From: Escherichia phage ECO07P1
Length of the DNA stretch: 64,000 bases
Strand: one strand, 5' to 3'
Sequence record: OP172784
Shown piece by piece: positions 1-64,000 of the stretch. The notes beneath the pieces were generated by a model that saw only the letters and a list, made by a program, of their open reading frames with translations, made no database searches and was not told the DNA's origin. Numbering within the stretch: the first letter of the stretch is position 1; each line of letters starts with the position of its first letter. Both the position numbers and the translations under genes were made by a program.

Positions 1-1
1 C

Positions 2-532
2 AAATGTTGCTCCTGGAAGGTAGGAGCAGTAATTGAAAAGAATGGACGTATTATTTCTACTGGGTATAATGGTTCGCCCGCAGGCGGTGTGAACTGTTGT
101 GATTATGCTGCTGAGCAAGGTTGGTTGCTGAATAAGCCTAAACATACTATCATTCAAGGTCATAAGCCCGAATGTGTATCGTTTGGTTCAACTGATCGTT
201 TTGTCTTAGCGAAAGAACACCGTAGTGCTCACTCTGAATGGTCGTCTAAAAATGAAATTCATGCTGAACTAAATGCAATTTTGTTTGCTGCACGAAATGG
301 TTCTTCAATTGAAGGTGCTACTATGTATGTAACACTTTCTCCTTGCCCAGATTGTGCAAAAGCGATAGCTCAATCTGGAATTAAAAAGCTGGTTTATTGC
401 GAAACATACGATAAGAATAAACCTGGCTGGGATGATATTCTGCGAAATGCAGGTATTGAAGTGTTCAATGTTCCTAAGAAAAACTTGAATAAGTTAAATT
501 GGGAAAATATCAACGAATTCTGTGGTGAATAA
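2..532 (+). CDS. cd: dCMP deaminase, 5'-truncated at window edge
   Basis: Frame is open from window start (..KCCSWKVGAVIEKNGRIISTGYNGSPAGG upstream of the listed ORF); deaminase zinc motifs HAE (HAELNAI) and PCxxC (SPCPDCAKA); matches T4 Cd from memory. Confidence 0.9.
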   Translation, partial: KCCSWKVGAVIEKNGRIISTGYNGSPAGGVNCCDYAAEQGWLLNKPKHTIIQGHKPECVSFGSTDRFVLAKEHRSAHSEWSSKNEIHAELNAILFAARNGSSIEGATMYVTLSPCPDCAKAIAQSGIKKLVYCETYDKNKPGWDDILRNAGIEVFNVPKKNLNKLNWENINEFCGE

Positions 533-768
533 TGAAATTTCGTTTGGTACAACTCACAGCAATTAGTTCTTATTCTAATGAGAATATTTCATTTGCTGTA
601 GAGTATAAGAAATATTTTTTCTCTAAATGGAAACAGTATTATAAGTCAGAATGGGTTTGTATTGATAGGCCGTATAGTTGGAAATCTGATTTAGAAAAAT
701 GCCAAAAATTGCTTTCCACTCTTAAAGAACGTGGAACAACCCATATTAAAACTGTAATAGGTAAATAA
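532..768 (+). CDS. hypothetical small early protein (78 aa)
   Basis: ORF start overlaps cd stop (TAATG); same strand, tight packing. Confidence 0.45.
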   Translation: MKFRLVQLTAISSYSNENISFAVEYKKYFFSKWKQYYKSEWVCIDRPYSWKSDLEKCQKLLSTLKERGTTHIKTVIGK

Positions 769-1077
769 ATGAAACTGACGACTGAACAAAAAGTAGCAAT
801 TCGTGAAATTTTGAAAACTAAATTGTCCATGGGTATTTCAAACGTGGTTTTTGAAAAGTCTGATGGTACTATTCGTACTATGAAAGGCACTCGTGATGCT
901 GACTTTATGCCAACTATGCAAACCGGTAAATTGACTGAATCTACTCGGAAAGAATCTATTGATATGATTCCAGTATTTGATGTTGAGCTTGGTGCATGGC
1001 GAGGTTTTTCTATTGACAAATTGATTTCCGTTAATGGTATGAAAGTTGAGCATTTGCTTCAATTTATTGGTAAATAA
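769..1077 (+). CDS. hypothetical protein (102 aa)
   Basis: ORF immediately follows previous stop; position corresponds to T4 31.x small genes. Confidence 0.45.
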   Translation: MKLTTEQKVAIREILKTKLSMGISNVVFEKSDGTIRTMKGTRDADFMPTMQTGKLTESTRKESIDMIPVFDVELGAWRGFSIDKLISVNGMKVEHLLQFIGK

Positions 1078-1078
1078 A

Positions 1079-1103
1079 TGCTTTAAGAATTATTTGTTAT
1101 TAT
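1079..1103 (+). promoter_or_regulatory. MotA-dependent middle promoter (MotA box TGCTTTA + -10 TATTAT, 12-nt spacer) upstream of gene 31
   Basis: AATGCTTTA at 1077-1085, TATTAT at 1098-1103; block is identical to 60711-60735. Confidence 0.55.
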
Positions 1104-1133
1104 TAATTCATCTGTTAACAAAAAGGAAAAACG

Positions 1134-1469
1134 ATGTCTGAAGTACAACAGCTACCAATTCGTGCTGTCGGTGAATATGTTATTTTAGTTTCTGAACCTG
1201 CACAAGCCGGTGATGAAGAAGTTACAGAATCAGGACTTATTATCGGTAAACGTGTTCAAGGTGAAGTTCCTGAACTGTGTGTAATTCACTCTGTTGGTCC
1301 TGATGTTCCTGAAGGTTTCTGTGAAGTTGGTGATTTGACTTCTCTTCCAGTTGGTCAAATTCGAAACGTTCCGCATCCTTTTGTAGCTCTGGGTCTTAAG
1401 CAGCCAAAAGAAATTAAACAAAAATTCGTTACCTGTCACTATAAAGCTATTCCGTGTCTTTATAAGTGA
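1134..1469 (+). CDS. 31: co-chaperonin for GroEL (GroES-like), gp31
   Basis: 111 aa; translation [22 protein letters not shown].. matches T4 gp31 from memory; RBS AAGGAAAAACGATG; MotA-type middle promoter upstream. Confidence 0.85.
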
Positions 1470-1479
1470 TATAAATAAT

Positions 1480-1487
1480 AATATGAA
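1480..1487 (+). promoter_or_regulatory. late promoter-like TATAAATA upstream of rIII
   Basis: Exact TATAAATA; about 130 nt upstream of the rIII start, so assignment is tentative. Confidence 0.35.
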
Positions 1488-1616
1488 TTGGATGTCGGAA
1501 TAATAAGTTAACCGAACAATTCTATGTGGTAGTCTACAACTGAGAGATCTGTCGAAAGAAGATGAAATTCAGAAGAACGTGACTACCGAGTTTTAATCTC
1601 TAACGAGAATTTTTAA

Positions 1617-1865
1617 ATGATTAAACAATTACAACACGCTCTTGAACTGCAACGAAACGCATGGAATAATGGTCACGAAAACTATGGTGCATCTATTGAT
1701 GTTGAAGCCGAAGCTCTTGAAATCCTGCGTTATTTCAAACATCTGAATCCTGCTCAAACTGCATTAGCTGCTGAGCTTCAGGAAAAAGATGAACTTAAGT
1801 ATGCTAAGCCTCTGGCTTCTGCTGCACGAAAAGCAGTTCGTCACTTTGTGGTAACACTGAAGTAA
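1617..1865 (+). CDS. rIII: rIII lysis-inhibition accessory protein
   Basis: 82 aa, same length and sequence as recalled T4 RIII; lies between gene 31 and ligase-side small ORFs as in T4. Confidence 0.8.
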   Translation: MIKQLQHALELQRNAWNNGHENYGASIDVEAEALEILRYFKHLNPAQTALAAELQEKDELKYAKPLASAARKAVRHFVVTLK

Positions 1866-2058
1866 TTTATTGGAGAGTCACTGCCTTAGTGTGAAGTTAA
1901 AACGAGGAGCCGTCGAACTTTGTTTTACGGTGTACCTCTTGAATGATGACGGGTTTATGGTTATCCTGTCGTTAAATATCCAAAACCTATGTTCCCCTTG
2001 AGGGCTTGCGCAGGCAATGCCAATAAGTCCTGCATTTTCATTTAAAAGAGAATTTATA

Positions 2059-2235
2059 ATGGCAAAACAAGTTAAAGCAAAGAAAGCAGTTGAAAAGAAA
2101 GTTGGTGATTCTAAACGCGCTGGCTACAAGCGTGGGTCGAACTCTCGTATCAATCAAACTGTTGAGAAGATCATGCGTCGAGCACGTGCGGTTCTTCGAG
2201 ATGATGCTTCTCGTTTTGGTAAGCAGAAAGCATAA
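2059..2235 (+). CDS. small lysine/arginine-rich hypothetical protein (58 aa from ATG at 2059)
   Basis: ORF MAKQVKAKKAVEKK..; followed directly by a strong hairpin terminator at 2239-2266. Confidence 0.35.
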   Translation: MAKQVKAKKAVEKKVGDSKRAGYKRGSNSRINQTVEKIMRRARAVLRDDASRFGKQKA

Positions 2236-2238
2236 GTT

Positions 2239-2266
2239 GAGGACTCCTTCGGGAGTCCTTTTTTAT
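2239..2266 (+). terminator. intrinsic terminator hairpin
   Basis: AGGACTCC-TTCG-GGAGTCCT followed by TTTTTTATTTT. Confidence 0.7.
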
Positions 2267-2288
2267 TTTCCAAAGATTGCACAAAGTT

Positions 2289-2338
2289 GTTTACAGTATA
2301 GTTCCTTTGTGATAGTATTATCTTACACAAACAAAGGA
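2289..2338 (+). promoter_or_regulatory. early promoter cassette (GTTTAC -35, TGa-TAGTAT extended -10) embedded in an inverted repeat that overlaps the downstream RBS
   Basis: GTTTAC 2289-2294; -10 at 2313-2318; arms TCCTTTGT (2303-2310) and ACAAAGGA (2331-2338). Confidence 0.55.
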
Positions 2339-2345
2339 GAATAAA

Positions 2346-2678
2346 ATGAAAACGATTAATCTGAACGCTACAGTTAAAACTAAATGCTTCAATGGTAAAT
2401 ATGATGAAACTATGTGGTTCTTAATGGCAGTTGAAGGTGATATTATTGAAGTAGAAACAACAGAAGGTATGGGAACAGATTTCACCTTTACAATTCAAGT
2501 TCATAATTTCTTTACTGGTTGGATTTATGAATTGAATACAGTAATCGTTGGAAAAATTGAACAAAATGAATTGGGTGAATGGTATTATGTTACAGCTCGT
2601 CAACGTGCCGAACGCTTAATTGAGAAGATGAAAAAAGTTGGTAAACTTGACATGCAGCACTGGAAAGTAGTAAAATAA
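2346..2678 (+). CDS. hypothetical early protein (110 aa)
   Basis: ORF with strong RBS AAGGAGAATAAAATG and early promoter cassette at 2289-2318. Confidence 0.5.
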   Translation: MKTINLNATVKTKCFNGKYDETMWFLMAVEGDIIEVETTEGMGTDFTFTIQVHNFFTGWIYELNTVIVGKIEQNELGEWYYVTARQRAERLIEKMKKVGKLDMQHWKVVK

Positions 2679-2746
2679 TTGTTTACTTTGGTACAGGATA
2701 TGATATTATATACCTGTACCGCAATTAAACATCTCGGAGAATAAAA

Positions 2747-3112
2747 ATGAATTACATCAACTTTGAACGTAAATATGTTTCTAACGGTATTGCAGGTTCT
2801 ATTGATACTATCTGCCTTTGGAAACATCAAAATGGATCAGTATGCGAAATTGAACAGTATATGACTCCTAACTACGTTTATATGCGATTTGAAAATGGCA
2901 TTACGGTTTCAATCACGAAAGAAGGTTCTTCTTTTAAAATCGCTTTGGATGATGATTTTCGTCAACGTGATTTAGGGACTCATCCTTGCTGGAATGGCGT
3001 TAATCGTAAGCTTCTGGTTAAAACTTGGATTCGTCATATTCTGAGTAATAGAGCTAAACCTGAGCATCTTGAAGCAATCTTTGATGTAGTTCTTAACGAA
3101 TTTGATATTTAA
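2747..3112 (+). CDS. hypothetical protein (121 aa)
   Basis: ORF with RBS GGAGAATAAAAATG; hairpin AAGGGGCTTCGGCCCCTT downstream at 3121-3138. Confidence 0.5.
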   Translation: MNYINFERKYVSNGIAGSIDTICLWKHQNGSVCEIEQYMTPNYVYMRFENGITVSITKEGSSFKIALDDDFRQRDLGTHPCWNGVNRKLLVKTWIRHILSNRAKPEHLEAIFDVVLNEFDI

Positions 3113-3120
3113 AATAAAAT

Positions 3121-3138
3121 AAGGGGCTTCGGCCCCTT
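3121..3138 (+). terminator. stem-loop (UUCG tetraloop)
   Basis: AAGGGGC-TTCG-GCCCCTT; no long T-run, so may act as an RNA stability element rather than a terminator. Confidence 0.4.
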
Positions 3139-3153
3139 ACTGAGGAAAATACT

Positions 3154-3441
3154 ATGTTTATGACTACTTATTTTGATACTCGTAAAAACTTCTGCGAAGT
3201 AGTTTTCTCTAAGGCGCCTAAAGACCTTCCTGCTCATTTGCAGCCTACCAGTGAATCGATTAAAAACTATGTTAATGTAGTATGTCCTTTAGAGTTCCGT
3301 ACTGTAAATGGGCGTGATACTCTAGCTATCACTAAACTCAACCGTGAAATTGACATTGACCCTTCAATCGCGCGCGAAATTAACATTTCTGATATCGGCG
3401 GCGGTAATGTTAAATCGCATGGTTTTCAGATGAGGTTCTAA
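3154..3441 (+). CDS. hypothetical protein (95 aa)
   Basis: ORF with RBS GAGGAAAATACTATG. Confidence 0.45.
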   Translation: MFMTTYFDTRKNFCEVVFSKAPKDLPAHLQPTSESIKNYVNVVCPLEFRTVNGRDTLAITKLNREIDIDPSIAREINISDIGGGNVKSHGFQMRF

Positions 3442-3638
3442 TGAAATTCTTTTTAGGTCAAACTGTTGAATTAAAGGGAGTTGGTATACCTGGATTAATT
3501 TCTAAGGTTCTACCTCCATTTAAATGGAGTGGTATTCAAATAAAAGAGGCTTATATTGTTTCCTGGGTAGATGGAAATGAAGACCTTCGTATGGGTGATG
3601 AATTATCTCCTATCTACGGATTAAAGGAATTAATATGA
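3441..3638 (+). CDS. hypothetical protein (65 aa)
   Basis: ORF start overlaps previous stop (TAATG). Confidence 0.4.
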   Translation: MKFFLGQTVELKGVGIPGLISKVLPPFKWSGIQIKEAYIVSWVDGNEDLRMGDELSPIYGLKELI

Positions 3639-3841
3639 ATATAATTAATAAGATTTTTGGAATTCAGTACATTAAGGTTACATATAAAGTAACGTATAAA
3701 GGTCCGTATACCGATGAACATGAAGAGCCACAAGTTCAGTCTATTATATTAGAAAAGGACCCTAACTGGCCAGTTGAATTTCGTCTTCCTTGCTATGGTC
3801 ATTGGGCTGATGTTGAAATTATAAGTATTGAAAATGTCTGA
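3635..3841 (+). CDS. hypothetical protein (68 aa)
   Basis: ORF start overlaps previous stop (ATATGA). Confidence 0.4.
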   Translation: MNIINKIFGIQYIKVTYKVTYKGPYTDEHEEPQVQSIILEKDPNWPVEFRLPCYGHWADVEIISIENV

Positions 3842-4292
3842 GTTAGAGATAAGAAGCAATTTTAGATGGCCATCATGCGCATTAAGTAATTTCGCCCAAT
3901 GGCCTTTTGTTATGGACGGTATTCAATTTGGAGGTCTCGAAGGATTCCTCCAAGGATGTAAGGTGAAAAATGTTGAACAACAACGTCGCATATTTGGGTT
4001 ATCCGGGCTTGCCGCCCAACAAGCTGGACGAGCTTATGCTAGAGCTCAGGACCGTGGGACCCTCTTCTGGCTTGGAGTTCCGTTTTCAAGATACTCTCCA
4101 GCGTGGAAAGAATTATACACAAATGCATATTTTGAAGCAGCGATCCAAAACAAGGGATTTCGTGATGCATTACAAGCCTCGAAAGGAAAAGTTTTGAAGC
4201 ACAGCATGGCTAGTGGTCTAACAAAAGATGATACAATACTAACCGAAGCTGAATTTATTGATGTGTTAAACCTATTAAGAGACTCTCTATGA
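3834..4292 (+). CDS. hypothetical protein (152 aa from ATG at 3834)
   Basis: ORF; ATG at 3834 overlaps upstream stop (ATGTCTGA); the track start at 3828 is a TTG. Confidence 0.45.
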   Translation: MSELEIRSNFRWPSCALSNFAQWPFVMDGIQFGGLEGFLQGCKVKNVEQQRRIFGLSGLAAQQAGRAYARAQDRGTLFWLGVPFSRYSPAWKELYTNAYFEAAIQNKGFRDALQASKGKVLKHSMASGLTKDDTILTEAEFIDVLNLLRDSL

Positions 4293-5128
4293 AGCCTACT
4301 ATTTTAACTGATATTGATGGAGTATGTTTAAGCTGGCAATCAGGTCTTCCTTATTTTGCTCAGAAATATAATCTTCCGTTAGAACATATTTTAAAAATGA
4401 TCCAAGATGAGAAATTTATTTCTCCAGGTAAACTCTTTAATTGTGATGAAGAACTTGGCGTCAAGTTAATTGAAAAATACAATCGTTCAGATTTTATTCG
4501 TTATTTGTCTCCGTATAAAGATGCCCTGTGTGTAATTAACAAATTAAAAGAAGATTATAATTTTGTAGCTGTTACAGCATTGGGTGATTCTATTGACGCT
4601 CTGTTGAATCGTCAATTTAATTTGAATGCTCTTTTTCCTGGTGCCTTCTCAGAAGTAATGATGTGTGGTCATGATTCTTCAAAAGAAGAGTTATTTAAAA
4701 AGGCAAAAGAGAAATATAACGTAATTTGTTATATTGACGATCTCGCTCACCACTGCGACCATGCGAGTGAAATATTAAATGTTCCTGTTTATTGGATGGC
4801 GCGAGGAGAGCGTGACAATATTCCAAAAACCGCTCAGCGAGTTTATACATGGAATGATGTAGAAAATAAGCTTTTTTCACCAAAGGAAAATAAAGAAAGT
4901 TTTGATAGCGAAAAAGCTATAAAAAATATAATTGAAAAGATGATTAAAAATGATTCTTTTCGTTGGAACACTACCTGGAGAACTCCTGGATTTAATCCTT
5001 ATAATCATCTATATCATCCATATCAGACACATCCGTTTCAGACATGGAACTATATTAAACCTGGTGGAATAGAGTATTTGTATAATAGACCAACTTGTGG
5101 TGATAATATTTTCCAAGGAGCATTCTAA
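4289..5128 (+). CDS. HAD-superfamily hydrolase-like protein (putative nucleotidase/phosphatase)
   Basis: 279 aa; N-terminal DxDGV motif (TDIDGVCLSW) typical of HAD motif I and a later acidic DD motif (YIDDLAHH); function is inferred. Confidence 0.5.
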   Translation: MKPTILTDIDGVCLSWQSGLPYFAQKYNLPLEHILKMIQDEKFISPGKLFNCDEELGVKLIEKYNRSDFIRYLSPYKDALCVINKLKEDYNFVAVTALGDSIDALLNRQFNLNALFPGAFSEVMMCGHDSSKEELFKKAKEKYNVICYIDDLAHHCDHASEILNVPVYWMARGERDNIPKTAQRVYTWNDVENKLFSPKENKESFDSEKAIKNIIEKMIKNDSFRWNTTWRTPGFNPYNHLYHPYQTHPFQTWNYIKPGGIEYLYNRPTCGDNIFQGAF

Positions 5129-5397
5129 TGTTTGTCGTTCACACTATTTATGAAAATGAAGGTAATACTACGCGTGATTACGGTCACGTAAATCAATTTT
5201 TTAGATGCAATCCAGAATTCCGAGCTCAAAAAGACGAACGAATTTTTAAAAAATGTGTAGAGCAAGGTTTCATTTACGTCAAGCACTGGATGCAAGGAAA
5301 TAAAGTTAGAACTACATATCATAAGTCTTTGACTGAGCTTAATGATGAATTGATTTATAATAGAGCTGTAAACCAAACTTTGAAGGATGAGCAATGA
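5128..5397 (+). CDS. hypothetical protein (89 aa)
   Basis: ORF start overlaps previous stop; stop overlaps ligase start. Confidence 0.45.
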   Translation: MFVVHTIYENEGNTTRDYGHVNQFFRCNPEFRAQKDERIFKKCVEQGFIYVKHWMQGNKVRTTYHKSLTELNDELIYNRAVNQTLKDEQ

Positions 5398-6854
5398 TTC
5401 TTAAAATTCTGAACGAAATAGCATCTATTGGTTCAACTAAGCAGAAGCAAGCAATTCTTGAAAAGAATAAAGATAATGAATTGCTTAAACGAGTATATCG
5501 TCTAACTTATTCTCGTGGGTTACAGTATTATATCAAGAAATGGCCTAAACCTGGTATTGCTACCCAGAGTTTTGGAATGCTGACTCTTACAGATATGCTC
5601 GACTTCATTGAATTCACGTTAGCTACTCGGAAATTGACTGGAAATGCTGCAATTGAGGAATTAACTGGATATATCACTGATGGTAAAAAGGATGATGTTG
5701 AAGTTTTGCGTCGAGTTATGATGCGAGACCTTGAATGCGGTGCTTCAGTATCTATTGCAAACAAAGTTTGGCCAGGTTTAATTCCTGAACAACCTCAAAT
5801 GCTGGCAAGTTCTTATGATGAAAAGGGCATTAATAAGAATATCAAATTTCCAGCCTTTGCCCAGTTAAAAGCAGATGGAGCTCGGTGTTTTGCTGAAGTT
5901 AGAGGTGATGAATTAGATGATGTTCGTCTTTTATCACGAGCTGGCAATGAATATCTAGGATTAGATCTTCTTAAGGAAGAGTTAATCAAAATGACTGCTG
6001 AAGCCCGCCAGATTCATCCAGAAGGTGTGTTAATTGATGGCGAATTGGTATACCATGAGCAAGTTAAAAAGGAACCAGAAGGCCTAGATTTTCTTTTTGA
6101 TGCTCCTGAAATTAGTAAAGCTAAAGAATTCGCCGAAGTAGCTGAATCACGTACTGCATCTAATGGCATCGCCAATAAATCTTTAAAGGGAACCATTTCT
6201 GAAAAAGAAGCCAAATGCATGAAGTTTCAGGTCTGGGATTATGTCCCGTTGGTAGAAATATACGGTCTTCCTGCATTTCGTTTGAAATATGATGTACGTT
6301 TTTCTAAACTAGAACAAATGACATCAGGTTATGATAAAGTAATTTTAATTGAAAACCAGGTAGTAAATAACCTAGATGAAGCTAAGGTAATTTACAAAAA
6401 GTATATTGACCAAGGTCTTGAGGGTATTATTCTCAAAAATACCGATGGATTGTGGGAAAATGCTCGTTCAAAAAATCTTTATAAATTTAAAGAAGTAATT
6501 GATGTTGATTTAAAAATTGTAGGAATTTATCCTCACCGTAAAGACCCTACTAAAGCGGGCGGATTTATTCTTGAATCAGAGTGTGGAAAAATTAAGGTAA
6601 ATGCTGGTTCAGGCTTAAAAGATAAAGCTGGCGTAAAATCACATGAACTTGACCGTACTCGCATTATGGAAAACCAAAATTATTATATTGGAAAAATTCT
6701 AGAATGTGAATGCAATGGTTGGTTAAAATCTGACGGCCGCACTGATTACGTTAAATTATTTCTTCCGATTGCGATTCGTTTACGTGAAGATAAAACTAAA
6801 GCTAATACATTCGAGGATGTATTTGGTGATTTTCATGAGGTAACTGGTCTATGA
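5394..6854 (+). CDS. 30: ATP-dependent DNA ligase gp30
   Basis: 486 aa; adenylation motif KxDGxR (QLKADGARCF); translation matches T4 DNA ligase from memory. Confidence 0.95.
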   Translation: MILKILNEIASIGSTKQKQAILEKNKDNELLKRVYRLTYSRGLQYYIKKWPKPGIATQSFGMLTLTDMLDFIEFTLATRKLTGNAAIEELTGYITDGKKDDVEVLRRVMMRDLECGASVSIANKVWPGLIPEQPQMLASSYDEKGINKNIKFPAFAQLKADGARCFAEVRGDELDDVRLLSRAGNEYLGLDLLKEELIKMTAEARQIHPEGVLIDGELVYHEQVKKEPEGLDFLFDAPEISKAKEFAEVAESRTASNGIANKSLKGTISEKEAKCMKFQVWDYVPLVEIYGLPAFRLKYDVRFSKLEQMTSGYDKVILIENQVVNNLDEAKVIYKKYIDQGLEGIILKNTDGLWENARSKNLYKFKEVIDVDLKIVGIYPHRKDPTKAGGFILESECGKIKVNAGSGLKDKAGVKSHELDRTRIMENQNYYIGKILECECNGWLKSDGRTDYVKLFLPIAIRLREDKTKANTFEDVFGDFHEVTGL

Positions 6855-7039
6855 AAGCTTACTTAGAAACAATTGTCATTGCTCAAAAAGAAGGTGGAGA
6901 TGTTTCTACTTCTGTATCACAAGTCATTCTCGAATTTGTAGATGCATATGCTTATAATAAATTTACAGAAACATTTGATGCCTATGAAAAAGGACCAAAG
7001 TTTGAAATATATCGTACTCTCTTACCACTAGATTACTAA
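6851..7039 (+). CDS. hypothetical protein (62 aa)
   Basis: ORF start overlaps ligase stop (ATGA); followed by hairpin 7038-7054. Confidence 0.4.
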   Translation: MKAYLETIVIAQKEGGDVSTSVSQVILEFVDAYAYNKFTETFDAYEKGPKFEIYRTLLPLDY

Positions 7040-7059
7040 AGGCCTTCGGGCCTTTAATT
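7038..7059 (+). terminator. hairpin terminator between ligase-side small ORF and alt
   Basis: AAAGGCC-TTCG-GGCCTTT then AATTTT. Confidence 0.5.
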
Positions 7060-7060
7060 T

Positions 7061-7068
7061 TATAAATA
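7061..7068 (+). promoter_or_regulatory. late promoter TATAAATA upstream of alt
   Basis: Exact TATAAATA about 20 nt upstream of the alt start. Confidence 0.6.
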
Positions 7069-7088
7069 GAATAAACACTAGAGAGGCT

Positions 7089-9185
7089 ATGATGGAACTT
7101 ATTACAGAATTATTTGACGAAGATACTACTCTTCCGATTACAAACTTAAATCCAAAGAAGAAAATACCGCAAATTTTTTCAGTTCATGTTGATGACGCAA
7201 TTGAACAACCAGGCTTTCGTTTATGTACCTATACATCTGGAGGTGATACTAATCGCGATTTAAAAATGGGCGATAAAATGATGCATATTGTTCCTTTTAC
7301 ATTAACTGCTAAAGGTTCAATTGCTAAATTAAAAGGTCTCGGTCCAAGCCCAATTAATTATATCAATTCAGTTTTTACTGTTGCAATGCAGACGATGCGT
7401 CAGTATAAAATTGATGCCTGTATGCTCCGTATTCTTAAGTCTAAAACTGCTGGTCAAGCTCGACAAATTCAAGTTATTGCTGATAGACTTATCCGTAGTC
7501 GTTCGGGTGGCAGATACGTCCTTCTTAAGGAACTCTGGGATTACGATAAAAAGTATGCATATATTCTTATACATCGCAAAAATGTATCACTAGAAGACAT
7601 TCCAGGAGTTCCGGAAATTAGCACCGAGCTCTTTACTAAAGTTGAATCGAAGGTCGGTGATGTTTATATCAATAAAGATACTGGAGCTCAAGTAACTAAA
7701 AATGAGGCAATTGCTGCATCTATTGCGCAAGAAAATGATAAACGTTCTGACCAAGCTGTAATCGTTAAAGTTAAAATTTCCCGTAGAGCAATTGCACAAA
7801 GTCAATCATTAGAATCTTCTAGATTTGAAAGCGAATTATTCCAGAAGTATGAATCTACCGCAGCTAATTTCAATAAACCTGCTACCGCTCCTTTAATTCC
7901 CGAAGCAGAAGAAATGAAACTTGGAATTAATTCATTGGCTTCTAAAACTAAGGCAGCAAAAATTATTGCTGAAGGAACTGCAGATGAACTTCACTATGAT
8001 TATAAATTCTTTTCAAAAAGTGAGGTTAATGAAGTTTCTGAAAAAATTAAAGATGTAATTTTTAACGCGATCAAAAATGAACCGACTACTTCAATAAAAT
8101 GTTTAGAGAAGTATGCAGCAGCTATTAATAAATTCTTTGAAGAATATAAAGATACTTGGCTTGATAAACATAATAAAACCCGTAAAGGACAGCCAGATGA
8201 AGTCTGGGAAGAAATAACTAAAAATTCCTGGAACGCAGCAAAAACTAAATTCCTCAAACGAATGATTTATAGCTTTTCTGGAATTGGTGCAGGTCCAATG
8301 ATTGATATTACTATTGCCCGTGATGGTTCTAAATATACTCCATCACAAAAGCGCGGCATTAGAGAGTATTGTGGTTCAGGATATACTGACATCAATAATC
8401 TTCTTTTAGGACGCTACAATCCAGAACGATATGATGTAATGAGTGAAAAAGAAATTGAATCTGCTATAAATAACTTAGATTCAGCTTTTGAAAATGGTGA
8501 CCGTATACCGGAAGGCATTACAGTTTATCGTGCACAAAGTATGACTGCTCCTATATACGAAGCACTAGTTAAAAATAAAGTGTTCTATTTCAGAAATTTT
8601 GTATCTACTTCTTTAACTCCTATCATTTTTGGGCGTTTTGGAATTACACATGCTGGTATTGGTCTTTTAGAACCAGAAGCTCGTAATGAATTAACAGTTG
8701 ATAAAAATGAAGAAGGAATAACTATTAATCCAAACGAAATAAGAGCGTATAAAGAAAATCCTGAATACGTTAAAGTTCAAATAGGATGGGCAATTGATGG
8801 AGCTCATAAAGTTAATGTTGTATATCCAGGAAGTCTCGGAATAGCAACAGAAGCTGAAGTTATTCTACCACGCGGATTGATGGTCAAAGTTAATAAAATA
8901 ACTGATGCTTCTAATAACGACGGAACAACATCTAATAATACAAAACTCATTCAAGCTGAAGTTATGACTACGGAAGAACTCACCGAATCAGTCATTTATG
9001 ACGGTGACCGTCTAATGGAAACTGGTGAAGTAGTTGCAATGACAGGTGATATTGAAATAGAAGACAGAGTTGACTTTGCATCATTTGTTTCATCAAATGT
9101 TAAACAAAAAGTAGAATCATCTCTTGGAATTATTGCGTCTTGCATAGATATTACAAACATGCCTTACAAGTTCGTTCAAGGATAA
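7089..9185 (+). CDS. alt: Alt-like ADP-ribosyltransferase (virion-packaged), copy 1
   Basis: 698 aa; N-terminus M(M)ELITELFDEDTTLPITN matches T4 Alt from memory; ART-type R / STS / ExE elements (YRAQS.., FVSTS, EAEVILPRG); late promoter TATAAATA at 7061-7068. Confidence 0.85.
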   Translation: MMELITELFDEDTTLPITNLNPKKKIPQIFSVHVDDAIEQPGFRLCTYTSGGDTNRDLKMGDKMMHIVPFTLTAKGSIAKLKGLGPSPINYINSVFTVAMQTMRQYKIDACMLRILKSKTAGQARQIQVIADRLIRSRSGGRYVLLKELWDYDKKYAYILIHRKNVSLEDIPGVPEISTELFTKVESKVGDVYINKDTGAQVTKNEAIAASIAQENDKRSDQAVIVKVKISRRAIAQSQSLESSRFESELFQKYESTAANFNKPATAPLIPEAEEMKLGINSLASKTKAAKIIAEGTADELHYDYKFFSKSEVNEVSEKIKDVIFNAIKNEPTTSIKCLEKYAAAINKFFEEYKDTWLDKHNKTRKGQPDEVWEEITKNSWNAAKTKFLKRMIYSFSGIGAGPMIDITIARDGSKYTPSQKRGIREYCGSGYTDINNLLLGRYNPERYDVMSEKEIESAINNLDSAFENGDRIPEGITVYRAQSMTAPIYEALVKNKVFYFRNFVSTSLTPIIFGRFGITHAGIGLLEPEARNELTVDKNEEGITINPNEIRAYKENPEYVKVQIGWAIDGAHKVNVVYPGSLGIATEAEVILPRGLMVKVNKITDASNNDGTTSNNTKLIQAEVMTTEELTESVIYDGDRLMETGEVVAMTGDIEIEDRVDFASFVSSNVKQKVESSLGIIASCIDITNMPYKFVQG

Positions 9186-9188
9186 ATC

Positions 9189-11246
9189 ATGGAACTTATT
9201 ACAGAATTATTTGACGGCGCTTCGGCGCCGGTTGTTAACTTAAATCCTAAGCATAAAATACCTCAAATTTTCGCTATTCAAGCCGGTGAAGAAAGTGTGC
9301 TTCCTGGATTTAGATTTTGTACATACACCTCTGGCGGTGATACAAATAAAAACGTTAAGCCAGGCGATAAAATGATGCATATCGTAATGATAGGTGTTAA
9401 TGAGAAATTATCATTAGTTAAACTTAAAAACTTGGGTGGAAATCCAATTGGTGTTATTAATGCGGTTTTTGATACTGCTCTTCAAACAATGAAACAGTAT
9501 AAAATTGACGCATGCCTATTCCGCGTACTAAAAAGTAAAACAAATGGCGCAGCTCGTCAAATGCAAGTTATTGCTGACCGTTTAGTACGTACTAAAGGAG
9601 CAGGTCGATATGTTCTTTTAAAGGAAATCTGGGATTATGATAAAAAGTATGCATATATTATGGTTTACCGTAAAAATGCCAATTTAGAAGACATTCCAGG
9701 TGTACCTCCTATTTCAACTGAGTTATTCACAAAAGTTGAATCAAAGGTTGGTGATGTTTATGTAGATGTTAAAACAGGTAATGCTGTTCCTAAAGCTGTT
9801 GCTGTTGCTGCTTCTATTGCTTTAGAAAATGATAAGCGCACGGATCAAGCTGTTATTCAGAAAACTAAAATTAGTCGTCGATTAGCAGCGCAAGCTCAAT
9901 ATTCTACTGTAGATGCTTCGCTTCAGGGTGATAGCTTCGCTGCCAAGAAATATCAAGAGTTTGAATCTAAAGTTCCGGTATATAAAGCAGAAGGACCAAT
10001 GAACTCTGGCGTTATTCAGATTGGTTCAAACTTCAGCAAAGGAGCTATCGGTGGTATGAGAAGTGCTTCTCGTTTTAAATCTAGCGATTATGAACTAGAA
10101 AACTTCCGAAATCATATTGCATTGGCTCATGCGCGTTTACGTGATCCATCTATCAAGTTACAGAGCGATATAACATATCAAGGTTCTCAGGAATATTTAA
10201 AGAATAAAGAATTTTTTGATTATAAAACTGATAAAATTTTAAGCGATCTTGCTGACATTAATATTTCTAATAGCTTTGATGTTATTAAGAAAATCGTCAA
10301 TGATTTAGTTAAAGGTTCTAAAGCCACGCCAGACGAAAAGATAGCTATTGTTCAATTTGTCATGAATGGCATTTATAAATTGATTAATGAGTCTGCTTCT
10401 CAAGCGTATGAATATGCAAGTACCGAAGTACCCCCAAAAGGATTAACTCAGGCTGAGTCTGATGTAATTGAAGATTATTGTGCAGATTCATATGTTGAAA
10501 TGAACTCGTTCCTCTTGGGTAAACCAGATTCTACCCGTGAAGAATACATGGAACGAGCTATTAAACACATCGAGACGCTGGATTCTGCATTCGCCAAAGG
10601 ATCAGTTCTTCCTCCAGGAACTACGCTTTATCGTGGACAAGAAGTTACTTTTAAAACTTTACGCCATAATATTGAAAATAAAATGTTCTATTTCAAGAAC
10701 TTCGTATCAACATCGCTTAAACCAAATATCTTCGGTGAGTATGGTAAAAACTATATGGCCCTAGATGATTCTGGTGCAGTATTTTCTGGTGAAGGAGAAG
10801 GTTCAGTTGATGCTGAAGATTTAATGCATATGGGCAGTCACTCTGCTTACGCGAATGAAGATGCTGAAACTAGCGTGGGTATGGTAATTAAAGGGGCTGA
10901 GCGAATCAAAGTTATCGTTCCAGGTCATTTATCAGGATTTCCATCAGAAGCTGAAGTTATTCTACCGCGCGGAATTTTACTGAAGATTAATAAAGTAAGT
11001 ACGTACTTTATGAAAGAAACTGCTTATAACAAGTATCTAATAGAAGGTACAATCGTTCCTCCTTCTGAACAATTAGAGGAATCGGTATATGATGGCGACC
11101 ATCTAATGGAAACTGGCGAAGTTCGTCCAATGGCTGGATTTAATCAATTCCTTGTAGAAGAATCAAAAGAAGAGGAAAACGAAGTTTCTCAAATCTTAGC
11201 TTCTTTGGTTAACATTAACGGAATGTCTAAAAAGTTCAAAATGTAG
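9189..11246 (+). CDS. Alt-like ADP-ribosyltransferase paralog, copy 2
   Basis: 685 aa; N-terminus and C-terminal ART core (YRGQE.., FVSTS, EAEVILPRG) conserved with copy 1, central region divergent; starts 3 nt after copy 1 stop. Confidence 0.8.
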   Translation: MELITELFDGASAPVVNLNPKHKIPQIFAIQAGEESVLPGFRFCTYTSGGDTNKNVKPGDKMMHIVMIGVNEKLSLVKLKNLGGNPIGVINAVFDTALQTMKQYKIDACLFRVLKSKTNGAARQMQVIADRLVRTKGAGRYVLLKEIWDYDKKYAYIMVYRKNANLEDIPGVPPISTELFTKVESKVGDVYVDVKTGNAVPKAVAVAASIALENDKRTDQAVIQKTKISRRLAAQAQYSTVDASLQGDSFAAKKYQEFESKVPVYKAEGPMNSGVIQIGSNFSKGAIGGMRSASRFKSSDYELENFRNHIALAHARLRDPSIKLQSDITYQGSQEYLKNKEFFDYKTDKILSDLADINISNSFDVIKKIVNDLVKGSKATPDEKIAIVQFVMNGIYKLINESASQAYEYASTEVPPKGLTQAESDVIEDYCADSYVEMNSFLLGKPDSTREEYMERAIKHIETLDSAFAKGSVLPPGTTLYRGQEVTFKTLRHNIENKMFYFKNFVSTSLKPNIFGEYGKNYMALDDSGAVFSGEGEGSVDAEDLMHMGSHSAYANEDAETSVGMVIKGAERIKVIVPGHLSGFPSEAEVILPRGILLKINKVSTYFMKETAYNKYLIEGTIVPPSEQLEESVYDGDHLMETGEVRPMAGFNQFLVEESKEEENEVSQILASLVNINGMSKKFKM

Positions 11247-11301
11247 TTTACAAGTTCCTCATGTTGTGTTATAGTAGTCTTACTGACATAACATGAGGAA
11301 C
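11246..11301 (+). promoter_or_regulatory. early promoter (GTTTAC, TGt-TATAGT) nested inside a 12-bp inverted repeat whose 3' arm contains the RBS of ORF 11307
   Basis: GTTTAC 11246-11251; -10 11270-11275; arms GTTCCTCATGTT (11255-11266) and AACATGAGGAAC (11290-11301). Confidence 0.55.
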
Positions 11302-11306
11302 ACAAA

Positions 11307-11597
11307 ATGAAATCTTCTTTGCGCTTTTTAGGTCAAGAACTTGTAGTTGAAGGCGTTATTCCTGCTGATAACGCTTTTAATGAAGCAGTTTACGATGAAT
11401 TTATCAAAATTTTTGGAACAGATAAAAAGTTCGGAATTTTTCCTTCTGAAAATTTTTCAAAGCCAGAACAGACTGAAAGTATTTTTCAGGGTGTGGTAAC
11501 AGGTAAATTTGAGTCAGAAGCTCCGGTAAAAATTGAAGTTTATATTGAAGACAGTTTAGTTGCTTCAGTTGCTGCTTTCATTTCATTCCGTAAATAA
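11307..11597 (+). CDS. hypothetical protein (96 aa)
   Basis: ORF with RBS GAGGAACACAAAATG; own early promoter cassette; hairpin terminator at 11602-11623. Confidence 0.45.
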   Translation: MKSSLRFLGQELVVEGVIPADNAFNEAVYDEFIKIFGTDKKFGIFPSENFSKPEQTESIFQGVVTGKFESEAPVKIEVYIEDSLVASVAAFISFRK

Positions 11598-11601
11598 AAA
11601 C

Positions 11602-11623
11602 ATGGGGACCGAAAGGTCCCCAT
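11602..11623. terminator. bidirectional terminator hairpin between convergent genes
   Basis: ATGGGGACC-GAAA-GGTCCCCAT flanked by A-run upstream and T-rich downstream; sits between ORF 11307 (+) and gp54 (-). Confidence 0.65.
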
Positions 11624-11625
11624 TG

Positions 11626-12591
11626 TTATATTGCTCCTAATATTTTACTCTGCGAATTGACAATCCCTGTCATAGTATTAATGTTTGAAATGCTTCCTGC
11701 AGTTCCACCTAATCTACTAAGTCGTGAAAGCGAACTAGATAGTTCAGTAACACCTCCATTATTTCCAGAAGAGCTTTGAATACCATTTATAGCAGCAGAT
11801 TCAAGCCATTCAAGCGCAGCTTGTCTATCAACTGCTCCAGCCTGCATGACTCTATACGCAAAAGTAACATCAAATGTAGTTATTTGGTTATCTCCATCAT
11901 ATGATAACTCAGGAGCGCTCACTGACACTGGAATGCATCCGGTGAACATCACCGCAGTATGAGGCAATCCATTGCGAGAATGAAGATTAACTTGGATATC
12001 CGCCTCGACATCTTGCGGCAGAGCACGTAATCCAGTTACTGGGTCTTGAACAGCATTGACCCAGTCTTGCATTGCACGATAATTACACGACTCTGAATCC
12101 ATTCTAAATGAAATAACCAAAGGGTCTAATTCTCTCCCGGTTATGCGAATATTAGGAGAATTATAGTTCCAGTCAGTTTCATAAGATAATCTATTCTCTG
12201 GCATTTTTACAGAGTATATCATCAATCCAGATGAGTTATATGCCATGTTAAAGAAGTCAATTAAATATGTACCAACTGTAAATGAGCCTAATAAACTTTG
12301 AACTGTACGTTGACTCATTGCACCAATTAGATATTTACTGACTCCTGATTTTCTTGTCAGTTTTTGTGTTCCAGCAGTAATTAACGTTGTAATTCCCTGA
12401 TTAATATCGCCTTGGGTTAATCCTAACCAATCTGAATTTAGACCCAAGTTATTATAAGAAAAGTTGCTAATTGAACTTATCAACGAAGAGCTTTTAGTTG
12501 ATGGAGTTGTCGCAAAAACGCAGCTAAACATATTATTACGTTGAAAATCTGCGTTTATTGCTTGATTATTAAATTCCTCTAAAGAATACAT
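11626..12591 (-). CDS. 54: baseplate tail-tube initiator gp54
   Basis: 321 aa; position and length as T4 gp54, adjacent to gp48/gp29. Confidence 0.8.
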   Translation of the reverse strand: MYSLEEFNNQAINADFQRNNMFSCVFATTPSTKSSSLISSISNFSYNNLGLNSDWLGLTQGDINQGITTLITAGTQKLTRKSGVSKYLIGAMSQRTVQSLLGSFTVGTYLIDFFNMAYNSSGLMIYSVKMPENRLSYETDWNYNSPNIRITGRELDPLVISFRMDSESCNYRAMQDWVNAVQDPVTGLRALPQDVEADIQVNLHSRNGLPHTAVMFTGCIPVSVSAPELSYDGDNQITTFDVTFAYRVMQAGAVDRQAALEWLESAAINGIQSSSGNNGGVTELSSSLSRLSRLGGTAGSISNINTMTGIVNSQSKILGAI

Positions 12592-13685
12592 TAAAAAGTC
12601 CCCGCATATAAAGAAGCACGGTTTAACGTAATAATTTCTCTCATAGTAATCTCGAGAGTAAATGTACTAGGGAGATTTGGTGCAATAGCTAATCCGTTAA
12701 AGTTACCGTTAGGTGTTTTATCAAATCTGATGCTCTGTATTTGGCATGGACCAAATATTTCCGTTTTTCCATCAAACTTAGATGTTGCACCAAAGTTTTT
12801 CACCATCCAAATCGTCGGGTTTGAAACTACTAGAACGTTAGTTAAACTCGATGTCATTTTCTCAAATAGTGTTTTATTTTTAGCCGCGTCTTCCGGAGAT
12901 AAAGGTTCAATTAACGTAGAACGATACCAATCATCTAAATACCCCTTTATTTCAGCGGCATATTGAGATTTACCCGTTTCACCATAAGAAAAATAGTTAA
13001 AATATTGATAGATATTAATAATAGCCATTAAATCTTCTGTTGAACGTGGCGTCAAATCCCATGTAAACACTTTAGTTCTATTCTCAGCACCGCCATACAT
13101 ACTTCTGGCTGTAGTATAAATCTGTTCATTATTATCAGCCATTATACCCTGTGTTATACTTTCCAGTGCCCCAAATACTGCAGTTGAAGCAATATTACTT
13201 AACACACCAGTAGCAGTACCTCCGCCTCTGCTGATAAGACTTTCTTGAACATCATTAAATCTATGTGATGATGTATCAACATCGGATTTAGATCTTGGTA
13301 AAAGAATATTTGCAACAGGGGCTTTACTTATTGTTCCTGAATTATTATCTGATATTAATCCATTTGACAGTTTTGATACTGTATTACTGATAGTGTTTCT
13401 GGCTGTACGTAAAATACTCGAAGATGAAGAAGAGTAGTTAGATCTCATCGATCTAAGACTTCCAGAATCCCTAGATGACATATTGTATGCAGTAAATAAT
13501 AATCCATTCTTATATAGATCTGTTACCTGGAAGTCCCCTGTAGTGTCATTACCACTAGCACGCCCAGTTGGAAACTGGGCTGTGTATGTTTTAATTCCTA
13601 CTTCTGATTTAGTGCTTTGTCCGGCTGAAATTGTCTCACCGGATTTTTTAATTAAATCAGCAGTTATTTCTTTAACAATTGCCAT
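12591..13685 (-). CDS. 48: baseplate tail-tube cap gp48
   Basis: 364 aa, as T4 gp48; synteny 29-48-54. Confidence 0.8.
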   Translation of the reverse strand: MAIVKEITADLIKKSGETISAGQSTKSEVGIKTYTAQFPTGRASGNDTTGDFQVTDLYKNGLLFTAYNMSSRDSGSLRSMRSNYSSSSSSILRTARNTISNTVSKLSNGLISDNNSGTISKAPVANILLPRSKSDVDTSSHRFNDVQESLISRGGGTATGVLSNIASTAVFGALESITQGIMADNNEQIYTTARSMYGGAENRTKVFTWDLTPRSTEDLMAIINIYQYFNYFSYGETGKSQYAAEIKGYLDDWYRSTLIEPLSPEDAAKNKTLFEKMTSSLTNVLVVSNPTIWMVKNFGATSKFDGKTEIFGPCQIQSIRFDKTPNGNFNGLAIAPNLPSTFTLEITMREIITLNRASLYAGTF

Positions 13686-13693
13686 ATTATTCC

Positions 13694-15466
13694 TTAATTA
13701 ACTCCAGTCGCATCAAATACACCAGGAGCAGTCGTACTCGTTACGGGTGTCATATTATGAACGACAGTATTTTTCTTAATAACATTATTAGTATTATTGA
13801 TTGAAGGAGATGCTTGTTGAACAGGAGCTTGCTGTGCTTTGTTCTTTTCAATCACCTGAACCTGTTTCGCTTCCGGTGATTTAGCAGAAGTTTCAGGTTT
13901 GGCATTAGGCTGATTTTTCTTGAGCTCTTGATAAGTAGCATCAATTTTAGAAAATCTAGCAGCAAGTTCTTTTTTAACTGCCGGTGAATTATTTAAATCC
14001 GGGTCATCCATCCGTTTTTTAAGGTCTTCATAGGCAGCTTCAACTGATTTAACAGTTGAGTCTTTACTCATATCAGCTGAATCAGCATATTTTTCAAAAC
14101 GAATCATCGCGGCACGAGCTTCATTGGCCTTCATTAAAGCATTTTTTCTTTCTTCAGGTGAAAGCTGCTTTAATTTTTCTTCTTCTGCTGCACGTTCTTC
14201 GTCAGTAGTCAGTGCTTCTTTATTATCTACACCACGAATCCAGTTAGATGCACGAGTTTTCCAGTTAGAGATTTTGTCTAGTCCTTCTGCTATTGGGCCA
14301 ATGTCTCCATTCATTCGTTTATCTTGATAATTTGCTACTTTTTCTTGGTCTTCTTTATTGAGAGACGCTCCAGTAGAATTTTGGAAATTTTCTAGTGCTC
14401 TTCCTTCTACTTCATCTGCAGTGTCTTTCATACCAGGAATGACTCGAAGGATTGCTGCAGATAATTTAGCCATTCCAAGCTGAATAAGTTCTCCTAAATT
14501 ATAAAGAACCTTTCCAAGCCCTTCTACAATAGCTACCGTCAAACCGCCCCAATCTCCCTCTTCCCAGAATTTTTTAATTTCATCAATAGAACTAAAGATG
14601 CTCTGTAATAAAGGACCCCATGTTCCTGTTTCACTAGAGAATTTAGTAAAGTCTGTACTAAATAAATCCCATGCCTGCGAAAATTTATCTGACCAATATT
14701 TGAAATGAACCATCAACAGGTCTATTCCGACAACAACAGCCAATATCATTGCTGTCATTTTAGCAGCTTCAATAGCAGCACTGACGGTATACTTAAATAG
14801 CATGCTTGATATTTTATCAGTAATTGAAATAGATTTCTTAAATCCGAAATCAACAGTCTTTGTTAATTTATCTAAAGCTTGAGATAATTTTAAGTTAAAT
14901 GTGTCTTTTTTCTGTTTTTCTTCTGGCGATTCTTGTTTAGGTTCAACTGGCTGAGGGGTAGGGAAAAAATCAGCATCAGGATCATTATTAACTGCTTCAG
15001 GAGCTGGTAATAAAGGACCCACAGATTCAGCTGTATCGTCCTCAACAACTTTAACAGGAATAGCGCTTTCAACCGTGGCTAAACTAGTTCCTGTTTGTTG
15101 AATTCCAGCTGTCTGAATTTTTTGCTCCAGTAAACTTGTTAATTTATCTAATTTGCTCCCGAGCGATTCACCGATTTCTTTATTAATATTATTGCCAATT
15201 TCGACAGTTTCAGCAATTAACTCAGAACCAGCAGTAGTATCACTCACTGCGCTTTCTACGTTGTCAATTGCTCCAATTATTTCATTCGATTTTTCTTCGA
15301 CAGTTTGAGCAATTAATTCAGACGCAGCTTGAGCATCATCCAATTTCGTAGATATATCGTTAAGTCCAGATAAAGTGTTAGAAGCGGATTTAGCCGCTTC
15401 CTGTGTTGGTTTATTATCTGAAATAACTTTTCTACGCATCGTTTGCATTTCTTGTGGCTTTTTCAT
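13694..15466 (-). CDS. 29: tail length tape-measure / baseplate hub protein gp29
   Basis: 590 aa, as T4 gp29; synteny. Confidence 0.8.
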   Translation of the reverse strand: MKKPQEMQTMRRKVISDNKPTQEAAKSASNTLSGLNDISTKLDDAQAASELIAQTVEEKSNEIIGAIDNVESAVSDTTAGSELIAETVEIGNNINKEIGESLGSKLDKLTSLLEQKIQTAGIQQTGTSLATVESAIPVKVVEDDTAESVGPLLPAPEAVNNDPDADFFPTPQPVEPKQESPEEKQKKDTFNLKLSQALDKLTKTVDFGFKKSISITDKISSMLFKYTVSAAIEAAKMTAMILAVVVGIDLLMVHFKYWSDKFSQAWDLFSTDFTKFSSETGTWGPLLQSIFSSIDEIKKFWEEGDWGGLTVAIVEGLGKVLYNLGELIQLGMAKLSAAILRVIPGMKDTADEVEGRALENFQNSTGASLNKEDQEKVANYQDKRMNGDIGPIAEGLDKISNWKTRASNWIRGVDNKEALTTDEERAAEEEKLKQLSPEERKNALMKANEARAAMIRFEKYADSADMSKDSTVKSVEAAYEDLKKRMDDPDLNNSPAVKKELAARFSKIDATYQELKKNQPNAKPETSAKSPEAKQVQVIEKNKAQQAPVQQASPSINNTNNVIKKNTVVHNMTPVTSTTAPGVFDATGVN

Positions 15467-15996
15467 TCAAATAATCCAATAATATTGCCAATTCCGGTTA
15501 TTGGACCATTAGGGCCAGGAATTGCTAAAGTTGTAAAAATATCATTTGCCCATTTTAAAACGAATGCTGGCATCTCAAGAAAATTAATTTCTTTAACTTC
15601 ATCATTGACCTTAAGCAAGCATTTGGATAACATATCGCTCACAGTTAAAAATTGTTCAAATTTTCCAGGCGGTCTAAAATAAAATGTATTTCCTTGGTAT
15701 TGAAATTCTAATCTTTGGCATACATAAACATCATTAATGTCATAAGTATAACCATCTATTTCTTTACGAGATTTAATCTTTCCATTAAATTCCAATAAAT
15801 GAATAGAAACGAAATCAACTTCTGCCGGTGATAAATTCGGACAAATAGAATCAATAAGAAGTTTTAAATTTTCATCAGGACCTTTAACATCTTTTAAAAT
15901 GTTATAATGTTTAAGACCCATTTTAGGAATAGAAACTTCTTTATTGCTTATTGGAAGAACTACTTTCTTCAGTGGTAGTATCAGATTTAAATTCAT
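15463..15996 (-). CDS. 28: baseplate distal hub subunit gp28
   Basis: 177 aa, as T4 gp28; overlaps gp27 3' end by about 56 nt in a different frame (an internal Met at 15921 is an alternative start). Confidence 0.75.
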
Positions 15997-17116
15997 TTTT
16001 AACCTTAACTGGGTCTATTGTTTCCAGTTTCGTTGCATTAGTGAACATATATAAATGAGTTACTGAATTATTATTTGATAATTCATGGATAACTTCATCA
16101 ACGTAAAATTCTGTTTTAAATTGGTTTTTACTATCATTAAAAATAATTTTAACTCCAGGTGTCAAGTTAAAATTACCGACAGTAGAACATTTAGCATAAC
16201 CATCGTATTGTGCCATAGTTTGAAGACGAATAGCTTCTTCATATCCATTCCTATAAGTCATTTCAGAATAAGCGCCTGACCTTGACACCACAATAGAGTT
16301 TTCACCCTTTCCTGTAGTAATCATTGGTATTGAAGAATCTAAAAATGAATGCGCATAGATAGTAGCGTTTTTCATTGGGTCACGTTTGTGAGGATTCGAT
16401 TTAGTCAACCAAACAAAATCATATGCTAATGGATATTTTAATTCTTGGATGAATTGACCTATTAAAGATGGTTCACCGACAATCATTGGATATGGTTCTT
16501 GATTTATCATCATATCATAGTCCATCATGTTAACTCCCATGATGTCTTGCCACACAAATACAAATTTGTCGCTTCCTACAGCTAGACCAACTTCTCTTAC
16601 ATAGGACAAATAATTTTCAAATGTACTAGTCCATGGAATATCAGGAACATAAGCATTTATAGCATTTATTGCTGGAGTTAATAATGTGCGGTCTTGATAA
16701 ATGACGCCAAGCATTTCCTTTATAGATTCACCTGCATCAGGGAAAAACGGTCTGCCAAATTTAAGATTTTCTATAGAATGAATAGTTCCCAATTCAATAG
16801 CAATGATGTTATCACCCTTTGAATCTACTGACACGGAAAAATGCTTACATCCATAAATTCGTGTTTTAACATTATTAATATCGTTTGCATTAGCTACAGA
16901 AATCTGAATTATTTCATTTCCATCCATTTTTGTATGGATATTTTTAGAATCATAAAACTGCAGCATTCCTTCATTTCGGCCATAAAGAGAATCCCGCATA
17001 GTTAATGTGGTAATAGTAGCAGCTAATTCAACAAATCTATTATTACTCCAAGCGTCGTAACTATCAAACAATTTAACGCTGAGATTTGGATATCCTGGGC
17101 GTTGCAGCATACTCAT
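15941..17116 (-). CDS. 27: baseplate hub subunit gp27
   Basis: 391 aa, as T4 gp27; synteny. Confidence 0.85.
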
Positions 17117-17865
17117 TATTGTTTATCCTTCTCAATCAGTTTTAATACGAATCCGCGCTCGGCAGGAATCATTTTCATTATTGAATTTAAGCTATAATTA
17201 CTTTTTACGAGCGTGTGATTAATTTGATAAAAAGTAAATATTTCATCTGGGTTAACTAATAGCTTAAACACATCTACTATATCAGTGTATTTTTTTACAT
17301 ACTTATTACAACACGACATATGCAATGTTAAATTAATAGGATTCATTGCATCGAGAATTTTTTCTAGTGTTTCTATCTCGATGGCGTCAACTAGTTCTAT
17401 TTGACTGGACTCGCTAATTTCCTTCCAATCATACCATGTTTCATCTACTTGAACAGAATGAATATTTTCAGTAATCATCTTTGCTTTATTTTCATAAAAC
17501 TCAGAAGGAAACTTTAATTTAATTTTAACATTAGCTACATCAAAAACAGGTTCCTTTAATTCTTTTTGATATATTTCAAATGGAACTGTCTTTTCTTTTT
17601 TACATTTTGGACACACAAATGTGACTGGTACTTTAGTTTTACCTATTGACCCTACAAATACCTGCAAAAATATAAATGGTTGCCAAGTCTTCGGATAGTC
17701 TCCAAAATAATCAGCAATTAAATCAGCAATTATTTCTTTTTGTTCTTGTGGTGATCGATGTTCTATATCGTTTCGAACTAACAAAAAATCTCGATAATCT
17801 TCTACCGTAAATGGTTTAAAACGATGAACACCATCTGGTAATTTACAACGAATAATGTTTGCCAT
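17116..17865 (-). CDS. 51: baseplate hub assembly catalyst gp51
   Basis: 249 aa, as T4 gp51; late promoter TATTTATA (minus sense) at 17883-17890. Confidence 0.8.
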
Positions 17866-17882
17866 AGATGCTCCTTTTATTC

Positions 17883-17894
17883 TATTTATAAATA
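17883..17894. promoter_or_regulatory. overlapping divergent late promoters for gene 51 (-) and gene 26 (+)
   Basis: Palindromic TATTTATAAATA: TATTTATA 17883-17890 (minus sense) and TATAAATA 17887-17894 (plus sense). Confidence 0.6.
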
Positions 17895-17915
17895 TGATAA
17901 ATAAAGGAGCTAAAT

Positions 17916-18542
17916 ATGTATGAATACAAATTTGACGTGAGAGTTGGTTCTAAAATAATCAACTGTCGTGCATTTACTCTTAAAGAATATCTAGAACTTA
18001 TTACTGCTAAAAAGAACGGTTCAGTAGAAGAGATCGTTAAAAAGCTAATTAAAGACTGTACAAATGCAAAAGATTTAAACCGTCAAGAATCAGAGCTACT
18101 GTTGATTCATTTATGGGCGCATTCTCTTGGAGAAGTTAATCACGAAAACTCCTGGAAGTGCACCTGTGGAACTGAAATACCAACCCATATAAATCTATTA
18201 CATACGCAAATAGATGCACCAGAAGACCTCTGGTATACACTGGGTGACATTAAAATTAAGTTCCATTACCCTAAAATTTTTGATGATAAAAATATAGCCC
18301 ACATGATAGTATCATGTATAGAAACGATTCATGCTAACGGTGAAAGCATTCCAATTGAAGACTTGAATGAAAAAGAGTTGGAAGATTTATATTCTATCAT
18401 CACAGAGTCAGATATTGTAGCTATAAAAGATATGCTTTTAAAGCCTACTGTTTATTTGGCTGTTCCGATTAAATGTCCAGAGTGTGGAAAATCTCACGCT
18501 CATGTAATAAGAGGACTCAAAGAATTCTTTGAGCTATTGTAA
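17916..18542 (+). CDS. 26: baseplate hub subunit gp26
   Basis: 208 aa, as T4 gp26; late promoter TATAAATA at 17887-17894; RBS AAGGAG. Confidence 0.8.
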
Positions 18543-18940
18543 TGGCAAATATTAATAAGCTTTATTCTGACATTGACCCAGAAATGAAAATGGATTGGGA
18601 CAAAGATGTTTCTAGATCTCTTGGATTAAGGTCAATTAAAAATAGCCTTTTAGGAATTATTACAACCAGAAAAGGGTCGAGACCATTTGACCCGGAATTT
18701 GGATGTGATTTATCTGATCAGCTTTTTGAGAATATGACTCCTCTTACTGCTGATACTGTTGAGCGTAACATTGAAAGCGCAGTAAGAAACTACGAGCCAC
18801 GTATTGATAAATTAGCAGTTAATGTAATACCGGTTTATGATGATTATACTCTGATAGTAGAAATACGCTTTTCGGTCATCGATAACCCTGATGATATTGA
18901 GCAGATAAAATTGCAACTGGCTTCCAGTAACAGAGTATAA
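18542..18940 (+). CDS. 25: baseplate wedge subunit gp25 (sheath initiator)
   Basis: 132 aa, as T4 gp25; start overlaps gp26 stop. Confidence 0.85.
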   Translation: MANINKLYSDIDPEMKMDWDKDVSRSLGLRSIKNSLLGIITTRKGSRPFDPEFGCDLSDQLFENMTPLTADTVERNIESAVRNYEPRIDKLAVNVIPVYDDYTLIVEIRFSVIDNPDDIEQIKLQLASSNRV

Positions 18941-19006
18941 TGCTTCACGTATAAACGTGGTATAATGAATCTAAGTCCATCCAATAACAATTGAATAGAG
19001 AACAAT

Positions 19007-19420
19007 ATGAAATTAGAAGATCTTCAAGAAGAATTGAAGAAAGATGTGTTTATAGATTCGACTAAATTACAGTATGAAGCAGCTAATAATGTGATGTTAT
19101 ATAGTAAATGGCTTAATAAGCATTCAAGTATTAAAAAGGAAATGCTTAGAATTGACGCACAGAAAAAAGTTGCTCTTAAAGCTAAATTAGACTACTACTC
19201 GGGACGAGGAGATGGTGATGAATTTAGTATGGATCGTTATGAGAAATCAGAAATGAAGACAGTTCTATCAGCTGATAAGGATGTTTTAAAAGTTGATACT
19301 TCATTACAATATTGGGGAATTTTATTGGATTTTTGTAGCGGAGCTCTTGATGCTATTAAATCACGTGGATTTGCTATTAAGCATATTCAAGACATGCGAG
19401 CATTTGAGGCTGGAAAATAA
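19007..19420 (+). CDS. uvsY: recombination mediator protein UvsY
   Basis: 137 aa; translation M.LEDLQEELKKDVFIDSTKLQYEAANNV.. matches T4 UvsY from memory. Confidence 0.9.
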   Translation: MKLEDLQEELKKDVFIDSTKLQYEAANNVMLYSKWLNKHSSIKKEMLRIDAQKKVALKAKLDYYSGRGDGDEFSMDRYEKSEMKTVLSADKDVLKVDTSLQYWGILLDFCSGALDAIKSRGFAIKHIQDMRAFEAGK

Positions 19421-19647
19421 TGAAATATAGCATTGATGATGCTTTTAATTATGAAGAAGAAGAATTCGAAACGGAAATTCAATTCTTAATGAAAAAGTAT
19501 AATCTCAAGCGTCAGGATATTCGTATCCTGGCCGACCATCCATGCGGTGAAGATGTACTTTATGTTAAAGGAAAATTTGCCGGATATCTTGATGAATATT
19601 TTTATTCTAAAGATATGGGCATTGATATGCATATGAGAGTTATATAA
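19420..19647 (+). CDS. hypothetical protein (75 aa)
   Basis: ORF start overlaps uvsY stop (TAATG). Confidence 0.45.
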   Translation: MKYSIDDAFNYEEEEFETEIQFLMKKYNLKRQDIRILADHPCGEDVLYVKGKFAGYLDEYFYSKDMGIDMHMRVI

Positions 19648-19676
19648 ATAGATATATAATTTAGAGGAGACAATCA

Positions 19677-19844
19677 TGTCAGATAAGATTTGTGTTGTCT
19701 GTAAAACTCCAATCGATTCTGCATTGGTTGTTGAAACAGACAAAGGTCCTGTACATCCTGGGCCTTGTTATAATTACATTAAAGAACTACCAGTTTCAGA
19801 AAGTTCGGAAGAACAATTAAATGAAACACAACTTTTGCTATAGT
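19677..19844 (+). CDS. small Cys-containing hypothetical protein (55 aa)
   Basis: ORF MSDKICVVCKTPIDS..HPGPC.. with RBS GAGGAGACAATCATG; below the 60-aa track cutoff. Confidence 0.35.
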
Positions 19845-19898
19845 GTGACCTTTAGTCTATAGTTTTGGCCCTTCCTTTTTGGTTGGGCCTTTTTTAAT

Positions 19899-20141
19899 TT
19901 AAAAGCTTTCTTCTACTTCATCGTCTGAATCTTCTAATTCAGCTCTTTTTCCTGCCAAAGCATCTCTCACAGAGATGTCATCAGTATCTTTTAATTCAGT
20001 TTCTTTAACTCTTTTCTTGTAATAAGCTTCAAGTTCTTCTAAACCTTCTAATGTTTGACAAGAGGCAATTTTACCCATAAATTCATCAATAGAAGCTTCA
20101 TAAAGAAATTGTTTAAATTCTAGTAACATCTTTTTCTCCAA
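19899..20141 (-). CDS. small acidic protein downstream of uvsW (UvsW.1-like)
   Basis: 80 aa ORF directly 3' of uvsW on the same strand. Confidence 0.5.
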   Translation of the reverse strand: MEKKMLLEFKQFLYEASIDEFMGKIASCQTLEGLEELEAYYKKRVKETELKDTDDISVRDALAGKRAELEDSDDEVEESF

Positions 20142-20154
20142 AGGGCCGAAGCCC

Positions 20155-21666
20155 TTATAAATTAACTGTTTTCATTACGTAATTAAATTTTTCATCTGCG
20201 TAGCGCTGAATACGATCAATGCCATGTTTTAAAAGATAGTTCAAATGAACGTATTTCTTTTTCGTATTAGCAGATTTTGGCTTAACACCGCAATCATCTA
20301 TGAGGTCCCAGACTGTTGCGATTGTTTTAGAACCATGCTTACGTAATACGCGACCTATTGTTTGCAATACAATAATTTTAGATTTAACACCGTGCGCTAA
20401 AACAACGTGATGCAGATTTTTAACTGAAATACCAGTAGAAAATACACCATAACTAGCTACTATAATTATTCCTTTACCGTTTTCAGCTAGGGTTTTCATT
20501 ACGTTGCGTGTTTCGGTATCAACTTCCCCTGATACGTAATAAACTTTATCGTATTCATTTTTAATTAAATCGAAAATAGCTTTACCGTGCGATACGTGTT
20601 TAAACATGACAAAAGCGTTTTCATCTTTTTGTGCAAGTTTAATAGCTAATTTAGCGATCCATTTATTTCTTTTACTGAGCCCAGTAATAATTTTTATTTC
20701 TTCTTGGTAAGTTTTTCCCTTTAATTTAGTAGTGAACTCATCAGGATAGCGAAGAAAAATACTATTAATTTTTAACTCAGTTACTTGTCCATCTTCCATT
20801 AATTTAGAAGTCGTTACTGGCTTAAATATTTCACCAAACATTCCAACATACTGCATGATATTAGCTTTGCCATCGCGCAATGAACCGGACAAACCAAATT
20901 TAAACATACAGTTATTTAAACCTGATATGATAGATGAAATACTTTTTCCTGTAGCAAGATGGCATTCATCATTCATCATCATTCCAAACTGTGAGAACCA
21001 TTCTTTCGGTTGTTTTACTACAGTTTGCCATGTACCAACAACGACTGGTGCATCATTTTTATATTTATCATCTTTTGATGCTCCACCACCGATTTTCTTT
21101 ATCATTGCATGACTGAATAAACGATAGTCAACAAAGTCATCAGCCATCTGAGTTGTCAGAGCAGTTGTTGGAACAATGATAAGAATTTTACCTTCATAAT
21201 TTTCCAAATAATAACGTGCAAGCAAAGCTTGAATTAAAGATTTACCTGCGGATGTTGGAAGATTAAGAATTCTACGACGATTAACTAATCCTTCGAACAC
21301 TGCATCTTTTTGATACCAGTGCGGTTCAATTCTTTTATTTCCTGAATAGATTTCTAATTTAGAAAGCCATTCATCAAAATCTTTTCTTGATAATTCTTCT
21401 TTTTCGTTAATCTGCGGGTCAATCCAGGCTTTATAGCCAAAGTTATCACAGAACTTTTTAATTTGCCCGACTAAGCCGAATGGAAGAAGTCGATTATAAT
21501 CTAAAAGACGGATTCGCCCATCCCAATGACCATATTTGTACTTCGGATTAAAACGATACCCATCAGCTTCAAAGCTAAAGAAATCACGGAGTTCATGAAA
21601 TGCACTTTCTTCACAATCAATTCTCACGTGACTAAAATCATAAAAATGTACTTTAATGTCAGTCAT
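20155..21666 (-). CDS. uvsW: UvsW DNA/RNA helicase (SF2)
   Basis: 503 aa; Walker A (PTSAGKSLI) and DECH box (MMMNDECHL); length as T4 UvsW; late promoter motif just upstream. Confidence 0.9.
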   Translation of the reverse strand: MTDIKVHFYDFSHVRIDCEESAFHELRDFFSFEADGYRFNPKYKYGHWDGRIRLLDYNRLLPFGLVGQIKKFCDNFGYKAWIDPQINEKEELSRKDFDEWLSKLEIYSGNKRIEPHWYQKDAVFEGLVNRRRILNLPTSAGKSLIQALLARYYLENYEGKILIIVPTTALTTQMADDFVDYRLFSHAMIKKIGGGASKDDKYKNDAPVVVGTWQTVVKQPKEWFSQFGMMMNDECHLATGKSISSIISGLNNCMFKFGLSGSLRDGKANIMQYVGMFGEIFKPVTTSKLMEDGQVTELKINSIFLRYPDEFTTKLKGKTYQEEIKIITGLSKRNKWIAKLAIKLAQKDENAFVMFKHVSHGKAIFDLIKNEYDKVYYVSGEVDTETRNVMKTLAENGKGIIIVASYGVFSTGISVKNLHHVVLAHGVKSKIIVLQTIGRVLRKHGSKTIATVWDLIDDCGVKPKSANTKKKYVHLNYLLKHGIDRIQRYADEKFNYVMKTVNL

Positions 21667-21685
21667 GTCTAAATACCATGTAATA

Positions 21686-21693
21686 AATATATC
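21686..21693 (-). promoter_or_regulatory. late promoter upstream of uvsW
   Basis: TATTTATA on plus strand (TATAAATA on minus) about 20 nt upstream of the uvsW start. Confidence 0.5.
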
Positions 21694-21716
21694 TATATTT
21701 ATACTGAGGAAATATT

Positions 21717-22397
21717 ATGATAGATAAAGATTATATTGCAGAGCTGAAGGCTCTTGATGATAATAAAGAAGCTAAGGCTAAATTAGCTGAATATGCTGAA
21801 CAGTTTGGTATAAAGGTCAAAAAGAATAAATCTTTTGATAATATCGTTGTTGATATTGAAGAAGCCCTCCAGAAGCTCGCTAGCGAACCTATGCCAGAGA
21901 CTGATGGGTTATCTATTAAAGACTTAATCAATGCTGCTGATGCTGCAGAAGGATTAAAATATGACGATGAAGAAGTCAATCCAGAAGCAGCACTTCTGAT
22001 TGATTCTCCGGTTAAATCTGACATTAAAATTGAAGTAGTAGAAAAGGATAAAATTCCTGAAAATACTGATGTTTTGATTGAAGATACTCCTTTTGTTGAA
22101 GAAAAATTCGAGCAGGCCGTAGCTGAGATTATTGAATCTGAAAAGCCGTCTGTATTTACTCTTCCGGAAAACTTTAGTCCGAATCTTCAGCTGATTGGAA
22201 AAAATCCAGGATTCTGTACTGTTCCTTGGTGGATTTATCAATGGATTGCTGAAACTCCGGATTGGAAATCTCACCCAACTAGTTTTGAACACGCGTCAGC
22301 ACACCAAACTTTATTTAGCTTAATTTATTACATTAACCGTGACGGATCAGTTTTAATTCGTGAAACACGCAACTCTTCTTTCGTGACATTAAAATAA
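21717..22397 (+). CDS. inh: Inh-like protein (inhibitor of prohead protease)
   Basis: 226 aa ORF immediately upstream of hoc, same length and position as T4 inh. Confidence 0.65.
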   Translation: MIDKDYIAELKALDDNKEAKAKLAEYAEQFGIKVKKNKSFDNIVVDIEEALQKLASEPMPETDGLSIKDLINAADAAEGLKYDDEEVNPEAALLIDSPVKSDIKIEVVEKDKIPENTDVLIEDTPFVEEKFEQAVAEIIESEKPSVFTLPENFSPNLQLIGKNPGFCTVPWWIYQWIAETPDWKSHPTSFEHASAHQTLFSLIYYINRDGSVLIRETRNSSFVTLK

Positions 22398-22406
22398 GGA
22401 TAACTT

Positions 22407-23537
22407 ATGGCTTTTACAGTTGATATAACTCCTAAAACACCTACTGGAGTTATAGATCAGACTCAGCAGTTTACTGCTACACCCAGTGGTGAAACTGGAG
22501 GCGGAACTATTACCTATGCTTGGACTGTAGATGATGTTCCACAAGATGGAGCTGAAGCAACTTTTAGTTATGTACTAAAAGGACCTGCCGGTCAAAAGAC
22601 TATTAAAGTAGTTGCAACAAATACAGTTCCAGAAGCTGAAGCTGAAACAGCAGAAGCTACTACAACTATCACAGTTCAAAATAAGACACAAACGACTACC
22701 TTAGCTGTAACTCCTGATAGTCCTGCTGCTGGAGTGATTGGAACTCCTGTTGAATTTACTGCTGCTTTAGCTTCTCAACCAGTTGGAGCGTCTGCTACGT
22801 ATCAGTGGTATGTAGATGATTCTCCTGTTAGTGAAGCAACTTCCGCTACATTTAGCTATACTCCAACTACAAGTGGAGTAAAAAGAATTAAATGCGTAGC
22901 TCAAGTAACAGCGACAGATTATGATGCAAAGGAAGTTACTTCTAATGAAGTATCACTGACTGTTAATAAGAAGACAATGAATCCACAGGTTACATTGACT
23001 CCTCCTTCTATTAATGTTCAGCAAGATGCTTCGGCTACATTTACTGCTAATGTCACTGATGCTCCTGAAGAAGCGCAAATCGAATATTCATGGAAGAAAG
23101 ATTCTTCTCCTGTAGAAGGGTCAACTAACGTATACACCGTTGATACATCATCTATTGGAAGTCAAACTATTGAAGTTACTGCAACTGTTACCGCTACTGA
23201 TTATGATAGCAAAACTATTACAGCAGAAGGTCAAGTTCAAGTGACTGATAAAGTTGCTCCGGAACCAGAAGGTGAATTACCTTATGTTCATCCTCTTCCA
23301 CATCGCACTTCAGCTTACATCTGGTGTGGTTGGTGGGTTATGGATGAAATCCAAAAAATGACTGAAGAAGGTAAAGATTGGAAAACTGACGACCCAGATA
23401 GTAAGTACTACTTGCATCGTTACACTCTTCAGAAGATGATGAAAGACTATCCAGAAGTTGATGTTCAAGAATCACGTAATGGATACATCATTCATAAAAC
23501 TGCTTTAGAAACTGGTATCATCTATACCTATCCATAA
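22407..23537 (+). CDS. hoc: Hoc highly immunogenic outer capsid protein
   Basis: 376 aa; repeated Thr/Val-rich Ig-like modules visible in translation; length as T4 Hoc. Confidence 0.85.
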   Translation: MAFTVDITPKTPTGVIDQTQQFTATPSGETGGGTITYAWTVDDVPQDGAEATFSYVLKGPAGQKTIKVVATNTVPEAEAETAEATTTITVQNKTQTTTLAVTPDSPAAGVIGTPVEFTAALASQPVGASATYQWYVDDSPVSEATSATFSYTPTTSGVKRIKCVAQVTATDYDAKEVTSNEVSLTVNKKTMNPQVTLTPPSINVQQDASATFTANVTDAPEEAQIEYSWKKDSSPVEGSTNVYTVDTSSIGSQTIEVTATVTATDYDSKTITAEGQVQVTDKVAPEPEGELPYVHPLPHRTSAYIWCGWWVMDEIQKMTEEGKDWKTDDPDSKYYLHRYTLQKMMKDYPEVDVQESRNGYIIHKTALETGIIYTYP

Positions 23538-23540
23538 TCA

Positions 23541-23565
23541 TAAGGGGCTTCGGCCCCTTTCTTCA
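23541..23565 (+). terminator. terminator hairpin after hoc
   Basis: AAGGGGC-TTCG-GCCCCTT followed by TCTTCATTTT. Confidence 0.55.
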
Positions 23566-23626
23566 TTTTGAAAGCACGCAAAACACAATCAGAAAACGTT
23601 GTATATAATGGCATCAACTCGATAAC

Positions 23627-23842
23627 ATGAGATTGATTATGAGAACTGAGGTTGTGGTGTTTACTCTTCATGAGTCTGGAAAGTCATTCATTGAAATTGC
23701 TCGTGAATTGAACTTGCAGGCGAAAGAAGTGGCTGTATTGTGGGCTCGAGCTATGACTGCTAAGAATAAATTTGAGACTCGAGAAAAAGTTGTCTATAGA
23801 AAAAGACATATTAATAAAAAGGTGAAAAATGGAACAGTATGA
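23627..23842 (+). CDS. hypothetical protein (71 aa)
   Basis: ORF between hoc terminator hairpin and rnlB. Confidence 0.4.
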   Translation: MRLIMRTEVVVFTLHESGKSFIEIARELNLQAKEVAVLWARAMTAKNKFETREKVVYRKRHINKKVKNGTV

Positions 23843-24107
23843 TCTTTATGAAAATGAATCTTTTGCTAATCAATTACGCGAAAAAGCACTTAAAAGTAAA
23901 CAGTTTAAACTAGAGTGTTTTATTAAAGATTTTTCGGAACTTGCTAATAAAGCAGCTGAACAAGGTAAAACATATTTTAGTTATTATTGTACTGCTCGCG
24001 ATAAATTGATTACTGAAGAAATTGGTGATTGGCTGAGAAAAGAAGGATTTAGCTTTAAAGTCAATAGTGATCAGCGTGATGGTGATTGGTTAGAAATTAC
24101 ATTTTGA
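23829..24107 (+). CDS. hypothetical protein (92 aa)
   Basis: ORF with RBS AAGGTGAAAAATG overlapping previous ORF end. Confidence 0.45.
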   Translation: MEQYDLYENESFANQLREKALKSKQFKLECFIKDFSELANKAAEQGKTYFSYYCTARDKLITEEIGDWLRKEGFSFKVNSDQRDGDWLEITF

Positions 24108-24116
24108 GGATTAATT

Positions 24117-25121
24117 ATGTTTAAAAAGTATAGCAGTCTTGAAAATCATTACAATTCTAAATTCATTGAAAAACTCTACAGTTTAGGATTGACTGGCGGC
24201 GAATGGGTAGCTCGTGAAAAGATTCATGGTACAAACTTTTCATTGATTATTGAGCGTGATAAAGTAACTTGTGCTAAACGTACTGGTCCTATTCTTCCTG
24301 CTGAAGATTTCTTTGGGTATGAAATTATTCTAAAGAATTACGCTGATTCCATTAAAGCTGTACAAGATATTATGGAAACTTCGGCAGTTGTATCTTATCA
24401 AGTCTTCGGCGAATTCGCTGGACCTGGCATTCAGAAGAATGTTGATTATGGTGATAAAGATTTTTATGTATTTGACATTATTGTTACTACAGAAAGTGGT
24501 GATGTAACTTATGTCGATGATTATATGATGGAATCATTCTGCAATACATTTAAATTTAAAATGGCTCCACTTTTAGGTCGCGGTAAATTTGAAGAGCTTA
24601 TTAAATTGCCAAACGATTTAGATTCTGTTGTCCAGGATTATAATTTTACAGTAGACCATGCTGGATTAGTTGATGCAAATAAATGCGTTTGGAATGCAGA
24701 AGCAAAAGGCGAAGTATTTACTGCTGAAGGATATGTATTGAAACCTTGTTATCCTTCTTGGATGCCTAATGGCAATCGCGTAGCCATCAAATGCAAGAAC
24801 TCTAAATTTAGCGAAAAGAAAAAGTCTGATAAGCCTATTAAAGCTAAAGTTGAGCTGTCAGAAGCTGATAATAAATTGCTGGGAATTTTAGCTTGCTACG
24901 TTACACTGAACCGAGTAAATAACGTTATTTCTAAAATTGGCGAAATTGGTCCAAAAGATTTTGGAAAGGTGATGGGGCTAACTGTTCAAGATATTTTGGA
25001 AGAAACTTCTCGTGAAGGTATTACTCTAACTCAAGCAGATAATCCTTCTTTGATTAAAAAGGAATTAGTTAAAATGGTACAAGATGTGCTTCGTCCGGCT
25101 TGGATTGAATTGGTAAGTTAA
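24117..25121 (+). CDS. rnlB: RNA ligase 2 (Rnl2)
   Basis: 334 aa; nucleotidyltransferase motif I lysine in EKIHGTN; translation matches T4 Rnl2 from memory. Confidence 0.9.
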
Positions 25122-25124
25122 ATA

Positions 25125-25152
25125 AAAAGGGACCTTTCGGTCCCTTTGTTTT
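25125..25152. terminator. bidirectional terminator between rnlB (+) and gene 24 (-)
   Basis: AAAAAGGGACC-TTTC-GGTCCCTTTGTTTT. Confidence 0.65.
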
Positions 25153-26434
25153 ATTCATCAACGATAATTTTTGGCAGTTTAACACCTAATAAAACAGACA
25201 AATCTGAACGACCCGCCATTTTATCCATGTCTCCACCATCAATTATTCTTGCTTCTTTTTCATCTTTTGCTACAGTGTAAGGATTTGCAGATAAAGCATA
25301 TCTAACTAATAAACCGATAGATGGCTGCAAACTTTCTGGATCGACTACAACTTTAAATGCACCTACATGTTCAGGGTCATCTAAGTCAAGACCTTCTGTA
25401 TACGGAGCATAGAAAATTGATCCGACGATTTCTTTTTCACCGATATTTTCTACTACACCAACGATTACATAATCTAATGGGCTGTTAGTATCGCAATAAA
25501 GCGGTAAACCATTAGCTAAGAACCCGTAGGCATTTTGTGAAAGATATTTGTCATCTTCTGGTTTATGTTTTAACCAACCTGATGCAGCAAGAATCGCAGC
25601 GGCACGAGCTGAAGCAACACAGAACGTTGCAGTATAAGTTGATTCTTTTTGGATATGCGAAACCATTTCACACACCATTCGGTATAATGAACGACCAGCT
25701 TCAGGTGCAGATGCATAACTCAAATCAATGAATCCAGTATCAGTAATTCCTGTAACTTTATAGCGTTTTGACACTGTAATCAAAGACTGTAGAATATCTT
25801 TATTAATTTCATCTGCCATTTCAGTTGCAAGCAAATCTTCCAAGAAATTAGGAGCATCGAATCCATTTGCTTCTAAATCTTGTGCTAATTCAACCGTGAT
25901 GCCAGTTTTAAGTTTACGAGATTTAACTGCGGTTTGCCATTTATTAATCTGGAATCTAGCATCAGCAATTTCGCTATCAGAGCTTTCAAATTTGCTTGTT
26001 ACTGCAGCATCAGAAAATAGACGAACCTTTAAAAGAACGATTGCAATCTGAAGAGCTAATTCTAAATCGCTTTCTTCAATATCAGCAAATGGTGTATCTT
26101 CTAATACTTTATAAACGATGTTATTATATTTGAATAAATCGCCTTTATTGAGAGTTAATTTAGACTCTTCTGTTAATTCTGTGATTTGTTCTCGGTCTAC
26201 ATATCCAGCTTCTCCAGCGTAAGTAGCACCAGTTTTAAACGTAAATTCGTTATCTGGGTTAAGGTATTTGATACCATAAAAAGCAGCAACAGGTTGATTA
26301 GTTCTTTGCGTTGCTACAATGTCAGAATATATTAATTTAGTGGTAGCGCGAGTCAAAGCAACGAGATTTGGGCGACCGATTGAGTTGCTATTCGTTGTGG
26401 TTGATTCGCGCAGAAGTTCGTTGATTTTAGCCAT
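25151..26434 (-). CDS. 24: head vertex protein gp24
   Basis: 427 aa; capsid-fold paralog directly downstream of gp23; late promoter at 26462-26469. Confidence 0.85.
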   Translation of the reverse strand: MAKINELLRESTTTNSNSIGRPNLVALTRATTKLIYSDIVATQRTNQPVAAFYGIKYLNPDNEFTFKTGATYAGEAGYVDREQITELTEESKLTLNKGDLFKYNNIVYKVLEDTPFADIEESDLELALQIAIVLLKVRLFSDAAVTSKFESSDSEIADARFQINKWQTAVKSRKLKTGITVELAQDLEANGFDAPNFLEDLLATEMADEINKDILQSLITVSKRYKVTGITDTGFIDLSYASAPEAGRSLYRMVCEMVSHIQKESTYTATFCVASARAAAILAASGWLKHKPEDDKYLSQNAYGFLANGLPLYCDTNSPLDYVIVGVVENIGEKEIVGSIFYAPYTEGLDLDDPEHVGAFKVVVDPESLQPSIGLLVRYALSANPYTVAKDEKEARIIDGGDMDKMAGRSDLSVLLGVKLPKIIVDE

Positions 26435-26461
26435 TGCGCTTTCCTTTTGGTTTATATGATT

Positions 26462-26469
26462 TATTTATA
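26462..26469 (-). promoter_or_regulatory. late promoter upstream of gene 24
   Basis: TATAAATA on minus strand about 28 nt upstream of the gp24 start. Confidence 0.6.
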
Positions 26470-26484
26470 CCATAAAAACAACTA

Positions 26485-26504
26485 AAGGGACCCGAAGGTC
26501 CCTT
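26485..26504 (-). terminator. hairpin between genes 23 and 24
   Basis: AAGGGACC-CGAA-GGTCCCTT immediately 3' of gp23 on the minus strand. Confidence 0.5.
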
Positions 26505-26517
26505 AAATCGTCAAAGA

Positions 26518-28083
26518 TTAGATACCTTTAACATATACACGGCGGAAGTAAGCGTTTTTACCAAGGCTATTCAGAATAGAAGGCATACCGCTCTGGATGC
26601 GAGAAGCCGGAGCCTGAGCAGCGGATTCTGCAAATGGGTTGATACCGATACCGTAACGAGTTTTGAATCCCATTACTGGTTGGAAGTTCTTCGGATCGGA
26701 ACCACGCAGCGGAGTCAGAGCTACATATGGAGCATAGTAAATACCAGCATCCATTTCGTTCGGACCTTTATAACCTACAGTGAAATAATCCTGTTTAGCA
26801 TACTGGTCGATATATACACGGTATTTACCACCCAGAACACCAGCAAATACTGACTTGGTAGTATCAGTGTTAAAGCCGGTAGCCAGACCCTGTGCAGCAT
26901 AAGAAATGCCAGTATCAACTGAAGCCAGAACGTTAACTACGTTACGGGAAGCGATAATGAAGTTACCTTCACCACGACCGGTCTGACGAGCAATTTCAAC
27001 TGCTTCTTTGTCAATCTGGAACAACAGAGCTTTAAAGGATTCACCTGCCCAGCGAGCACCACGAATATCGATTGGGTCCTGGAAGTCAAATACACCAGCT
27101 TTAGAACCCGGAGTCAGGGTCATACCAGATTTACCAACCTGTGCGGAGTAGTTAATCCAATCAACAATTTCACGGTTGATTTCCAGCATGATTTCGGTAG
27201 CCAGAATACCAGACAGTTCAGCATCAGCATCCATACCGTGAACAGCGCGGAGGTCTTGTGCTAATTCGATAGAGTAAGCAGCTTTCAGCTGGCGAGATTT
27301 AGCTTCGATAACTTGCTTATCGATACGGAAGCCCATTTCATTCCATGGGTTATCGGTAGAACCGTTGAAACCTTCCTGGAGTTCAGCGATAGAAGTAGCC
27401 ATACCTTCAGCGATTTCTACCAGTACACCAGCTTCCATTTGTTTCTTAATTTCAGCATCTAATTTAGCAGCATCAGTCGCACCAGCATCGATTGTTACTA
27501 CAGCGGAAGCTTGTAGATACACAGTACCAGTTTCCTGGAAGAAGTGAGTATAGATATCACCTACAACGGTTTGTGTGCTAGCAGCCAGAGCTGGGAATTT
27601 CTTAGCAGCACCCTGACCAGAGAACATTGCGTCTGGACCATACATTGGGTGGAATGCTTCTTTAGCATCGGCAGCGATCGGATCTTTACCATATACTGCG
27701 CGCAGTGCGAATACCTGACCGGTTGGGCTGCTCATTGGTTGAACACCGCAAATATCGAAAGCAATCAGGTTAGGAATAGCACGACGTACCATACCCATAA
27801 CAGCCGGGCCAATCTGAGTTACTGCGCCAGAAGTCTGACCTGCAGCGATGTTAGTAGCATTGTAACCGTGGTCACCACCGATTTCAGCTTCTGTTAAGAA
27901 AGAACCAAATGCCTGAGCAATTTTTTCGTCTTTATATTCCGGAGCTGTCTGGAAATCTTTTTCCTGGTTTTCAAAGATTTTAGCGATAATCGCTTGTTTG
28001 CTATTAGCAATTTCCGGTAAACCTTCACCTTCCAGTAATGGCTTCCATTTGTTCAAAAGTTCAGCTTTAGTTTTGATAGTCAT
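26518..28083 (-). CDS. 23: major capsid protein gp23 (precursor)
   Basis: 521 aa; matches T4 gp23 length; synteny 20-67-68-21-22-23-24. Confidence 0.95.
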   Translation of the reverse strand: MTIKTKAELLNKWKPLLEGEGLPEIANSKQAIIAKIFENQEKDFQTAPEYKDEKIAQAFGSFLTEAEIGGDHGYNATNIAAGQTSGAVTQIGPAVMGMVRRAIPNLIAFDICGVQPMSSPTGQVFALRAVYGKDPIAADAKEAFHPMYGPDAMFSGQGAAKKFPALAASTQTVVGDIYTHFFQETGTVYLQASAVVTIDAGATDAAKLDAEIKKQMEAGVLVEIAEGMATSIAELQEGFNGSTDNPWNEMGFRIDKQVIEAKSRQLKAAYSIELAQDLRAVHGMDADAELSGILATEIMLEINREIVDWINYSAQVGKSGMTLTPGSKAGVFDFQDPIDIRGARWAGESFKALLFQIDKEAVEIARQTGRGEGNFIIASRNVVNVLASVDTGISYAAQGLATGFNTDTTKSVFAGVLGGKYRVYIDQYAKQDYFTVGYKGPNEMDAGIYYAPYVALTPLRGSDPKNFQPVMGFKTRYGIGINPFAESAAQAPASRIQSGMPSILNSLGKNAYFRRVYVKGI

Positions 28084-28101
28084 TTGTGTTAACCTTTAAA
28101 A

Positions 28102-28911
28102 TTAGAAACGAGATGCGACTTTCGCATATACACTTACAATATCTTCTGCACCAGGTGCAGCTTTATCTTCTACAGCTTCAGTGACGAAATTCAGTCCGGC
28201 TGCTTCAGTATCAGGAGTATTTATACCCTCAGTAATAGTGCTTTCATCTTTATTAGACTTCTTCACCATTTCTACGATGGCACTCAATTTACTTGAGAAT
28301 TCATCTGAATAATCCATACCTTCGACCAGAGCAGAGACTTTTTCTTTTTGAGACTCAGTCAGATCTTTAGTACTTTCGCTCAATGCCACTTCACGCTGCA
28401 CATAATTGATATATGCGTCACGCTTATTGAGTTCTTCGAACAGACGAGCTGATTCTTCTTTATGTTCTTGCAGCTCTTCTTCCATTTCAGCTACAACATC
28501 AACTGATTCTTCTGGAACAACAACGTTGTGTTCAACAAAGAGCTCTTTTAATCCACCAAGCATGGATTCAAACAGTTCGGCTTTGATGCCTTTATCAACT
28601 GCTAATTTATTTTCAGCGAGCCATTCTTTCGCAAGATGGTCGATGAATTTAGAAGCTTGCTCAGCGATTTTCTTCTCAGCTTTTTCTTCGGCTTCTTCTT
28701 TATTTTTTTCTACTTCTTCTTCTGCTTTTTCAGCAATTTTAGCGATATGAGATTCAGCTAATTTAACGGCGTGCTGCTTGACGGTAGCTTCGAATACAGT
28801 GCCGAAAGTTTCTTTTGCTTCCGGAGAAATATTAACTGATTCGAAAATACTATCAAGAGCAACGGAAGCATCAATTTTCTGCGCTTCGGCAATCAGTTGT
28901 TCTTTAAGCAT
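28102..28911 (-). CDS. 22: prohead core scaffold protein gp22
   Basis: 269 aa, highly acidic coiled-coil-like translation; late promoter at 28939-28946. Confidence 0.85.
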   Translation of the reverse strand: MLKEQLIAEAQKIDASVALDSIFESVNISPEAKETFGTVFEATVKQHAVKLAESHIAKIAEKAEEEVEKNKEEAEEKAEKKIAEQASKFIDHLAKEWLAENKLAVDKGIKAELFESMLGGLKELFVEHNVVVPEESVDVVAEMEEELQEHKEESARLFEELNKRDAYINYVQREVALSESTKDLTESQKEKVSALVEGMDYSDEFSSKLSAIVEMVKKSNKDESTITEGINTPDTEAAGLNFVTEAVEDKAAPGAEDIVSVYAKVASRF

Positions 28912-28938
28912 TTTGTAGTCCTGTTGTTTAGATAATAA

Positions 28939-28946
28939 TATTTATA
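28939..28946 (-). promoter_or_regulatory. late promoter upstream of gene 22
   Basis: TATAAATA on minus strand. Confidence 0.6.
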
Positions 28947-29580
28947 ACGCTTTTTTCATGGCCTCTGCGAGAGCCATATAGGCGTCATCGGCACTTGTAT
29001 CGGCTTCCGCCGTCTGTGATTCGGTAATTTCCTTAGGAGTTACCCATGCATCTGGAGCACTTGGACCCCATACTGCATCAACACCTACAGTTAATTTGAA
29101 TCCTTCGTTTACGATACGATAACCTTTATTTGTGTCAGTCAATGAACCTAATCCACGAGAAGAAACTCCTGGAATCCATCCGGCACGAATATTAGCTGCT
29201 AATTTATCTCCAGGACCATGGTCACCTTCAATAACACGAGCTCGTCCGTATACGTCATTTCCTTTCCACCACATATCTTCTATAATGATAGCGGCTTGCA
29301 TCGGGTCAACATTAGCGCGTGGAGGATGATTTAATTCTCCGAGAGCTTGTTTAGTTAAAACTTGCTCATTGATATAGTCTTTTACCGCTTTTTCTAATAT
29401 GCGTTTTGGATAAAGACGTTTATTTCTATTGACGACTTCCGCTTGCATGAATATTCCTTCAATGTATAAACCCGGTTTTAAACCTAGGTCTTTTCCATCG
29501 TGGGATTCAAGCATTGGCACACCATCAATAATTTCGCCAGGTTGACCCCAAGTTTCAATTAATAATTGGGGTTCATTCAT
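28942..29580 (-). CDS. 21: prohead core protease gp21
   Basis: 212 aa, as T4 gp21; synteny. Confidence 0.9.
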   Translation of the reverse strand: MNEPQLLIETWGQPGEIIDGVPMLESHDGKDLGLKPGLYIEGIFMQAEVVNRNKRLYPKRILEKAVKDYINEQVLTKQALGELNHPPRANVDPMQAAIIIEDMWWKGNDVYGRARVIEGDHGPGDKLAANIRAGWIPGVSSRGLGSLTDTNKGYRIVNEGFKLTVGVDAVWGPSAPDAWVTPKEITESQTAEADTSADDAYMALAEAMKKAL

Positions 29581-30005
29581 TAGCTTAATCCTAATGCTTT
29601 ACGGCGTTTAAGAGCTTTTTTACGCTTACGCTGAGCACGAGATTGACCTGCTGGATTGGCAATCTTCGTTTTGGTAGCTTTGCGAGCAATTTGTCTACGT
29701 TTTGCTTTAGACAGCCCAGTGGTTTGAAATGCATTACGTTCGCGTGTTTTGCGGTCTTTAGTACGTGTAATTTCACCACGAGCTGAAACGTGCTTAACAA
29801 TGAATTCATTTAACGGCATATTTTCATTAATAGAAGCTAATGCAACTGCTAAATCAGTTTCATCATCAAGCATATTCTCGACAATTGTATTTATATCGTC
29901 TTTATTTAAAGCAGAAGACAATTCGTCAAAGCGACCCTGTGCTTCAGGAATAAGTGCTTCGACATTCTCGAGAACTAATTCATGAGTTTCAGGGATCAGA
30001 AGCAT
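29580..30005 (-). CDS. 68: prohead core protein gp68
   Basis: 141 aa; position between gp67 and gp21. Confidence 0.7.
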
Positions 30006-30246
30006 TATTCATCATCCTCGTCTTCGTCATCTTCGTCAGAGTCTTTGTCTTTTTTGTCGTCTTTATCATCACTGTCTTCGTCATCATCCTCGTCTTCAGG
30101 TTCTTCACCTTCGATTAAGAAATTACGAGCGATAGCGATTTTTTCTTCTTTAATTAAATCAATCGTTCTTGCAGCCATGGCTTCAGCAAATAATTTACGA
30201 GCGGCTACGAGGTCGTTTGATTTAATAGCTTCAATTAAACCTTCCA

Positions 30247-30247
<1 letters not shown>
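30005..30247 (-). CDS. 67: prohead core protein gp67 (acidic C-terminal tract)
   Basis: 80 aa with poly-Asp/Glu tail; position as T4 gene 67. Confidence 0.7.
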
Positions 30248-31872
<1,625 letters not shown>

Positions 31873-31904
31873 TTAAGCAGGATGGGGATTTCTCCCCATT
31901 CATT

Positions 31905-32396
31905 TTATTCCCAATAATCGAGAGCGAGAGTTACTTCAAAGGTTTGGATTTCATTGTTTGAATCCCAATCTAATTGAAGTTCACCCACGTTAGTAGGCCA
32001 CAGGCCTTTAATTTCGACTTCTTTTGTTACGGTTTTAGCGTCACGAGCATATTGGCGAACAACAGCGCTCTTTTTATACTCTGCTGGTTTTCCACCAGTA
32101 ATTTCGTTCCCTTGCCCAGCAGCAATGCTTTGCCAGTCAACAAACTTCTGGCGAGCATCATGTGCCTCATCGTTCATTACTGTAACAGTCCAGTCATCGA
32201 ATGTACGATCGCCTGCTACGTTAATTTTACGGTTCATAAATCCGACTGGAATTTTTTCTACAATACCAGCTGGTAAAGCAGTGGCTTTACATTGAAACGT
32301 AAAATTTTGTCCAAGATAAGAAATTTCTACTTGGAATAAGTTAGGTCGAGCAAAATCACCAGATTCAAACGCTCGTGTTACATCATCTACAAACAT
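31905..32396 (-). CDS. 19: tail tube protein gp19
   Basis: 163 aa, as T4 gp19; late promoter motifs at 32411-32418 and 32470-32477. Confidence 0.9.
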   Translation of the reverse strand: MFVDDVTRAFESGDFARPNLFQVEISYLGQNFTFQCKATALPAGIVEKIPVGFMNRKINVAGDRTFDDWTVTVMNDEAHDARQKFVDWQSIAAGQGNEITGGKPAEYKKSAVVRQYARDAKTVTKEVEIKGLWPTNVGELQLDWDSNNEIQTFEVTLALDYWE

Positions 32397-32410
32397 ATTA
32401 GCCTCTGTAG

Positions 32411-32418
32411 TATTTATA
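32411..32418 (-). promoter_or_regulatory. late promoter upstream of gene 19 (a second copy lies at 32470-32477)
   Basis: TATAAATA on minus strand, two copies about 60 nt apart. Confidence 0.55.
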
Positions 32419-32478
32419 TCCCTATGTTTAACCTAGGGCATATAGAATTAAAGAATTAAGGATATAGTGTATTTATAT

Positions 32479-32496
32479 GGCCTGCCGAAACAGGCC
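32479..32496 (-). terminator. hairpin between HNH gene and gene 19 promoters
   Basis: GGCCTG-CCGAAA-CAGGCC. Confidence 0.4.
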
Positions 32497-32503
32497 TTTA
32501 GAA

Positions 32504-33121
32504 TCATTCTAGTAAATCCCAAAGATCTACGCTATTTCTTTTTGACTTTTCTCGGTTAGATTCCCAAGTGATTATTTCTAAATTATTAATACCGCCAATT
32601 ATTTTAGCAGGAATTAAATTATCAAAACCGTATTTGATAGATACCTTATGATCAAGTTGGTAAGCACCTTCTGTACCACACACTCCTATCTTATCAGCAT
32701 TTGGCCATTTTGACCAAATTTTCTTATGCTTACGAGTTTCTCTATATACCGATGAAATATATTCACGCATTTCAGATTTATTTGGGTTCCATCTTGGATG
32801 ATTTACGCCATGCATACATTCTACGGTTTTTCCTTTATTCGCTGAACCATATGAATTATTATGCATTTTATCTTTATGACGGCAATCACAACAAATATCA
32901 GTGTTTCTTCCAATGCGTTGATTATATTCAATTCCACATTTATCGCAACGACATTTTACATACGCAGTACTACCTTTAATGTCTTCAACTTTAACATCAA
33001 TTTCATAATACTTAAATCCGTGTTTAACCGCTCCAAGAGGTGTTAATTTATATCCCTTTGACTGATAATGTTTAAAATTTGATGGTACAATTTTTACTTT
33101 AATGAATTTAGAAATAATCAC
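32504..33121 (-). CDS. free-standing HNH-family homing endonuclease-like protein
   Basis: 205 aa; Cys cluster CRCDKCG..CCDCRH and HNH-like element QLDHKVSIKYGF..NLEIITWESNREK; inserted between gene 18 terminator hairpin and gene 19 promoters. Confidence 0.6.
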   Translation of the reverse strand: MIISKFIKVKIVPSNFKHYQSKGYKLTPLGAVKHGFKYYEIDVKVEDIKGSTAYVKCRCDKCGIEYNQRIGRNTDICCDCRHKDKMHNNSYGSANKGKTVECMHGVNHPRWNPNKSEMREYISSVYRETRKHKKIWSKWPNADKIGVCGTEGAYQLDHKVSIKYGFDNLIPAKIIGGINNLEIITWESNREKSKRNSVDLWDLLE

Positions 33122-33138
33122 TTGATTCCTCGAGAACA

Positions 33139-33154
33139 GGGGCCGAAGCCCCTT
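33139..33154 (-). terminator. hairpin 3' of gene 18
   Basis: AGGGGC-CGAA-GCCCCT. Confidence 0.5.
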
Positions 33155-33159
33155 ATCAA

Positions 33160-35139
33160 TTAACCTGCAAGACCAGTTAACTCATCGAAATCTGCACCAG
33201 TAGCAGTTGCGACGAAATTCAAAGTAATATAATTTATACTGCGCGCCGGTTGGATGTAGAATGTTGCAACAAACTCATTTCTATCAATTACTGACGGAGT
33301 GTTATTTGTTGTATCGCAAACTACACGATATTCATAAATTCCACCGAGAGCTTTAATTCCCTGCAAGTACTGGGAAGTTTCTGTGCGGAACGATGAACGA
33401 GTAAACGCGTTGTTTAATTCGAACAAACGATATTTTGAACTACGTCCGATATTCGTTTTCAACATATTAAACAGACGACGAACGTTAATACGATCAAATG
33501 GAGAAGGAACAGAAGTAGCTGTTTTATCACCATACAATACGTAACCATCACCACCTGTACCAGTTACTGGGTTGATAGCTTCTTGGTATAAACGGTCGCG
33601 CTGCGCCTGGCGAGTTTCAATAGCAAGTTTAATAACGTTAAGAATCTGGCCACGATTATAACCAGCTGGAGACATCCAAGTCTGAGAAACGTTATCAGTT
33701 CTTGCGCATAAACCAGCAATATCAGCTGCTAATGGAACCCAACGATTCACATCATTATATTTGTCATACTGATACTTGTAGTTACCATCAATTGCTGCAT
33801 AGGTTGAACTGATATTAAAGTTATTATCAGTGTATGAACCTGCTGCAGTTCTCCAATTGACTAAGTTATCAACAGCACGAGTTACAGGAATTCCAACCAC
33901 AGTTTCACGCGGTGGTGAGCACAATACCAAGCAATCTTGGCGAGCATCACCAATTGAAACAACATGTTTTTGGACAGTAGATGCTGTTTCAAGAGATTCA
34001 CCGGCACAAGAACCAGCAATAAACAACTGAACGTCAACAGATTCACGGTCAGCAAAGAAGTCCCAGGCTTCCATCAAATCTCCTGCTGTTACTTCAGCAT
34101 TTGACGATAATCCACCAGACAGAGTTAAAATTCCGGAGAAGCCTTCTGGCCAGTTTTGTGCAGTTGCGAAAATATATTCTGAACCGCCTTTTGCGAAAAA
34201 GTCATCAATATAGATGTTACTATCGTAAATATCTTTTTCACCACGCTTTGTTGAAAGAACAACGCTTTGAACAATAGCATCATTGCGACGAACTATAATA
34301 GCGTATTGTGAATCAGTTTGTGGTCCATATCCAAACACTGCTTTGGCAGTAGATGCGCGTGTTCCGCCACCTGGATAAATTGGTAGTAATGCAGAAGCAC
34401 CTTTTGCGTAGTCAGCTTTAGATACGATTTCAATTTCGATTTTATCGCCCAACTCGCCTGGATAAAGAGCTACTACTCCTGGAATTCCATATTTTTCGAG
34501 ATTTGTTTGAAAGTCAACAGCTGTCATGGCAGCTTCGGCATTTTCAATTTCAGCTAATAAAATACCAGAATCAGTAATAATTTTTCCAAGAGTTATTACT
34601 GCAGCTAAACCAGAGGAAGACGAAGAAATTTCTGCGGTCCAGTTAGAACCTAGTGCTGGATATTCGCCTACTTCTTTCGCTTTAGCGATAATTTTTGCGG
34701 TAGGAATATTAATTTTCTTAATTTTTCCATCAGCATCTACTTCGGTAATTTTACATTCTGTTTCAATGTCTTCTGAAACATACTTAACCGTGATTTTATC
34801 TCCAACCGCGTAGTTACTACCTGGGGTAGAAATAGTGTATTCAATATTACCGGCAATCGGAGATGAGTTTTTAGCGGTATCTCTATCGACAGCACGCACA
34901 ACTCGCAAATCATTTCCGTATTGTAAGAAATTCATTGCAGACATAAAATAGTCAGCAGTTTCAGCTGTAGGTTGACCAAAAGTATTAACTAAATCTACTT
35001 CATTTGTAACCTGTTTAATTTGAAAAGCAGGACCCCACTGGAATTTACCGGCCAGAGCTGCTGTACCAGTAGAGTTATTAACCACGGTGCTTTGAACCGT
35101 AGTTTCTTTGAGCTCAATGCCCGGAGATAATAAAGTCAT
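33160..35139 (-). CDS. 18: tail sheath protein gp18
   Basis: 659 aa, as T4 gp18; synteny; late promoter at 35168-35175. Confidence 0.9.
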   Translation of the reverse strand: MTLLSPGIELKETTVQSTVVNNSTGTAALAGKFQWGPAFQIKQVTNEVDLVNTFGQPTAETADYFMSAMNFLQYGNDLRVVRAVDRDTAKNSSPIAGNIEYTISTPGSNYAVGDKITVKYVSEDIETECKITEVDADGKIKKINIPTAKIIAKAKEVGEYPALGSNWTAEISSSSSGLAAVITLGKIITDSGILLAEIENAEAAMTAVDFQTNLEKYGIPGVVALYPGELGDKIEIEIVSKADYAKGASALLPIYPGGGTRASTAKAVFGYGPQTDSQYAIIVRRNDAIVQSVVLSTKRGEKDIYDSNIYIDDFFAKGGSEYIFATAQNWPEGFSGILTLSGGLSSNAEVTAGDLMEAWDFFADRESVDVQLFIAGSCAGESLETASTVQKHVVSIGDARQDCLVLCSPPRETVVGIPVTRAVDNLVNWRTAAGSYTDNNFNISSTYAAIDGNYKYQYDKYNDVNRWVPLAADIAGLCARTDNVSQTWMSPAGYNRGQILNVIKLAIETRQAQRDRLYQEAINPVTGTGGDGYVLYGDKTATSVPSPFDRINVRRLFNMLKTNIGRSSKYRLFELNNAFTRSSFRTETSQYLQGIKALGGIYEYRVVCDTTNNTPSVIDRNEFVATFYIQPARSINYITLNFVATATGADFDELTGLAG

Positions 35140-35167
35140 TTTTAATCCTCTTTAATATGCTTTAATA

Positions 35168-38308
<3,141 letters not shown>

Positions 38309-38349
38309 GATTTCTCCTAATCTGGGCTTTAATTAGTTTATAATATTTA

Positions 38350-40051
<1,702 letters not shown>

Positions 40052-40081
40052 TTAAAATCCTTTGGGGCCTTGCGGCCCATG

Positions 40082-41545
40082 TTATGCTGGTGATAAAAAG
40101 GTAGAAAGCAATACCCATTCGCCGTCTTTACGAACGTAAGCTTGGCCATCTTTTGGAGCTTCAGGAATATAACCTGCTTCTTGTAGAGCTTGAACATCAC
40201 CTTGCAGAGAAGATATACTGCCTTTGGCTGTATTCACTTCTTGTGTAACTGATGCAATGTTGGTTTCGTTAGCTTTTATTGAATTGGTTAATCCACGTTC
40301 TTCGACAGTTGAACCGTTTGGATTAGTTCCATTTACTAAAGTATTTAACGCTACAACTTGCCCTTTAATTCCTGTGCTGTTATTACCAATCTCTACTTGT
40401 AGGTTTTGAACATCATTATTCAAGCCTGAAACAGAAGTTTCAATTGTAGAAACTCGGTTTAAAAGAGACCCAGGAGGAGAAGGTTGTCCACCGCTAGAAT
40501 CAGTTCCAACAATTTGGTTTAACCATGAAACATTCGCTCTTAAACCGGATGAAGTGTTTTCACCTACAATTCCGTTTAGAGCTTCGATTGAAGTTGTATT
40601 ATCTTTAATTTGTCCTTTAATACTCGAAGGAATATCATCTGAACCGATAGAAGTTTCTATAGCGGTTAAACGCTGTTTAATACCTCCACTTTGATTTAGC
40701 TCTAAATTAATAGATGCAATATTATCAGTGTTTGTATTAACACTCGTGATAATCGAATTATTTCCTGGATATCCTATTGAGGTCTTAATAGCACTAATGT
40801 CAGATTCAAATGTTGTCTGTTTAGTGTCAATTTCATTTAAACGACTATAAACGTTTTGTGAAAATGATGGCGGTTTCGGTCCAAGCTCTTCACGAAGATT
40901 ACCAACTTCAATAGTCAAAGAACCTACATCAGATTCAATAAATTTTGTTTCTAATTCGCTTAAACGTATTCCCTGTGAAGTAATGGCATCAGTATTATTA
41001 ATAATGCGATGCTTCATTCCACTACTAGGATTTCCTACAACAGGAAGACCATTAATATCTTGACCTGCGTATTGTCCAAGTTCACGCTTTATCCACAGTA
41101 AATCATTTCTGATTGTTCTGTATACAGAGTTGGCCTCAGAGTTAAATGGACCAATATCAGCAAGAATACTGTCAACCGTACTATTAGTTCCATTTAATAT
41201 TTCTGTATGTTCACTGGTTAGCGTTTTGAGGTCAGAAATATCCTTTTTATTGATACCTATTTGGGCCAAAGCTTCAATATCACCAGATACATCTAAGATG
41301 CCCTGAATTGTTTTAATATCACTATTTGCGGTTTCTAAAGATGTTTTAAGTATTCCAATATTTTTATCAAGAACTTCAACATTTCTTAGTACAGAAACTG
41401 TAGGTCTATTCATTGAACCTTCGCTTCCATACTGCGTGTCAGCTCCTAATATTTCTTCGCCGTTTTTAATCCAGGAAATGCGGCTCTGGCCCTCTGCAGG
41501 AGAGCCGTCAACGAATGGTAAGTCATTCAGTACAATATCTGTCAT
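40082..41545 (-). CDS. wac: fibritin (whisker antigen control)
   Basis: 487 aa; C-terminal foldon [27 protein letters not shown] recognisable; long segmented coiled-coil-like body. Confidence 0.9.
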
Positions 41546-43125
41546 TCTTTTACCTTAATTATGTAGTTTAAAGAAATGTTCCATGGACGTGTTTCATTTC
41601 CAATTAATTCAGGACGATTTAGTGTATATTTGGAATTTCGTTGTGATGCTGGGTCAATTTCATATCCGTCATTGGTGAAGTATGAATGGTTATCCCAGTC
41701 AAGTCCTTTACGTGTACCAACAAAATTTGATCTACGAGTATTACCGAATGCCCCAGAATCATCAGCCTCACCAAATCCGCCAGCGTGTTTATGATAAGAC
41801 ATCTGCTGTTTTTGTACTTCACCGACATATCCACCGGTACAACCTACACCTAATCTAGGCTTACCAAATTGGTCATTACCATTAACATTTGGATTCGTTA
41901 AGTGAGAGCCACGACCAGAGCCACGAACAAAAAGACCACGCATGTCAGGCAATCCAGGATTTGATGAGCTTCCGCCATATCTTGTTCCAATTCTAGAAGC
42001 ATATAATGGGCAATCTGACGCAGAAACAGTTCCACCATGACAGAAGCGCCAAGCATCACTAGGAAGACTATCTGCCGCCCACATCATAATAGCTCCGACA
42101 GGAATAGTTCTATCTATTTCATTCTGCGTTACAACACGCTTACCTTGAATATAACCACCGGTCATGTTAACTGTTCCGGTAATATTTGCTCCGCCTGAAG
42201 CTATTGTAAGCGTATTATTAATACGAAGTGTTCCATTAATCGTTTGACCACCTCTTTGGTGGATAACGTCAGCATTCCAAGCTAGTGCTGATGAAGCATC
42301 ACCTCCGCTCTGTGAACCGGCGGTTGTAGTTAATTTAACCACGCCTCTCATTGACGTTGTAGAACCACGACCATTAAGAGTTGCGCCAGTAACCGCAACA
42401 GAAGCATTATTTGAGTTAACTTCTGATTGTGTTCCTAATTTAATTACGCCTTTATATTCTTCAGTAGCAGTAGAATTCATTAGCGTATAAGGAGAAATTG
42501 CATAGCCTTCTCTTAAGGTTCCTTGACGAACTTGAGCTACTGTCGCTAATTGAACAACGCCTTGGTCCGATTCGGTAGCTGTGGTTTCAGAAGGAGCGAT
42601 TTGCGCAATTAGTTTAATAGCTAACTGCTGCGTTTTTAATGGAGTCATTGCAGTAGTATCATCTGCGCCAGCTAATGCTTGCGGTAGAGATGAAATTTTA
42701 ATAACACCATTCGAGGATTCAGTTGAAACACGAGTTTCAAACGCATTATTAAGAGCAACAGTAAATTTAGCTGGAGTTATAGAAGATTCGTTATTAACTC
42801 CGGCAATGGCTTCATCATTGGTTGAATATCTTGTTAATCCGTAAACAGTTTCAGTTGCATTTGGATAAGATAATCTTGTTGCCAACGTTGCTGGTGTAAC
42901 TGCTTTGGTATTATTAGTTCCATCTATAACTTCCTGTTCAGTGGCAAGAAATAAAATTCCCTTTGTTGTTGACGATGCATCAGGAACTCCATTTACGCCA
43001 GCAGGAGAAATGGCTGCTATAGCAGCCTGAACATCAGTAATCTCTGGTGGAAAATTCGTATCGGTAGGATCAAATTTTACATAACGAGATTCATTAGAAA
43101 CGTGTTGATATGTATTATTACTCAT
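41542..43125 (-). CDS. 12: short tail fibre gp12
   Basis: 527 aa, as T4 gp12; synteny. Confidence 0.85.
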
Positions 43126-43781
43126 GCTGTTCTCTCAAAATGATAAAATACTGTAGGAGTATGCTGATTATCTAAAGTTACCGTTTGTGCGCCTAATAAA
43201 TTCCATGTACCGTAGCCAGGTTTAGACTCAGAAATAATTTCCTGCGAAATAGTTATTCCATATGTAGAATATGTGCTTAATACATGTTTTTGATTATCTA
43301 AATAAGTAACTTCTAATTTACTACCATCTGTTGGATGGTCTTTATATGAGTTGATAGCAGTAAATGACGCAATAGCTTCTTGAAGGGCAACACGAACTTT
43401 GGCGACAAACTCAATAGCTGTCATTCCAGTTGTTGCTGAAACTGGAAGACCGAATACTAATACAGTAACAGGAGAACCAGGAGGAAGCGAATCATCTGTT
43501 ACAGTTCCCGAAAATGCCCAATAATCAGTTTGAGAAACACCCTCAGGAGAAACACCAGTTTTATTAGTAATAATTGTACCAACGTCTTTTATAGAAAAAT
43601 TATGAACATCATTAATAGCTGATTCTACGTTTGGTTCATAAAATCCTTTCGCTAATTGAGAAATTGTCACTGACCCAACTGATTGACGATTCATTACATC
43701 GATGTCACCAGTTTTAGGTCTAAAACCAAGAAAATCGGCTAAGCGGGAAATAACTCCCGCTTTATTATTAAGTAAACTCAT
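43122..43781 (-). CDS. 11: baseplate wedge short-fibre attachment protein gp11
   Basis: 219 aa from Met at MSLLNNK (start overlapping gp10 stop); track ORF extends 6 codons upstream to 43799. Confidence 0.8.
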
Positions 43782-45589
43782 TATGCAATCCTTATCCAAC
43801 GATAAACTGTAATATATGGTTGAATGTTAGTTATTGATGTTGGCGGAGTGTGAGTAGAGTTAGTAGATGCTTTAGCTTCACGGTATTTCGTGTAAACTGG
43901 ACCGGATTCATCTGGATCGTATTGACATCCACCAACAATGACTGATCCATTTTCATCAACTATTAGAACTTCTTCATCTGTTTCAGTTGCAGGAAGATTA
44001 GCATTTTCCAATGTAACAGAAGTAGAACCGCCTGTTCCACCTGCAGTATGTGAAGGATTTCCACCCGAATCTAAATCGTTGTTATTTAGAGCAAAGTTAG
44101 GGTCCGAAATATCTTCATTCCATCCAACTAAAACTTTTCCTTGCCCAAATAATTTCCATGAGCCGAATCCCATATATGTAACAGGGTTATTTGGATTAAC
44201 AGCGTTTTCATATATAGTTCCAATAGGATAAATCGTATCAAAGATATTTGAAACAGCATTAAATTCGCGTTGATAGGATTGAACTGCTTCTACATTTGGC
44301 CAACCAATTTTATCGAAGTCTGTTAAATTTACATCACCTGAAATATCTACTCCCGGTCCTTGCGATACATAGAGATTATCAGTTTCATCAATAATCTCAT
44401 CTTTTGTTAATAATGTACCTAAATCATTATTAAACCAGGTGATATTGATAATGTCACCATGCTCAAATACTCTATCGAAATGTAAAATTTCCGGTATGCC
44501 GTTTTCGTCAGTTTCAACTGAATAGTCGGTATGAGACTGTTCCCAAGTTCCACCTAAAACAGAGCATTCTACTTCATCGTCTGAATCGGCACCAACACAA
44601 TGAAATAATGGCATTCCAACTGTTCCAGCCAATTCTTGTAAAATTCCATTAAAACGAACCTCAAGAGAATTAGGATTAATAGGTTCACCTGGAATTAATC
44701 CAAAAGCTGAAAATGGAATTGATTTCATTGTTGATAAATCAGTAACGTAAATGCTTCCTTCTAAAGAAGTTTTTGACGTTAATTTTGAATCTAACAGTCT
44801 AATTTGGCGTCTTGTATATGAACTTCTCCATTGTGATACACCATCCATAAATGTTTCAATTTGAACAGTGTCGCCAATATTACAAGGCTGTCTTAATCGA
44901 ATATTAAATCCATCAAGAGGAACTAATTCGCCTTCATTTTCGCCCGGAGAGCCAAAATCACTGTTTTCACTAAATACATCGCCGTAATACAATTCGTTAC
45001 CACGATGTTTTACTCTGATGTTATTTACATTATAACTAGTTCCACGGAAAACATCTAAAAAGTCTGTTTGTCCTTGGACTTCGACTAAAAATTCTTTACG
45101 AGCTACATTACTAATGTCTGAACTGGTAATTTTGTCAATTTGTTTATTTTTGACATATTCCCAACGTCCTGGGGCGCAATACACTAATTCCAAATCGCTG
45201 AATTGAACATTAATTTCAACTGGTACTGCAGAACCTTTAATCGTATCGCCGGAAGCAGCTACTAGCGTAACTGGGTTAACGTTCCATGTAGCAAATACGT
45301 CTCTAGCTCTAATTACTTTGTTGTAATCATTGACAGTTCCTTTTGGAAGATTTATAGTTACTCTTCCAGAAGAGGTATTAATAGCGTATGATTTTCCCCA
45401 TTCGGCTTTTAGTGTTTGGCCAGATGAAGCATCATAAGTTTTCCAGGCACCGGCTGAATATGGAACATCTCCATCACCGAGCTCGTAATAAAGCTCATCA
45501 AAGTTTTCATTTATTTTTATACCACCTTTACGCAGGTAGTCACCGGTACCATCATCAACAACATTACCGATATTAATATTTTGTTTCAT
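43781..45589 (-). CDS. 10: baseplate wedge protein gp10
   Basis: 602 aa, synteny. Confidence 0.85.
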
Positions 45590-46455
45590 TATTGAGCCAC
45601 CCCGATTTTCTGCGTAGCGATAACTTTAACTGCTGCTCTCATACCGACAGTTGAAGAACTTATAGTCGCCGTTACATAATTTTCTTTAATACTAAATGCA
45701 ATATTAGCGATTTCGTCTTCTTCGGTTTCATTCCCAACTCGCATGACAGCATATTCAGAAGAAATGACCTCTGAATTAACAGTATCCACAAGAATATTTA
45801 TTTCTGCCGTTTTAATTTTTCTTCCATCTACTGATTGGCATGTAACTAACAATTTAGCCATGTTATATTCAGTACGATGAAATAGTGGAATATCAACTGA
45901 TCCGGATGTAGAAATATTCCATGTACCTTCAGCAGGTGATTCCTTTTGACCAAACATACTTTCAATAGAATAATTCCACACCGATGTAGAATTATCAGAT
46001 GAAATACAACGTAAAGTTACTTTACTATATGGGCTAGTTACTACTAAATTACCTGAAACACCTTTAATTGAATCAATGGCTTGAATTGTTAAAGGATTAG
46101 TAACTGATATTGATCCATTTGAGTTAATAAATTCAACACAATCACCAAGTTCGCCTCTTTCAATGATAACTTTAACACCTACAGTAGAGGTATCAATATC
46201 ATGTCTAGTGCCAACTTTCACTGGAGTTGCGTACTCTGCAATAGAGTGTTTTTGATAATATCCAGTAGCATGGATAATTTGACCATCTGCTCCAGTGCCA
46301 TTTGCTACTGCCATTTTGCGCTGATCGCCAAACGCATTATAAATTGCGTTAAAATCACTATTAATTTTATTACCACCGTCGAATAAGATATCACCAGTAG
46401 AAGCGTTACCAATTTCGCCGGTATCAATCAATTTCTTTGGTTCTTGAATGAACAT
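45589..46455 (-). CDS. 9: baseplate wedge / long tail fibre socket gp9
   Basis: 288 aa; late promoter at 46480-46487. Confidence 0.85.
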   Translation of the reverse strand: MFIQEPKKLIDTGEIGNASTGDILFDGGNKINSDFNAIYNAFGDQRKMAVANGTGADGQIIHATGYYQKHSIAEYATPVKVGTRHDIDTSTVGVKVIIERGELGDCVEFINSNGSISVTNPLTIQAIDSIKGVSGNLVVTSPYSKVTLRCISSDNSTSVWNYSIESMFGQKESPAEGTWNISTSGSVDIPLFHRTEYNMAKLLVTCQSVDGRKIKTAEINILVDTVNSEVISSEYAVMRVGNETEEDEIANIAFSIKENYVTATISSSTVGMRAAVKVIATQKIGVAQ

Positions 46456-46479
46456 AGCGGTTTCCTTATGAGTTTATAG

Positions 46480-46487
46480 TATTTATA
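46480..46487 (-). promoter_or_regulatory. late promoter upstream of gene 9
   Basis: TATAAATA on minus strand. Confidence 0.55.
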
Positions 46488-46493
46488 AAGAAA

Positions 46494-46513
46494 AAGGGAG
46501 CCCATGGGCTCCC
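46494..46513 (-). terminator. perfect palindrome hairpin between genes 8 and 9
   Basis: AGGGAGCCCATGGGCTCCCT, fully self-complementary. Confidence 0.45.
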
Positions 46514-46518
46514 TCAAT

Positions 46519-47523
46519 TTAAAATGTAAACAGAATATTGATTTCTTCTGTTTGATCCATTGCCATGATAATAGGTGGCCTATTTTCCATATAAATCATT
46601 TCGCCCGAATGCCTCATTAAATCTTCCGGATCATAATAATCCTTTTCAGCTTTAACGTTTGGGTCATTTGGATGAGCTTTAGCTTCAAGAGGATTCGTGA
46701 TTATTGATATTTGTCTAAATCCTTTATTTCCTGGCAATGCAGCTTCAGGAAAATAAACTGAATCTAAATATGCTTTAAAACGGATAGTATTTGCCTTAAC
46801 CCGATAAATTAATCCAAAATCATCTTGTTGCCAAGTGAGATTATCTTCATACCCCCATCTAGTCGGGTCTTCTTTTAATTCCTCAGGCCAAGGAACCACA
46901 ATATATTCATTCGTGCATCTATTTATAGATACATCGGGCGGAATCTCAAAAAGATATTCCCATACATATCCGTCTCCAGGTTCAATTGTTCCTTCCGCGT
47001 CTCCTCGACCTTCAGGAGGAGTCATTGACCTAGCAGAAGGAGTCCATTTTCCACCTAACTTAAGGCATTCATCTTTATCAGTTAAAGATGCTATTGAACA
47101 CATTCCGGTATCAGGAACATCTAAACAACGATATACTAACCAGCCTGCGCCTGATTCGGTAGCATTGTAAGGAGCTGAGTTACACACTACAATATCGTTA
47201 ATTCTAAATGTGTATGGATCCGGATATCTAGTATCTCCCCAATCTCGACGAGGAATAACTGCATCAAGCATAGATGGAAGAACCTTCACGGTTCCCATCA
47301 TATGAGTCCACATGTCAGTTACACCTAATACAGAATCGGTGGGATAAGGTGGGGCAAATCCCACCTCATTTTCATTTGATGACCATGGTTCTGATCTTCC
47401 AAATGTGATAAAGATAGTGTTTTTATCCGGACCACTTCCAATTGAATTATAAAAATTCAACATTTTTTCTGTTCTAAATTTTGAAGTAACTATCGCACGA
47501 TAGATAACACTTGAATCATTCAT
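46519..47523 (-). CDS. 8: baseplate wedge protein gp8
   Basis: 334 aa, synteny. Confidence 0.85.
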   Translation of the reverse strand: MNDSSVIYRAIVTSKFRTEKMLNFYNSIGSGPDKNTIFITFGRSEPWSSNENEVGFAPPYPTDSVLGVTDMWTHMMGTVKVLPSMLDAVIPRRDWGDTRYPDPYTFRINDIVVCNSAPYNATESGAGWLVYRCLDVPDTGMCSIASLTDKDECLKLGGKWTPSARSMTPPEGRGDAEGTIEPGDGYVWEYLFEIPPDVSINRCTNEYIVVPWPEELKEDPTRWGYEDNLTWQQDDFGLIYRVKANTIRFKAYLDSVYFPEAALPGNKGFRQISIITNPLEAKAHPNDPNVKAEKDYYDPEDLMRHSGEMIYMENRPPIIMAMDQTEEINILFTF

Positions 47524-50500
47524 CTATTTTAACCTGTGTTGGATTTTCAGGGTCTCTTGGATTTCCTATATTATCTTTTAGACGTTTATTAACTAAATCT
47601 CTAAATTGTGCAAATGTTGTTCCAGATGCGTCAAATAGAGGACTCATTAATTTACGTCGTTCAGATGGCAATTGACCTTGAAATATTGAATTATTATTTT
47701 CAGCATTATAGTCATCAGGAAGAGGATATTTTACACCAGCCATTGGGCCAGGTTCATAAATTGCTTCGCCTGTTACCGAATCATGCTCAATTTCACCGGT
47801 TGGAGTCAATTTAGCTACTCTATCAGCATATTCAGTAGGCAATCCAGAATCCCATTTATAGTTTTTGTATTTATTAATTATAGTCTCTGTGTGTTTAAGA
47901 GTTAAACCAACATTAATAAACATTGTTAAAAGAGTAATTGCTATAAATCCAAATCCTACCGGATGAACAAAACGAATAACGTCAGATTTCCAGCGGGAAG
48001 AAGGTAAATTGGATTTAATTTTCATTACATAATATGATCGACTTCTATTAATATAGTCTATATTATTTTGAAGCAAATCCTTTCCTTTAACCCCGCGAAT
48101 AATTTCGCCTTCAAAACTAGGGAGTCTTTCTGCTTTAACTTCTTGACCGGCAATTAATCTTCCTAAAAGATTATGAATAGTTACAGTCCATTGCAATTTA
48201 CCATTAGAATAGCTTCTTTCTATATAAGTAACATTACATCTTCCTGTAGCTGTATAAATTGTTTGTCCTACTAAGTCTTCAGTCAAAGAATCAGATTGAA
48301 CGATTATATCATATTCAGTACCAGCCCCAGATTCAATTTCAATTTCAACTTCTTCATTATAAAGAACTTTAAAAAGAAATTTGTATGATGCTTCAATTCC
48401 TTTAGTGGAATAAAAATCATAGCTGCGTGATTCGAAAAATCTTGCAACAGCATCGCGTTTGTCAGCATTCAAATAAATGTTTCTTTTATATATCTCTGAC
48501 CACAAATATTCCCATGCATGCTCTTCTCGTGGATATTTGTTACGAATTAAATTTCGTAAATTGTTATACTGAGTTCCATATCCATCAGAGAGATACTGAA
48601 TATATGCTTCACAAAATGCCTCAAAATTCGAATCCTGTAACAAATAAGAATCAGGCATCATTGTGCCAATCAATGGTCTTAAATCAGGGTCAGCTAATCC
48701 ACGCTCTTCTTCGGGCGACCAAGGAGTTTCATGCTCTTGGTTTTGTAAAAATGCTTTTAAAAATACTTCAGTTGGCTTCCAAATAATTTCGACAGTGTCT
48801 CTAACACGATAGTTAAAATCATAGTAAGAAATTATTTCACCGGAGGCTTTATAGAAAAGCATCCCAGATGCATATTTTTTAAATCCAGTGAATTTAACAT
48901 TTGGCATTACTATAGTGCAATCGCCATCATCCCAGTATTCATGAACTAATCTATCTGGTGATGTTTCAGGAATATTTTCTATAACTTTAGTGTATTTTAA
49001 ATCAGCATAAACTACTACAACCCTGTCAGAGTTGTTTATCCAACAGCGTGTGTTAGATTTTTTAGACCAGTTAAAGAATGGTTCAGCGTAGTATTTCATC
49101 GGCTGAGGAGTAAAAGTTTCCCAATCAGACTTTTCATCTGCTATAAATGCCATCATATGATAATGCTTATCAGCTAACCATTCACGAGGAAATTCATATT
49201 TAACAGCACCGATTAACTGATATTTTGCTGCAGTTTCAGGGTCATTAACAACATTATCACTTAAAAATTTAAAATTACTCGATGATAGAGAAACTAATTT
49301 ACCATCAGTTGACATATTCGCATACCCTGGTTGAATACGTCTTCTTTCTTCTTCAGTGTTGCCAAAAACTCTTTTCCATGTTTTTGTGTCATGATTTAAA
49401 ACATATATTCCTTTATCAGCAGAATCAATTATTTTTGATGTTCTAGGATTAGCATTTAATGTTTCAACTTCACCAATAATAAGAGCAAAAACTTTATCAC
49501 CGACAGAATCCATTTTATAGCATACTGCTTTAGGATTTCCAGTTATAGTCATAGTATCAGGTTCAAAAAGCCTTTCCGAATATGTCGGAGATAATGGATC
49601 AGAATCTATAGGTGCATTACTCGTTTTTATGTATCTAACTTTATCTCTGGCGACAACGTAAATGTAATCATCGGTGCAAGTAATAGCTTCTGCAATACGG
49701 TATACATTAGCTGGTAAAGTCGCGTAAGTGGCAAAAATTTCTACATCAAATCCTAGATGTAATTGGTCACCGAGTTTAGCGAATGTTATATCCTGAGAAC
49801 TAAATCTGACATCATCAGCTGACCATCTAACATCAGTCGATTTGCGGCCATAGAAAATCTTGTCGTATCCTAGAACGTATGTTGTGTTCGCAGATTGGTA
49901 ATATACTGTCTTAGATAAAGGATATCCTACGCGGTCATTGAAGAGCTTTACAGCTTTCCAGGTTTGTCCTTTATCATTGGATACTTTAACTACAGGTTGA
50001 TAACGCTCAAAAAGATATAGAATCCCTTCTGATTCCATCAAATAAACTCGGTTAATATCCTTACATACTTGCTGAATAGAACCTTGTATTTCATGATACT
50101 CATTTTCACCAATAATAAAATTACTTATTGATGAAACGTCAACATATGATGGGCTGAACTGAAATGATTCATTCATTAATGCAGCCATTATAGTGTCATT
50201 ATTAAAATTAACATAATCAGAATTATTAAGAGTAAATTTTTCCTGAATGAATTTATTAGCTAATTGCATTTCAATCATGTTTTGAAATGTATAAGCATTT
50301 GTAGCAAAAGTTTCAAACTCTTCGGTATAAATCCAATCAGACTGCTCAAAATCTTGTGCAGCTGTAGCTACTCTAATAACGTATGATGTCAATGGGTCAG
50401 CATCATCAAAAAAGAAGCTGTTATTTGCAGTATATCCTAAGTTAATCCATCTGTATTGATTACTCGGGAGATTTTTCCCCGAGTTTGTTTTTGTCTCAGC

Positions 50501-50614
50501 GATTTCTACAAAATAGTAGAAATTAGCACCAACGTCATCCCAGCGTACTTGCACCTGATTTGCGGATAACTTGGAAATTCTGAGACTAGTGACTGAAGGT
50601 GCTTTTACTGTCAT
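47516..50614 (-). CDS. 7: baseplate wedge initiator gp7
   Basis: 1032 aa, synteny. Confidence 0.85.
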   Translation of the reverse strand: MTVKAPSVTSLRISKLSANQVQVRWDDVGANFYYFVEIAETKTNSGKNLPSNQYRWINLGYTANNSFFFDDADPLTSYVIRVATAAQDFEQSDWIYTEEFETFATNAYTFQNMIEMQLANKFIQEKFTLNNSDYVNFNNDTIMAALMNESFQFSPSYVDVSSISNFIIGENEYHEIQGSIQQVCKDINRVYLMESEGILYLFERYQPVVKVSNDKGQTWKAVKLFNDRVGYPLSKTVYYQSANTTYVLGYDKIFYGRKSTDVRWSADDVRFSSQDITFAKLGDQLHLGFDVEIFATYATLPANVYRIAEAITCTDDYIYVVARDKVRYIKTSNAPIDSDPLSPTYSERLFEPDTMTITGNPKAVCYKMDSVGDKVFALIIGEVETLNANPRTSKIIDSADKGIYVLNHDTKTWKRVFGNTEEERRRIQPGYANMSTDGKLVSLSSSNFKFLSDNVVNDPETAAKYQLIGAVKYEFPREWLADKHYHMMAFIADEKSDWETFTPQPMKYYAEPFFNWSKKSNTRCWINNSDRVVVVYADLKYTKVIENIPETSPDRLVHEYWDDGDCTIVMPNVKFTGFKKYASGMLFYKASGEIISYYDFNYRVRDTVEIIWKPTEVFLKAFLQNQEHETPWSPEEERGLADPDLRPLIGTMMPDSYLLQDSNFEAFCEAYIQYLSDGYGTQYNNLRNLIRNKYPREEHAWEYLWSEIYKRNIYLNADKRDAVARFFESRSYDFYSTKGIEASYKFLFKVLYNEEVEIEIESGAGTEYDIIVQSDSLTEDLVGQTIYTATGRCNVTYIERSYSNGKLQWTVTIHNLLGRLIAGQEVKAERLPSFEGEIIRGVKGKDLLQNNIDYINRSRSYYVMKIKSNLPSSRWKSDVIRFVHPVGFGFIAITLLTMFINVGLTLKHTETIINKYKNYKWDSGLPTEYADRVAKLTPTGEIEHDSVTGEAIYEPGPMAGVKYPLPDDYNAENNNSIFQGQLPSERRKLMSPLFDASGTTFAQFRDLVNKRLKDNIGNPRDPENPTQVKIDE

Positions 50615-52593
50615 TGTGATATAGGCTCCAAATCGATAGTTAAGTATTGTGGACGTAAGTCATTTTCAAATACAATCAGTGAACCATCGCGAGTAAAGAT
50701 AACATCATCTGTTGGGTCAGAATATAATTCAATAGTCTGAACTTCAAATTTTTCAGATGTTAAATTAATTTTAGCGATATTCCAATAAATCACATCAGCT
50801 GGATAATTTATTTCACCGATAACATAGTATTTGTCGCGTCCATCAGAATTTGCTAATTTGTTAAAATCGTTGCCTGTATACGGCTGAATATTTTCATTTT
50901 CTGTAACATCACCAGAAGCAAATGGACCAATAATAACTTTACCAATTCCTTTAGAATCTCGGTCTGTTGATACTATGCGAACGTCATATAATACATCTTC
51001 TTCTAAACCAGTATCAGGATTTACAACCTTTCGTCCAGAATTAAATGAAAACGTATTAGATTCCATAGAACGGTCTTTTATTTGATTATTGTATTTAATA
51101 CCTGCTTCAGGTGTTTTATAGAAGTTTTGTACTTCACGTACTATTTGAATTGTCGCCGATGAGCCAATGATAGAATGATCTGCATCATCTACATATGTCA
51201 ACATCTTAGATTTAGCGAAAGATGAGTTAAAAATTTCTACATCTTCGGTATAATAACGATCAATTTTATCAATTATTTGACCTTCGAGCCACTGTTCGGA
51301 TTCTTGCAGCTTATTTAAAGCATATGTGACTTTTAAATTAGTCTTAATAAAAAGATAATTAGGAGAAATAATTGATGGCGTAATAGGAGCTAAATTATAG
51401 TCTTTGAGATAATTTTTAATATCTTCGCGTTGTACAGTAGTTAAATACAACCCTGATTTAGGTTTAGCAGCAATAAATGCATAACCAGGTTTAGTAGAAT
51501 CAGTGAAAGTCTGAACTGCTTGAATAATAGAACCAAATCTCTCTGAAACGAATGTATCATAGTCAGTCGCAGTTACGCAGCGTTGCTGGGTTTCACGTTT
51601 AATAGTACCCAATTCGCGAATACGTTCAATATCTTCTGGGTCACCGCCGCCATCTGCCCCAACAAAATCTGGGTCATCGTTTGGATTTTCATTAATGTTG
51701 ATGACAGTTATATTTGTTAATGTATCTGCGTATGAAAATCCGACTGCGCCATTCGCATCGGCACCGTTAGTACTGATGTACTCAATAACAATCGTAGAGT
51801 TCTGGGTAGGTTTAAGACCTCCAATGTAATTAGCGGTCAATGCTCCTTCTGCCGCATTAACAGAAATCTCACCTTCACCAAAATAAAATTCAGTATTTCC
51901 ATCAATAGTTTCACGCATGTAGTAAATTGTTGATGTAGAACCAGCATGAACCATTGACTTTCTTGTCCAGTTAATCCATTCTGCTCCATCAACATACAGC
52001 TTAACTTGGTTTCTATCTATATTTTTGTCATAAATGATAATAGGTGTTAATTTATCATAAATGATTTCAGTTCTTACTATACGTCCCTGGGCTAATTTTA
52101 AACGCGGAAAATATTGGTTATTTTTATCGCGAATAGCAATAACATCTTCGGTAGAGACAAAGTTATATGGATTAACAGAAGTATCTTTTGCATATGCTAA
52201 AAAGCGAGTACCACGAGGAATAGTAATGTAATTTCTATTCAATGCATCTGTACACGTTAGCATAATTTCAGTTTGAGCAGCTGATTTTGAAGTAGGTAAA
52301 TATCCATTATCTTGTGCAGCTTGAACTACTGAACTACGCAAATTAGCAGTACGCATAAAGCTTTCATACACGGCAGCATTACCAAACTGCTGAATGTATA
52401 ATGTGTTATAAGCCAAAAGGTCACACAGAACGTTTAATCTTGAGCCTTCAAAATCATAATCCAAAAATTCATTTTGACCATTAAGCCATTCAATGAGGTT
52501 TTGTTTTATTTCAGCAAATGTACCCCCGACGAATATCTCGGGAATAGCATTTGCTGTTCTTGTTAATTGATAATTTACAGGGGTATTTGCCAT
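50611..52593 (-). CDS. 6: baseplate wedge protein gp6
   Basis: 660 aa, synteny. Confidence 0.85.
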   Translation of the reverse strand: MANTPVNYQLTRTANAIPEIFVGGTFAEIKQNLIEWLNGQNEFLDYDFEGSRLNVLCDLLAYNTLYIQQFGNAAVYESFMRTANLRSSVVQAAQDNGYLPTSKSAAQTEIMLTCTDALNRNYITIPRGTRFLAYAKDTSVNPYNFVSTEDVIAIRDKNNQYFPRLKLAQGRIVRTEIIYDKLTPIIIYDKNIDRNQVKLYVDGAEWINWTRKSMVHAGSTSTIYYMRETIDGNTEFYFGEGEISVNAAEGALTANYIGGLKPTQNSTIVIEYISTNGADANGAVGFSYADTLTNITVININENPNDDPDFVGADGGGDPEDIERIRELGTIKRETQQRCVTATDYDTFVSERFGSIIQAVQTFTDSTKPGYAFIAAKPKSGLYLTTVQREDIKNYLKDYNLAPITPSIISPNYLFIKTNLKVTYALNKLQESEQWLEGQIIDKIDRYYTEDVEIFNSSFAKSKMLTYVDDADHSIIGSSATIQIVREVQNFYKTPEAGIKYNNQIKDRSMESNTFSFNSGRKVVNPDTGLEEDVLYDVRIVSTDRDSKGIGKVIIGPFASGDVTENENIQPYTGNDFNKLANSDGRDKYYVIGEINYPADVIYWNIAKINLTSEKFEVQTIELYSDPTDDVIFTRDGSLIVFENDLRPQYLTIDLEPISQ

Positions 52594-52601
52594 TTTAAAT
52601 C

Positions 52602-52895
52602 CTATTTAATGAATACTTTAGATGATGCCTGAGCCACAGTATCACCGCATGATATTGGATCAGCCATTTGAACAGCTTTCTTTCCAGTGACATATACCTT
52701 AGAAGTTCTAGGTTGTGTCACTCCGCCATGTGTTTCATATGGCTTTTTAATTTCTGTATGTTCTGTAATTGGATCACCTGCTACGAGAACAGCAATTCCT
52801 CCAGTGAATACTTTACTTTGTGTAGCATTCACAACTGTTGGAGGCCACGCTTCATGGCCGGCAGTAACACACTTATCATAGCTTAATCCTGACAT
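52602..52895 (-). CDS. 5.4: PAAR-repeat spike-tip protein gp5.4
   Basis: 97 aa, Gly/Val-rich with conserved His/Cys; position between gp5 and gp6. Confidence 0.75.
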
Positions 52896-53453
52896 TTATG
52901 GCCTCTCATACACGTAGCTTCTCAATTTATTAGCCCAGCGACTCCAATTTCCAACTATAGTTTTTGTATAATTTTTAACAAGAGTTTTTCTTATTGGAGC
53001 AGGAGGATCAGTTGGTTCAGTAGTATCAGAAGATGACCTAGAATTACTGCCAGAACCTCCAGATTCACCTTGTTCTTGGTAGTCATATATTAATGTTACT
53101 TCGTAAGTGAATGTCTTCTGGAGGTTCTGAGGAGCTTTCCATAGATATAACTGAGTATTAGAATCAGTTGGAAGGTCTTCCCATGAAGCAGCGGTTTTAA
53201 ATTCATTATCTAAACGATATTTCAACGCATCATTTCCAAATCCAAATACAGATTCATACGTTCCATATAAACGATTTTCTTCTACTAAAACCCCAGGAGT
53301 TTTTTCGTAACTAGTTATATTTATAGATACTAACGTTTCACCCGTTTCTAATTGAGCGGTAAAGGTGACGTCGATAGAAGAACCTTCCATGGATTCTCCT
53401 AAATCAGCGCTCATTGGAAGTATATTAGCCAATGTCAATCCTCGATCCATCAA
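52896..53453 (-). CDS. hypothetical protein (gene 5.1-like position)
   Basis: 185 aa ORF between gp5 and gp5.4. Confidence 0.5.
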
Positions 53454-55152
53454 TTGTGTATTGACCAGATGAAATAGAACTCATAGATGCCATTTTTTCT
53501 GTCCAATCACCACCAACGTCCCAATCAACTGTCCCAGCAACTTTCCAAGAAAGATTTCCATTTACTGTATTAGTTTGATTTCCTTCAACTAAAGTAGTAG
53601 CATCCCCTTTAACTGTAATGTCAGCATTACCTTCAACTACAATAGTAACATTACCTTTAACTAGGATAGTTCCATTACCTTCAACTGTCTTAGTTTCATC
53701 GCCACGCACAAATATTGTGTTGCTTCCATCTATTTGGTGAAGACGATTATCCATGTTGTAATAAATTTCTGATCCACCGACGTTAGTCTTTTTATCACCG
53801 GCTACCAAAAAATTACCATCGGCATTTGTTATATCATACAAATTATCAATAGTTTTTCTTGTTCTTCTTCCTGATGGTGATACTTCCTCATACGTTCCAG
53901 TCGGATGAACTAATCTGTATCGTTCTTGCCCAGGGGTATCGTCAAATTCCTGAATATGACCGCTTTCAGTTTCCATTGTGTGAACATACGGATATTCACC
54001 TTTATATGAAGAAACAGGTTCTTTGAATAAAATTCTTGAATCATTCGGAATAGGAGGGTCAGCCGGGTCAGAAGACTTTGCTACAGTAGCAGCCATTGCT
54101 GACAAAGACCTGGCTGGCGTTTTCACTTCAATACCGTATGATTCCAAATTCCCTGTAAGAATAATCATGGTAACACGGGATGCACGGCCTTTTGTTTGTT
54201 GATACCACAATGAATCACGGCCGGCTTTATATGCTTTTTCCCAATCTCCGGCTAACATAGCAGTTAACATTGTGTTAAATTTAGCTACGCCGCCAACGCC
54301 CATCTGAAATGCCATATTTTCTAATGCCATTTGACGAGAACGATTAACTGCTTTCCAAACTGGGCCAACTTTAGAATGTGATTTAATGTCACGTTGCATA
54401 TCAGCTAAATCACGTTCAAATAAAGTTACCGCTTCTTCCATTGTAATAGAACCTGGATTTCCGGTAATTTCACGTCCAACTTGTTTTGATAAAACTTTAT
54501 TAATTTGGGTCATATCACGAACTGGCTGCTTCATGATAAGATGACCAATACCAATTGTCGGATATCCTTCAGTATCCCAATAAACTTTTAGTCTTAATCC
54601 TTCATCACGGCGAAGCATTTCAGCCATTGACATATTTGGATTATCATCAGTTGGAATCTCTGATAGCGGTCTATCATCGGGATTTATTGCAGTATCTAAA
54701 TTACTGTCTTGGATAATGTTAGAAGACGAATCATATCCTACTTCTCCGCCTTGGTTTAATACGTTAGTATCATTTCCTAGACGTCTAGGATACTGTCCAG
54801 TCGGGTCAGAAAATCCTTCAAGTCTATTAGGCTTTTCGCGAACTATTCCACCATACGTGCCAAGGACAATTCCGTTAGTTTTCCATTTGTCTAAAAAATG
54901 ACCATAAACTCTAGTTCCTTCTACCGGACCAGTAACGGAGCCTCCAATTCCAGACATTGCTGCAGAAGTTATAGGTTGAATAACTGACATCCATGGCAAT
55001 TTATCGGTTGGAATACCCATTACGTCGCCTTGCGCTCTTTGGGGTGGATGCAGACCAACTACACGAACACGAACACGACCTAATTTTAATGGGTCCATTC
55101 TATCTTCAACAACACCAACAAACCAATTAAGGTTATTACTTATCATTTCCAT
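53425..55152 (-). CDS. 5: baseplate hub / cell-puncturing protein with lysozyme domain gp5
   Basis: 575 aa; central T4-lysozyme-like region (..YWDTEGYPTIGIGHL..) and C-terminal beta-helix repeats (VxGxxT repeats). Confidence 0.9.
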   Translation of the reverse strand: MEMISNNLNWFVGVVEDRMDPLKLGRVRVRVVGLHPPQRAQGDVMGIPTDKLPWMSVIQPITSAAMSGIGGSVTGPVEGTRVYGHFLDKWKTNGIVLGTYGGIVREKPNRLEGFSDPTGQYPRRLGNDTNVLNQGGEVGYDSSSNIIQDSNLDTAINPDDRPLSEIPTDDNPNMSMAEMLRRDEGLRLKVYWDTEGYPTIGIGHLIMKQPVRDMTQINKVLSKQVGREITGNPGSITMEEAVTLFERDLADMQRDIKSHSKVGPVWKAVNRSRQMALENMAFQMGVGGVAKFNTMLTAMLAGDWEKAYKAGRDSLWYQQTKGRASRVTMIILTGNLESYGIEVKTPARSLSAMAATVAKSSDPADPPIPNDSRILFKEPVSSYKGEYPYVHTMETESGHIQEFDDTPGQERYRLVHPTGTYEEVSPSGRRTRKTIDNLYDITNADGNFLVAGDKKTNVGGSEIYYNMDNRLHQIDGSNTIFVRGDETKTVEGNGTILVKGNVTIVVEGNADITVKGDATTLVEGNQTNTVNGNLSWKVAGTVDWDVGGDWTEKMASMSSISSGQYTIDGSRIDIG

Positions 55153-55726
55153 AAGATTTCTCCATTATACGTATAAGGTCGTTCATAAATGAATTGATGT
55201 CTGATTTTGCTATTATTTTTATTTGACGAAGTTTTTCATTTTCAAGAACAGCAGCTTCATACGTATCGACCGCAGCAAGTGCTCCTTCATATTGAGGATA
55301 TTTTCTGGCTTTATCGCCTTTGTCATACCAAACATATGGGTTATCATCATATGATATTAAATTATAAAATTTTTCACCGTTCTCATTCACATGATATACT
55401 ATTTGGTCTCCACCTATGTTTTTGTATTTTTGTATAGATGCTTGATAAGCAGCTTCTTGCGAAGTAATCCATCCATAATACGGATCATAATTATCATTAC
55501 ACATCAATAAAACCCAATACAACTGCGGATTTCCATATATAGCATTTGCTAATTCTTCCGGGCGTGGTGAACCTTTAATATAATAAGTACGTAAGCGATA
55601 TCCCGCAAGAGCGCGTTTGAAATAGTCTTTATAGTTTCTAAAAATATCTGTCATAGGAATAGTCGGCGCGTTTTTATTCACCGTTTTGGCCGCATATTCA
55701 ATCGGATCAAAAAATGTAAAGAGCAT
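55136..55726 (-). CDS. 53: baseplate wedge protein gp53
   Basis: 196 aa; late promoter at 55755-55762. Confidence 0.8.
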   Translation of the reverse strand: MLFTFFDPIEYAAKTVNKNAPTIPMTDIFRNYKDYFKRALAGYRLRTYYIKGSPRPEELANAIYGNPQLYWVLLMCNDNYDPYYGWITSQEAAYQASIQKYKNIGGDQIVYHVNENGEKFYNLISYDDNPYVWYDKGDKARKYPQYEGALAAVDTYEAAVLENEKLRQIKIIAKSDINSFMNDLIRIMEKSYGNDK

Positions 55727-55739
55727 GGGCCCTCCTGTT

Positions 55740-55762
55740 TATAAATATATTATCTATTTATA
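55740..55762. promoter_or_regulatory. back-to-back divergent late promoters for gene 4 (+) and gene 53 (-)
   Basis: TATAAATA plus-sense at 55740-55747 and minus-sense at 55755-55762. Confidence 0.6.
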
Positions 55763-55773
55763 AGGAGAATCCA

Positions 55774-56226
55774 ATGGCATATTCTGGAAAATGGGTTCCT
55801 AAAAATATATCAAAATATAGAGGTGACCCTAAAAAAATTACGTATAGATCAAATTGGGAAAAATTCTTTTTTGAATGGTTAGATAAAAATCCAGAAATTA
55901 TTGCATGGGGTAGTGAAACAGCAGTAATTCCTTATTTTTGTAATGCAGAAGGGAAAAAACGTAGATACTTCATGGATATTTGGATGAAAGATTCTTCTGG
56001 GCAAGAATTTTTTATTGAAATAAAACCTAAAAAAGAAACACAACCACCAGTTAAACCAGCACATCTAACAACTGCGGCGAAGAAAAGATTTATGAATGAA
56101 ATTTATACATATTCCGTTAATACCGACAAATGGAAAGCAGCACAATCTTTAGCTGAAAAGCGTGGAATAAAATTTAGAATTCTAACAGAAGATGGATTAC
56201 GAGCTCTTGGCTTTAAGGGGGCATAA
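55774..56226 (+). CDS. 4: head completion protein gp4
   Basis: 150 aa; late promoter TATAAATA at 55740-55747; RBS AAGGAGAAT. Confidence 0.8.
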
Positions 56227-57050
56227 TGGCTATTTTTCAAATAATTAATGAAAGCACTCCCCAAGTTCCAAAGGTTAAGCAATCATTAAACGAAAAGAAA
56301 TGGATTCAGATAGGTCTTGAATACAAAAAGGCCAAAGCAAAAGGAATGACAGGAAAGCAATTTGCTGAAGAAAGAGGAATCAAATACTCTACGTTTACTT
56401 CGGCAATGTCAAAATATGCTTCAGGAATTAAAACAGCTGAAAAGATTCAAAATCTTGAATCAAAACCAATGAATAAACTCAATAAGCAAGAAAGACAACT
56501 GCTTATGATAAATTCATTCAGGCAAACGTTGCGTGATAAAATTCGTAATGAAGGTGCAGCAATTAATAATAAAACCAGAAAGTGGTTTGCTGAAACTATT
56601 AAGCAGGTAAAAGGACATAAAGTTGTTCGCCCGCAGCCGGGACGAATATATGCTTTTGCTTACGATGCTAAACACAAAGAAACTCTTCCTTATTGGGATA
56701 AATTTCCTTTGATAATTTACCTTGGTTTAGGTAAACATAATTTAATGTACGGATTGAACTTGCACTATATTCCACCTAAAGCTCGTCAGCAATTTCTAGA
56801 AGAGCTTTTAAAGCAATATTCAAATACACCTACTATTACTAATAAAACGAAATTAAAAATTGATTGGAGTCAAGTGAAAGGATTTAGGGGTGCAGACCAA
56901 ATGATTAAGGCATATATACCTGGTAATATCATGGGTAGTCTTGTTGAAATCGCCCCGAAAGACTGGGCGAACGTTGTGTTAATGCCACTTCAGCAGTTCG
57001 TTTCAAAAGGAAAACGTTTCTCTGCAAACAAAGTCTGGTCAAATATCTAA
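56226..57050 (+). CDS. 2: DNA end protector protein gp2
   Basis: 274 aa; start overlaps gp4 stop. Confidence 0.8.
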
Positions 57051-57156
57051 TTCTATTATCTTCCATTCTTTTCTATTGTTTGTTCTAATTGGAATTGAAT
57101 GGAAGGGACTTAGACCCATTATACCACCAACACTTATAAAGCATTATGAGGAATAT

Positions 57157-57687
57157 ATGTCGCAAGCATTGCAACAAATTTTTAACCAAGCAAATACAAC
57201 TAACTTTGTAGTATCAATACCGCATAGTAATACTACATCTGCTTTTACTTTAAATGCTCAGTCAGTTCCTATTCCGGGAATTAGGATACCTGTTACTGAT
57301 ACCGTGACTGGGCCGTTTGGACTAGGCCGAGCACAGCGTCCAGGAGTTACATTTGAGTACGATCCACTCATCGTGAGATTTATAGTTGATGAAGAGCTTA
57401 AGTCATGGATAGGAATGTATGAATGGATGCTAGGAACTAGTAACTATCTTACAGGCGAAAATACTGCCCAAAAAACAGGTCCTGAATACATTACGCTTTA
57501 CATTTTAGATAATAGTAAAACTGAAATCGTGATGTCAATAAATTTTTATAAGCCTTGGGTTTCTGACCTGTCTGAAGTAGAATTTAGCTACACGGAAGAT
57601 TCAGACCCAGCTTTAGTATGTACAGCAACGATTCCTTATACGTATTTTCAAGTAGAAAAAGATGGCAAAATTATAGCAGAAGTTTAA
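57157..57687 (+). CDS. 3: tail tube terminator (tail completion) gp3
   Basis: 176 aa from Met at MSQALQQIFNQ (RBS GAGGAA upstream); track ORF begins further upstream at 57076. Confidence 0.75.
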   Translation: MSQALQQIFNQANTTNFVVSIPHSNTTSAFTLNAQSVPIPGIRIPVTDTVTGPFGLGRAQRPGVTFEYDPLIVRFIVDEELKSWIGMYEWMLGTSNYLTGENTAQKTGPEYITLYILDNSKTEIVMSINFYKPWVSDLSEVEFSYTEDSDPALVCTATIPYTYFQVEKDGKIIAEV

Positions 57688-57736
57688 TGCTTCAGTTTCA
57701 TGTGTTATAATCTTAACTAAATTTGAGGAGAAACAT

Positions 57737-58461
57737 ATGAAACTAATCTTTTTAAGTGGTGTAAAGCGTAGTGGAAAAGATACTACTGCAGATTTTATCA
57801 TGGAAAATTATTCTGCAGTTAAATATCAACTTGCTGGTCCTATTAAGGATGCATTGGCTTATGCATGGGGTGTATTTGCAGCAAACACTGACTATCCTTG
57901 CTTAACTCGTAAAGAGTTTGAAGGAATTGACTATGATCGTGAGACTAATTTAAATCTGACTAAATTAGAAGTAATTACGATTATGGAACAAGCATTTTGC
58001 TATCTTAATGGTAAAAGCCCAATTAAAGGTGTGTTTGTTTTTGATGACGAAGGACAAGAATCAGTTAATTCCGTAGCATTTAACAAGATTATTGACGTTA
58101 TAAATAATATTGAAGATCAATGGTCAGTCCGTCGTCTGATGCAAGCCCTAGGTACGGATTTGATTGTTAATAACTTCGACCGCATGTATTGGGTAAAATT
58201 ATTTGCTTTAGATTATCTTGATAAATTTAACTCAGGTTATGATTATTATATCGTTCCTGATACTCGTCAAGATCATGAAATGGATGCGGCTAGGGCGATG
58301 GGTGCTACAGTAATTCATGTAGTTCGTCCTGGTCAAAAATCCAATGATACTCATATTACAGAAGCTGGATTGCCAATTCGTGATGGCGATTTAGTAATTA
58401 CAAACGATGGTTCTCTTGAAGAACTTTTTTCTAAAATTAAAAATACACTAAAGGTACTATA

Positions 58462-58462
<1 letters not shown>
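57737..58462 (+). CDS. 1: deoxynucleoside monophosphate kinase gp1
   Basis: 241 aa; P-loop GVKRSGKDT; RBS GAGGAGAAACATATG. Confidence 0.85.
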
Positions 58463-59159
<697 letters not shown>

Positions 59160-59171
59160 TTTCACAAAGTT

Positions 59172-59210
59172 GTTTACACGGGGTTTTAGTTGTGATACTA
59201 TTACCCTATC
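59172..59210 (+). promoter_or_regulatory. early promoter cassette upstream of first IP-like gene
   Basis: GTTTAC 59172-59177, TGa-TACTAT at 59196-59201, followed by ACCCTATC. Confidence 0.6.
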
Positions 59211-59237
59211 AAAACAAATGAGTGATTGGAGAATAAA

Positions 59238-59510
59238 ATGAAAACATTTAAAGAATTTATCAATGAAGCTGCTTTTAACGAAAAAGTAAAAATTAGCAAA
59301 GCTGTCAAGACTATGATTGATAACATCAATTACCTATATGGTATTGATTTAACTGACTATGTAACAGTTGGTAACAAACGTAACTATTTCGTGTTTGACA
59401 TCTCTGAACTTGACCAGAATCAAATTAACAACATTGAGCGTTTTGCTAATGATAAGGGTCTTCGTCATGAGTCAGCGGGTTATAAAAAATACGCAATTTA
59501 TTTAAAATGA
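59238..59510 (+). CDS. internal-protein-like small protein with N-terminal capsid targeting sequence
   Basis: Starts MKTFKEFINE|AA.., matching the T4 IP capsid-targeting sequence/gp21 cleavage context (MKTYQEFIAE|A recalled); preceded by early promoter cassette and RBS GGAGAATAAAATG. Confidence 0.6.
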   Translation: MKTFKEFINEAAFNEKVKISKAVKTMIDNINYLYGIDLTDYVTVGNKRNYFVFDISELDQNQINNIERFANDKGLRHESAGYKKYAIYLK

Positions 59511-59545
59511 GTTTACTTTTAAATAGGGTTGTGGTACTATTATCT
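59511..59545 (+). promoter_or_regulatory. early promoter cassette upstream of second IP-like gene
   Basis: GTTTAC 59511-59516, TGg-TACTAT extended -10. Confidence 0.55.
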
Positions 59546-59570
59546 CATCAAAATTAATTAGGAAAATAAA

Positions 59571-59879
59571 ATGAAAACATTTAAAGAATTTATCAATGAA
59601 GCGGCTGCACCAAAGACATTCATTATTTATACTCAAGCGGGTCTTGATGATGAGTATGCGGAAGCAATTCTGAGGTCACTTGCTAAGAACGGTGTTGAAG
59701 TAATTGCTTCGGACTTTAAGAAAGGGGCTTCCGAGATGTTTATTTCTATAACTAAAGGATCTAAAGCTAAAATCAAATCATCATTCGGTGTTGCTCGTAC
59801 CGATCAAATCGACAATCATGACTTTAAACAAACTGGTGCTAAACGACAGAATACAATTGCATCACGCGGAATAAAATAG
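59571..59879 (+). CDS. internal-protein-like small protein with capsid targeting sequence
   Basis: Starts MKTFKEFINE|AAAPK..; own early promoter cassette. Confidence 0.6.
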   Translation: MKTFKEFINEAAAPKTFIIYTQAGLDDEYAEAILRSLAKNGVEVIASDFKKGASEMFISITKGSKAKIKSSFGVARTDQIDNHDFKQTGAKRQNTIASRGIK

Positions 59880-59891
59880 TTTATAAAAACC

Positions 59892-59930
59892 GTTTACTTT
59901 TAGATAGGGTAGTGATACTATTACCCTATC
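59892..59930 (+). promoter_or_regulatory. early promoter cassette with flanking inverted repeat (promoter-early-stem-loop-like)
   Basis: GTTTAC 59892-59897; arms GATAGGGTA and TACCCTATC flank the -10 GTGATACTAT. Confidence 0.6.
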
Positions 59931-59949
59931 AACTACTGAGGAGAATAAA

Positions 59950-60174
59950 ATGAAAACATGTAAAAAATTTATTGTAGAAGCTAAAAGACACGAAGACGAA
60001 CTGCCTTTTGTTTCAAAAACCTTTGATGGAACATTGGCTGATTTTAAAAAAATTCCTAATGATAAACTTGCTAAATTGGTTGGTTCTATTAGTGAAAAAG
60101 ATGGCAAGGTCACATTTTCTGCTCAAGGCGTTGCCAATCTCAAGAAACTTTTGAAAGCCGCTGGTGTTGAATAA
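59950..60174 (+). CDS. internal-protein-like small protein with degenerate capsid targeting sequence
   Basis: Starts MKTCKKFIVE|AK..; own early promoter cassette and RBS GAGGAGAATAAAATG. Confidence 0.5.
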   Translation: MKTCKKFIVEAKRHEDELPFVSKTFDGTLADFKKIPNDKLAKLVGSISEKDGKVTFSAQGVANLKKLLKAAGVE

Positions 60175-60177
60175 ATT

Positions 60178-60216
60178 GTTTACATAGGGTTTTAGTTGTG
60201 ATACTATTACCCTATC
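60178..60216 (+). promoter_or_regulatory. early promoter cassette with flanking inverted repeat
   Basis: GTTTAC 60178-60183; arms ATAGGGT and ACCCTAT; identical leader ACCCTATCAACTACTGAGGAGAATAAAATG as at 59920-59952. Confidence 0.6.
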
Positions 60217-60235
60217 AACTACTGAGGAGAATAAA

Positions 60236-60418
60236 ATGAAACGTTGTGAATTAATTCGAAATGTTGCTATTGCAATTTCTGCTTCTGCTTTTAGTTTTTC
60301 AATGTTTGTTGGATTTATATGCGGATTATTGACTACAGCAGAAAATGTTTTTTCACTTGTAGTAGCATTTTTAATTGGTTTAATTGCTATCGTTATGGAT
60401 AAAATTTCTAAAGGTTAA
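60236..60418 (+). CDS. small membrane protein (two predicted hydrophobic helices)
   Basis: 60 aa; hydrophobic stretches AIAISASAFSFSMFVGFICGLL and VFSLVVAFLIGLIAIV; own early promoter cassette. Confidence 0.45.
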   Translation: MKRCELIRNVAIAISASAFSFSMFVGFICGLLTTAENVFSLVVAFLIGLIAIVMDKISKG

Positions 60419-60420
60419 TA

Positions 60421-60708
60421 ATGATTCTTTATGCGAAAGTATCGTCCGTTGAAAATGGATATAAATATGATCAAGATGCGGCTAAAGCCTTGATTGATGA
60501 TTATGGCATTTTAACATGTTTTGAAGTTGAAAAGGTTTACATTGACCGTTCATCTTCTCAAGTTAAATTAGTAAAGGAAGACCGTAAATTTAATACAGTA
60601 AATTTTGATTTCTTTATTGAAACAGAAAAAGGTCCTCTTGAATATGATATTTTCAAGAATCCTTTGGGTCTTGAATGCATCGTAAACATGTATTATCATA
60701 AATGGTAA
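60421..60708 (+). CDS. hypothetical protein (95 aa)
   Basis: ORF start overlaps previous stop (TAATAATG). Confidence 0.45.
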   Translation: MILYAKVSSVENGYKYDQDAAKALIDDYGILTCFEVEKVYIDRSSSQVKLVKEDRKFNTVNFDFFIETEKGPLEYDIFKNPLGLECIVNMYYHKW

Positions 60709-60710
60709 AT

Positions 60711-60735
60711 ATGCTTTAAGAATTATTTGTTATTA
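60711..60735 (+). promoter_or_regulatory. MotA-dependent middle promoter upstream of tRNA cluster
   Basis: Same ATGCTTTAAGAATTATTTGTTATTATTAA block as at 1077-1107. Confidence 0.5.
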
Positions 60736-60805
60736 TTAACTCATATCACACTGATTAATACCCTCTATCATCAAGGGTTCTTGCTTGAGAGCCTTTGTTA
60801 ATAAT

Positions 60806-60878
60806 TGGGAATTAGCCAAGTTGGTAAGGCACTGGATTTTGATTCCAGGATGCAAAGGTTCGAGTCCTTTATTCCCAG
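60806..60878 (+). tRNA. tRNA-Gln (anticodon UUG)
   Basis: Hand-folded cloverleaf: acceptor TGGGAAT/ATTCCCA, anticodon stem CTGGA/TCCAG with loop TTTTGAT, T-arm AAAGG-TTCGAGT-CCTTT. Confidence 0.8.
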
Positions 60879-60879
60879 C

Positions 60880-60966
60880 GCGAGAATGGTCAAATTGGTA
60901 AAGGCACAGCACTTAAAATGCTGCGGAATGATTTCCTTGTGGGTTCGAGTCCCACTTCTCGCACCA
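60880..60966 (+). tRNA. tRNA-Leu (anticodon UAA), class II with long variable arm
   Basis: Acceptor GCGAGAA/TTCTCGC, anticodon loop CTTAAAA, long variable arm, T-loop TTCGAGT, 3' CCA encoded. Confidence 0.8.
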
Positions 60967-60971
60967 AATTT

Positions 60972-61045
<74 letters not shown>

Positions 61046-61055
61046 ATTTAATTTA

Positions 61056-61130
61056 CTCCGTGTAGCTCAGTTTGGTAGAGCGTCTGCTTTGGGAGCAGAA
61101 TGTCGCAGGTTCAAATCCTGCCGCGGAGAC
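61056..61130 (+). tRNA. tRNA-Pro (anticodon UGG)
   Basis: Acceptor CTCCGTG/CGCGGAG, anticodon stem TCTGC/GCAGA with loop TTTGGGA, T-loop TTCAAAT. Confidence 0.8.
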
Positions 61131-61131
61131 T

Positions 61132-61221
61132 GGAGGCGTGGCAGAGTGGTTTAATGCACCGGTCTTGAAAACCGGCAGTCGCTCCGGCGACTCATAGGTT
61201 CAAATCCTATCGCCTCCGCCA
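61132..61221 (+). tRNA. tRNA-Ser (anticodon UGA), class II
   Basis: Acceptor GGAGGCG/CGCCTCC, anticodon stem CCGGT/ACCGG with loop CTTGAAA, long variable arm, CCA encoded. Confidence 0.8.
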
Positions 61222-61226
61222 GTTTT

Positions 61227-61302
61227 GCTGATTTAGCTTAGTAGGTAGAGCAACTCACTTGTAATGAGAAGGTCGGCGGTTCGATTCCGTCAATCAGCAC
61301 CA
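61227..61302 (+). tRNA. tRNA-Thr (anticodon UGU)
   Basis: Acceptor GCTGATT/AATCAGC, anticodon loop CTTGTAA, T-loop TTCGATT, CCA encoded. Confidence 0.8.
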
Positions 61303-61303
61303 A

Positions 61304-61378
61304 GGCCCTGTAGCTGGAAGGTTCAAGCAAGCGACTCATAATCGCCAGATGGTGGTTCAATTCCACCCAGGGCCACCA
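61304..61378 (+). tRNA. tRNA with CAU anticodon (Ile via lysidine modification, or Met)
   Basis: Acceptor GGCCCTG/CAGGGCC, anticodon loop CTCATAA, T-loop TTCAATT, CCA encoded; the T4 equivalent is recalled as annotated Ile. Confidence 0.75.
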
Positions 61379-61391
61379 AATTAAGAATTAA

Positions 61392-61478
61392 GGGGAGTTA
61401 TCCCGTAGAGGTAGCGGTGTGGACTGTAAATCCATTGTCATTGCGACTCGGGTGGTTCGACTCCATCACTCCCCACCA
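61392..61478 (+). tRNA. tRNA-Tyr (anticodon GUA), class II
   Basis: Acceptor GGGGAGT/ACTCCCC, anticodon stem GTGGA/TCCAT with loop CTGTAAA, 15-nt variable arm as expected for bacterial-type tRNA-Tyr, T-loop TTCGACT, CCA encoded. Confidence 0.7.
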
Positions 61479-61482
61479 ATTT

Positions 61483-61557
61483 GGATGTGTAGCTCAATGG
61501 CAGAGCGATCGCCTGTTAAGCGATTGGTTATAGGTTCGAATCCTATCACGTCCGCCA
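61483..61557 (+). tRNA. tRNA-Asn (anticodon GUU)
   Basis: Acceptor GGATGTG/CACGTCC (one G-U), anticodon stem ATCGC/GCGAT with loop CTGTTAA, T-loop TTCGAAT, CCA encoded. Confidence 0.7.
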
Positions 61558-61561
61558 AATC

Positions 61562-61637
61562 CGAGGCATAGCTCAGAAGGAAGAGCAAGGACCTTCTAAG
61601 TCCTAGGTCGTAGGTTCGATCCCTACTGCCTCGACCA
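61562..61637 (+). tRNA. tRNA-Arg (anticodon UCU)
   Basis: Acceptor CGAGGCA/TGCCTCG, anticodon stem AGGAC/GTCCT with loop CTTCTAA, T-loop TTCGATC, CCA encoded. Confidence 0.8.
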
Positions 61638-61653
61638 ATTAAGTGAGGAAAAT

Positions 61654-62004
61654 ATGAAAGGTAATGTTTATTTAGTAGTTCATGATTTAACATTCTATTT
61701 TAATCATAATGACACTGTTATTTCTGAACGCGTAATTAATTTGCTTTATCAGCACGCAGATTATGTTTATGTCGAAAACGAATACGGTCATTGGCAATTT
61801 CTCAAAAATCGTTCATTTGGTTTAGATGGTTACGAATACTTTGAACGTAAAGACCTTTTAGATAAAATTCCATTATCTACACAATATCAAAATCACAAGT
61901 CTTTACATAAATGCCGTCCAATTCGAAATGTTGAATCTGCGTATGAAGCAATTGATTTGTGGCGTAAACGCCGTGAACAGATTGATGCTTTAAAAGAATA
62001 TTAA
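61654..62004 (+). CDS. hypothetical protein (116 aa)
   Basis: ORF with RBS GAGGAAAATATG directly after tRNA-Arg. Confidence 0.45.
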   Translation: MKGNVYLVVHDLTFYFNHNDTVISERVINLLYQHADYVYVENEYGHWQFLKNRSFGLDGYEYFERKDLLDKIPLSTQYQNHKSLHKCRPIRNVESAYEAIDLWRKRREQIDALKEY

Positions 62005-62345
62005 GAAACCGGGTCGCTACCGGTAAGTCGTCGGACTGATGTTCCCTGGGTAAGGACTGGCATTAACAAATCTTTACGATTTGTTAATGTCCCCTTACAT
62101 CACAGCAGAAACGGCGCACCGAATTATCGATTCGAGGAAATATCTTTGCCGTAAGCCGAGTAGCGTTTTTGACGGAACGTTCGGATATGGTCGAGATATG
62201 GCCTTTTAAAAATATTAAGTAGCGTCAACTGCTTAATAACCGGGTTCGAATCCCGGCGTTTCGTACAAACACTTGCCTTAGCAGGTGGAACCCCGACAAG
62301 GTTGCCGCAAGGCTTAGCCCCGACCGAAAGGTTGGGGCTTTTTAG
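62005..62345 (+). ncRNA. putative structured stable RNA(s) / tRNA-like element, ending in an intrinsic terminator
   Basis: No ORF of 60 aa or more; perfect 11-bp hairpin ATTAACAAATC-TTTAC-GATTTGTTAAT (about 62057-62083); tRNA-like T-arm CCGGG-TTCGAAT-CCCGG with possible acceptor pairing CGGAACG/CGTTTCG; terminator AGCCCCGACC-GAAA-GGTTGGGGCT-TTTTT at 62316-62345. Confidence 0.3.
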
Positions 62346-62433
62346 TTTGAATCACTCGGATAACGCTGTTACGGATAATAACAAAGTAATAAATAATTAA
62401 TAACCAACCGATAGATTATTTCAAGGATTTTAA

Positions 62434-62997
62434 ATGAAAACTTATGCCGAATTTTTAACCGAAGCAGCAAAATTACCATCTGAAGCAGAACTTACTAAAG
62501 TATTCTTCCAATTGGACCCAAAAGACCGTGGCGATTTTCTTAAGTGGAAAGCTAAAGCTATTGAAATGTATAACATTGATAATAGTTCTTTTACGATGAG
62601 TCAAGAAAATAAATTCAATAAAGCATTTTTCAAAATTTCTAAGAAACTGGCATCTGGCGCTCAGGTTCCTAAATCTGCCTTAGCTACTCCTGAACGTGCG
62701 CCTGTTAAAATTTCTAAGAATATGTTCGACACTAAAAAATACGTTAATGCTTTGAATAAAGCTCTTGATGCATTGGATGATGCAAAGAAGGCAGCCCGTG
62801 ATCTTCAAGACGTGTACATCGATTTTGATCGTAAAACTAAAGGTTCTATTTCAAATAGCGAACGCAATAGTGTAAGCGTTTATTCTGATAGCCTTGACGT
62901 TCTTGGCGATGCGTATACTGAAATTAAAAATCGTATTAACACCGCATCTAAACTAAAAGCTGCCGCAGAAGCTATAATAGCTAAACTAGATAAATAA
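62434..62997 (+). CDS. internal-protein-like protein with capsid targeting sequence (IPIII-sized)
   Basis: 187 aa starting MKTYAEFLTE|AAK.., very close to the recalled T4 IP capsid-targeting sequence; followed by terminator 63005-63030. Confidence 0.6.
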   Translation: MKTYAEFLTEAAKLPSEAELTKVFFQLDPKDRGDFLKWKAKAIEMYNIDNSSFTMSQENKFNKAFFKISKKLASGAQVPKSALATPERAPVKISKNMFDTKKYVNALNKALDALDDAKKAARDLQDVYIDFDRKTKGSISNSERNSVSVYSDSLDVLGDAYTEIKNRINTASKLKAAAEAIIAKLDK

Positions 62998-63004
62998 TTT
63001 TAAA

Positions 63005-63030
63005 TCCCTATCTAAATGATAGGGCTTTTT
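63005..63030 (+). terminator. intrinsic terminator after IP-like gene
   Basis: CCCTATC-TAAAT-GATAGGG followed by CTTTTT. Confidence 0.6.
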
Positions 63031-63164
63031 GGTATCTAGGCCTTTCTGGACCTCTCTAAGAATCATTTAGTTTCTACCCTTTATAATATATTATCCTATC
63101 CTTTAATTGCCCCTCCCTGTCCTAGAATTCCCTAAAACTTTTTAAAAAATTTTTTCACAAAACT

Positions 63165-63200
63165 GTTTACATCCCCGTTCTTCCATGGTACTATACAACT
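63165..63200 (+). promoter_or_regulatory. early promoter with A/T-rich upstream element
   Basis: TTTTTAAAAAATTTTTT tract, GTTTAC 63165-63170, GG-TACTAT -10, leader TATCAACTACTGA. Confidence 0.55.
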
Positions 63201-63238
63201 ATCAACTACTGATACAGAAAAACAACTTGGAGAATGAA

Positions 63239-63502
63239 ATGGATAATTACGGCGAACTGTTCAACTTCTTTATGAAATGCGTTTCAGAAGATTTCGGTCG
63301 TACAGTGAATGATATTAAAGTCATCGGTCCTGACCATCCGATGTTTGAAACTTACGCAGTAATGGGTAATGAAGACGGTCAGTGGTATACTGTAAAAGTT
63401 GTGATTAATATGTTCACTGCTGAAGGTTATGTTAAACTGTCTTCTAAAGTTTACCACGATAACGATGAAATCGCAGAAGAATATTTCAATAATATGAAAT
63501 AA
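63239..63502 (+). CDS. hypothetical early protein (87 aa from Met at MDNYGELF)
   Basis: RBS GGAGAATGAAATG; early promoter cassette at 63165-63192; track ORF start at 63185 lies inside the promoter and is unlikely. Confidence 0.45.
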   Translation: MDNYGELFNFFMKCVSEDFGRTVNDIKVIGPDHPMFETYAVMGNEDGQWYTVKVVINMFTAEGYVKLSSKVYHDNDEIAEEYFNNMK

Positions 63503-63570
63503 GTGTGTACAAACACCAAGGATGGTGTTATTATAGACTTATCAAAACAATCACAGAAGCGGAGAAATAA

Positions 63571-63747
63571 ATGACTACTTTAACTATTTGGTTTGACGAA
63601 AATGAAGAAACATACTGTGTGAACATTGATGAAAGTCCAATGCCAGAATTTGAATCTTCAGATAAAAACTCGGTTGTATCTTGGGCTGAAGGTTATAAAG
63701 CAGCAAAAGGCGATGTTGAAATAGTTTACAAACTATCCGGAGTATAA
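63571..63747 (+). CDS. hypothetical small protein (58 aa)
   Basis: ORF MTTLTIWFDENEETYCVNID.. with RBS GCGGAGAAATAAATG; below the track cutoff. Confidence 0.35.
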   Translation: MTTLTIWFDENEETYCVNIDESPMPEFESSDKNSVVSWAEGYKAAKGDVEIVYKLSGV

Positions 63748-63791
63748 TACTCTCATGGATTTTAAATCTTAATTAACCTAAGGAAATACTA

Positions 63792-64000
63792 TGAACACAC
63801 TGAAGAAAATTGTTGATTTTATTCGCACTAAACTTGGTTCTGCAATGGCTAAAAATCTATCTGTTGAAGAACAGTATACTGCTGCAGCAGCAAAACTGCT
63901 TGATAAAATTAAAGACCTAAAAACTGCTTCTGTTAAATCTATTAATGAAGAAAAACGTATTCGTGAACTTATTGTTGAAAAGAATAAACAGGCTGAATCA
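63792..64000 (+). CDS. hypothetical protein, 3'-truncated at window edge
   Basis: [19 protein letters not shown].. with RBS AAGGAAATACTATG; runs off the window end. Confidence 0.35.

Follow-up and report, generated by a model that had tools for sequence, protein, structure and literature searches.

The stretch analysed here, 64,000 nt of the Escherichia phage ECO07P1 (sequence record OP172784; referred to below as the window), raises a simple question: why does a short block of sequence in front of gene 31 recur almost unchanged in front of the tRNA genes, and what is this block? The window belongs to a T4-like phage of the genus Tequatrovirus, is shown on the strand complementary to that of the T4 map and corresponds to approximately 71.8–135.8 kb of T4; the T4 motA and asiA genes, at 161–164 kb, thus fall outside it. 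Bases 500–3500 are 100% identical to Escherichia phage ECO07P3, and a tblastn search with gp31 gave many Tequatrovirus homologues of 100% identity. Sequence at the tRNA end is mosaic and reaches at most 95–98% identity to any deposited phage. The features needed for the analysis are the following.

769–1077, + strand: homologue of 31.1 (T4 annotation); its stop TAA at 1075–1077 abuts and overlaps the MotA box
1069–1111, + strand: repeat copy 1, orthologue of T4 P31, from the GGTAAATA lead-in to TCAT at the start site
1076–1085, + strand: MotA box AAATGCTTTA of P31, the first two bases of which are the last two of the 31.1 stop
1095–1103, + strand: extended −10 element of P31 (TGn at 1095–1097, TATTAT at 1098–1103)
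1110, + strand: predicted start of the gene 31 middle transcript, homologous to T4 131540, with a 24-nt leader before the ATG at 1134
1134–1469, + strand: gene 31, GroES-like head-assembly co-chaperonin, predicted to be driven by copy 1
60421–60708, + strand: homologue of trna.2 (T4 annotation); its stop TAA at 60706–60708 lies just 5' of the MotA box
60704–60744, + strand: repeat copy 2, orthologue of T4 PtRNAE (PtRNAsc1), with 34 nt identical in T4
60709–60718, + strand: MotA box ATATGCTTTA of the tRNA promoter, with the trna.2 stop just upstream
60728–60736, + strand: extended −10 element of the tRNA promoter (TGn at 60728–60730, TATTAT at 60731–60736)
60743, + strand: predicted start of the tRNA precursor transcript, homologous to T4 72593
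60743–60805, + strand: 63-nt 5' leader of the tRNA precursor, with a conserved hairpin at approximately 60772–60797
60806–61637, + strand: ten tRNA genes (Gln, Leu, Gly, Pro, Ser, Thr, Met, Tyr, Asn, Arg), predicted to be driven by copy 2

The duplication of the block at two far-apart loci, which had been reported in a sequence-only reading of the window, was recovered by an exact string search: the 29-mer ATGCTTTAAGAATTATTTGTTATTATTAA occurs at 1078–1106 and again at 60711–60739, both times on the + strand. The two copies are therefore in direct orientation, with a start-to-start spacing of 59,633 nt. No further copy of the 29-mer was found in the whole window with up to three mismatches allowed, and 100 dinucleotide-preserving shuffles produced no match to the repeat. 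Without gaps, the repeat extends over 34 nt with 97% identity, i.e., a single mismatch (1078–1111 and 60711–60744; repeat family D13), and with a 2-nt indel it reaches leftward through GGTAAATA to 1069 and 60704. This indel was part of the earlier description and is indeed present (GGTAAATAAATGC...TTAA at 1069–1106 versus GGTAAATATGC...TTAA at 60704–60739). The intervals previously given for the copies, 1064–1107 and 60702–60740, identify the right loci, although their ends are off by 1–5 nt.

Another duplication in the window involves two tandem paralogous ORFs, 7089–9185 (698 aa) and 9189–11246 (685 aa), located directly 3' of a 486-aa ORF of ligase size (5394–6854). These ORFs have common patches of 71–97% nucleotide identity at an offset of 2.09–2.10 kb (repeat families D1, D9, D12 and D14), and by position the pair looks like a duplicated alt (ADP-ribosyltransferase) gene.

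Does the repeated unit include the stop codon of the upstream gene? Both copies contain the stop of the preceding ORF, as had been observed (TAA 1075–1077 of 31.1 and TAA 60706–60708 of trna.2), but the view that a stop codon plus a promoter was duplicated as one unit had to be abandoned, because the two stops are non-homologous and a different ORF ends in the MotA box in many relatives. The registers of the stops relative to the repeat differ (GGT AAA TAA in copy 1 versus TGG TAA in copy 2). In RB69 and many Tequatroviruses, an ORF of ~170 aa resembling RB69ORF151c, absent from the window and from T4, is placed between trna.2 and the tRNA promoter and ends with TTG CTT TAA inside the MotA box. 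It was located as follows.

693–1208 of locus L012 (RB69): RB69ORF151c-like ORF
approximately 2790–3311 of locus L043: RB69ORF151c-like ORF
metagenome loci L069, L072, L075 and L083: RB69ORF151c-like ORF

At the gene 31 locus, all 26 IMG/VR loci examined, which represent many genera, have a MotA-type promoter behind the 31.1 stop; in each of them the stop directly adjoins the A/T-rich 5' side of the MotA box, and the surrounding sequence is variable. The conserved block begins at TGCTTTA. The GGTAAATA lead-in was rejected as a part of the repeat, since two unrelated ORFs end with it and genomes with the ORF151c-like ORF before the promoter lack it. Stop codons are found at the blocks because the genome is tightly packed, and the A/T-rich bases on the 5' side of the MotA box also serve to end the upstream ORF. 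The gene 31 locus offers a second promoter directly adjoining a stop codon: in the T4 record X54536.1 (locus L089), the depositors annotate a late promoter at 803–810 (approximately 1470–1477 of the window), right after the gene 31 stop and 5' of rIII.

What, then, is the conserved block? The consensus of T4 middle promoters is (a/t)(a/t)(a/t)TGCTTtA-N12(±1)-TAtaaT, with the MotA box centred near −30 (Hinton 2010, PMC2988021). Both blocks fit this description in having a MotA box, a TAnnnT −10 element at a distance of 12 ± 1 bp and a TGn motif; in both copies, TATTAT stands exactly 12 nt after TGCTTTA and is preceded by TGT. The strict pattern WWTGCTTYA-N12-TANNNT has three matches in 64 kb versus 0.33 expected, two of which are these blocks, and a scan of both blocks with the sigma-70 consensus revealed no −35/−10 promoter on the + strand. 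The third match to the strict pattern, TATGCTTTATCTGCAAATCCTTACACT at 25274–25300 on the − strand, may be a chance occurrence or another middle promoter.

Both blocks are present in T4, and the window copies align base for base with P31 and PtRNAE. The transcription start of P31 was placed at T4 131540 (Nivinskas, Raudonikene and Guild 1989) and that of PtRNAE (PtRNAsc1) at 72593 (Guild et al. 1988), both as listed in Hinton 2010 Table 1 (PMC2988021). In the T4 genome sequence (NC_000866.4), each of these positions is an A located 7 nt after TATTAT. Moreover, X54536.1 labels AATGCTTTA together with TATTAT as a "middle promoter", with the same 9 nt of the MotA box as the "-35 signal" and TATTAT as the "-10 signal". 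The alignment and this annotation confirm the MotA box and −10 element that had been recognised at the two loci, and the expectation that transcription starts 7–8 nt past TATTAT holds in T4, where 131540 and 72593 are each 7 nt downstream. Since the published T4 starts fall on the homologous A in both blocks, the reading of the blocks as promoters is correct, and their promoter nature is already known from T4. Judged by their orthology to T4 P31 and PtRNAE, the two blocks are the middle promoters of gene 31 and of the tRNA cluster. That gene 31 and the tRNA genes are expressed in a coordinated way in the middle mode is textbook T4 biology, and proposing it for this phage is no new inference. 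The T4 tRNAs were classed as "early" with a steady rise by RNA-seq (PMC9697503), so read-through from upstream early promoters also feeds the tRNA locus.

The mode of action of such promoters is sigma appropriation, which consists of AsiA remodelling, MotA bridging and the contact of sigma region 2 with the −10 element (PMC2988021; cryo-EM structure PMC6755090). For the T4 orthologues, the requirement for MotA and AsiA is known from the studies listed in Hinton 2010. By orthology to T4, AsiA would remodel region 4 of the host sigma-70 early in infection, and MotA would bind both sigma-70 and the MotA box near −30 (1076–1085 and 60709–60718). Sigma region 2 would read the extended −10 element TGn-TATTAT, and transcription would start at the A 7 nt downstream of TATTAT (1110 and 60743). 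The predicted products are a gene 31 mRNA with a short leader and a tRNA precursor with a structured leader of 63 nt. In this leader, folding gives a hairpin of 11 bp (−17.8 kcal/mol, z = −2.35). Both the hairpin and the leader motif ACCCTCTAT(C/T)A(C/T)CAA(A/G)GGT have been retained in genera from Tequatrovirus to Gelderlandvirus, and RB69 has at least one compensatory change. The leader matched no Rfam family, and in JS98-like phages there was no tRNA gene within the 70 nt examined 3' of it.

How are the two promoters distributed among related phages? With a 50-nt query, the block was detected in 727 phage records, 517 of them with a query coverage of 80% or more and typically with two places in each genome. 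Approximately 500 Tequatroviruses have just two dispersed copies each; for Mosigvirus and genera further removed, the same query detected one place only, the tRNA locus. In RB69, the tRNA promoter matches the window block at 28 of 29 positions versus only 24 of 29 for P31. The core of the tRNA promoter, TGCTTTAAG...TGTTATTATTAAT, is conserved in Tequatro-, Mosig-, Dhaka-, Gapriver-, Gelderland- and Winklervirus, and P31 is more variable. In many genera, the two loci are orthologues in conserved synteny, and in all complete genomes examined they are ~58–60 kb apart.

No third dispersed context of the block was found among the phage records and metagenome loci searched, the latter including 19 loci from a single metagenome scan. 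Several candidates were rejected. Metagenome locus L080, in which the block precedes a protein ORF, turned out to be another tRNA region; L068, L082, L091, L096, L105 and L108 were unrelated pattern matches; and L101, L102 and L107 contained a different middle promoter of another genus. In Escherichia phage BYEP02 (OR757454.1; locus L111), the apparent third place is a local tandem duplication in a fragmented assembly: 77 nt at 7319–7530, corresponding to the tRNA promoter and the first part of the leader, are duplicated. The duplicate copies bear different leader alleles (ATCGC and ACCGC), an ORF (7544–8152) occupies the tRNA-Gln position, and the duplication may be an assembly artefact, as the record contains many split genes. 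In Yersinia phage fHe-Yen9-01, no MotA-type promoter was found 5' of the first tRNA, and this outgroup was uninformative.

If both blocks are ordinary middle promoters, another important question is whether they are more alike than two such promoters need be. All 58 mapped T4 middle promoters on the minus strand were compared over 39 nt (−37 to +2), giving 1,653 pairs. With 34 of 39 positions identical, PtRNAE/P31 is the top T4 pair; the runner-up reaches 26 of 39, and the mean of all pairs is 16.75 (sd 2.6). The surplus identity sits in the 12-nt spacer (GAATTATT) and in positions −6 to +1 (TAA[T/C]TCA), which are free in the consensus, and the spacer and discriminator are unconstrained in the remaining 56 T4 middle promoters. 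The sequence TGTTATTAT is common to T4 P32, P52 and P55.8(2), and thus part of the PtRNAE/P31 identity is due to membership in a subtype.

The comparison of genera indicates that the two promoters also vary together. In Tequatrovirus, the paralogous promoters are identical at 35 of 39 positions within the genome, versus 29–31 of 39 for P31 and its orthologues in other genera (29–30 for Mosig-, Dhaka- and Gaprivervirus, 31 for Gelderlandvirus). The matches of the Tequatrovirus P31 to the tRNA promoters of four genera amount to 35, 33, 31 and 30 of 39. In the Gelderlandvirus STML-198, the P31 spacer AGAAATTCGTGT matches the phage's own tRNA-promoter spacer AGAAATTAGTGT at 11 of 12 positions; the P31 spacer of a sister Gelderlandvirus, AGAAAACCATGT, has a match of 8 of 12. 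Mosig-, Gapriver- and Winklervirus are not homogenised, with within-genome identities of 28, 28 and 27 of 39 and spacer identities of 7/12, 9/12 and 3/12, respectively. In a permutation test with 39-nt sequences anchored on the −10 element from seven hand-picked lineages, a design with few informative positions and no control promoter, the sum of within-genome P31–PtRNA identities was 209, versus 195.6 ± 4.7 for random pairings, and 20 of 5,040 permutations reached 209. For these hand-picked lineages and 39-nt sequences, the within-genome excess has p ~0.004–0.008 overall, ~0.007 with eight lineages and 0.038 when Tequatrovirus is left out. T4 P1 was considered as the control promoter and rejected, as it exists only in Tequatrovirus, gene 3 running straight into gene 1 elsewhere; since P1 is not conserved outside Tequatrovirus, the permutation test has no control promoter.

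Taken as a whole, the best explanation, in which we have considerable confidence, is that the blocks are orthologous middle promoters whose near-identity most likely comes from a common origin refreshed by occasional conversion. The co-variation of P31 and PtRNA suggests, and does not prove, occasional short-patch gene conversion. Most likely, both promoters would have a common origin and would have been refreshed by occasional short-patch events of the non-crossover type; in the ancestor of Tequatrovirus, the direction was probably from the tRNA promoter to P31. A more specific proposal, which we offer tentatively as a real possibility that could well fail, is that P31 and PtRNA evolve in concert: rare ectopic conversion, seeded by the MotA box and the extended −10 element, would repeatedly overwrite the 12-nt spacer, at least in the Tequatrovirus ancestor and in one Gelderlandvirus lineage, and would leave the gene for the co-chaperonin and the tRNA genes under one and the same promoter allele.

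Could the near-identity instead be purely vertical, reflecting an ancient duplication, or convergence on a "strong" subtype (TGCTTTAAG...TGTTATTATTAAT), held by purifying selection and involving no exchange? This is possible, if rather doubtful. The core of the tRNA promoter is very conserved across genera (26–35 of 39), TGTTATTAT recurs in P32, P52 and P55.8(2), and the P31 spacers of Tequatrovirus and VR5 differ at only 3 of 12 positions. The common polymorphisms point the same way. At −3, both T and C occur at both loci within Tequatrovirus (34 records with C at P31 and eight with T at PtRNA), and the T4-type C at −20 occurs at PtRNA once only, in ESh25; these T/C differences at −3 and −20 are single transitions that were searched for specifically, so recurrent mutation could yield them. 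On the other hand, purifying selection of this kind is not apparent in the spacer and discriminator of the 56 other T4 middle promoters, and the Tequatrovirus P31 is nearer to its tRNA-promoter paralogues than to P31 orthologues, with a co-variation of p ~0.004–0.008 over the hand-picked lineages. A further argument against a purely vertical history is provided by Mosigvirus S143_2 (MZ189261.1; loci L086 and L087), which has a Tequatrovirus-type tRNA promoter beside a Mosigvirus (RB69-type) P31; such mixed promoters indicate that the P31/PtRNA match is not forced by MotA or sigma preferences of the lineage.

Two phages deserve a separate description. In S143_2, the tRNA locus is a mosaic in which the segment with trna.2, the tRNA promoter and tRNA-Gln is of the Tequatrovirus type. 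The region of the tRNA locus is known to spread by SegB homing. Citrobacter phage PhiZZ6 (MT176424.1; 129532–129571 and 69406–69445) has the minority alleles at both loci: at −3, its P31 has C and its tRNA promoter has T. Compared with most Tequatroviruses, its promoters look swapped; this is one phage, and the pattern is compatible with chance.

A different possibility is that of a regulatory cassette which moves or shuffles: as the middle-promoter counterpart of PeSLs or PmSLs, the block would have been inserted at two loci and would drive modular gene shuffling. PmSLs with a Mot box and a TATTAT −10 element were described in vibriophage nt-1 (PMC4122927), PeSL-like early-promoter repeats flank internal-protein genes just upstream of the tRNA locus (59167–60250; repeat families D2–D7), and the ORF 5' of the tRNA promoter varies (trna.2 or the ORF151c-like ORF). 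We nevertheless consider this very unlikely: there are only two dispersed copies in the ~500 Tequatroviruses, the additional one in BYEP02 being a local tandem duplication; both loci are orthologous and syntenic in many genera; the ORF151c indel has its junction within the terminal part of trna.2, away from any second promoter copy; and the apparent third context, L080, is another tRNA region. Nor does either block have a stem-loop or terminator component, as no terminator-like stem-loop was found flanking the blocks, and upstream of each there is coding sequence.

Does the repeat represent a recombination hotspot at which crossing-over rearranges the genome by deleting or duplicating 59.6 kb? 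The copies are in direct orientation, and T4 recombination can use less than 50 bp of homology (Singer et al. 1982, as cited in PMC2839356). However, the interval contains ligase, baseplate, head, tail and packaging genes (T4 annotation), so its deletion would be lethal, and in all complete genomes examined the loci have stayed ~58–60 kb apart. A duplication of 60 kb, in turn, could not be packaged by the headful mechanism, the packaging limit of which is too small for it. Crossing-over as an active source of rearrangement is therefore highly improbable. As ~59.6 kb of essential genes would be lost or doubled by a crossover, survival would be possible only after exchange of the non-crossover type; the earlier suggestion that the repeat is a potential substrate for recombination can thus be kept, in a suggestive sense only, for non-crossover conversion and fails for crossover.

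A chance match of two A/T-rich intergenic stretches, conceivable in an A/T-rich genome in which short two-copy repeat families often arise by chance, has practically no probability and is refuted by the shuffles (0 of 100 gave a match), by the identity of the pair, which exceeds the average over all T4 middle-promoter pairs by 6.6 sd, and by the retention of both copies in hundreds of genomes.

For the annotation of the window, the gain from these results is small: it is enough to name the blocks as the middle promoters P31 and PtRNA and to mark 1110 and 60743 as their predicted starts. What the analysis adds is, first, that P31/PtRNAE is the most alike pair among the mapped T4 middle promoters and, second, that P31 and PtRNA co-vary within genomes across genera. 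If conversion between P31 and PtRNA is indeed the cause, they would represent a small, clean case of concerted promoter evolution in a virulent phage and a natural isogenic promoter pair for studying the effect of the sequence past +1 on middle-mode output.

How do the two blocks compare with known systems? The nearest parallel among repeated promoters is provided by the PeSL and PmSL cassettes of T4-type phages (Arbiol et al. 2010, PMC2839356; Comeau et al. 2014, PMC4122927), which are also short repeated promoter sequences and possible patches of homology; PmSLs, like the blocks, pair a TGCTT Mot box with a TATTAT −10 element (PMC4122927). In contrast to these cassettes, the blocks exist in two copies at conserved syntenic sites before conserved genes, with no terminator and no link to ORFan indels; they are not composites of a promoter and a stem-loop and do not have the many-copy, ORFan-flanking indel pattern, concentrated in hyperplastic regions, by which PeSLs and PmSLs are defined.

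The window also contains early-promoter cassettes (GTTTACA...TGATACTAT...GGAGAATAAAATGAAA), which occur in 59150–60275 as well as at 2267–2359 and 63186–63212. In the first of these regions, they precede the ORFs 59226–59510, 59571–59879 and 59950–60174, and a fourth copy stands before a small membrane ORF at 60236. The three ORFs have a common N-terminus, MKT(F/C)K(E/K)FI, which resembles the capsid-targeting sequence of T4 internal proteins, and the layout of 59150–60275 resembles the PeSL-flanked hyperplastic ipI region of T-even phages.

Among other middle promoters, T4 P32, which belongs to the TGTTATTAT subtype, has GAATTATGTGTTATTATTA in common with the tRNA promoter, especially that of the RB69 type, and PtRNAE and P32 are identical at 25 of 39 positions. 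P32 differs in its MotA box, which is offset and of a different sequence (TTGCTTACG), and in its start region, and its likeness to the tRNA promoter remains far below that between P31 and PtRNA.

The closest counterparts are the T4 promoters themselves. T4 P31 occupies the same place as copy 1, right after the 31.1 stop and 24 nt before the ATG of gene 31, and has the same MotA box, spacing, TGn-TATTAT element and start context; 33 of 34 bases are alike, the exception being a C for T at −20 in T4 (GAACTATT), a variant of P31 confined to T4 and its laboratory relatives (21 records). The tRNA clusters that follow the second promoter differ, the window having ten tRNAs and no segB, whereas T4 has eight tRNAs split by segB, followed by rnaC and rnaD. 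T4 PtRNAE itself is at the same place as copy 2, after the trna.2 stop and 63 nt before tRNA-Gln, and its 34-nt block is identical to that of the window.

Follow-up and report, generated by a model that had tools for sequence, protein, structure and literature searches.

A T4-type 30.x block with an AdfN gene, a predicted capped HAD phosphohydrolase and a ToxI-like RNA repeat in Escherichia phage ECO07P1

What do the small genes between rIII and the DNA ligase gene of a T4-like phage encode, and does the non-coding DNA at the head of this block specify an RNA? The questions are raised by positions 1866-5400 of the 64,000-nt stretch of phage ECO07P1 analysed here (the window), which belongs to a Tequatrovirus and, over the query, shows 100% identity to phage ECO07P3. 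A first-pass annotation had depicted this region as a variable block of about twelve small ORFs, with a HAD-like hydrolase and possibly a small RNA. The account cautiously favoured here is that of a T4-type 30.x block combining AdfN, a capped HAD phosphohydrolase and a non-coding RNA carrying a ToxI unit, for which a mechanism is proposed.

The Tequatrovirus orthologue of the T4 rIII to gene 30 block

Positions 1866-5400 correspond, as the orthologue in this Tequatrovirus, to the early/middle transcription block rIII - 30.9 ... 30.1 - 30 of T4. As first described, small co-directional ORFs lie between rIII (1617..1865, plus strand; 100% identity to T4 RIII, annotated in ECO07P3 and T4) and DNA ligase gene 30 (5394..6854, plus strand), their number being nine, plus a nested 30.3', rather than about twelve. 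Genes and gene order are the same as in T4 (Miller et al., 2003 annotation; NC_000866), and the 30.x proteins exhibit 94-99% identity to their T4 counterparts. From 5' to 3' and all on the plus strand, they are 30.9 (2059..2235; a very basic protein of 58 aa, 98.3% identity to T4 gp30.9, phrog_1427, with no match in Pfam, NCBIfam or PADLOC), 30.8 (2346..2678; Pfam Phage_30_8, E 6e-60; 98.2% identity to T4), 30.7 (2747..3112; Pfam Phage_T4_Gp30_7, E 1e-51), 30.6 (3154..3441; 97.9% identity to T4, phrog_2153), 30.5 (3441..3638; 98.5% identity to T4), 30.4 (3635..3841; 94.1% identity to T4), 30.3 or adfN (3834..4292), 30.2 (4289..5128) and 30.1 (5128..5397; DUF3045). All genes of the block are co-directional and translation is coupled in most of them; the overlapping stop and start codons first noticed are found at six junctions, namely 3441 (TAATG), 3635-3638 (ATGA), 3834-3841, 4289-4292 (ATGA), 5126-5130 (TAATG) and 5394-5397 (ATGA).

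Within the genus, the block is not variable, at least 80% of it being covered in 482 of the 952 matching phage records, mostly at 95-99% identity; it does differ between genera of T4-like phages. Nor are the ORFs other than the HAD-like one devoid of recognisable motifs, as one of them, gp30.3, is AdfN, a NADAR enzyme known from the literature, and four others fall into named Pfam families without a known function. It had also been envisaged that all the ORFs could turn out to be annotated T4 30.x genes with known non-catalytic roles; they are indeed nearly identical to these genes, but the T4 30.x genes have no known role except 30.3, and this objection therefore does not apply.

Regarding transcription, individual promoters and terminators had been attributed to several genes. 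A consensus scan returned only two promoter-like regions in the block, i.e. an early-promoter-like site upstream of 30.8 (2290..2318, plus strand; TTTACA-17-TAGTAT with TG) and a pair of overlapping sites preceding 30.7 (2647..2709, plus strand; TTGACA-18-TAAAAT with 11/12 matches, and TTTACT-16-TATTAT). One clear intrinsic terminator follows 30.9 (2239..2268, plus strand; a GC-rich 9-bp stem at 2239-2260, then a T-run), at the place where the annotation of phage Aplg8 also puts one. In the GC-rich hairpin after 30.7 (3118..3141), the T-run is on the opposite, minus strand. In agreement with the earlier statement that the ORF-free stretch lacks a promoter consensus, neither a sigma-70-like promoter nor a terminator was detected in 1866-2058.

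Products of genes 30.3 and 30.2

Judged by its sequence, gp30.3 is AdfN, the activity having been shown for the T4 protein, with which it shares 98.7% identity and a length of 152 aa. T4 gp30.3 is an anti-DarT factor NADAR, a DNA ADP-ribosylglycohydrolase directed against DarTG1, which takes the ADP-ribose added by DarT1 off guanine in phage DNA (PMC11825919). Pfam Phage_30_3 spans residues 11-150 of gp30.3 (E 4e-70), and the window allele is of full length and retains the C-terminal helix that RB69 has lost (PMC11825919); beyond the level of identity, no difference from AdfN was detected.

Of all genes in the block, 30.2 is the most widely conserved. Its product, starting with MKPTILTDIDGVCLSW, displays all four HAD motifs, namely D8xD10G (motif I), T96 (II), K132 (III) and D150D151 (IV); across 31 homologues, D8, D10, G11 and K132 are invariant and T96, D150 and D151 at least 90% conserved. 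In the AF2 model (pLDDT >90 across residues 1-200), a large helical cap (helices 16-86) is inserted after motif I. The top 50 Foldseek matches in the PDB are HAD-fold proteins, nearly all of them natural HAD enzymes (E down to 4e-8), and the best matches of low rmsd are deoxyribonucleotidases, i.e. 3bwv (TM 0.70) and the human cdN and mdN (0.62-0.66). When a profile was compared with PDB sequences, the sole match was mouse cdN (cytosolic deoxyribonucleotidase; E 0.017), D8 and D10 falling on its catalytic pair; the HAD assignment was to be abandoned if this pair of aspartates was missing from the alignment, and it is therefore maintained. A Pfam search of gp30.2 gave no NT5C or HAD match at E <0.1.

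As modelled, gp30.2 is thus a catalytically intact, C1-capped HAD phosphohydrolase with the 5'(3')-deoxyribonucleotidases as nearest relatives. With the latter (cdN/mdN of the NT5C family, bacterial 3bwv) it has in common the HAD fold, the helical cap, the DxDGV(L) motif I and the aligned catalytic aspartates, but identity to cdN, mdN and 3bwv is only 14-18%, the NT5C match in Pfam is absent, and the protein carries in addition a disordered, variable C-terminal tail of about 80 residues with a conserved GIEYLxxQP motif. It would dephosphorylate a small nucleotide-like substrate via an Asp8 phospho-enzyme intermediate; dNMPs and cyclic nucleotides were the candidate substrates first suggested. 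The HAD gene adjoins the DNA ligase gene in three distant T4-like phages, and such a persistent adjacency would suit a DNA/RNA end 3'-phosphatase partnering the ligase, comparable to the polynucleotide kinase-phosphatase (PNKP) HAD domain, rather than a nucleotidase. This alternative is nonetheless quite improbable, considering the large cap modelled after motif I and the nearest structures, which are deoxyribonucleotidases and not PNKP, with no HAD_PNKP match of gp30.2 in Pfam. Caps are typical of HAD enzymes acting on small molecules, HAD phosphatases acting on macromolecules being usually capless.

The non-coding stretch downstream of rIII

The ORF-free stretch, first delimited as 150 bp (1866-2016), actually comprises 193 nt (1866-2058), since 30.9 starts at 2059; in relatives, the ATG at 2017 is either missing or put out of frame, and the start annotated in T4 corresponds to 2059. 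The suggestion that the stretch could encode a small RNA receives support in substance, as it contains a ToxI-family RNA repeat followed by conserved hairpins. ToxI is a pseudoknot RNA inhibiting the abortive-infection RNase ToxN. The covariance model used (R1) was restricted to ToxI units upstream of toxN (22 units from ten toxIN loci), in which 93.5% of the pseudoknot pairs are kept with 11 compensatory cells, a level reached by none of 500 shuffles. The repeat at 1871..1904 (plus strand), beginning 6 nt past the rIII stop codon, scores 22.6 bits (E 0.006, the E-values of the model being only roughly calibrated) and is the sole significant match in the 64-kb window (128 kb searched), the runner-up site reaching 11.5 bits; no match was obtained with 100 shuffled sequences, and the annotated pseudo-ToxI of phage phiTE, as positive control, scored 48.8 bits.

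Compared with the ToxI preceding toxN on Pantoea agglomerans plasmid pBH6cv2_D, 31 of the 31 aligned nucleotides are identical, with two 1-nt loop deletions. Both pseudoknot helices (2-4/13-15 and 8-11/23-26) can pair, as in ToxIN ToxI from Pantoea, E. coli and Pectobacterium. The second is fully paired (U8-A26, C9-G25, A10-U24, C11-G23) and the first, helix A, is limited to two G-C pairs (G2-C15, G3-C14), A4/G13 being unpaired, a feature shared with the Pantoea and first Vibrio (L010) units; other GGAG-type units have A4/A13. In the loops of real ToxI, T18, A20 and G21-G23 are invariant and A19 nearly so, whereas one adenine (A19/A20) is deleted in the window unit (UUAG vs. UUAAG). The window copy also departs from ToxIN loci in being single instead of part of a tandem array with two or more repeats, in having neither its own promoter nor its own terminator within 1866-2058, and in lacking a flanking repeat junction, an AAAU ToxN cleavage motif on either flank and a downstream toxN; 30.9 is the next gene, and Pfam ToxN_toxin matches none of the block's ORFs. 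The folding stability of the stretch is not unusual (z -1.06). On sequence grounds, homology of 1871-1904 to ToxI is highly probable, and the unit corresponds to a phage pseudo-ToxI, i.e. a ToxI-like repeat located between genes of a lytic phage, with no toxN.

Downstream, hairpin B (1904..1938, plus strand; GAGG-A-GCCGU ... ACGGU-GUA-CCUC) is indicated by conservation and compensatory change. Positions 1872-1953 share 84% identity over 82 nt with a spacer of a Phapecoctavirus tRNA array, where a U-A pair of the hairpin is replaced by C-G in a compensatory manner. In T4 and Mosigvirus, a 43-nt insert in its loop lengthens the stem (CUGUC/GACAG; CUGUU/AACAG in WG01); the rIII-30.9 spacer of the window, with the short form, is 51 nt shorter than that of T4. 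Then comes module E, or 30.9 leader, a conserved non-coding segment (1943..2058, plus strand) made of a hairpin GACGGG (1948-1953)/CCUGUC (1965-1970), a conserved GUUAAAUAUCCAAAAC (1971-1986) and a hairpin GCAGG (2010-2014)/CCUGC (2029-2033). It is found in T4-like phages that do not share the form of the 5' modules seen in the window, and has no match in Rfam or plasmids; compensatory changes in its stems occur in Salmonella phage CGG4-1, only in that one sequence.

The 193-nt stretch is non-coding RNA sequence, presumably co-transcribed with rIII and 30.9. It would adopt the fold of a ToxI unit and present ToxN with an antitoxin-like ligand. During infection it could act as a weak decoy or, alternatively, persist as a resident seed that may expand or recombine into a working antitoxin mimic, as in phage phiTE.

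ToxI units in plasmids and phages

When a 38-mer was searched by blastn against 7.3 Gb of plasmids, 15 records matched; the four that were placed (Shewanella, Serratia, E. coli and Pantoea) have ToxI arrays immediately preceding toxN, and five Vibrio records are among the other 11. Besides, a near-identical unit occurs in a contig where four repeats are accompanied by a promoter, a terminator and a gene matching Pfam ToxN (E 2.5e-37). In phages, related T4-like genera have other ToxI subtypes at the same site; the Mosigvirus unit, at an identical offset from rIII, scores 47 bits and is of the E. coli/Pectobacterium subtype. The rIII-30.9 intergenic region also contains a ToxI unit in a Klebsiella phage (30 bits) and in Serratia phage CHI14 (22 bits). 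The T4 copy is more degenerate (14 bits; tail AGCUAAAUC vs. AAGUUAAAAC in the window) and WG01 retains the tail only (GTTAAATCGAGG). ESCO13 reaches 49.7 bits with the ToxI model and links to the window by transitive homology (E 2e-14). Near-perfect single repeats also sit within tRNA arrays of unrelated phages. In the phage copies, 92% of the pseudoknot pairs are kept, with A-U/G-C covariation at pair 10-24.

In the literature searched, the only phage ToxI copy known before is the phiTE pseudo-ToxI (Blower et al., 2012, PMC3475682), and no report of a ToxI decoy in T4-like phages was found. Like the window copy, the phiTE one is intergenic, non-coding, on the transcribed strand, without toxN, of the same RNA family by the same model and of sub-functional copy number, with mosaic or recombinant repeat forms among relatives. 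It differs in having 1.5 repeats of an E. albertii-like subtype, against a single Pantoea/Serratia/Shewanella-subtype repeat in the window copy, which carries two loop deletions and is followed by a conserved hairpin; at the T4-like locus, the position after rIII is conserved across genera while the subtype is replaced. The 1.5 repeats of wild-type phiTE are inactive until expanded, and escape by expansion is shown for phiTE and for no T4-like phage. Among the papers searched, ToxIN escape studies on T4 and CHI14 report other loci: T4 evolved experimentally to overcome E. coli toxIN did so via tifA and not the rIII-30.9 locus, and CHI14 is aborted by Pectobacterium ToxIN despite its own ToxI copy. 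Anti-ToxN activity of the single, loop-deleted copy of the window is regarded as conceivable and rather doubtful.

The foremost alternative is that the unit is an inert relic, the scar of a partial toxI array captured by an ancestral T-even phage and lying passively in the rIII 3' UTR. The single copy, its two deletions, one of them at a position kept in all or nearly all real ToxI units, the further decay in T4 and WG01 and the sensitivity of T4 and CHI14 to the ToxIN systems tested all point that way. On the other hand, every aligned base outside the two deletions matches a live Pantoea ToxI, and the UUAG form is common to the window and Winklervirus CHI14, though the flanking intergenic DNA is unalignable in the latter. 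Moreover, different well-preserved subtypes occupy the same site according to genus, as in Mosigvirus, which looks like selection-driven turnover and not decay. On this evidence, an inert relic is somewhat unlikely.

Less likely still, the stretch would serve in mRNA processing, stability or translational control of rIII/30.9, its likeness to ToxI being irrelevant to function. It does lie between two presumably co-transcribed genes with no terminator separating them, conservation of hairpin B and module E, accompanied by some compensatory changes, extends to phages that have no ToxI unit, and the very basic gp30.9 could bind its own leader; however, the covariation of module E comes from a single divergent sequence, and the presence of the same 33 nt in tRNA arrays of unrelated phages and in tandem upstream of toxN is left unexplained. 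As for chance similarity of a short AT-rich sequence, the modest score and rough calibration are outweighed by the low runner-up, the shuffles, the checked plasmid matches, the link through ESCO13 and the strong Mosigvirus ToxI, so that it is effectively refuted.

Returning to the ToxI-like repeat as an RNA with a role of its own, single repeats of this kind may, as a tentative proposal, constitute a class of phage anti-defence RNA that is both functional and widespread, with a subtype-swapping slot after rIII and copies in tRNA arrays. If so, T-even phages would keep a "pseudo-antitoxin" slot downstream of rIII, in which the ToxI subtype is swapped between genera as in an arms race, and many lytic phages unrelated to them (Phapecoctavirus, Vequintavirinae, Acinetobacter and Vibrio myophages) would place the unit inside tRNA arrays, where RNase P or other tRNA-processing enzymes could excise a ToxI-sized RNA and thereby allow maturation without ToxN or tandem repeats.

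A ToxI-homologous repeat in the rIII-30.9 spacer

Downstream of rIII, the ORF-free stretch extends over 1866-2058, the ATG at 2017 being lost or frameshifted in relatives, and a coding potential is ruled out by the T4 version, which differs by indels of 43, 6, 1 and 1 nt. The first-pass annotation had proposed that this stretch could encode a small RNA, and a repeat homologous to ToxI, the antitoxin RNA inhibiting ToxN, was indeed found at 1871-1904 on the plus strand. A sensitive search aligned 1872-1953 at 84% identity with the tRNA-Gln/tRNA-Pro spacer of Phapecoctavirus ESCO13, and a 33-nt core was retrieved in about 180 phage records, where it is never annotated; at several of the examined loci it lies within tRNA arrays, on the tRNA strand. 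The first blast match, labelled 'tRNA-Pro', reflected an overlap with the neighbouring gene, and ARAGORN called no tRNA in 1500-2400. Scanning IMG/VR for the core pattern returned two loci only, one of them a contig carrying a sigma-70 promoter, four tandem 38-nt core copies, a terminator and an ORF matching Pfam ToxN (E 2.5e-37); since this is the layout of a type III toxin-antitoxin locus, the repeats would encode ToxI antitoxin RNA. Readings of the core as a sigma-70 promoter, IHF site, RegB site or anticodon-arm mimic, which had been weighed by eye, were dropped once toxIN loci were found.

From ten toxIN loci in plasmids and genomes, 22 distinct ToxI units were assembled, including the classical E. 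coli/Pectobacterium unit AGGTGATTTGCTACCTTTAAGTGCAGCTAGAAATTC, for which the numbering, the U9-A25 pair, the length-variable U16-18 loop and the C27/U28 contacts are those previously described (PMC3475682). Across these units, 93.5% of the cells in both pseudoknot helices pair and 11 cells are compensatory, a level matched by none of 500 shuffles, and slid registers pair in 29-57%. With a covariance model built solely from these 22 units, the sole significant site in the 64-kb window is 1871-1904 (22.6 bits, E 0.006; runner-up at 11.5 bits), the annotated pseudo-ToxI of phiTE, i.e. a phage-borne ToxI-like repeat without toxN, scoring 48.8 bits as positive control and the copies of non-T4 phages, those in tRNA arrays included, 40-52 bits. 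Besides, when 7.3 Gb of plasmids were searched by blastn with the window 38-mer, 15 records matched, four of which could be placed and are ToxI arrays upstream of toxN. The closest, Pantoea agglomerans pBH6cv2_D (promoter, six repeats, terminator and toxN), matches at 31/31 aligned bases, the window unit differing by two single-base loop deletions. The Phapecoctavirus-type unit is absent from complete E. coli genomes. Altogether, the homology of 1871-1904 to ToxI is well supported. Rfam, searched at permissive thresholds with the window and related loci, gave nothing for the spacer modules and also missed a bona fide four-repeat ToxI array.

The unit is followed by a hairpin (1904-1938); compared with ESCO13 it bears a compensatory change, and in T4 its stem is extended by a 43-nt insert. 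The folding stability of the window spacer is uninformative on either strand (z -1.06), that of the longer T4 form being -2.63. Further downstream, the 30.9 leader (1943-2058) is kept in T4-like phages devoid of the 5' modules in their window form; it carries GUUAAAUAUCCAAAAC behind a hairpin whose GGUUAUC loop is constant, and has no match in plasmids. Compensatory changes in its stems are seen in Salmonella phage CGG4-1, a single sequence giving weak covariation support. Downstream of the E1 hairpin, the same phage also has GGTGTAAGCTACCAAAGTGCTAAGTA (L030:1000-1030), which resembles a degenerate ToxI and scores below the model threshold. Some T4-like phages also carry in the rIII-30.9 spacer a GC-rich insert of about 135 nt, GCGGCAAGTGCATGCTACCCCGAGGTGATGGCCAATCGGGAGTACGCCTCAAGGCC...AACGGTGTGCAACAGATAAGAGC, as in EC.W13-3 (L016:620-760), an Enterobacter Karamvirus (L031) and a Klebsiella phage (L033), which explains the roughly 200-nt longer matches of the spacer search; this insert looks structured and has no Rfam match.

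Distribution of ToxI-like units among phages

At the same site, Mosigvirus WFL6982 carries AGGTGATTCGCTACCTTAAGTGCGGCTAGAAAATC, beginning 6 nt past the rIII stop (47 bits), which belongs to the E. coli/Pectobacterium subtype and shares the U9C/A25G compensatory pair with phiTE. Spacer units were also found in a Klebsiella phage contig (30 bits) and in Serratia phage CHI14 (22 bits), and none in several further T4-like genera. T4 has a more degenerate copy (14 bits), in which a 5' portion of the window type is joined to a tail, GAGCUAAAUCGAGG, similar to that of Mosigvirus and the E. coli type, AAAU motif included, a chimeric look suggesting that it may have arisen by recombination between subtypes.

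The Mosigvirus-type unit is present in 137 phage records, podophages and a T5-like phage among them. When 18 phage copies are taken together, pseudoknot pairing is kept in 92% of cells, and pair 10-24 covaries between A-U and G-C. Near-perfect single units (46-52 bits) occur at L005:1500-1534, L007:1201-1237, L013:500-537, L014:502-537 and L012:503-540, in or just upstream of the tRNA arrays of unrelated phages and on the tRNA strand. In ChuuTotoro and PhT2, about 4 nt separate the end of the unit from the next tRNA, and tRNA processing might release such units. In R16F, the two tRNAs beside the unit are annotated on the wrong strand in GenBank. In phiTE (L040:452-510), the half repeat is directly continued by GGTTCGAACCCGTCCAGTTCCACCA, which looks like the 3' half of a tRNA; ARAGORN called no tRNA at this junction. 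A literature search of incomplete coverage returned no report of ToxI-like repeats in T4-like phages or phage tRNA arrays.

Gene content from rIII to DNA ligase

ECO07P1 is a T4-type phage, identical over 1600-5400 to Escherichia phage ECO07P3 (100%), and 482 phage records span at least 80% of this region, mostly at 95-99% identity. Comparison with the T4 annotation places rIII at 1617-1865, DNA ligase at 5394-6854 and, in T4 order between them, the genes 30.9, 30.8, 30.7, 30.6, 30.5, 30.4, 30.3 (with a nested 30.3'), 30.2 and 30.1, whose proteins are 94-99% identical to those of T4. The first-pass annotation had described a variable block of about twelve ORFs; there are nine genes, conserved within Tequatrovirus, the gene content differing in other T4-like genera. 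The overlaps of stop and start codons are real. As for the individual promoters and terminators it attributed to several genes, a consensus scan retained promoter-like sites ahead of 30.8 and 30.7 only, a single clear terminator behind 30.9 and a GC hairpin behind 30.7. This latter hairpin (3118-3141, GGGGCTTCGGCCCC) has its T-run on the minus strand whereas the nearby genes are all on the plus strand, and may be a stop for antisense transcription or a stabiliser of the 30.7 mRNA. NCBIfam and PADLOC gave no match for any of the nine ORFs, a repeat search within the block yielded short chance pairs only, and no publication on gp30.1, gp30.2 or gp30.4 to gp30.9 was found in a literature search of incomplete coverage. 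As described, the gene block is known already and is ordinary T4 biology.

The ORFs other than the HAD-like one had been considered devoid of recognisable motifs, which does not hold for gp30.3, i.e. AdfN, a NADAR ADP-ribosylglycohydrolase stripping DarT1 modifications off phage DNA (PMC11825919). The window allele is full length and 98.7% identical to the T4 protein; alone, it has no match among PDB sequences. The nested 30.3' (3970-4197; Pfam DUF2883) is only 89% identical to its T4 counterpart over the same DNA, and as changes silent in 30.3 alter 30.3', the comparison argues that the latter is probably not a genuine gene.

Regarding gp30.2 (4289-5128), the protein alone matches nothing in Pfam, NCBIfam or PDB sequences. 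In an alignment of 31 homologues, D8, D10, G11 and K132 are invariant and T96 and D150-D151 at least 90% conserved, these residues corresponding to HAD motifs I to IV. AlphaFold models residues 1-200 with confidence and predicts disorder from about residue 225; all top Foldseek matches of the model in the PDB are HAD-fold proteins, the best low-rmsd ones being deoxyribonucleotidase-like (3bwv, TM 0.70; human cdN and mdN, 0.62-0.66). The family profile has mouse cytosolic 5'(3')-deoxyribonucleotidase as sole match among PDB sequences (E 0.017), with D8 and D10 aligned to its catalytic aspartates and the motif II threonine also in register. The HAD call made from the sequence therefore stands, the loss of the Asp pair not being observed; it is correct, yet adds a fold assignment only. 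In HAD proteins, a helical cap inserted after motif I typically goes with small-molecule substrates, and such an insert in the gp30.2 model points to a small molecule as putative substrate.

In three distant T4-like phages, a gp30.2 homologue adjoins the ligase gene without 30.3 or 30.1; a functional link between 30.2 and 30.3 was rejected, distant 30.2 homologues having no NADAR neighbour. In a metagenome contig, the 302-aa protein P0014 joins the gp30.2 HAD domain to DUF3045 (gp30.1); this fusion is either real, which would hint that the two parts are functionally linked, or an artefact of assembly or of a frameshift. The C-terminal tail (residues 220-279, window 4950-5125) is aromatic- and proline-rich, disordered, variable and missing in many homologues; where kept, it terminates in a conserved GIEYLxxQP(T) motif that may serve as a docking peptide. 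As a predicted catalytically intact HAD phosphatase, gp30.2 is a good candidate among the approximately 100 T4 genes still without known function (PMC11825919).

Possible role of the window unit

The unit at 1871-1904 is not a ToxI gene. Because it is single, without promoter, terminator or toxN of its own, and lacks a loop adenine found in all or nearly all real ToxI units, it is classed with the phiTE pseudo-ToxI. It could act as a ToxN decoy, or as a seed which would expand or recombine into a working mimic. Several observations argue against a current activity: the 1.5 repeats of wild-type phiTE are inactive (PMC3475682), T4 overcame E. coli toxIN only after experimental evolution, through tifA, and Pectobacterium ToxIN aborts CHI14, itself a carrier of a spacer unit. 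Pure decay is argued against by the perfect identity outside the two deletions, the recurrence of the window variant in a different genus and the replacement of the window type by other intact ToxI subtypes at the same site.

Within the literature searched, RNA mimicry of a type III antitoxin is documented for phiTE alone. The same RNA family is now found in the T4 group, where its site is fixed and its subtype depends on the genus, and, as near-perfect single units, in the tRNA arrays of several unrelated phage groups; this ToxI-like RNA, which annotations lack, and its broad occurrence among phages are what deserves following up. Should such units be active, antitoxin-RNA decoys would be a common counter-defence, and the confrontation of T4 with toxIN, an experimental system in active use, would have an unexamined player.

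Follow-up and report, generated by a model that had tools for sequence, protein, structure and literature searches.

In bacteriophage T4, hairpins that silence translation and carry an embedded late promoter have been established experimentally for genes e, soc, 49 and I-TevI (PMC3014915). Across the hairpins of this gene e type (e, soc, 49, I-TevI/II/III and segB, with mobE of phage Aeh1), the Shine-Dalgarno sequence, the AUG or both are buried in RNAs started upstream, and transcripts of the embedded promoter, which lack the 5' arm, are translated (PMC3014915, PMC2988022). Genes under such hairpin and promoter control 'are all late genes', according to a 2010 review (PMC2988022). A different arrangement is the PeSL cassette, composed of a stem-loop, an AT-rich region, an early promoter, a Shine-Dalgarno sequence and an ATG (Arbiol et al. 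2010, PMC2839356; Comeau et al. 2014, PMC4122927). PeSL stem-loops may contain G-T pairs and may cover the -35 and -10 elements or fall between them, and genes are gained and lost through the cassettes (PMC2839356, PMC4122927). In RB49 and phi1 they always lie upstream of the start and have been read as terminators or attenuators (PMC2839356); in T4 and PST they are terminator-like hairpins 'just upstream of the promoter' (PMC2839356, PMC4122927). The translation starts of early T4 genes are also targets of RegB. The RegB/S1 consensus is the single-stranded 11-nt sequence GGAGRAYARAA, with GGAGAAUAAAA as the optimum, and secondary structure inhibits RegB (PMC1702504); among transcripts bearing GGAG, most middle and all late ones are RegB-resistant (PMC3014915).

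The locus described here is the early promoter of gene 30.8 in a 64,000-nt stretch of Escherichia phage ECO07P1 (sequence record OP172784; hereafter the window). It is laid out like the gene e-type hairpins, with an inverted repeat that would bury the Shine-Dalgarno sequence in RNAs started upstream and a promoter whose own transcripts would lack the 5' arm. It differs from them in having a sigma-70 early promoter (GTTTAC-18-TAGTAT) inside the hairpin in place of the late promoter TATAAATA, which is absent from 2270-2345; in carrying its 5' arm within the promoter spacer; and in its timing, which would be reversed, an early gene being silenced on later or longer RNAs. The gene e type has a gp55 late promoter and a late gene, neither of which is found at 30.8, hence the locus is a variant and not a strict member. 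The early-promoter version is a variant of a known T4 mechanism and no new kind of system.

Results

Gene 30.8 and its early promoter

The window belongs to a Tequatrovirus and runs in reverse of the T4 reference orientation. Its positions 1900-2800 are 100% identical to Escherichia phage ECO07P3, and its 30.9-30.8 intergenic sequence is identical to that of T4 itself. Genes rIII, 31 and cd lie upstream of the 30.9-30.8-30.7 block, and DNA ligase gene 30 lies downstream (Table 1).

Table 1. Features of the window and arms of the 30.8 repeat in other lineages
Feature	Position	Strand	Remarks
Gene 30.9	2059-2235		directly upstream of 30.8
Intrinsic terminator after 30.9	2239..2270	+	9-bp GC-rich stem, UUCG loop, then T-run; from terminator scan
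-35 element GTTTAC	2289..2294	+	positions -36..-31 of the 30.8 early promoter
5' arm, extended (anti-Shine-Dalgarno) UUCCUUUGU	2302..2310	+	promoter spacer, -23..-15
5' arm TCCTTTGT	2303-2310	+	in spacer of the 30.8 early promoter
Extended -10	2310..2318	+	TG 2310-2311, one base, TAGTAT 2313-2318; scan TTTACA-17-TAGTAT
Predicted +1	2325	+	A in CTTAC; T4 130,274, minus strand; from consensus spacing
3' arm ACAAAGGA	2331-2338	+	overlaps Shine-Dalgarno AAGGAG 2334-2339
3' arm, extended ACAAAGGAG	2331..2339	+	in 21-nt 5' UTR, +7..+15 of the transcript; covers AAGGAG
RegB/S1 consensus match GGAGAATAAAA	2336..2346	+	exact 11-nt match; overlaps Shine-Dalgarno and A of start codon
Gene 30.8	2346-2678	+	110 aa, Pfam Phage_30_8, function unassigned
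30.7 early promoter	2681..2720	+	12-13-bp hairpin 2690-2720 over -10; Shine-Dalgarno untouched
Gene 30.7	2747-3112		downstream of 30.8
alt.-3 module	11246..11309	+	GTTTAC 11246-11251, -10 TATAGT 11270-11275, predicted +1 11282, ATG 11307
alt.-3 arms	5' 11254-11270; 3' 11285-11301	+	3' arm covers GAGGA
Candidate third module (weaker), 87-aa e.8-like ORF	63165..63241	+	predicted +1 63201, ATG 63239
30.8 arms, VR7/Gaprivervirus			TCCAGTG/CACTGGA; same spot as T4, compensatory sequence
30.8 arms, PM2			CTACTGTGT/ACACACTAG
30.8 arms, L045 group			TCTTTAG/CTGGAGA; two G·U pairs
30.8 arms, Mosigvirus-like			TCTCCGG/CTGGAGA; beside -35
30.8 arms, L034/L037/L040/L057			TTCTCC/GGAGAA
30.8 arms, L033			TTCTCCTTGTTT/AAACAAGGGGAA
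30.8 arms, L042			TTGCCTT(T)AATC/GATTAAGGCAA; over -35
30.8 arms, Karam/Moon			TCT-CCGTT/AACGG-AGA

An earlier note, made from the sequence of the window, had described at this place an early promoter whose -10 hexamer is flanked by an inverted repeat overlapping the ribosome binding site that belongs to the ORF at 2346. All of its coordinates (GTTTAC, both arms, TAGTAT, AAGGAG and the ATG at 2346) are right to the base, and the 3' arm does overlap the ribosome binding site. The assignment of an early promoter is borne out by the position of GTTTAC, which the T4 early promoter consensus has at -36..-31 (PMC1524935); an independent 'promoter' annotation in phage Lutter that maps to exactly 2289-2318 (30 bp); and the expression of T4 30.8, whose RNA and protein are both early, like those of alt.-3 (PMC9697503 Table S2). 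Besides GTTTAC and early expression, the 30.8 promoter has the spacing of about 18 bp, the TAnnnT and TGn motifs and the A/T-rich upstream sequence of T4 early promoters, and 18-bp spacing is common to 29 of the 31 T4 early promoters scanned. Half of the eight-base arm, TTGT, belongs to TTGTG, the stretch preceding the -10 element in most listed early promoters, which leaves TCCT as the only 'free' part of the arm.

Counting from GTTTAC at -36, with the 18-bp gap to TAGTAT, transcription is predicted to start at 2325, in a CTTAC context that is also present at the alt.-3 promoter. The predicted start is thus between the two arms, a point that the earlier note had missed. RNA made from the 30.8 promoter itself would consequently lack the 5' arm and could not form the hairpin, so that its ribosome site would be open, and both arms would be present only in RNAs begun further upstream. 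The upstream genes are co-oriented with 30.8 and are separated from it by the strong terminator at 2239-2270, which stands 30 nt upstream. Since this terminator precedes the 30.8 promoter, RNAs with both arms must be products of read-through, and given its strength and proximity such RNA may be scarce. The same hairpin is labelled a terminator in phages OE5505 and Lutter, and a terminator upstream of the 30.8 promoter is kept in most of the genera compared. Folding of the intergenic region 1866-2058 gave no significant structure, and Rfam covariance models applied to 1400-3300 returned two sub-threshold chance matches only and no known riboswitch or cis-regulatory RNA.

Together with the early promoter, the Shine-Dalgarno sequence and the ATG, the terminator forms the cassette layout of the T4/PST PeSL type. 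The 30.8 locus has this composite layout (PMC2839356, PMC4122927), and its inverted repeat might be regarded as the PeSL stem-loop and, following proposals for RB49 and phi1, be taken to attenuate or terminate transcription from upstream or to serve in recombination. Indels in two relatives resemble PeSL gene loss. An exchange between the cassettes of 30.8 and 30.7 has removed 30.8 from T2, and in ESh24 30.7 is missing as well as 30.8. The recombination junctions in T2, however, lie in the shared GGAGAATAAAA translation initiation region (TIR), outside the arms. The 3' arm is followed by GAAUAAAAUG and not by a U-tract, the terminator scan does not call the 2302-2339 hairpin, and the actual terminator is another hairpin, that at 2239-2270, which is also the one that lies upstream of the start as PeSL stem-loops do. 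Whereas published stem-loops are wholly upstream of the start (PMC2839356), the 30.8 helix straddles the start, and ends on the Shine-Dalgarno sequence, and its predicted effects are on translation and on the access of RegB. We regard the PeSL reading of the repeat as very improbable. A PeSL geometry of the RB49 type, the '-10-overlapping' subclass, is resembled by the neighbouring hairpin at 2690-2720 in the 30.7 promoter.

Predicted folding of the two kinds of RNA

RNA spanning 2295-2350 is predicted to fold into exactly the 2302-2310/2331-2339 hairpin, with an MFE of -12.1 kcal/mol (z = -3.1) that is equalled by 2 of 200 shuffled sequences. The pair U2302·G2339 lengthens the helix to nine pairs, and the hairpin encloses a 3-bp inner helix (2315-2317/2324-2326). 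Within 86 nt of sequence this hairpin remains the centroid structure, although the total energy has a z-score of only -0.9.

RNA from 2325 onward is predicted to be unstructured (MFE 0 kcal/mol). Opening the ribosome site (-13..+4) would cost 11.1 kcal/mol in the long RNA, where the Shine-Dalgarno sequence is paired with a probability of 0.96-0.97, against 0.2 kcal/mol in the RNA of the 30.8 promoter; for gene e, a validated case, the corresponding values are 15.2 and 1.4 kcal/mol. In stability the 30.8 hairpin falls in the same range as the validated hairpins of e, soc, 49 and I-TevI, and its predicted opening cost is likewise similar to theirs. It thus shares with them a stable helix over the Shine-Dalgarno sequence or start codon; a promoter inside the hairpin with its start 3' of the 5' arm is also found, as judged by consensus geometry only.

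When 86 candidate gene starts in the window are ranked by occlusion of the Shine-Dalgarno sequence by upstream sequence, 30.8 takes rank 7. Several other top-ranked starts belong to classical late-promoter hairpins or to other early-promoter modules. Starts with a late promoter in a hairpin are found at 7089 (an alt paralogue), 17865/17916 and 55726/55774, with 46455 lower in the ranking. Gene 30.7 serves as a negative control: its Shine-Dalgarno sequence is not occluded (rank 84 of 86, ddG -1.3).

A class of early promoters complementary to their own ribosome sites

A bare 8-bp inverted repeat such as that of 30.8 is unremarkable. Perfect inverted repeats with arms of 8 bp or more and loops of 3-30 nt number 80 over the whole window, against 37.7 +/- 5.7 expected from dinucleotide shuffles. 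What is modestly non-random is the placement of the arms, the 5' arm inside a promoter and the 3' arm on a ribosome site. The argument that two occurrences of one architecture speak for function is accordingly weak, as 8-bp repeats have a chance-like density. The other occurrence meant there is alt.-3 (ORF 11307-11597), which has a 17-bp stem with an MFE of -27.9 (z = -6.4).

We collected all GTTTAC-type promoters of T4 that are followed by a Shine-Dalgarno sequence, an ATG and an ORF, which yielded 31 promoter-gene pairs. In nine of these the promoter/TIR duplex has p <= 0.025 against shuffled controls: ndd.4 (-23.4 kcal/mol), nrdC.8 (-21.9), alc (-21.9), regB (-20.5), denV (-17.5), modB (-15.3), mrh.2 (-14.4), motB.2 (-13.8) and 30.8 (-11.3). 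Three of the 11 early promoters in the window qualify as well, namely those of 30.8, alt.-3 and e.8. Across the 39 pairs formed by the 31 from T4 and eight from the window, pairing of a promoter with its own TIR beats pairing with non-cognate TIRs (z = -5.7, p <= 5e-5). Seven promoters pair better with their own TIR than with any other of the 39. In the per-promoter breakdown, eight promoters besides 30.8 reach z of about -3 or below. A class of early promoters that pair with their own Shine-Dalgarno sequences is well supported.

The 5' arm of alt.-3 varies within Tequatrovirus, two changes being wobble-compatible and two breaking pairs, and among its orthologues a clear helix with the Shine-Dalgarno sequence is found only in Tequatrovirus and CkP1; the alt.-3 module is lineage-restricted. 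In the e.8-like module the spacer CGTTCTTCC pairs with GGAGAATG, and the total MFE in a longer context is not significant (z = -1.1).

On T4-only statistics 30.8 is a marginal member. The duplex of its promoter segment with the TIR gave p = 0.046, 0.023 and 0.007 in three runs with shuffled promoters, and in the cognate/non-cognate test it has z = -1.0 and rank 4 of 39. The claim of a function rather than chance thus holds for the class, whereas 30.8 taken alone is weakest on the tests confined to T4. It may be that the class is real and the complementarity at 30.8 a matter of chance or a by-product, TTGTG facing ACAA in the leader and the spacer TCC facing GGA; there would then be no regulatory effect, with the terminator removing almost all read-through. 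The near-chance density of bare 8-bp repeats and the results of the cognate test are in keeping with this, and so are the duplex energy, which is the weakest among the nine T4 matches, and the strong terminator at 2239-2270. The arms, moreover, are invariant within the clade and display no compensatory change. Against it, the Shine-Dalgarno sequence of 30.8 is predicted to be occluded as completely as in the validated cases, and other genera have re-created the complementarity between promoter and Shine-Dalgarno sequence with unrelated sequences, VR7 doing so at the same spot. Chance at 30.8 appears to us unlikely on balance, and the case for this particular repeat would rest mainly on the comparison between genera.

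Re-created complementarity in other genera

Across about 500 Tequatrovirus genomes the arms of 30.8 do not vary, so that covariation within the clade is absent and the clade is uninformative. In other genera the order of terminator, early promoter and TIR is kept, and the anti-Shine-Dalgarno segments differ both in sequence and in their position in the promoter (Table 1). Pairing comparable to that of T4 is missing in about 7 of the 19 lineages of 30.8 orthologues. Summed over lineages, cognate promoter/TIR pairing amounts to -183.9 kcal/mol, against -149.3 +/- 8.6 kcal/mol for non-cognate combinations (p = 2e-4), and Fisher's combined p over the 19 lineages, calculated against shuffled promoter segments, is 1.2e-4. 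The pattern across lineages is a form of covariation, one of repeated re-invention. The Shine-Dalgarno sequence has an alternative partner in the terminator U-tail, TTTTATTTTCC against GGAGAATAAAA, which is present in the MFE structures of VR7 and Klebsiella-phage sequences; it is not part of the T4 MFE structure.

Pairing in RNA or in DNA

In a strand-symmetric search for helices that penalised G·U and A·C equally, the helices of the class contain 22 interior G·U pairs against 3 A·C pairs. This bias points to pairing in the sense-strand RNA and argues against operators, cruciforms and antisense RNA. A comparison of sense and antisense duplex energies, in which 16 of 22 favour the sense strand (p = 0.0025), was dropped because the cases had been chosen on sense energy.

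As the arms bracket the -10 element, and as the mechanism that shuts off T4 early promoters has been called incompletely understood (PMC3014915), the repeat could be conceived as an element of DNA, either an operator of the early promoter for a dimeric repressor or a cruciform that modulates melting. Such an element would not be expected to favour G·U over A·C, and arms of 8 bp with a 20-bp spacer are poorly suited to it. The sequences and positions of the arms vary by gene and by genus, and only the complementarity to the Shine-Dalgarno sequence is kept. An operator or cruciform is in our view barely credible, and both it and the terminator reading were set aside on geometry and the G·U bias.

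A RegB consensus match overlapping the 3' arm

The exact consensus match at 2336-2346 lies in the TIR of an early gene, as do the RegB/S1 sites of T4 early mRNAs. By its sequence it is a probable RegB target: it is early and intergenic and is predicted to be unstructured in the gene's own transcript. On long RNAs the hairpin would hide this site from both RegB and ribosomes, and on promoter-proximal RNA the site should be exposed; read-through RNA would thereby become resistant to RegB.

The main selected role of the hairpin might be to shield the RegB/S1 site GGAGAAUAAAA on long middle and late mRNAs, sparing these RNAs from cleavage until the downstream genes, from 30.7 through ligase gene 30, have been expressed; silencing of 30.8 would then be secondary. 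The exact match to the consensus and the inhibition of RegB by structure (PMC1702504) fit this proposal, as does the resistance of most middle and all late GGAG transcripts (PMC1702504, PMC3014915), and several members of the class are RegB-related (regB itself, nrdC.8, motB.2, modB and denV). Many members, however, have non-consensus contexts, for example GAGGAAC in alt.-3 and GAGGAC in alc, and the ligase region is already provided for by middle promoters further downstream, P30.2 and P30. Shielding is also compatible with an effect on translation. As the main selected role we consider it doubtful.

Discussion

We propose that the inverted repeat of 30.8 acts as RNA, and that the promoter from which an RNA originates would set both the translation of 30.8 and its sensitivity to RegB. 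Read-through of the 30.9 terminator would come from transcripts of 31, rIII and 30.9, whether early, late or middle (from P31 and Pcd); in T4 these two middle promoters are documented upstream of 30.8, P31 at 131540 and Pcd at 132839 (PMC2988021). In such read-through RNA, 2302-2310 would pair with 2331-2339 and bury the Shine-Dalgarno/RegB site. RNA from the 30.8 promoter, with its +1 at about 2325, would have an open 21-nt leader, and would be translated immediately and then be open to cleavage by RegB. Synthesis of gp30.8 would thus draw on no RNA but its own immediate-early transcript and would end with the shut-off of early promoters. We assign a probability of about 0.6 to this dependence of translation and RegB exposure on the promoter of origin, by way of a hairpin formed only on read-through. 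The analysis itself shows the geometry of the sequence, its thermodynamics, the covariation across lineages, the enrichment among early promoters and the G·U bias, and from these we infer where transcription starts, that read-through RNA is made and in what amount, and that translation is blocked on it. Our confidence in the same function is higher for the class than for 30.8.

Expression data for T4 are compatible with this proposal. Of the genes concerned, alt is late as protein and middle as RNA, 31 is late as protein and rIII is middle as protein (PMC9697503 Table S2). These classes fit a pattern of early genes placed downstream of genes that are still required and transcribed later, which is not proof of silencing.

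Extended to the family, the data lead us to a more tentative suggestion, for which we would give somewhat less than even odds: T-even phages may systematically double-code a sizeable share of their early promoters, in T4 about a quarter to a third, in such a way that the promoter DNA encodes the anti-Shine-Dalgarno arm of its own gene. The examples would be alc, regB, modB, denV, ndd.4, nrdC.8, mrh.2, motB.2, alt.-3 and 30.8, with the arm in the spacer, the -35 or the -10. Our literature search, which covered the older T4 literature only in part, found no sequestration of a Shine-Dalgarno sequence embedded in an early promoter, and an earlier description may exist.

Promoter-dependent translation by way of hairpins has its textbook example in T4, and the reviews that we consulted list only late genes. 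If the proposal is true, the same device would be run in the opposite temporal direction, turning off immediate-early proteins once their promoters fall silent, and the regulators Alc, ModB and RegB would be among the proteins affected. The concept of PeSL would be refined, as some promoter-associated stem-loops would be translational insulators and not terminators. The proposal bears on the abrupt stop of early protein synthesis, which reviews call unresolved, and on the sparing of middle and late GGAG sites by RegB, also called unresolved, of which double-coding, if true, would be a partial explanation. Immediate-early cistrons would then be translated and cleaved by RegB only on promoter-proximal RNA, and delayed-early, middle and late read-through RNA would be silent and RegB-proof for early cistrons. 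Promoter spacers would carry a second, RNA-level code, and this would constitute a so far undescribed genome-wide layer of the early-to-middle switch and of the shut-off of early proteins.

Additional predicted pairings and hairpins at early and late promoters

Downstream of its stem, the 30.9 terminator ends in a U-rich stretch, TTTTATTTTCC (window 2262-2276), which is complementary over 11 bp, with one G·U, to GGAGAATAAAA (2336-2346), and in the orthologous regions of VR7 and a Klebsiella phage the terminator tail pairs with the Shine-Dalgarno sequence (SD) in the minimum free energy (MFE) fold. On read-through RNA, the tail is a possible second means of masking the translation initiation region (TIR) of gene 30.8.

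Folding of window 2681-2720 yields a strong hairpin, GGTACAGGATAT/ATATACCTGTACC, which encloses the early promoter of gene 30.7 (MFE -20.1, z = -4.7). This hairpin overlaps the -10 and leaves the 30.7 SD free, a geometry resembling that of the RB49-type stem-loop of the promoter-early stem-loop (PeSL) cassette; it may act as an attenuator, an RNA stabiliser or a processing site.

In T4 (NC_000866), eight more early promoters are each strongly complementary to their own gene's TIR (-14 to -23 kcal/mol), those of the regulators Alc, ModB and RegB among them. The promoter and leader cassettes of alc and alt.-3 are almost identical. Sequestration of the SD by a classical hairpin with the late promoter TATAAATA inside is predicted at four regions of the window.

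Coordinates of promoters, predicted hairpins and motif-bearing genes (T4 coordinates are -35 positions in NC_000866)
Feature	Location	Description
ndd.4 early promoter	T4 166807	promoter/TIR complementarity
nrdC.8 early promoter	T4 53943	promoter/TIR complementarity
denV early promoter	T4 65413	promoter/TIR complementarity
alc early promoter	T4 136336	promoter/TIR complementarity
regB early promoter	T4 62797	promoter/TIR complementarity
mrh.2 early promoter	T4 15288	promoter/TIR complementarity
modB early promoter	T4 13186	promoter/TIR complementarity
motB.2 early promoter	T4 8218	promoter/TIR complementarity
First alt paralogue, predicted late-promoter hairpin	window 7010-7095	terminator-spanning CUCUCU/AGAGAG; MFE -22.8, z = -3.4
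Divergent late pair 17865/17916, predicted late-promoter hairpin	window 17800-17930	
Divergent late pair 55726/55774, predicted late-promoter hairpin	window 55690-55790	probably genes 53/4
288-aa gene starting at 46455, predicted late-promoter hairpin	about 46455-46530	minus strand
Genes with N-terminal MKT(F/Y/C)xEF	59238, 59571, 59950, 62434	

Gene content of the window

Two full-length Alt (ADP-ribosyltransferase) paralogues lie in tandem at 7089-9185 and 9189-11246, whereas T4 has a single alt and the remnants alt.-1 and alt.-2. Four genes (within 59172-60240 and 62434-62997) start with a motif like that targeting internal proteins to the capsid; the early-promoter cassettes of those at 59238, 59571 and 59950 are almost identical, with GATAGGGTA/TACCCTATC-type repeats that flank the -10 and stop short of the SD. 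A tRNA cluster at 60806-61637 comprises ten genes (Gln, Leu, Gly, Pro, Ser, Thr, Met, Tyr, Asn, Arg); eight are reported in T4 (PMC1524935). The relatively GC-rich intergenic stretch of 190 nt between rIII and 30.9 (1866-2058), in which some annotations place a small ORF, displays no significant structure (z = -1.1), and its first ~60-80 nt are found in just a few related phages.

Gene loss at the 30.8 cassette

Two related sequences aligned to window 2236-2365 have lost genes at this cassette. Phage T2 (L059 367-500) is without gene 30.8, and the start of 30.7 is joined directly to the 30.8 promoter and hairpin via the common TIR GGAGAATAAA(A)ATG. In ESh24 (L062 367-520) both 30.8 and 30.7 are missing, and the junction falls within the 3' arm. 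Both losses look like recombination of PeSL-type cassettes.

Follow-up and report, generated by a model that had tools for sequence, protein, structure and literature searches.

Tandem alt and alt2 genes of Escherichia phage ECO07P1: old paralogs of the Alt-type ADP-ribosyltransferase with conserved ends and divergent middles

[quoted passage not shown] PMC9026906 describes about 40 copies of Alt in the T4 head, which are injected with the DNA, the removal of both of its termini by gp21, and the alt gene as non-essential. A pair of alt genes is the common state of Tequatroviruses and is already annotated in hundreds of T4-like phages. The second gene is named 'ADP-ribosyltransferase Alt2' in records of BASEL phages, and RefSeq records of Tequatroviruses list the same pair as 'Alt-like RNA polymerase ADP-ribosyltransferase (x2)'. 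Our literature search found no paper mentioning Alt2, no published function and no virion proteome covering it. The pair itself is known and ordinary.

We analysed 64,000 nucleotides from phage ECO07P1 (OP172784; "the window"). The window is from a Tequatrovirus and is, at this locus, 100% identical to phage ECO07P3. Its second copy is the BASEL Alt2 gene (bas37_0032 of KarlGJung and bas39_0033 of FriedrichMiescher), with 685 aa, 96-100% identity by segment (BLASTP), the same distance of 3 nt after alt and no substantive difference. In 401 phage records, a match of 90% identity or more to the middle of copy 2 was present, at one place per record. Alt2 is absent from about 18% of Tequatrovirus records, among them T4, and some backgrounds can therefore dispense with it.

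Gene order and expression signals at the alt locus

The order of genes (ligase, alt.1 homolog, copy 1 or A1, copy 2 or A2, alt.-3 homolog, genes 54, 48 and 29) matched that of T4. As in T4, the alt.1 homolog follows DNA ligase (gene 30) and precedes alt.

6851..7039, + strand: T4 alt.1 homolog, 62 aa (Pfam PF24647 Phage_blade, E = 1.9e-29)
7037..7056, + strand: terminator-like hairpin just 5′ of the alt operon (scan: 8-pair stem, then a T run)
7061..7068, + strand: T4 late-promoter box TATAAATA, 21-24 nt before the alt start (exact match)
7089..9185, + strand: alt, copy 1 (A1), 698 aa from 7089 or 697 aa from 7092; positional ortholog of T4 alt, different allele
9178..9182, + strand: Shine-Dalgarno-like AAGGA for alt2, within the last alt codons (read from the sequence)
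9189..11246, + strand: alt2, copy 2 (A2), 685 aa
11247..11275, + strand: early-type promoter-like site, TTTACA, 17-nt spacer, TATAGT with TG (scan, 10/12 matches)
11307..11597, + strand: T4 alt.-3 homolog, 96 aa, DUF5498, the downstream neighbour (Pfam PF17602, E = 1.4e-64)
11602..11623, both strands: bidirectional terminator hairpin with a 9-pair stem, separating alt.-3 from the convergent gene 54

The adjoining ORFs of 698 and 685 aa noticed in the sequence-only reading were both present on the + strand. Copy 1 begins with ATGATG. The identical double ATG of T4 alt is annotated from its second ATG, so 7092 (697 aa) is the likelier start, and we use this numbering for A1.

The window contains 23 late-promoter boxes of the TATAAATA type, against 9.2 expected, and the one ahead of copy 1 is a signal predicting late expression of the pair. 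The stop codon of alt and the ATG of alt2 are 3 nt apart, and no late-promoter box was found in this gap. The two genes are probably co-transcribed, with coupled translation. The early-type promoter-like site at 11247..11275 precedes the alt.-3 homolog.

Conserved ends, catalytic fold and divergent middles

Comparison of the two proteins gave 41% identity overall (BLASTP, E = 2e-158), far above chance. The profile phrog_802 ('Alt-like RNA polymerase ADP-ribosyltransferase') matched both copies end to end, at residues 1-696 of copy 1 (E = 3.3e-272) and 1-685 of copy 2 (E = 2.2e-255). By sequence, Alt and Alt2 are intact, old tandem paralogs of the T4-type internal-head ADP-ribosyltransferase. 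Their parts are as follows.

7092..7109, + strand: A1 N-terminal propeptide MELITE, ending in a probable I-T-E site for the gp21 prohead protease
7110..7811, + strand: A1 conserved N-terminal alpha/beta domain and three short helices, residues 7-240
7812..8339, + strand: A1 hypervariable all-helical middle, residues 241-416 (helices at 248-409 in the model)
8340..8987, + strand: A1 ADP-ribosyltransferase domain, residues 417-632
8529-8531, + strand: A1 Arg480 (motif located by script)
8604-8612, + strand: A1 Ser-Thr-Ser 505-507 (by script)
8640-8771, + strand: A1 low-confidence variable insert, about residues 517-560 (approximate bounds)
8850-8858, + strand: A1 Glu587-x-Glu589 (by script)
8988..9182, + strand: A1 C-terminal tail, residues 633-697, after the nearly invariant L-x-E (LTE 630-632)
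9189..9905, + strand: A2 propeptide MELITE and conserved N-terminal domain, residues 1-239
9906..10448, + strand: A2 hypervariable helical middle, residues 240-420, unlike the A1 middle by BLASTP
10449..11081, + strand: A2 ADP-ribosyltransferase domain, residues 421-631 (Pfam PF03496, E = 4.7e-20; fold match)
10632-10634, + strand: A2 Arg482 (by script)
10707-10715, + strand: A2 Ser-Thr-Ser 507-509 (by script)
10740-10862, + strand: A2 low-confidence variable insert, about residues 518-558 (approximate bounds)
10947-10955, + strand: A2 Glu587-x-Glu589 (by script)
11082..11243, + strand: A2 C-terminal tail, after L-E-E 629-631, with LME at 639-641

As had been read from the letters, the N-terminal part is shared: residues 1-240 were 53-75% identical by segment. 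Identity fell to 3-25% at about 241-440 and was 25-45% in the catalytic domain, which contains one very divergent insert. All motifs quoted in that reading were found, some by script (MELITE, YR.Q, FVSTS, EAEVILPRG and YDGD.LMETGE) and others in the translations and alignments (CTYTSGGDTN, KQYKIDAC and GRYVLLKE.WDYDKKYAYI). Its assignment of them to a shared C-terminal catalytic core held for YR.Q, FVSTS and EAEVILPRG but not for YDGD.LMETGE, which is in the C-terminal tail, past the ADP-ribosyltransferase domain. YDGD.LMETGE adjoins candidate prohead-protease sites. The middles, which had been called unrelated, were indeed without similarity in sequence when compared alone (A1 245-400 against A2 240-404, BLASTP E = 8.2), but the predicted structures of both are all-helical, and their long helices follow one another in a similar way.

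The model of A1 (pLDDT 85.6, pTM 0.82) was more confident than that of A2 (77.8). In the inserts, pLDDT was below 50 at residues 517-541 of A1 (8640-8714), with no conserved strand ahead of residue 561, and at residues 518-554 of A2 (10740-10850).

Both copies scored above the cut-off of 23.4 bits for Pfam PF03496 (C3/VIP2/iota type), with 129.1 and 72.2 bits, and the C-terminal domains of both models matched ADP-ribosyltransferases of this type. The layout is that of the R-S-E clade, with Arg on strand 1, Ser-Thr-Ser on strand 2 and Glu-x-Glu before strand 5, and the residues lie on predicted strands. Copy 2 keeps the catalytic residues, whose loss would have spoken against a second enzyme: Arg482, Ser507, Glu587 and Glu589 (A2 numbering) were invariant in 57/57 family members. 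Motifs of the gp21 type, (L/I)-x-E, were found in both copies, as I-T-E 4-6 at the start and as L-x-E near the C terminus. In the family, Glu6 is nearly invariant and Glu631/632 is at least 90% conserved. The A1 tail has a second candidate site (LME 641-643). We propose that the tails of A1 and A2 are C-terminal propeptides, with putative cleavage sites in each, and that A1 residues 7-240 form a head-core packaging module.

The pattern of conserved ends and a hypervariable helical middle holds throughout the Alt family: conservation was 0.32-0.48 at residues 1-240 and 0.03-0.11 at 241-420. In 1.84 billion proteins, the Alt N-terminal domain was represented 71 times, in every case at the N terminus of a protein of about 600-710 aa. 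An ADP-ribosyltransferase (ART) domain accompanied it in 58/63 scanned representatives and in 57/57 of a cleaner set. We also considered a GNAT acetyltransferase for this domain; neither the fold nor the acetyl-CoA motif was found by sequence profile.

Between the copies, the N-terminal domain had a DNA identity of 63-73%, dS of 0.7-1.9 and dN of 0.2-0.36, and synonymous sites were saturated, this domain included. The duplication is therefore old, with the ends kept by purifying selection. Tandem alt-like pairs are found in more distant phages too, in our loci L008-L010 and in phage 44RR (PMC1524935).

Allelic cassettes of alt and the remnant of alt2 in T4

Copy 1 resembles T4 Alt (NP_049811, 682 aa) in its position between alt.1 and gene 54, in the R / S-T-S / E-x-E residues and in the MELITE start. 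Identity is about 100% over the first 240 residues and about 90% over the last 60, whereas residues about 247-645 are unlike T4 Alt, with a protein identity of 14-30% in the middle and about 60% in the catalytic domain. Copy 2 was 67% identical to T4 Alt at residues 1-240. The DNA of copy 1 shows the same mosaic: both ends are 97-98% identical to T4 alt, and only 37-83% identity remains at about 7830-9030.

7830..9030, + strand: allelic cassette (middle and catalytic domain), deeply unlike T4 alt (sliding DNA identity)

Synonymous divergence was about 0.1 in the flanks but had reached saturation within the cassette, which is therefore an old alternative allele. At least three effector versions, all of them old, are in circulation among Tequatroviruses: Alt as in T4, Alt as in this window, and Alt2.

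The pair is not a copy of a standard T4 arrangement, the other outcome that would have undone the sequence-only reading, since T4 has one alt and a stump, alt.-1/alt.-2 (61 and 67 aa). The T4 record describes alt.-1/alt.-2 as 'an old duplication of the first part of gene alt'. Our alignment shows them to be the 5′ part of Alt2, left behind when a deletion struck the full-length gene. T4 aligned with 9120-9536 of the window (96.6% DNA identity), then jumped to 11227-11642. It has lost 1,690 bp between two 9-nt repeats, CTAAAAAGT, and has a frameshift near codon 55.

9528..9536, + strand: left 9-nt direct repeat CTAAAAAGT, left end of the T4-type deletion (T4 alignment)
11227..11235, + strand: right copy of CTAAAAAGT, right end of the T4-type deletion (T4 alignment)

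The identical junction was present in 91/499 matching records. PHROG families built on alt.-1 and alt.-2 matched copy 2 (2e-40 and 3e-38) far better than copy 1 (1e-21 and 2e-19).

A proposed shared delivery chassis and the possible role of Alt2

The best explanation, to which we give a probability of about 0.7, is that Alt and Alt2 are tandem paralogs with a shared packaging and processing chassis and distinct effector parts. Both proteins would be made late, from one transcript starting at the TATAAATA box at 7061, and the conserved N-terminal domain (residues 7-240) would draw each copy into the prohead core. There gp21 would trim after I-T-E (Glu6) and L-x-E near 631/632, and the trimmed proteins would measure about 70 and 69 kDa. 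Both copies would be injected with the DNA and would use NAD+ to mono-ADP-ribosylate arginines of host proteins via R / S-T-S / E-x-E. The host targets of each copy would be set by the parts that differ, which are the helical middle (about 240-420) and, between S-T-S and E-x-E, the variable insert. If the delivery parts are shared and the target parts differ, the result would therefore be a constant delivery chassis with exchangeable effector parts. Packaging, processing sites, injection and distinct targets of Alt2 are what we infer. The second target specificity suggested in the sequence-only reading is a reasonable proposal with indirect support, both from where the copies diverge (the middle and the insert) and from the allele-specific effect on Mokosh type I given below. 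Different middles do not by themselves imply different targets.

Alt2 might instead be a redundant back-up or dosage copy acting on the same host proteins as Alt (RNA polymerase alpha and others), with the middle as a tolerant spacer that plays no part in specificity. The copies share catalytic motifs and architecture, Alt2 is absent from T4 and 90 other records, and T4 Alt is non-essential (PMC9026906). We consider this unlikely. Within each type, dN/dS in five genomes was 0.00-0.07 for Alt2 and 0.02-0.11 for Alt, so both genes are functional and under strong purifying selection. The middle had dN/dS of 0.07-0.11 within each type and is therefore not a free spacer. The paralogs have also been distinct long enough for synonymous sites to saturate. 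In Bas37, insertions behave differently in the two genes: Alt2 was classed 'Intermediate', and insertions in it averaged 44.5 versus 203.6 for Alt in K-12 (10.1101/2025.11.20.689424, supplement file 8), which suggests that Alt2 matters for fitness. Lower counts could alternatively reflect harmful truncated products rather than loss of function. Even two Alt alleles differ in effect, as T4 Alt relieves Mokosh type I defence and Bas37_0033, which is the copy-1 Alt type of this window, does not (preprint 10.1101/2025.11.20.689424).

Less probable again is an Alt2 that is not packaged and acts late in the producing cell, or modifies phage or nucleic-acid substrates. ModA and ModB act without injection, and ModB, an R-S-E enzyme of T4, can attach NAD-capped RNA (RNAylation; PMC10468400). 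However, Alt2 keeps the whole Alt-specific N-terminal domain (65-75% identity), the MELITE start, Glu6 and L-x-E, ends without obvious use in a non-packaged enzyme, and the 3 nt that separate it from alt hold no promoter box.

A dead or decaying Alt2, a pseudo-enzyme or head filler that is heading for the T4 state, is very improbable: the frameshifted, deleted remnant in T4 and the lower model confidence of A2 would fit, but the sequence data contradict it. Recent duplication or gene conversion, rather than constraint, as the source of the conserved ends can be set aside, because the slightly greater likeness of the first 40 codons (73% DNA identity, dS 0.70) stands against old divergence with purifying selection across the N-terminal domain and against tandem pairs in distant phages.

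The reading of a shared chassis with distinct effectors can be extended, tentatively and at somewhat less than even odds. The alt locus would be a delivery chassis, made up of the N-terminal head-targeting domain and the two ends trimmed by the protease, in which at least three old cassettes are swapped by recombination in the conserved flanks, each with its own host or defence target. In most T-even phages in nature, Alt2 could then be the weightier copy, acting on a target other than RNA polymerase, and would never have been studied because the 1.69 kb deletion removed it from the model phage T4.

The early proteins ModA and ModB are small, at about 200 aa, and lack the N-terminal and middle regions of Alt. 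They belong to the same phage group and the same R-S-E (Alt/VIP2) clade; Alt, unlike them, is injected from the head with the DNA (PMC5512222). The C3/VIP2/iota toxins (Vis, C3bot2, CPILE-a, Certhrax and VIP2) are secreted and have other delivery parts, with no counterpart of the Alt N-terminal domain or helical middle. In MuF-ART and polyvalent proteins, a virion-associated part is fused to a host-delivered enzyme (PMC9503650, PMC5512222). Alt shares this logic of packaging plus enzyme, but its N-terminal domain is not MuF: Pfam scans of both copies and 57 relatives gave no match in this domain and no MuF match in the proteins, and in a viral fold search MuF-ART proteins matched at the ART domain only. 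In contrast to those fusions, the Alt N-terminal domain has ART as nearly its sole partner, and the variety of Alt lies in its middle and loops, not in the kind of enzyme.

Organization and similarity of the two Alt genes

A 4.85 kb stretch of the window matched Escherichia phage ECO07P3 at 100% identity and many further Tequatrovirus genomes at 97-98%. The window is, therefore, from a T4-like coliphage, and the gene pair occupies its alt locus. As described in the sequence-only reading, this locus carries two back-to-back ORFs of 698 and 685 amino acids. Both are on the plus strand, and they are called alt (copy 1) and alt2 (copy 2) here, following BASEL records, which name the pair 'ADP-ribosyltransferase Alt' and 'ADP-ribosyltransferase Alt2'.

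Features of the alt locus
5394-6854: DNA ligase gene, upstream flank of the gene pair
6851-7039, + strand: 62-aa gene, homolog of T4 alt.1, matching Pfam PF24647 'Phage blade protein' (E = 1.9e-29)
7089-9185, + strand: copy 1 (alt), ORF of 698 aa
9189-11246, + strand: copy 2 (alt2), ORF of 685 aa, adjoining copy 1
11247-11275, + strand: early-type promoter-like site of the alt.-3 homolog
11307-11597, + strand: 96-aa gene, homolog of T4 alt.-3 (DUF5498), downstream flank
11602-11623: strong hairpin between the alt.-3 homolog and convergent gene 54, with a terminator score on both strands

The 62-aa gene sits between ligase and alt, its start overlapping the ligase stop. The baseplate genes 54, 48 and 29 are convergent and lie downstream of the 96-aa ORF. 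Upstream of copy 1 lie a terminator hairpin and a late-promoter box, and copy 1 itself opens with ATGATG (7089-7094, + strand). The double ATG is also present in T4 alt, which is annotated from the second ATG. The spacing from GAGAGG (7081-7086), the ribosome-binding site of copy 1, favours the second ATG; the N-terminal propeptide of 7 residues given for Alt in a review would match MMELITE from the first. Copy 2 starts 3 nt past the copy 1 stop, with its ribosome-binding site within copy 1. Another exact match to the late-promoter box, TATAAATA, was observed at 8465-8472 (+ strand), inside the catalytic-domain coding region of copy 1 and ~720 nt upstream of alt2. It could drive an independent late alt2 transcript or could have arisen by chance in AT-rich sequence.

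In T4, C-terminal extensions of the downstream neighbor, Alt.-3, allow the phage to escape the CmdTAC defence system (PMC11618068). On uropathogenic E. coli CFT073, insertions in the alt.-3 homolog of the BASEL phage Bas37 (bas37_0031) were depleted (log2FC -2.70, adjusted p 0.02; supplement of 10.1101/2025.11.20.689424).

The two proteins are paralogs, with 41% identity in pairwise alignment (E = 2e-158). Identity was 53-75% over residues 1-240, 3-25% over residues ~241-440, and 25-45% in the catalytic domain, which contains one very divergent insert. All the motifs quoted in the sequence-only reading were found, although YDGD.LMETGE, which it had assigned to the catalytic core, is located after the catalytic domain. 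Its description of the central regions as unrelated holds for their sequences, which show no similarity when compared alone (E = 8.2), but not for their predicted fold, as both are made up entirely of helices, with a comparable series of long ones.

Both proteins matched Pfam ADPrib_exo_Tox well over threshold and phrog_802 end to end, and the four proteins scanned had no NCBIfam match. In a sequence search of solved structures, residues 414-483 of copy 1 were the only part to match, to CdtA/iota toxin, and nothing matched copy 2. The predicted models were confident (pLDDT 85.6 and pTM 0.82 for copy 1; pLDDT 77.8 and pTM 0.73 for copy 2). In both, an alpha/beta domain (~15-195) is followed by three short helices, a long-helix bundle (~248-410), an ADP-ribosyltransferase (ART) domain (~417-630) with a low-confidence insert, and a poorly defined tail.

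Selection and conservation in the Alt family

Between the two copies, synonymous sites were saturated throughout; in the N-terminal domain, dS was 0.7-1.9 and dN 0.2-0.36. The saturation rules out recent duplication or gene conversion as the source of the conserved ends. The duplication is old, and selection, not gene conversion, maintains the shared ends. Within each type, dN/dS across five genomes was 0.00-0.07 for Alt2 and 0.02-0.11 for Alt, with the middle included. Both are working genes, and the middle is not a free spacer. A dead second copy is ruled out by the motifs, with the catalytic residues retained, by the fold and by dN/dS.

The 120 sequences from a first homolog search were T4-type and near-identical, and so of little use for diversity. 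When residues 1-239 were used as the query against 1.84 billion representative proteins, only 71 relatives were found. In nearly all of them the N-terminal domain lies at the N-terminus of a protein of ~600-710 amino acids, and the ART domain was carried by 58 of 63 relatives (57 of 57 in a cleaner set). The idea that the N-terminal domain is a general adaptor for many kinds of effectors, as in polymorphic toxins, is ruled out by the presence of the same ART domain in nearly all 71. Odd Pfam matches in the relatives were few, single, weak, and confined to the lowest-scoring sequences, and matches in a viral fold library were Alt relatives and other ART domains only. A second Pfam family, PF26846, appears in the precomputed annotations of all Alt relatives of copy 1 (P0001-P0120) and is absent from our Pfam scan; it may represent a newly defined family covering the N-terminal region of Alt.

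Among 57 representatives, mean pairwise identity was 0.32-0.48 at residues 1-240, 0.03-0.11 at 241-420, 0.3-0.55 across most of the catalytic domain, and 0.06-0.08 in the insert (521-560). Arg482, Ser507, Glu587 and Glu589 are invariant in the family, and Glu6 and Glu631 nearly so. Conserved ends with a divergent middle are, therefore, the general design of Alt and not special to this pair. This family-wide profile is new in a small way.

Deletion and allele exchange at the alt locus

The arrangement differs from that of T4, where the order is ligase, alt.1, alt (682 aa), alt.-1 (61 aa), alt.-2 (67 aa), alt.-3 and gene 54. T4 DNA was 96.6% identical to the window over 9120-9536 and then jumped to 11227-11642 at 96.2%. 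The junction falls in a 9-nt direct repeat, CTAAAAAGT, the window copies of which (9528-9536 and 11227-11235, + strand) lie inside alt2. Therefore, alt.-1 and alt.-2 are copy 2 minus 1,690 bp, plus a frameshift. The T4 record words them as a partial duplication, whereas our comparison makes them a deletion remnant of copy 2. PHROG families from alt.-1 and alt.-2 fit copy 2 much better than copy 1. Identification of the exact deletion is a small novelty. The junction was identical in every deleted genome examined (T4 and the sampled loci L003 and L005), which points to a single deletion that later spread through recombination, or to a hotspot of recurrent deletion.

An IMG/VR scan yielded 12 loci, too few for a census, so counts were made in an annotated phage collection. 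The T4-type junction was present in 91 of 499 matching records (T4 and 90 others), and a copy-2 middle of at least 90% identity was present in 401, T2, RB3, RB68 and AR1 among them; therefore, about four-fifths of sequenced Tequatroviruses have a full-length second copy. At least 80% of the 4.85 kb stretch was covered in 356 phage records, many of them annotated 'Alt-like RNA polymerase ADP-ribosyltransferase (x2)'. Duplicated alt genes were already on record in Nolan et al. 2006 (PMC1524935), with phage 44RR having a full-length duplication. Two Alt-like genes in tandem, of other types, are also present in more distant T4-like phages (L008-L010, Citrobacter phage CF1-like contigs), the second copy in L008 being split into ORFs of 392 and 315 amino acids. 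The Acinetobacter phages ZZ1 and Henu6, found as viral fold-search matches, annotate a 'split RNA polymerase ADP-ribosylase'. The sequence-only reading was accurate in its observation and sound in its interpretation, of a pair already known and widely annotated. That the intact pair is the common state of T4-like coliphages is a housekeeping clarification rather than a discovery.

Copy 1 itself is a mosaic. Compared with T4 alt, its DNA was 97-98% identical over codons 1-240 (dS ~0.1) and 94-98% identical from codon 639 onward. At ~7830-9030, a block that takes in the entire catalytic domain as well as the helical middle, identity was 37-83% with saturated synonymous sites. The copy-1 type of middle was found at an identity of at least 90% in 319 records; T4-type middles are only ~36% identical to it. 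T4-type alt occurs with Alt2 (L004) and with the deletion (T4, L003), and copy-1-type alt likewise with Alt2 (the window, L006, L014, L015) and with the deletion (L005). All four combinations were seen; the effector alleles at the alt locus are, therefore, old and discrete and recombine via conserved flanks. The demonstration that copy 1 represents an old alternative allele, brought by recombination into T4-like flanks, adds modestly to what was known.

Proposed action of Alt and Alt2, and comparison with T4

According to a review (PMC9026906), ~40 copies of T4 Alt are present per head and are ejected into the host, and both termini are removed by gp21. Residues 4-6 of both proteins here are I-T-E, and both have a conserved L-x-E within 629-632; cleavage at these putative sites would yield mature products of ~70 and ~69 kDa. 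From the review data on T4 Alt, the kept sites and the expression signals, we propose that one late transcript would supply both Alt and Alt2, and that the shared N-terminal domain would direct the packaging of both. Both would then be trimmed and injected, and would modify arginines of the host, with the choice of target proteins set by the middle together with the insert that separates S-T-S from E-x-E. Literature searches found no paper discussing Alt2, and nothing relevant on a virion proteome with two Alt proteins.

A HIDEN-SEQ preprint (10.1101/2025.11.20.689424) reports a contribution of T4 Alt to evasion of Mokosh type I: this defence is relieved by expressed T4 Alt but not by expressed Bas37_0033, which is of the copy-1 type of the window. 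In its supplementary tables, Bas37 Alt2 (bas37_0032) is 'Intermediate', with 116 of 164 sites hit and a mean count of 44.5. For Bas37 Alt (bas37_0033), the class is 'Non-essential' and the mean count on K-12 is 203.6. This comparison is our own reading of the tables and is absent from the main text of the preprint. It suggests that Alt2 matters; harmful truncated products could produce the same pattern.

T4, the model for injected ADP-ribosyltransferases, is atypical: a simple deletion has removed its Alt2, and of the two old Alt alleles it carries only one. Studies of host reprogramming and defence disarming by injected enzymes (RNA polymerase alteration, MazF and, in the recent preprint, Mokosh type I) have, therefore, covered a single effector version out of three. 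The window phage, or its close relative Bas37, is suited to a direct test of the other two.

Follow-up and report, generated by a model that had tools for sequence, protein, structure and literature searches.

The junction between alt paralog 2 and alt.-3 in Escherichia phage ECO07P1 (record OP172784; we refer to the whole 64,000-nt stretch analysed as the window) raises the question of whether one small gene can be translated from one transcript and silenced on another. An earlier note on this DNA had proposed that an early promoter is nested inside a hairpin, and that the hairpin would sequester the ribosome-binding site (RBS) of the downstream ORF in transcripts reading through from the alt genes, while transcripts started at the promoter would escape it. 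We consider it rather likely that the alt / alt.-3 junction acts as a transcript-specific translational switch, a reading supported, as far as a sequence-based study allows, by computation, comparison and published T4 data.

Genes and transcript path

The window was assigned to Tequatrovirus, and the ORF at 11307 corresponds to T4 alt.-3 (Table 1). The stop codon of alt paralog 2 is the TAG at 11244-11246, and the hairpin begins 7 nt after it. Downstream of the alt late promoter the first predicted terminator is the one at 11602-11623, with none before alt.-3, and no TATAAATA late-promoter motif was found between positions 8472 and 17883 of the window. The late promoter ahead of alt paralog 1 is the presumed source of late read-through RNA.

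Table 1. Coordinates of the features at and around the alt / alt.-3 junction (positions in the window).
Feature	Position	Strand	Remarks and evidence
T4 late-promoter motif TATAAATA	7061..7068	+	21 nt 5' of alt paralog 1 ATG; just past terminator 7037-7056
alt paralog 1, Alt-like ADP-ribosyltransferase, 698 aa	7089..9185	+	
alt paralog 2, 685 aa	9189..11246	+	full-length form of T4 alt.-1/alt.-2 remnants
Outer helix, 5' strand	11227..11240	+	pairs with 11318-11331; inside alt paralog 2 CDS
T4 early-type sigma-70 promoter	11246..11275	+	promoter scan, motif count, cross-genus conservation, Lutter annotation
Hairpin 5' arm	11254..11270	+	anti-SD CCUC 11257-11260; repeat search and RNA folding
Apical 4-bp stem and tetraloop	11273..11284 (11273-11276 / 11281-11284)	+	overlaps -10 and predicted TSS; folding
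Hairpin 3' arm	11285..11301	+	holds SD GAGGA 11295-11299; folding and alignment
alt.-3, 96 aa, candidate regulated gene	11307..11597	+	Pfam DUF5498, phrog_1739
Outer helix, 3' strand	11318..11331	+	alt.-3 codons 4-9
Bidirectional intrinsic terminator	11602..11623	.	between alt.-3 and gene 54; terminator scan

Inverted repeat and RNA hairpin

The 12-bp inverted repeat described in the earlier note is present, and its 3' arm (AACATGAGGAAC) lies at 11290-11301, as had been given; the 5' arm (GTTCCTCATGTT), placed there at 11255-11266, occupies 11254-11265. Both arms flank the -10 element TATAGT (11270-11275), and the 3' arm contains the Shine-Dalgarno (SD) sequence of alt.-3, GAGGA, 7 nt upstream of the ATG at 11307, in agreement with what had been claimed. 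A repeat search extended the arms to 16 nt (11254-11269 and 11286-11301, 94% complementary), and the RNA hairpin at 11254-11301 consists of 17 bp, a 2-nt bulge and 4 bp. Folded alone, it reached -26.4 kcal/mol with a z of -7.66 (from -5.0 to -7.8 over the different foldings), and none of 200 shuffles folded equally well. The region 11240-11320 folded at -27.9 kcal/mol (z -5.02) and RNA starting at 11282 at -2.2 kcal/mol (z -0.1), a difference in the direction that the earlier note had anticipated.

In read-through RNA, an outer helix is predicted to enclose the start codon of alt.-3; its 5' strand is probably melted during translation of alt paralog 2, since it sits in that coding sequence. 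An intrinsic terminator at the hairpin was rejected: the terminator scan had no call there, the 3' flank is ACACAAAAUGAAAUC, the stem is A/U-rich and there is no U-tract. The Rfam covariance-model search of the hairpin returned no family at the gathering score, and only generic miRNA-precursor matches below threshold (E 0.05-0.7). RegB cleavage was likewise set aside, the SD here being GAGGAA without the GGAG of RegB specificity (PMC3014915).

Occlusion of the alt.-3 translation initiation region

Occlusion was measured as the predicted cost of opening positions -14 to +5 of the translation initiation region (TIR) of alt.-3. In silico, the read-through RNA hides the TIR, which costs 18-19 kcal/mol to open, whereas RNA started at 11282 lacks the 5' arm and leaves the RBS free (2.2 kcal/mol), so that both halves of the proposed contrast are reproduced by prediction. 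Controls in which the upstream part was shuffled or swapped for natural window segments averaged 3.9-4.0 (sd 1.6-1.8), and 0 of 300 reached the observed value. Among the 81 predicted gene starts in the window, that of alt.-3 ranked first for occlusion (18.0; mean 6.6, sd 3.2; next 13.8). For T4 alt.-3 the opening cost was 13.4, again with 0 of 300 controls reaching it. Judging from published ribosome footprints, termination at the alt stop would leave a ribosome shielding the mRNA to about 11253-11256, and with the mRNA covered to that point opening the TIR still costs 13-19 kcal/mol.

The nested early promoter

The nested promoter is composed of GTTTAC at 11246-11251 (GTTTACA to 11252), an 18-nt spacer, a TGn element (TGT) at 11267-11269 and TATAGT at 11270-11275, with an A-rich stretch at 11229-11241 upstream. 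It thereby shows every sequence feature of the T4 early promoter (Pe) class, namely a -35 GTTTAC(A), a TGn extended -10, a -10 TAnnnT and an A-rich upstream region (PMC2988021). The promoter scan recovered it as TTTACA-17-TATAGT with TG (10 of 12 matches), and the same 30 nt are annotated as 'promoter' in phage Lutter (MT682714); the T4 GenBank records examined carry no annotated promoter features. Across the window, GTTTAC-N16-19-TANNNT occurred 10 times against 3.3 expected, always on the + strand. In every Tevenvirinae lineage sampled, GTTTAC-N18-TAnnnT with TGn was found at the identical 18-nt spacing, and the distance from the alt stop to the alt.-3 ATG is kept at 57-60 nt. Its fit to the consensus, a spacing that stays constant across the genera sampled, and the placing of T4 alt.-3 among the early genes support the early type assigned to this promoter in the earlier note.

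The predicted transcription start site (TSS) is the A at 11282, with possible starts at about 11277-11284. The hairpin 5' arm fills the -35/-10 spacer, TGn included, and lies wholly upstream of any TSS that this promoter could use. Hiding the SD of the next gene is no general trait of early promoters, being seen in only 2-3 of the window's 9 promoter-gene pairs.

Published expression of the T4 counterparts

In T4, alt.-3 belongs to the early class for RNA and for protein (PMC9697503 supplement), a protein class that is compatible with some late synthesis and does not prove its absence. The alt gene is classed as middle for RNA and late for protein (PMC9697503), alt.-1 and alt.-2 are middle for RNA, and the Alt.-2 protein was undetected in the T4 proteome (PMC9697503 supplement). 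In the motA-am comparison, alt.-3 RNA was up 2.38-fold and alt RNA was unchanged (1.07-fold), the rise being seen only for alt.-3 (PMC6024815 Table S1), which matches early-gene behaviour. Immediate, MotA-independent expression, a further mark of the Pe class, can therefore be ascribed to alt.-3 from the T4 literature, not from ECO07P1 data. At 5 min, T4 alt RNA was abundant: alt had 49178 reads over 2049 nt and alt.-3 had 4552 reads over 291 nt (PMC6024815 Table S1). The RNA-seq gradient over alt.-1/alt.-2 was rejected as a measure of read-through, since both remnants repeat a portion of alt and reads mapping to several places are probably lost from them.

Variation within Tequatrovirus

The 499 full-length matches to the 61-nt junction were sampled in each tier of identity, from 100% to 88.5%, giving 12 distinct haplotypes, and in all 12 the opening cost was 12.8-18.7 kcal/mol for the long RNA versus 1.3-2.6 for the short RNA. 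The 3' arm at 11286-11301 is invariant in 16 Tequatrovirus sequences, with variation at 11285, whereas nowhere in the region is variation higher than in the 5' arm, where 5 of 17 columns vary (none in 11286-11301). A C.A mismatch at base pair 3 occurs in 8 of 11 haplotypes, T4 among them, and the REP4 haplotype has two mismatches and a hairpin of -15.2 kcal/mol. The perfect 12-bp repeat belongs to a minority haplotype, the exact 61-nt junction being present in 11 of about 500 records. No two-sided compensatory change was seen within the Tequatrovirus alignment, whose sequences are too similar to bear on covariation. In T4 the hairpin contains the TAG that closes the alt.-2 remnant ORF; were this ORF translated, ribosomes would open the hairpin.

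A second junction match in each genome was discounted, as it is merely the repeat aligning to its own reverse complement. Mosigvirus genomes also have 43-nt matches elsewhere.

Other Tevenvirinae lineages

Relatives were also sampled by a DNA-pattern scan of IMG/VR, which gave 33 loci. A Kanagawavirus lineage (Kosakonia phage 305 and three related contigs) carries another 5' arm, GAAUGAACG, in the same spacer, and this arm pairs with the AUG and codons 2-4 in a stem of 13+6+5 bp. Its long RNA costs 11.8-17.9 kcal/mol to open versus 4.2-4.5 for the short RNA (controls reaching the observed value, 0 of 300), and these arms suggest that TIR pairing arose independently in Kanagawavirus and Tequatrovirus, by convergence. 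Eight other lineages show weak TIR occlusion (3-9 kcal/mol), IME08 being no different from controls, so alt.-3 has no conserved need for a TIR block. Every lineage has some hairpin that starts within a few nt of the alt stop, even where the TIR is untouched.

In the other genera, the same spacer holds a small GGA-loop hairpin resembling a CsrA site (e.g., CCACAAGGAUGUGG), and a second GGA, the SD, follows 32-37 nt downstream of the loop GGA. The relaxed pattern [AC]CA-N-GGA-N-G[TG] was matched by all 19 haplotypes outside Tequatrovirus and Kanagawavirus, and the strict ACA...GT form by all of those lineages but the Melville-like one (CCAUGGAAGG). The CsrA-site pattern (RUACARGGAUGU-like) had no match in the Tequatrovirus and Kanagawavirus haplotypes, and the spacer of the window has no GGA. 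Each of the 34 distinct haplotypes has either a TIR-pairing arm or a GGA-loop hairpin, never both and never neither. The position of the small hairpins moves by as much as 4 nt with respect to the -35 and -10 elements, and in Ursula-like phages a related small hairpin also lies 5' of the alt paralog 2 SD, where there is no promoter, indicating a role at the RNA level.

Discussion

What has been observed directly for the switch reading is the set of sequence elements, with their thermodynamics and statistical excess, their persistence across the genus, and the early classification of T4 alt.-3. In the mechanism proposed, the alt.-3 mRNA made from the early promoter (-10 at 11270-11275, start at about 11282) would have an unstructured leader of 25 nt that leaves GAGGA accessible, and Alt.-3 would be synthesised from it in the opening minutes of infection. 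Transcripts begun further upstream, from the late promoter at 7061 and by read-through of the terminator at 7037-7056, would traverse the two alt paralogs and include the promoter spacer as RNA, where 11254-11270 would pair with 11285-11301 and lock the SD at about -27 kcal/mol; the outer helix could also cover the start codon. On such long RNAs alt.-3 would be essentially untranslatable, and production of Alt.-3 would in sum be restricted to early infection despite co-transcription with the abundant late alt message. The TSS position, the presence and amount of read-through RNA in ECO07P1 and the effect on translation are those that we infer from these data.

Alternatively, the hairpin may serve the 3' end of the alt message, either by blocking 3' exonucleases or as a site of RNase III-type processing immediately after the alt stop, and hide the SD only incidentally. 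Its presence near the alt stop in every lineage, TIR-contacting or not, would suit this role, as would the Tequatrovirus (17+4 bp) and Kanagawavirus (13+6+5 bp) stems of about two helical turns, which is near the stem size needed by RNase III. We regard this account as unlikely: neither a U-tract nor a terminator call is found at the hairpin, and although the unconstrained leader (11276-11292) was available to a pure stabiliser, two independent lineages use the TIR itself as 3' arm, pairing the SD in Tequatrovirus and the AUG and coding codons in Kanagawavirus. Moreover, a simple barrier leaves the conserved ACA-N-GGA-N-GU loop of the small hairpins unexplained. It is also conceivable, if quite unlikely, that the repeat has no selected function, one template-switch (quasipalindrome) mutation having copied the SD region reversed into a freely variable spacer, where it would now be drifting. 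The polymorphic 5' arm, the mismatches in most haplotypes, the lack of compensatory change, the rarity of the perfect repeat of the ECO07P1 window and the other genera that manage without TIR occlusion all fit such drift; however, the sampled Tequatrovirus haplotypes down to 88.5% identity all keep at least 12 kcal/mol, an independent lineage sets a different arm against another part of the same TIR, one of the two hairpin types is present, exclusively, in 34 of 34 haplotypes, and alt.-3 is the most occluded of the 81 starts.

Translational coupling, in which alt.-3 on read-through RNA would be translated only once a ribosome on the upstream ORF melts the hairpin, appears very unlikely. The stop of alt paralog 2 lies 7 nt before the hairpin, ribosome cover reaching 11258-11260 would cut the opening cost to 7.1-3.3 kcal/mol, and the T4 alt.-2 remnant stops within the hairpin; the usual reach, however, leaves the 13-19 kcal/mol given above, stop and start are separated by 60 nt, Alt.-2 protein is undetected in T4, and Alt.-3 is early whereas Alt is late. 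We give scarcely any credence to a role for the repeat at the DNA level, where it would modulate the early promoter as a structural element or palindromic operator. The 5' arm does fill the -35/-10 spacer, the repeat brackets the -10, and the shut-off of T4 early promoters is incompletely understood (PMC3014915), but the arms lie asymmetrically about the promoter at a separation of 20-30 bp, and the small hairpins both move relative to the -35/-10 and, in the Ursula-like case, recur at the promoterless alt paralog 2 SD.

A wider reading, which we raise as an unlikely one, is a conserved Tevenvirinae post-transcriptional gate that would silence alt.-3 on middle and late read-through RNA and be built in two interchangeable ways in the early-promoter spacer: by TIR pairing, or by a GGA-loop hairpin of the CsrA type and of high affinity that, together with the SD GGA, would bring host CsrA (or an RNA-binding protein of the phage) onto the long RNA and not the short one. 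If true, host CsrA would be a temporal regulator of T4-like phage genes, and protein-mediated and RNA-only repression would replace each other at one site.

As for the transcript-specific switch itself, its confirmation would provide the mirror image of a textbook phage mechanism, with a nested early promoter escaping the hairpin that silences late co-transcripts. It would let T4-like phages restrict a small gene to early expression although that gene comes last in a late operon, and would account for an early Alt.-3 protein downstream of late alt. T4 can evade the CmdTAC defence system through variants of Alt.-3 with a C-terminal extension (PMC11618068), and the switch would bear on work with Alt.-3. 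Furthermore, the two independent TIR-pairing arms and the CsrA-like hairpin at the same place in other genera form a testable evolutionary pattern, and an entry point for asking if host CsrA acts on phage mRNAs.

Comparison with known systems

McPheeters et al. (1986) reportedly described TIR-sequestering hairpins of the kind known from T4 e (lysozyme), soc, 49 and I-TevI, and Gibb and Edgell (2009, cited in PMC3014915) are said to have described an RBS-sequestering hairpin in Aeh1 mobE. Like alt.-3, mobE is a small accessory gene among differently timed genes of a T4-related phage, with a hairpin that hides its RBS; gene, phage and promoter class differ. The T4 gene 25 stem shortens the distance from SD to AUG, is an activator of translation and is not transcript-specific. 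It resembles the alt.-3 junction in being a stem at a TIR, conserved in this T-even gene (PMC3014915, Fig. 5B legend).

The two-site operators of CsrA/RsmE (glgC type; PMC7652899) are similar only to the hairpin of the other genera, with its ACA...GU flanks, whose 32-37 nt fall within the bridging range of 10-63 nt (PMC7652899) and whose RNAs are candidates for CsrA binding. The window and other Tequatroviruses differ in having no GGA hairpin, and in using direct base pairing instead.

The closest likeness is with T4 e, soc, 49 and I-TevI; the earlier note had compared this locus with several T4 genes of dual early/late expression. In these four genes, as is predicted at alt.-3, the SD and/or AUG lies in a helix on a long upstream-initiated RNA (PMC3014915), the promoter is in or beside the 5' strand, and the promoter's own transcripts are without that strand and translated, in cis and with no protein factor. 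At alt.-3, the stable SD/AUG helix is found in silico and the nested transcript free of the 5' strand is given by the predicted TSS. The analogy thus holds for the mechanism and fails for the timing. The T4 genes have a nested late TATAAATA promoter and a silent RNA of early or middle class, so that the gene is on late, which is not the case for alt.-3; here the nested promoter is of early sigma-70 type and the silent RNA would come from the late promoter of alt and from read-through, the gene being on early and off late by prediction, and the temporal logic is therefore reversed. The putative alt.-3 case also differs in that its 5' arm lies inside the -35/-10 spacer. In T4 gene e, the hairpin lowers lysozyme synthesis about 100-fold (PMC3014915), and the evidence gathered here supports the alt.-3 junction as a putative further member of this kind, with reversed timing.

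Results

Over the 801 nt around the junction of alt paralog 2 and alt.-3 (listed in the table below), identity was 100% with Escherichia phage ECO07P3 and 90-99% with the genomes of about 500 T4-like phages (Tequatrovirus). In T4, the second Alt-like gene survives only as the fragments alt.-1 and alt.-2, whereas in the window it is intact and its stop lies 7 nt ahead of the hairpin. The TAG that closes the frame-shifted alt.-2 ORF of T4 falls within the -10 element TATAGT and thus inside the hairpin, so that translation of alt.-2 would carry ribosomes through the 5' arm and unwind it. Alt.-3 is dispensable in T4, and the wild-type protein neither triggers nor blocks CmdTAC defence; variants with a C-terminal extension prevent CmdA from being degraded, and T4 then escapes CmdTAC (PMC11618068).

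Features of the alt.-3 junction and related sites
Feature	Position	Strand	Description
Late promoter motif TATAAATA	7061-7068	+	directly after terminator, 21 nt before alt paralog 1
alt paralog 1	7089-9185	+	full-length Alt-like ADP-ribosyltransferase gene, upstream of alt.-3
alt paralog 2	9189-11246	+	full-length Alt-like ADP-ribosyltransferase gene, upstream of alt.-3; stop codon 11244-11246
Early-type promoter	-35 GTTTAC 11246-11251; -10 TATAGT 11270-11275	+	18-nt spacer ending TGT
Homologue of T4 alt.-3	11307-11597	+	96 aa; Pfam DUF5498, phrog_1739
Bidirectional terminator	11602-11623	both	alt.-3 and gene 54 converge on it
ORF with second instance	2346-2678		110 aa; gene 30.x region
T4 alt.-2 remnant end region	T4 locus L001 5066-5100 (T4 123,065-123,099)		
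GGA-loop hairpins, other genera	loci L009-L016 about 2445-2470 (e.g., L010 2451-2464); also L025-L055		examples CCACAAGGAUGUGG, GCACAUGGAUGUGU, AUCCACAUGGAAGUGGAU, GCACAAGGAAGUGC
Extra GGA-loop hairpin, Ursula-like phages	L016 285-300; L026 about 7895-7910	- (L026)	17 nt before paralog 2 SD

The earlier note had proposed an early promoter nested in a 12-bp inverted repeat that hides the ribosome binding site (RBS) of alt.-3 solely in read-through RNA. The repeat is present, with its 3' copy (AACATGAGGAAC, 11290-11301) as described and its 5' copy (GTTCCTCATGTT, 11254-11265) one base to the left of where it had been placed. A repeat search extended the arms to 16 nt, and the RNA of 11254-11301 folds into a hairpin whose 17-bp stem is separated by a 2-nt bulge from an apical stem of 4 bp (-26.4 kcal/mol, z -7.66); the fold of 11240-11320 that had been suggested as a check gave -27.9 kcal/mol (z -5.02), no shuffle being as stable in either case. 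An additional helix (11227-11240 with 11318-11331) is able to enclose the alt.-3 start codon; its 5' strand lies within the alt coding sequence and would therefore melt while that gene is translated. No Rfam family matched the hairpin. An intrinsic terminator at this place was considered and rejected, as the site is not terminator-like in a terminator scan.

The opening cost, i.e., the ensemble free-energy price of keeping positions -14 to +5 of the SD-AUG region (TIR) unpaired, was computed as 18-19 kcal/mol for the window read-through RNA and 2.2 kcal/mol for the RNA starting at 11282, in agreement with the predicted occlusion of the former and accessibility of the latter. Controls in which the upstream part was shuffled (3.9 ± 1.8 kcal/mol) or swapped for natural window segments (4.0 ± 1.6 kcal/mol) never reached the observed value (0/150 each), and T4 read-through RNA required 13.4 kcal/mol (0/300 controls as high). 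Among the 81 predicted gene starts of the window (mean 6.6, sd 3.2 kcal/mol), alt.-3 ranked first with 18.0 kcal/mol, followed by 57737 (+) with 13.8, 55726 (-) with 13.4 and 47271 (-) with 13.1. Just upstream of start 55726 (product of 196 aa), TATAAATA occurs on the same strand at 55762-55755, possibly an e/soc-type late-promoter arrangement.

The nested promoter fits the UP/-35/TGn/-10 description of T4 early promoters (PMC2988021), as had been supposed. The window has 10 copies of GTTTAC-N16-19-TANNNT, each of them on the + strand, vs. 3.3 expected. Transcription likely starts at the A at 11282, a purine 7 nt past the -10 element, and any start from this element falls 3' of the entire 5' arm; consequently, a start upstream of 11255, which had been named as refuting the proposal, hardly fits the promoter geometry. 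The same promoter with 18-nt spacing, and a distance of 57-60 nt from alt stop to alt.-3 ATG, were found in every lineage examined, the promoter comparison covering Mosigvirus, Dhakavirus, Marfavirus, Kanagawavirus, Karamvirus, Gelderlandvirus, Kagamiyamavirus, and Ursula-like and VR25-like phages. These 30 nt carry a promoter annotation in one Tequatrovirus record (Lutter); experimental mapping of the alt.-3 start was not found in the literature searched. In Mosigvirus (e.g., NC_024124.2 4537-4576), an unannotated site elsewhere matches window 11264-11306 (-10 element, leader and SD; 86% over 43 nt) and may be a related promoter-leader cassette before another gene.

Among 499 records that match the 61-nt junction over its full length, every tier of identity from 100% down to 88.5% was sampled. 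Positions 11286-11301 of the 3' arm were invariant in 16/16 Tequatrovirus sequences, and the 5' arm, with five variable positions, was more polymorphic than any other part of the region. Pairing is preserved via G.U at 11260 (C/U) and 11261 (A/G); 11256 (U/C) gives a C.A mismatch that is the majority state, including T4, and 11257 (C/A) and 11265 (U/G) are disruptive single changes. The perfect repeat of the window is a minority form, exactly matched in 11 records. Occlusion amounted to 12.8-18.7 kcal/mol in the long RNA and 1.3-2.6 in the short RNA for all 12 haplotypes, and no two-sided covariation was found in the hairpin among the sampled sequences. At the level of the genus, the data show that a strong hairpin is retained, and do not demonstrate purifying selection pair by pair.

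The SD context AACAUGAGGA is widely conserved; its complementary 5' arm is confined to Tequatrovirus. Kosakonia phage 305 (Kanagawavirus) and three related IMG/VR contigs carry in the same spacer a different arm, GAAUGAA(C/U)G, which pairs with AUG-CGUUCAUUC, the start codon and codons 2-4 (-25.6 kcal/mol, z -4.65; opening cost 11.8-17.9 in long and 4.2-4.5 kcal/mol in short RNA; 0/300 controls as high). Marfa has the same N-terminal codons without the arm, indicating that the arm evolved against an already constrained sequence. In the eight other lineages, the opening cost was only 3-9 kcal/mol, and IME08 was not distinguishable from controls.

In most Tevenvirinae genera, a small hairpin occupies the promoter spacer at the position homologous to window 11254-11270. 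It folds at -3.8 to -8.8 kcal/mol and presents GGA in its loop within an ACA-N-GGA-N-GU context, its register and stem sequence differing among lineages. The motif is rare, with one match in the 64-kb window vs. 1.4 expected; outside Tequatrovirus and Kanagawavirus, it lies exactly at the spacer hairpin site, the Melville-like lineage excepted. Among 40 distinct early-type promoters compared, only those of alt.-3 had stable GGA-loop spacer hairpins. Each of 34 distinct haplotypes had either a TIR-pairing arm or a GGA-loop hairpin (both, 0; neither, 0), the latter being absent exactly from the two lineages with spacer-TIR pairing. In contig IMGVR_UViG_2974666281_000001 (L034), a GGA-loop hairpin is accompanied by an anti-SD, GUUCCU, that sits past the -10 element and ahead of the predicted start (opening cost 8.3-8.9 in long, 1.9 in short RNA). 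Comparable short anti-SD segments near the predicted start were seen in EcS1 (CCUCA) and IME08 (CCUUA). Ursula-like phages have a further hairpin of the GGA-loop type (UUCACAUGGAUGUGAA / UUCACAGGGACGUGAA), which follows the stop of alt paralog 1 and precedes the paralog 2 SD; no promoter lies there, which points to an RNA-level role.

A second, weaker instance of the alt.-3 architecture lies at window 2289-2350. The early-type promoter there, GTTTACAGTATAGTTCCTTTGTGATAGTAT, is also conserved in two IMG/VR contigs and in T4, and its spacer UUCCUUUGU pairs with ACAAAGGAG, the SD region of ORF 2346-2678 (TIR opening 10.4 in long, 0.3 in short RNA; fold -20.5 kcal/mol, z -2.95). At 63165-63241, the early-type promoter GTTTACATCCCCGTTCTTCCATGGTACTAT has a pyrimidine-rich, anti-SD-like spacer (ORF 63239; 8.2 in long, 4.5 in short RNA). 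CCUCC- or CUCC-like spacers also occur in several early promoters of related phages.

Discussion

The proposed switch has computational and comparative support from the folding energies and their controls, from retention throughout the genus, from a second lineage that converged on it, and from the expression classes of T4. In T4, alt.-3 is early for both RNA and protein, alt has middle RNA and late protein and is handled in the text as a late gene, and alt.-1 and alt.-2 have middle RNA and no detected protein (PMC9697503). By 5 min, alt RNA is plentiful (49178 reads/2049 nt vs. 4552 reads/291 nt for alt.-3), and in motA-am infection alt.-3 rose 2.38-fold, as reported for many early genes, with alt unchanged (1.07-fold) (PMC6024815). 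Since a late motif precedes alt and no terminator was predicted from 7061-7068 down to 11602, long RNAs bringing the 5' arm into alt.-3 are expected. A second TATAAATA motif at 8465-8472 (+), inside alt paralog 1, could be due to chance or be an internal late start also giving such RNA.

It is rather probable that, on read-through RNA, the hairpin prevents translation of alt.-3 and has this as its function. The remaining probability is shared by four rivals: a 3' stabiliser or RNase III site of alt mRNA, a neutral product of template switching, coupling of translation to the upstream gene, and an operator acting on DNA. With regard to coupling, a ribosome terminating at the alt stop should cover the mRNA to about 11253-11256, at which 13-19 kcal/mol are still needed to open the TIR; release was computed only with coverage to 11258-11260 (7.1-3.3 kcal/mol). 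The strongest argument that TIR occlusion is the selected property is that two independent arms target the TIR and not the freely variable leader.

A resemblance to CsrA sites suggests that silencing of alt.-3 on long RNA may be the common function, most genera relying on a protein for it and two on direct pairing. The motif of the other genera, its GGA lying in a hairpin loop, conforms to RUACARGGAUGU, the CsrA SELEX consensus, and the 32-37 nt from GGA loop to SD GGA fall inside the 10-63-nt range of two-site bridging (PMC7652899).

In T4 e, soc, 49 and I-TevI, a helix masks the SD or AUG of long transcripts and inhibits their translation, and RNAs from a promoter within or next to the 5' strand of that helix are translated, the hairpin effect being about 100-fold for gene e (PMC3014915). 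The analogy drawn in the earlier note holds for this mechanism and fails for timing: those genes have a late nested promoter and are turned on late, whereas alt.-3 has an early one and the RNA predicted to be silenced is late or read-through. With a shared mechanism and reversed timing, the alt.-3 junction is best placed with e, soc, 49 and I-TevI, and not as a new mechanism.
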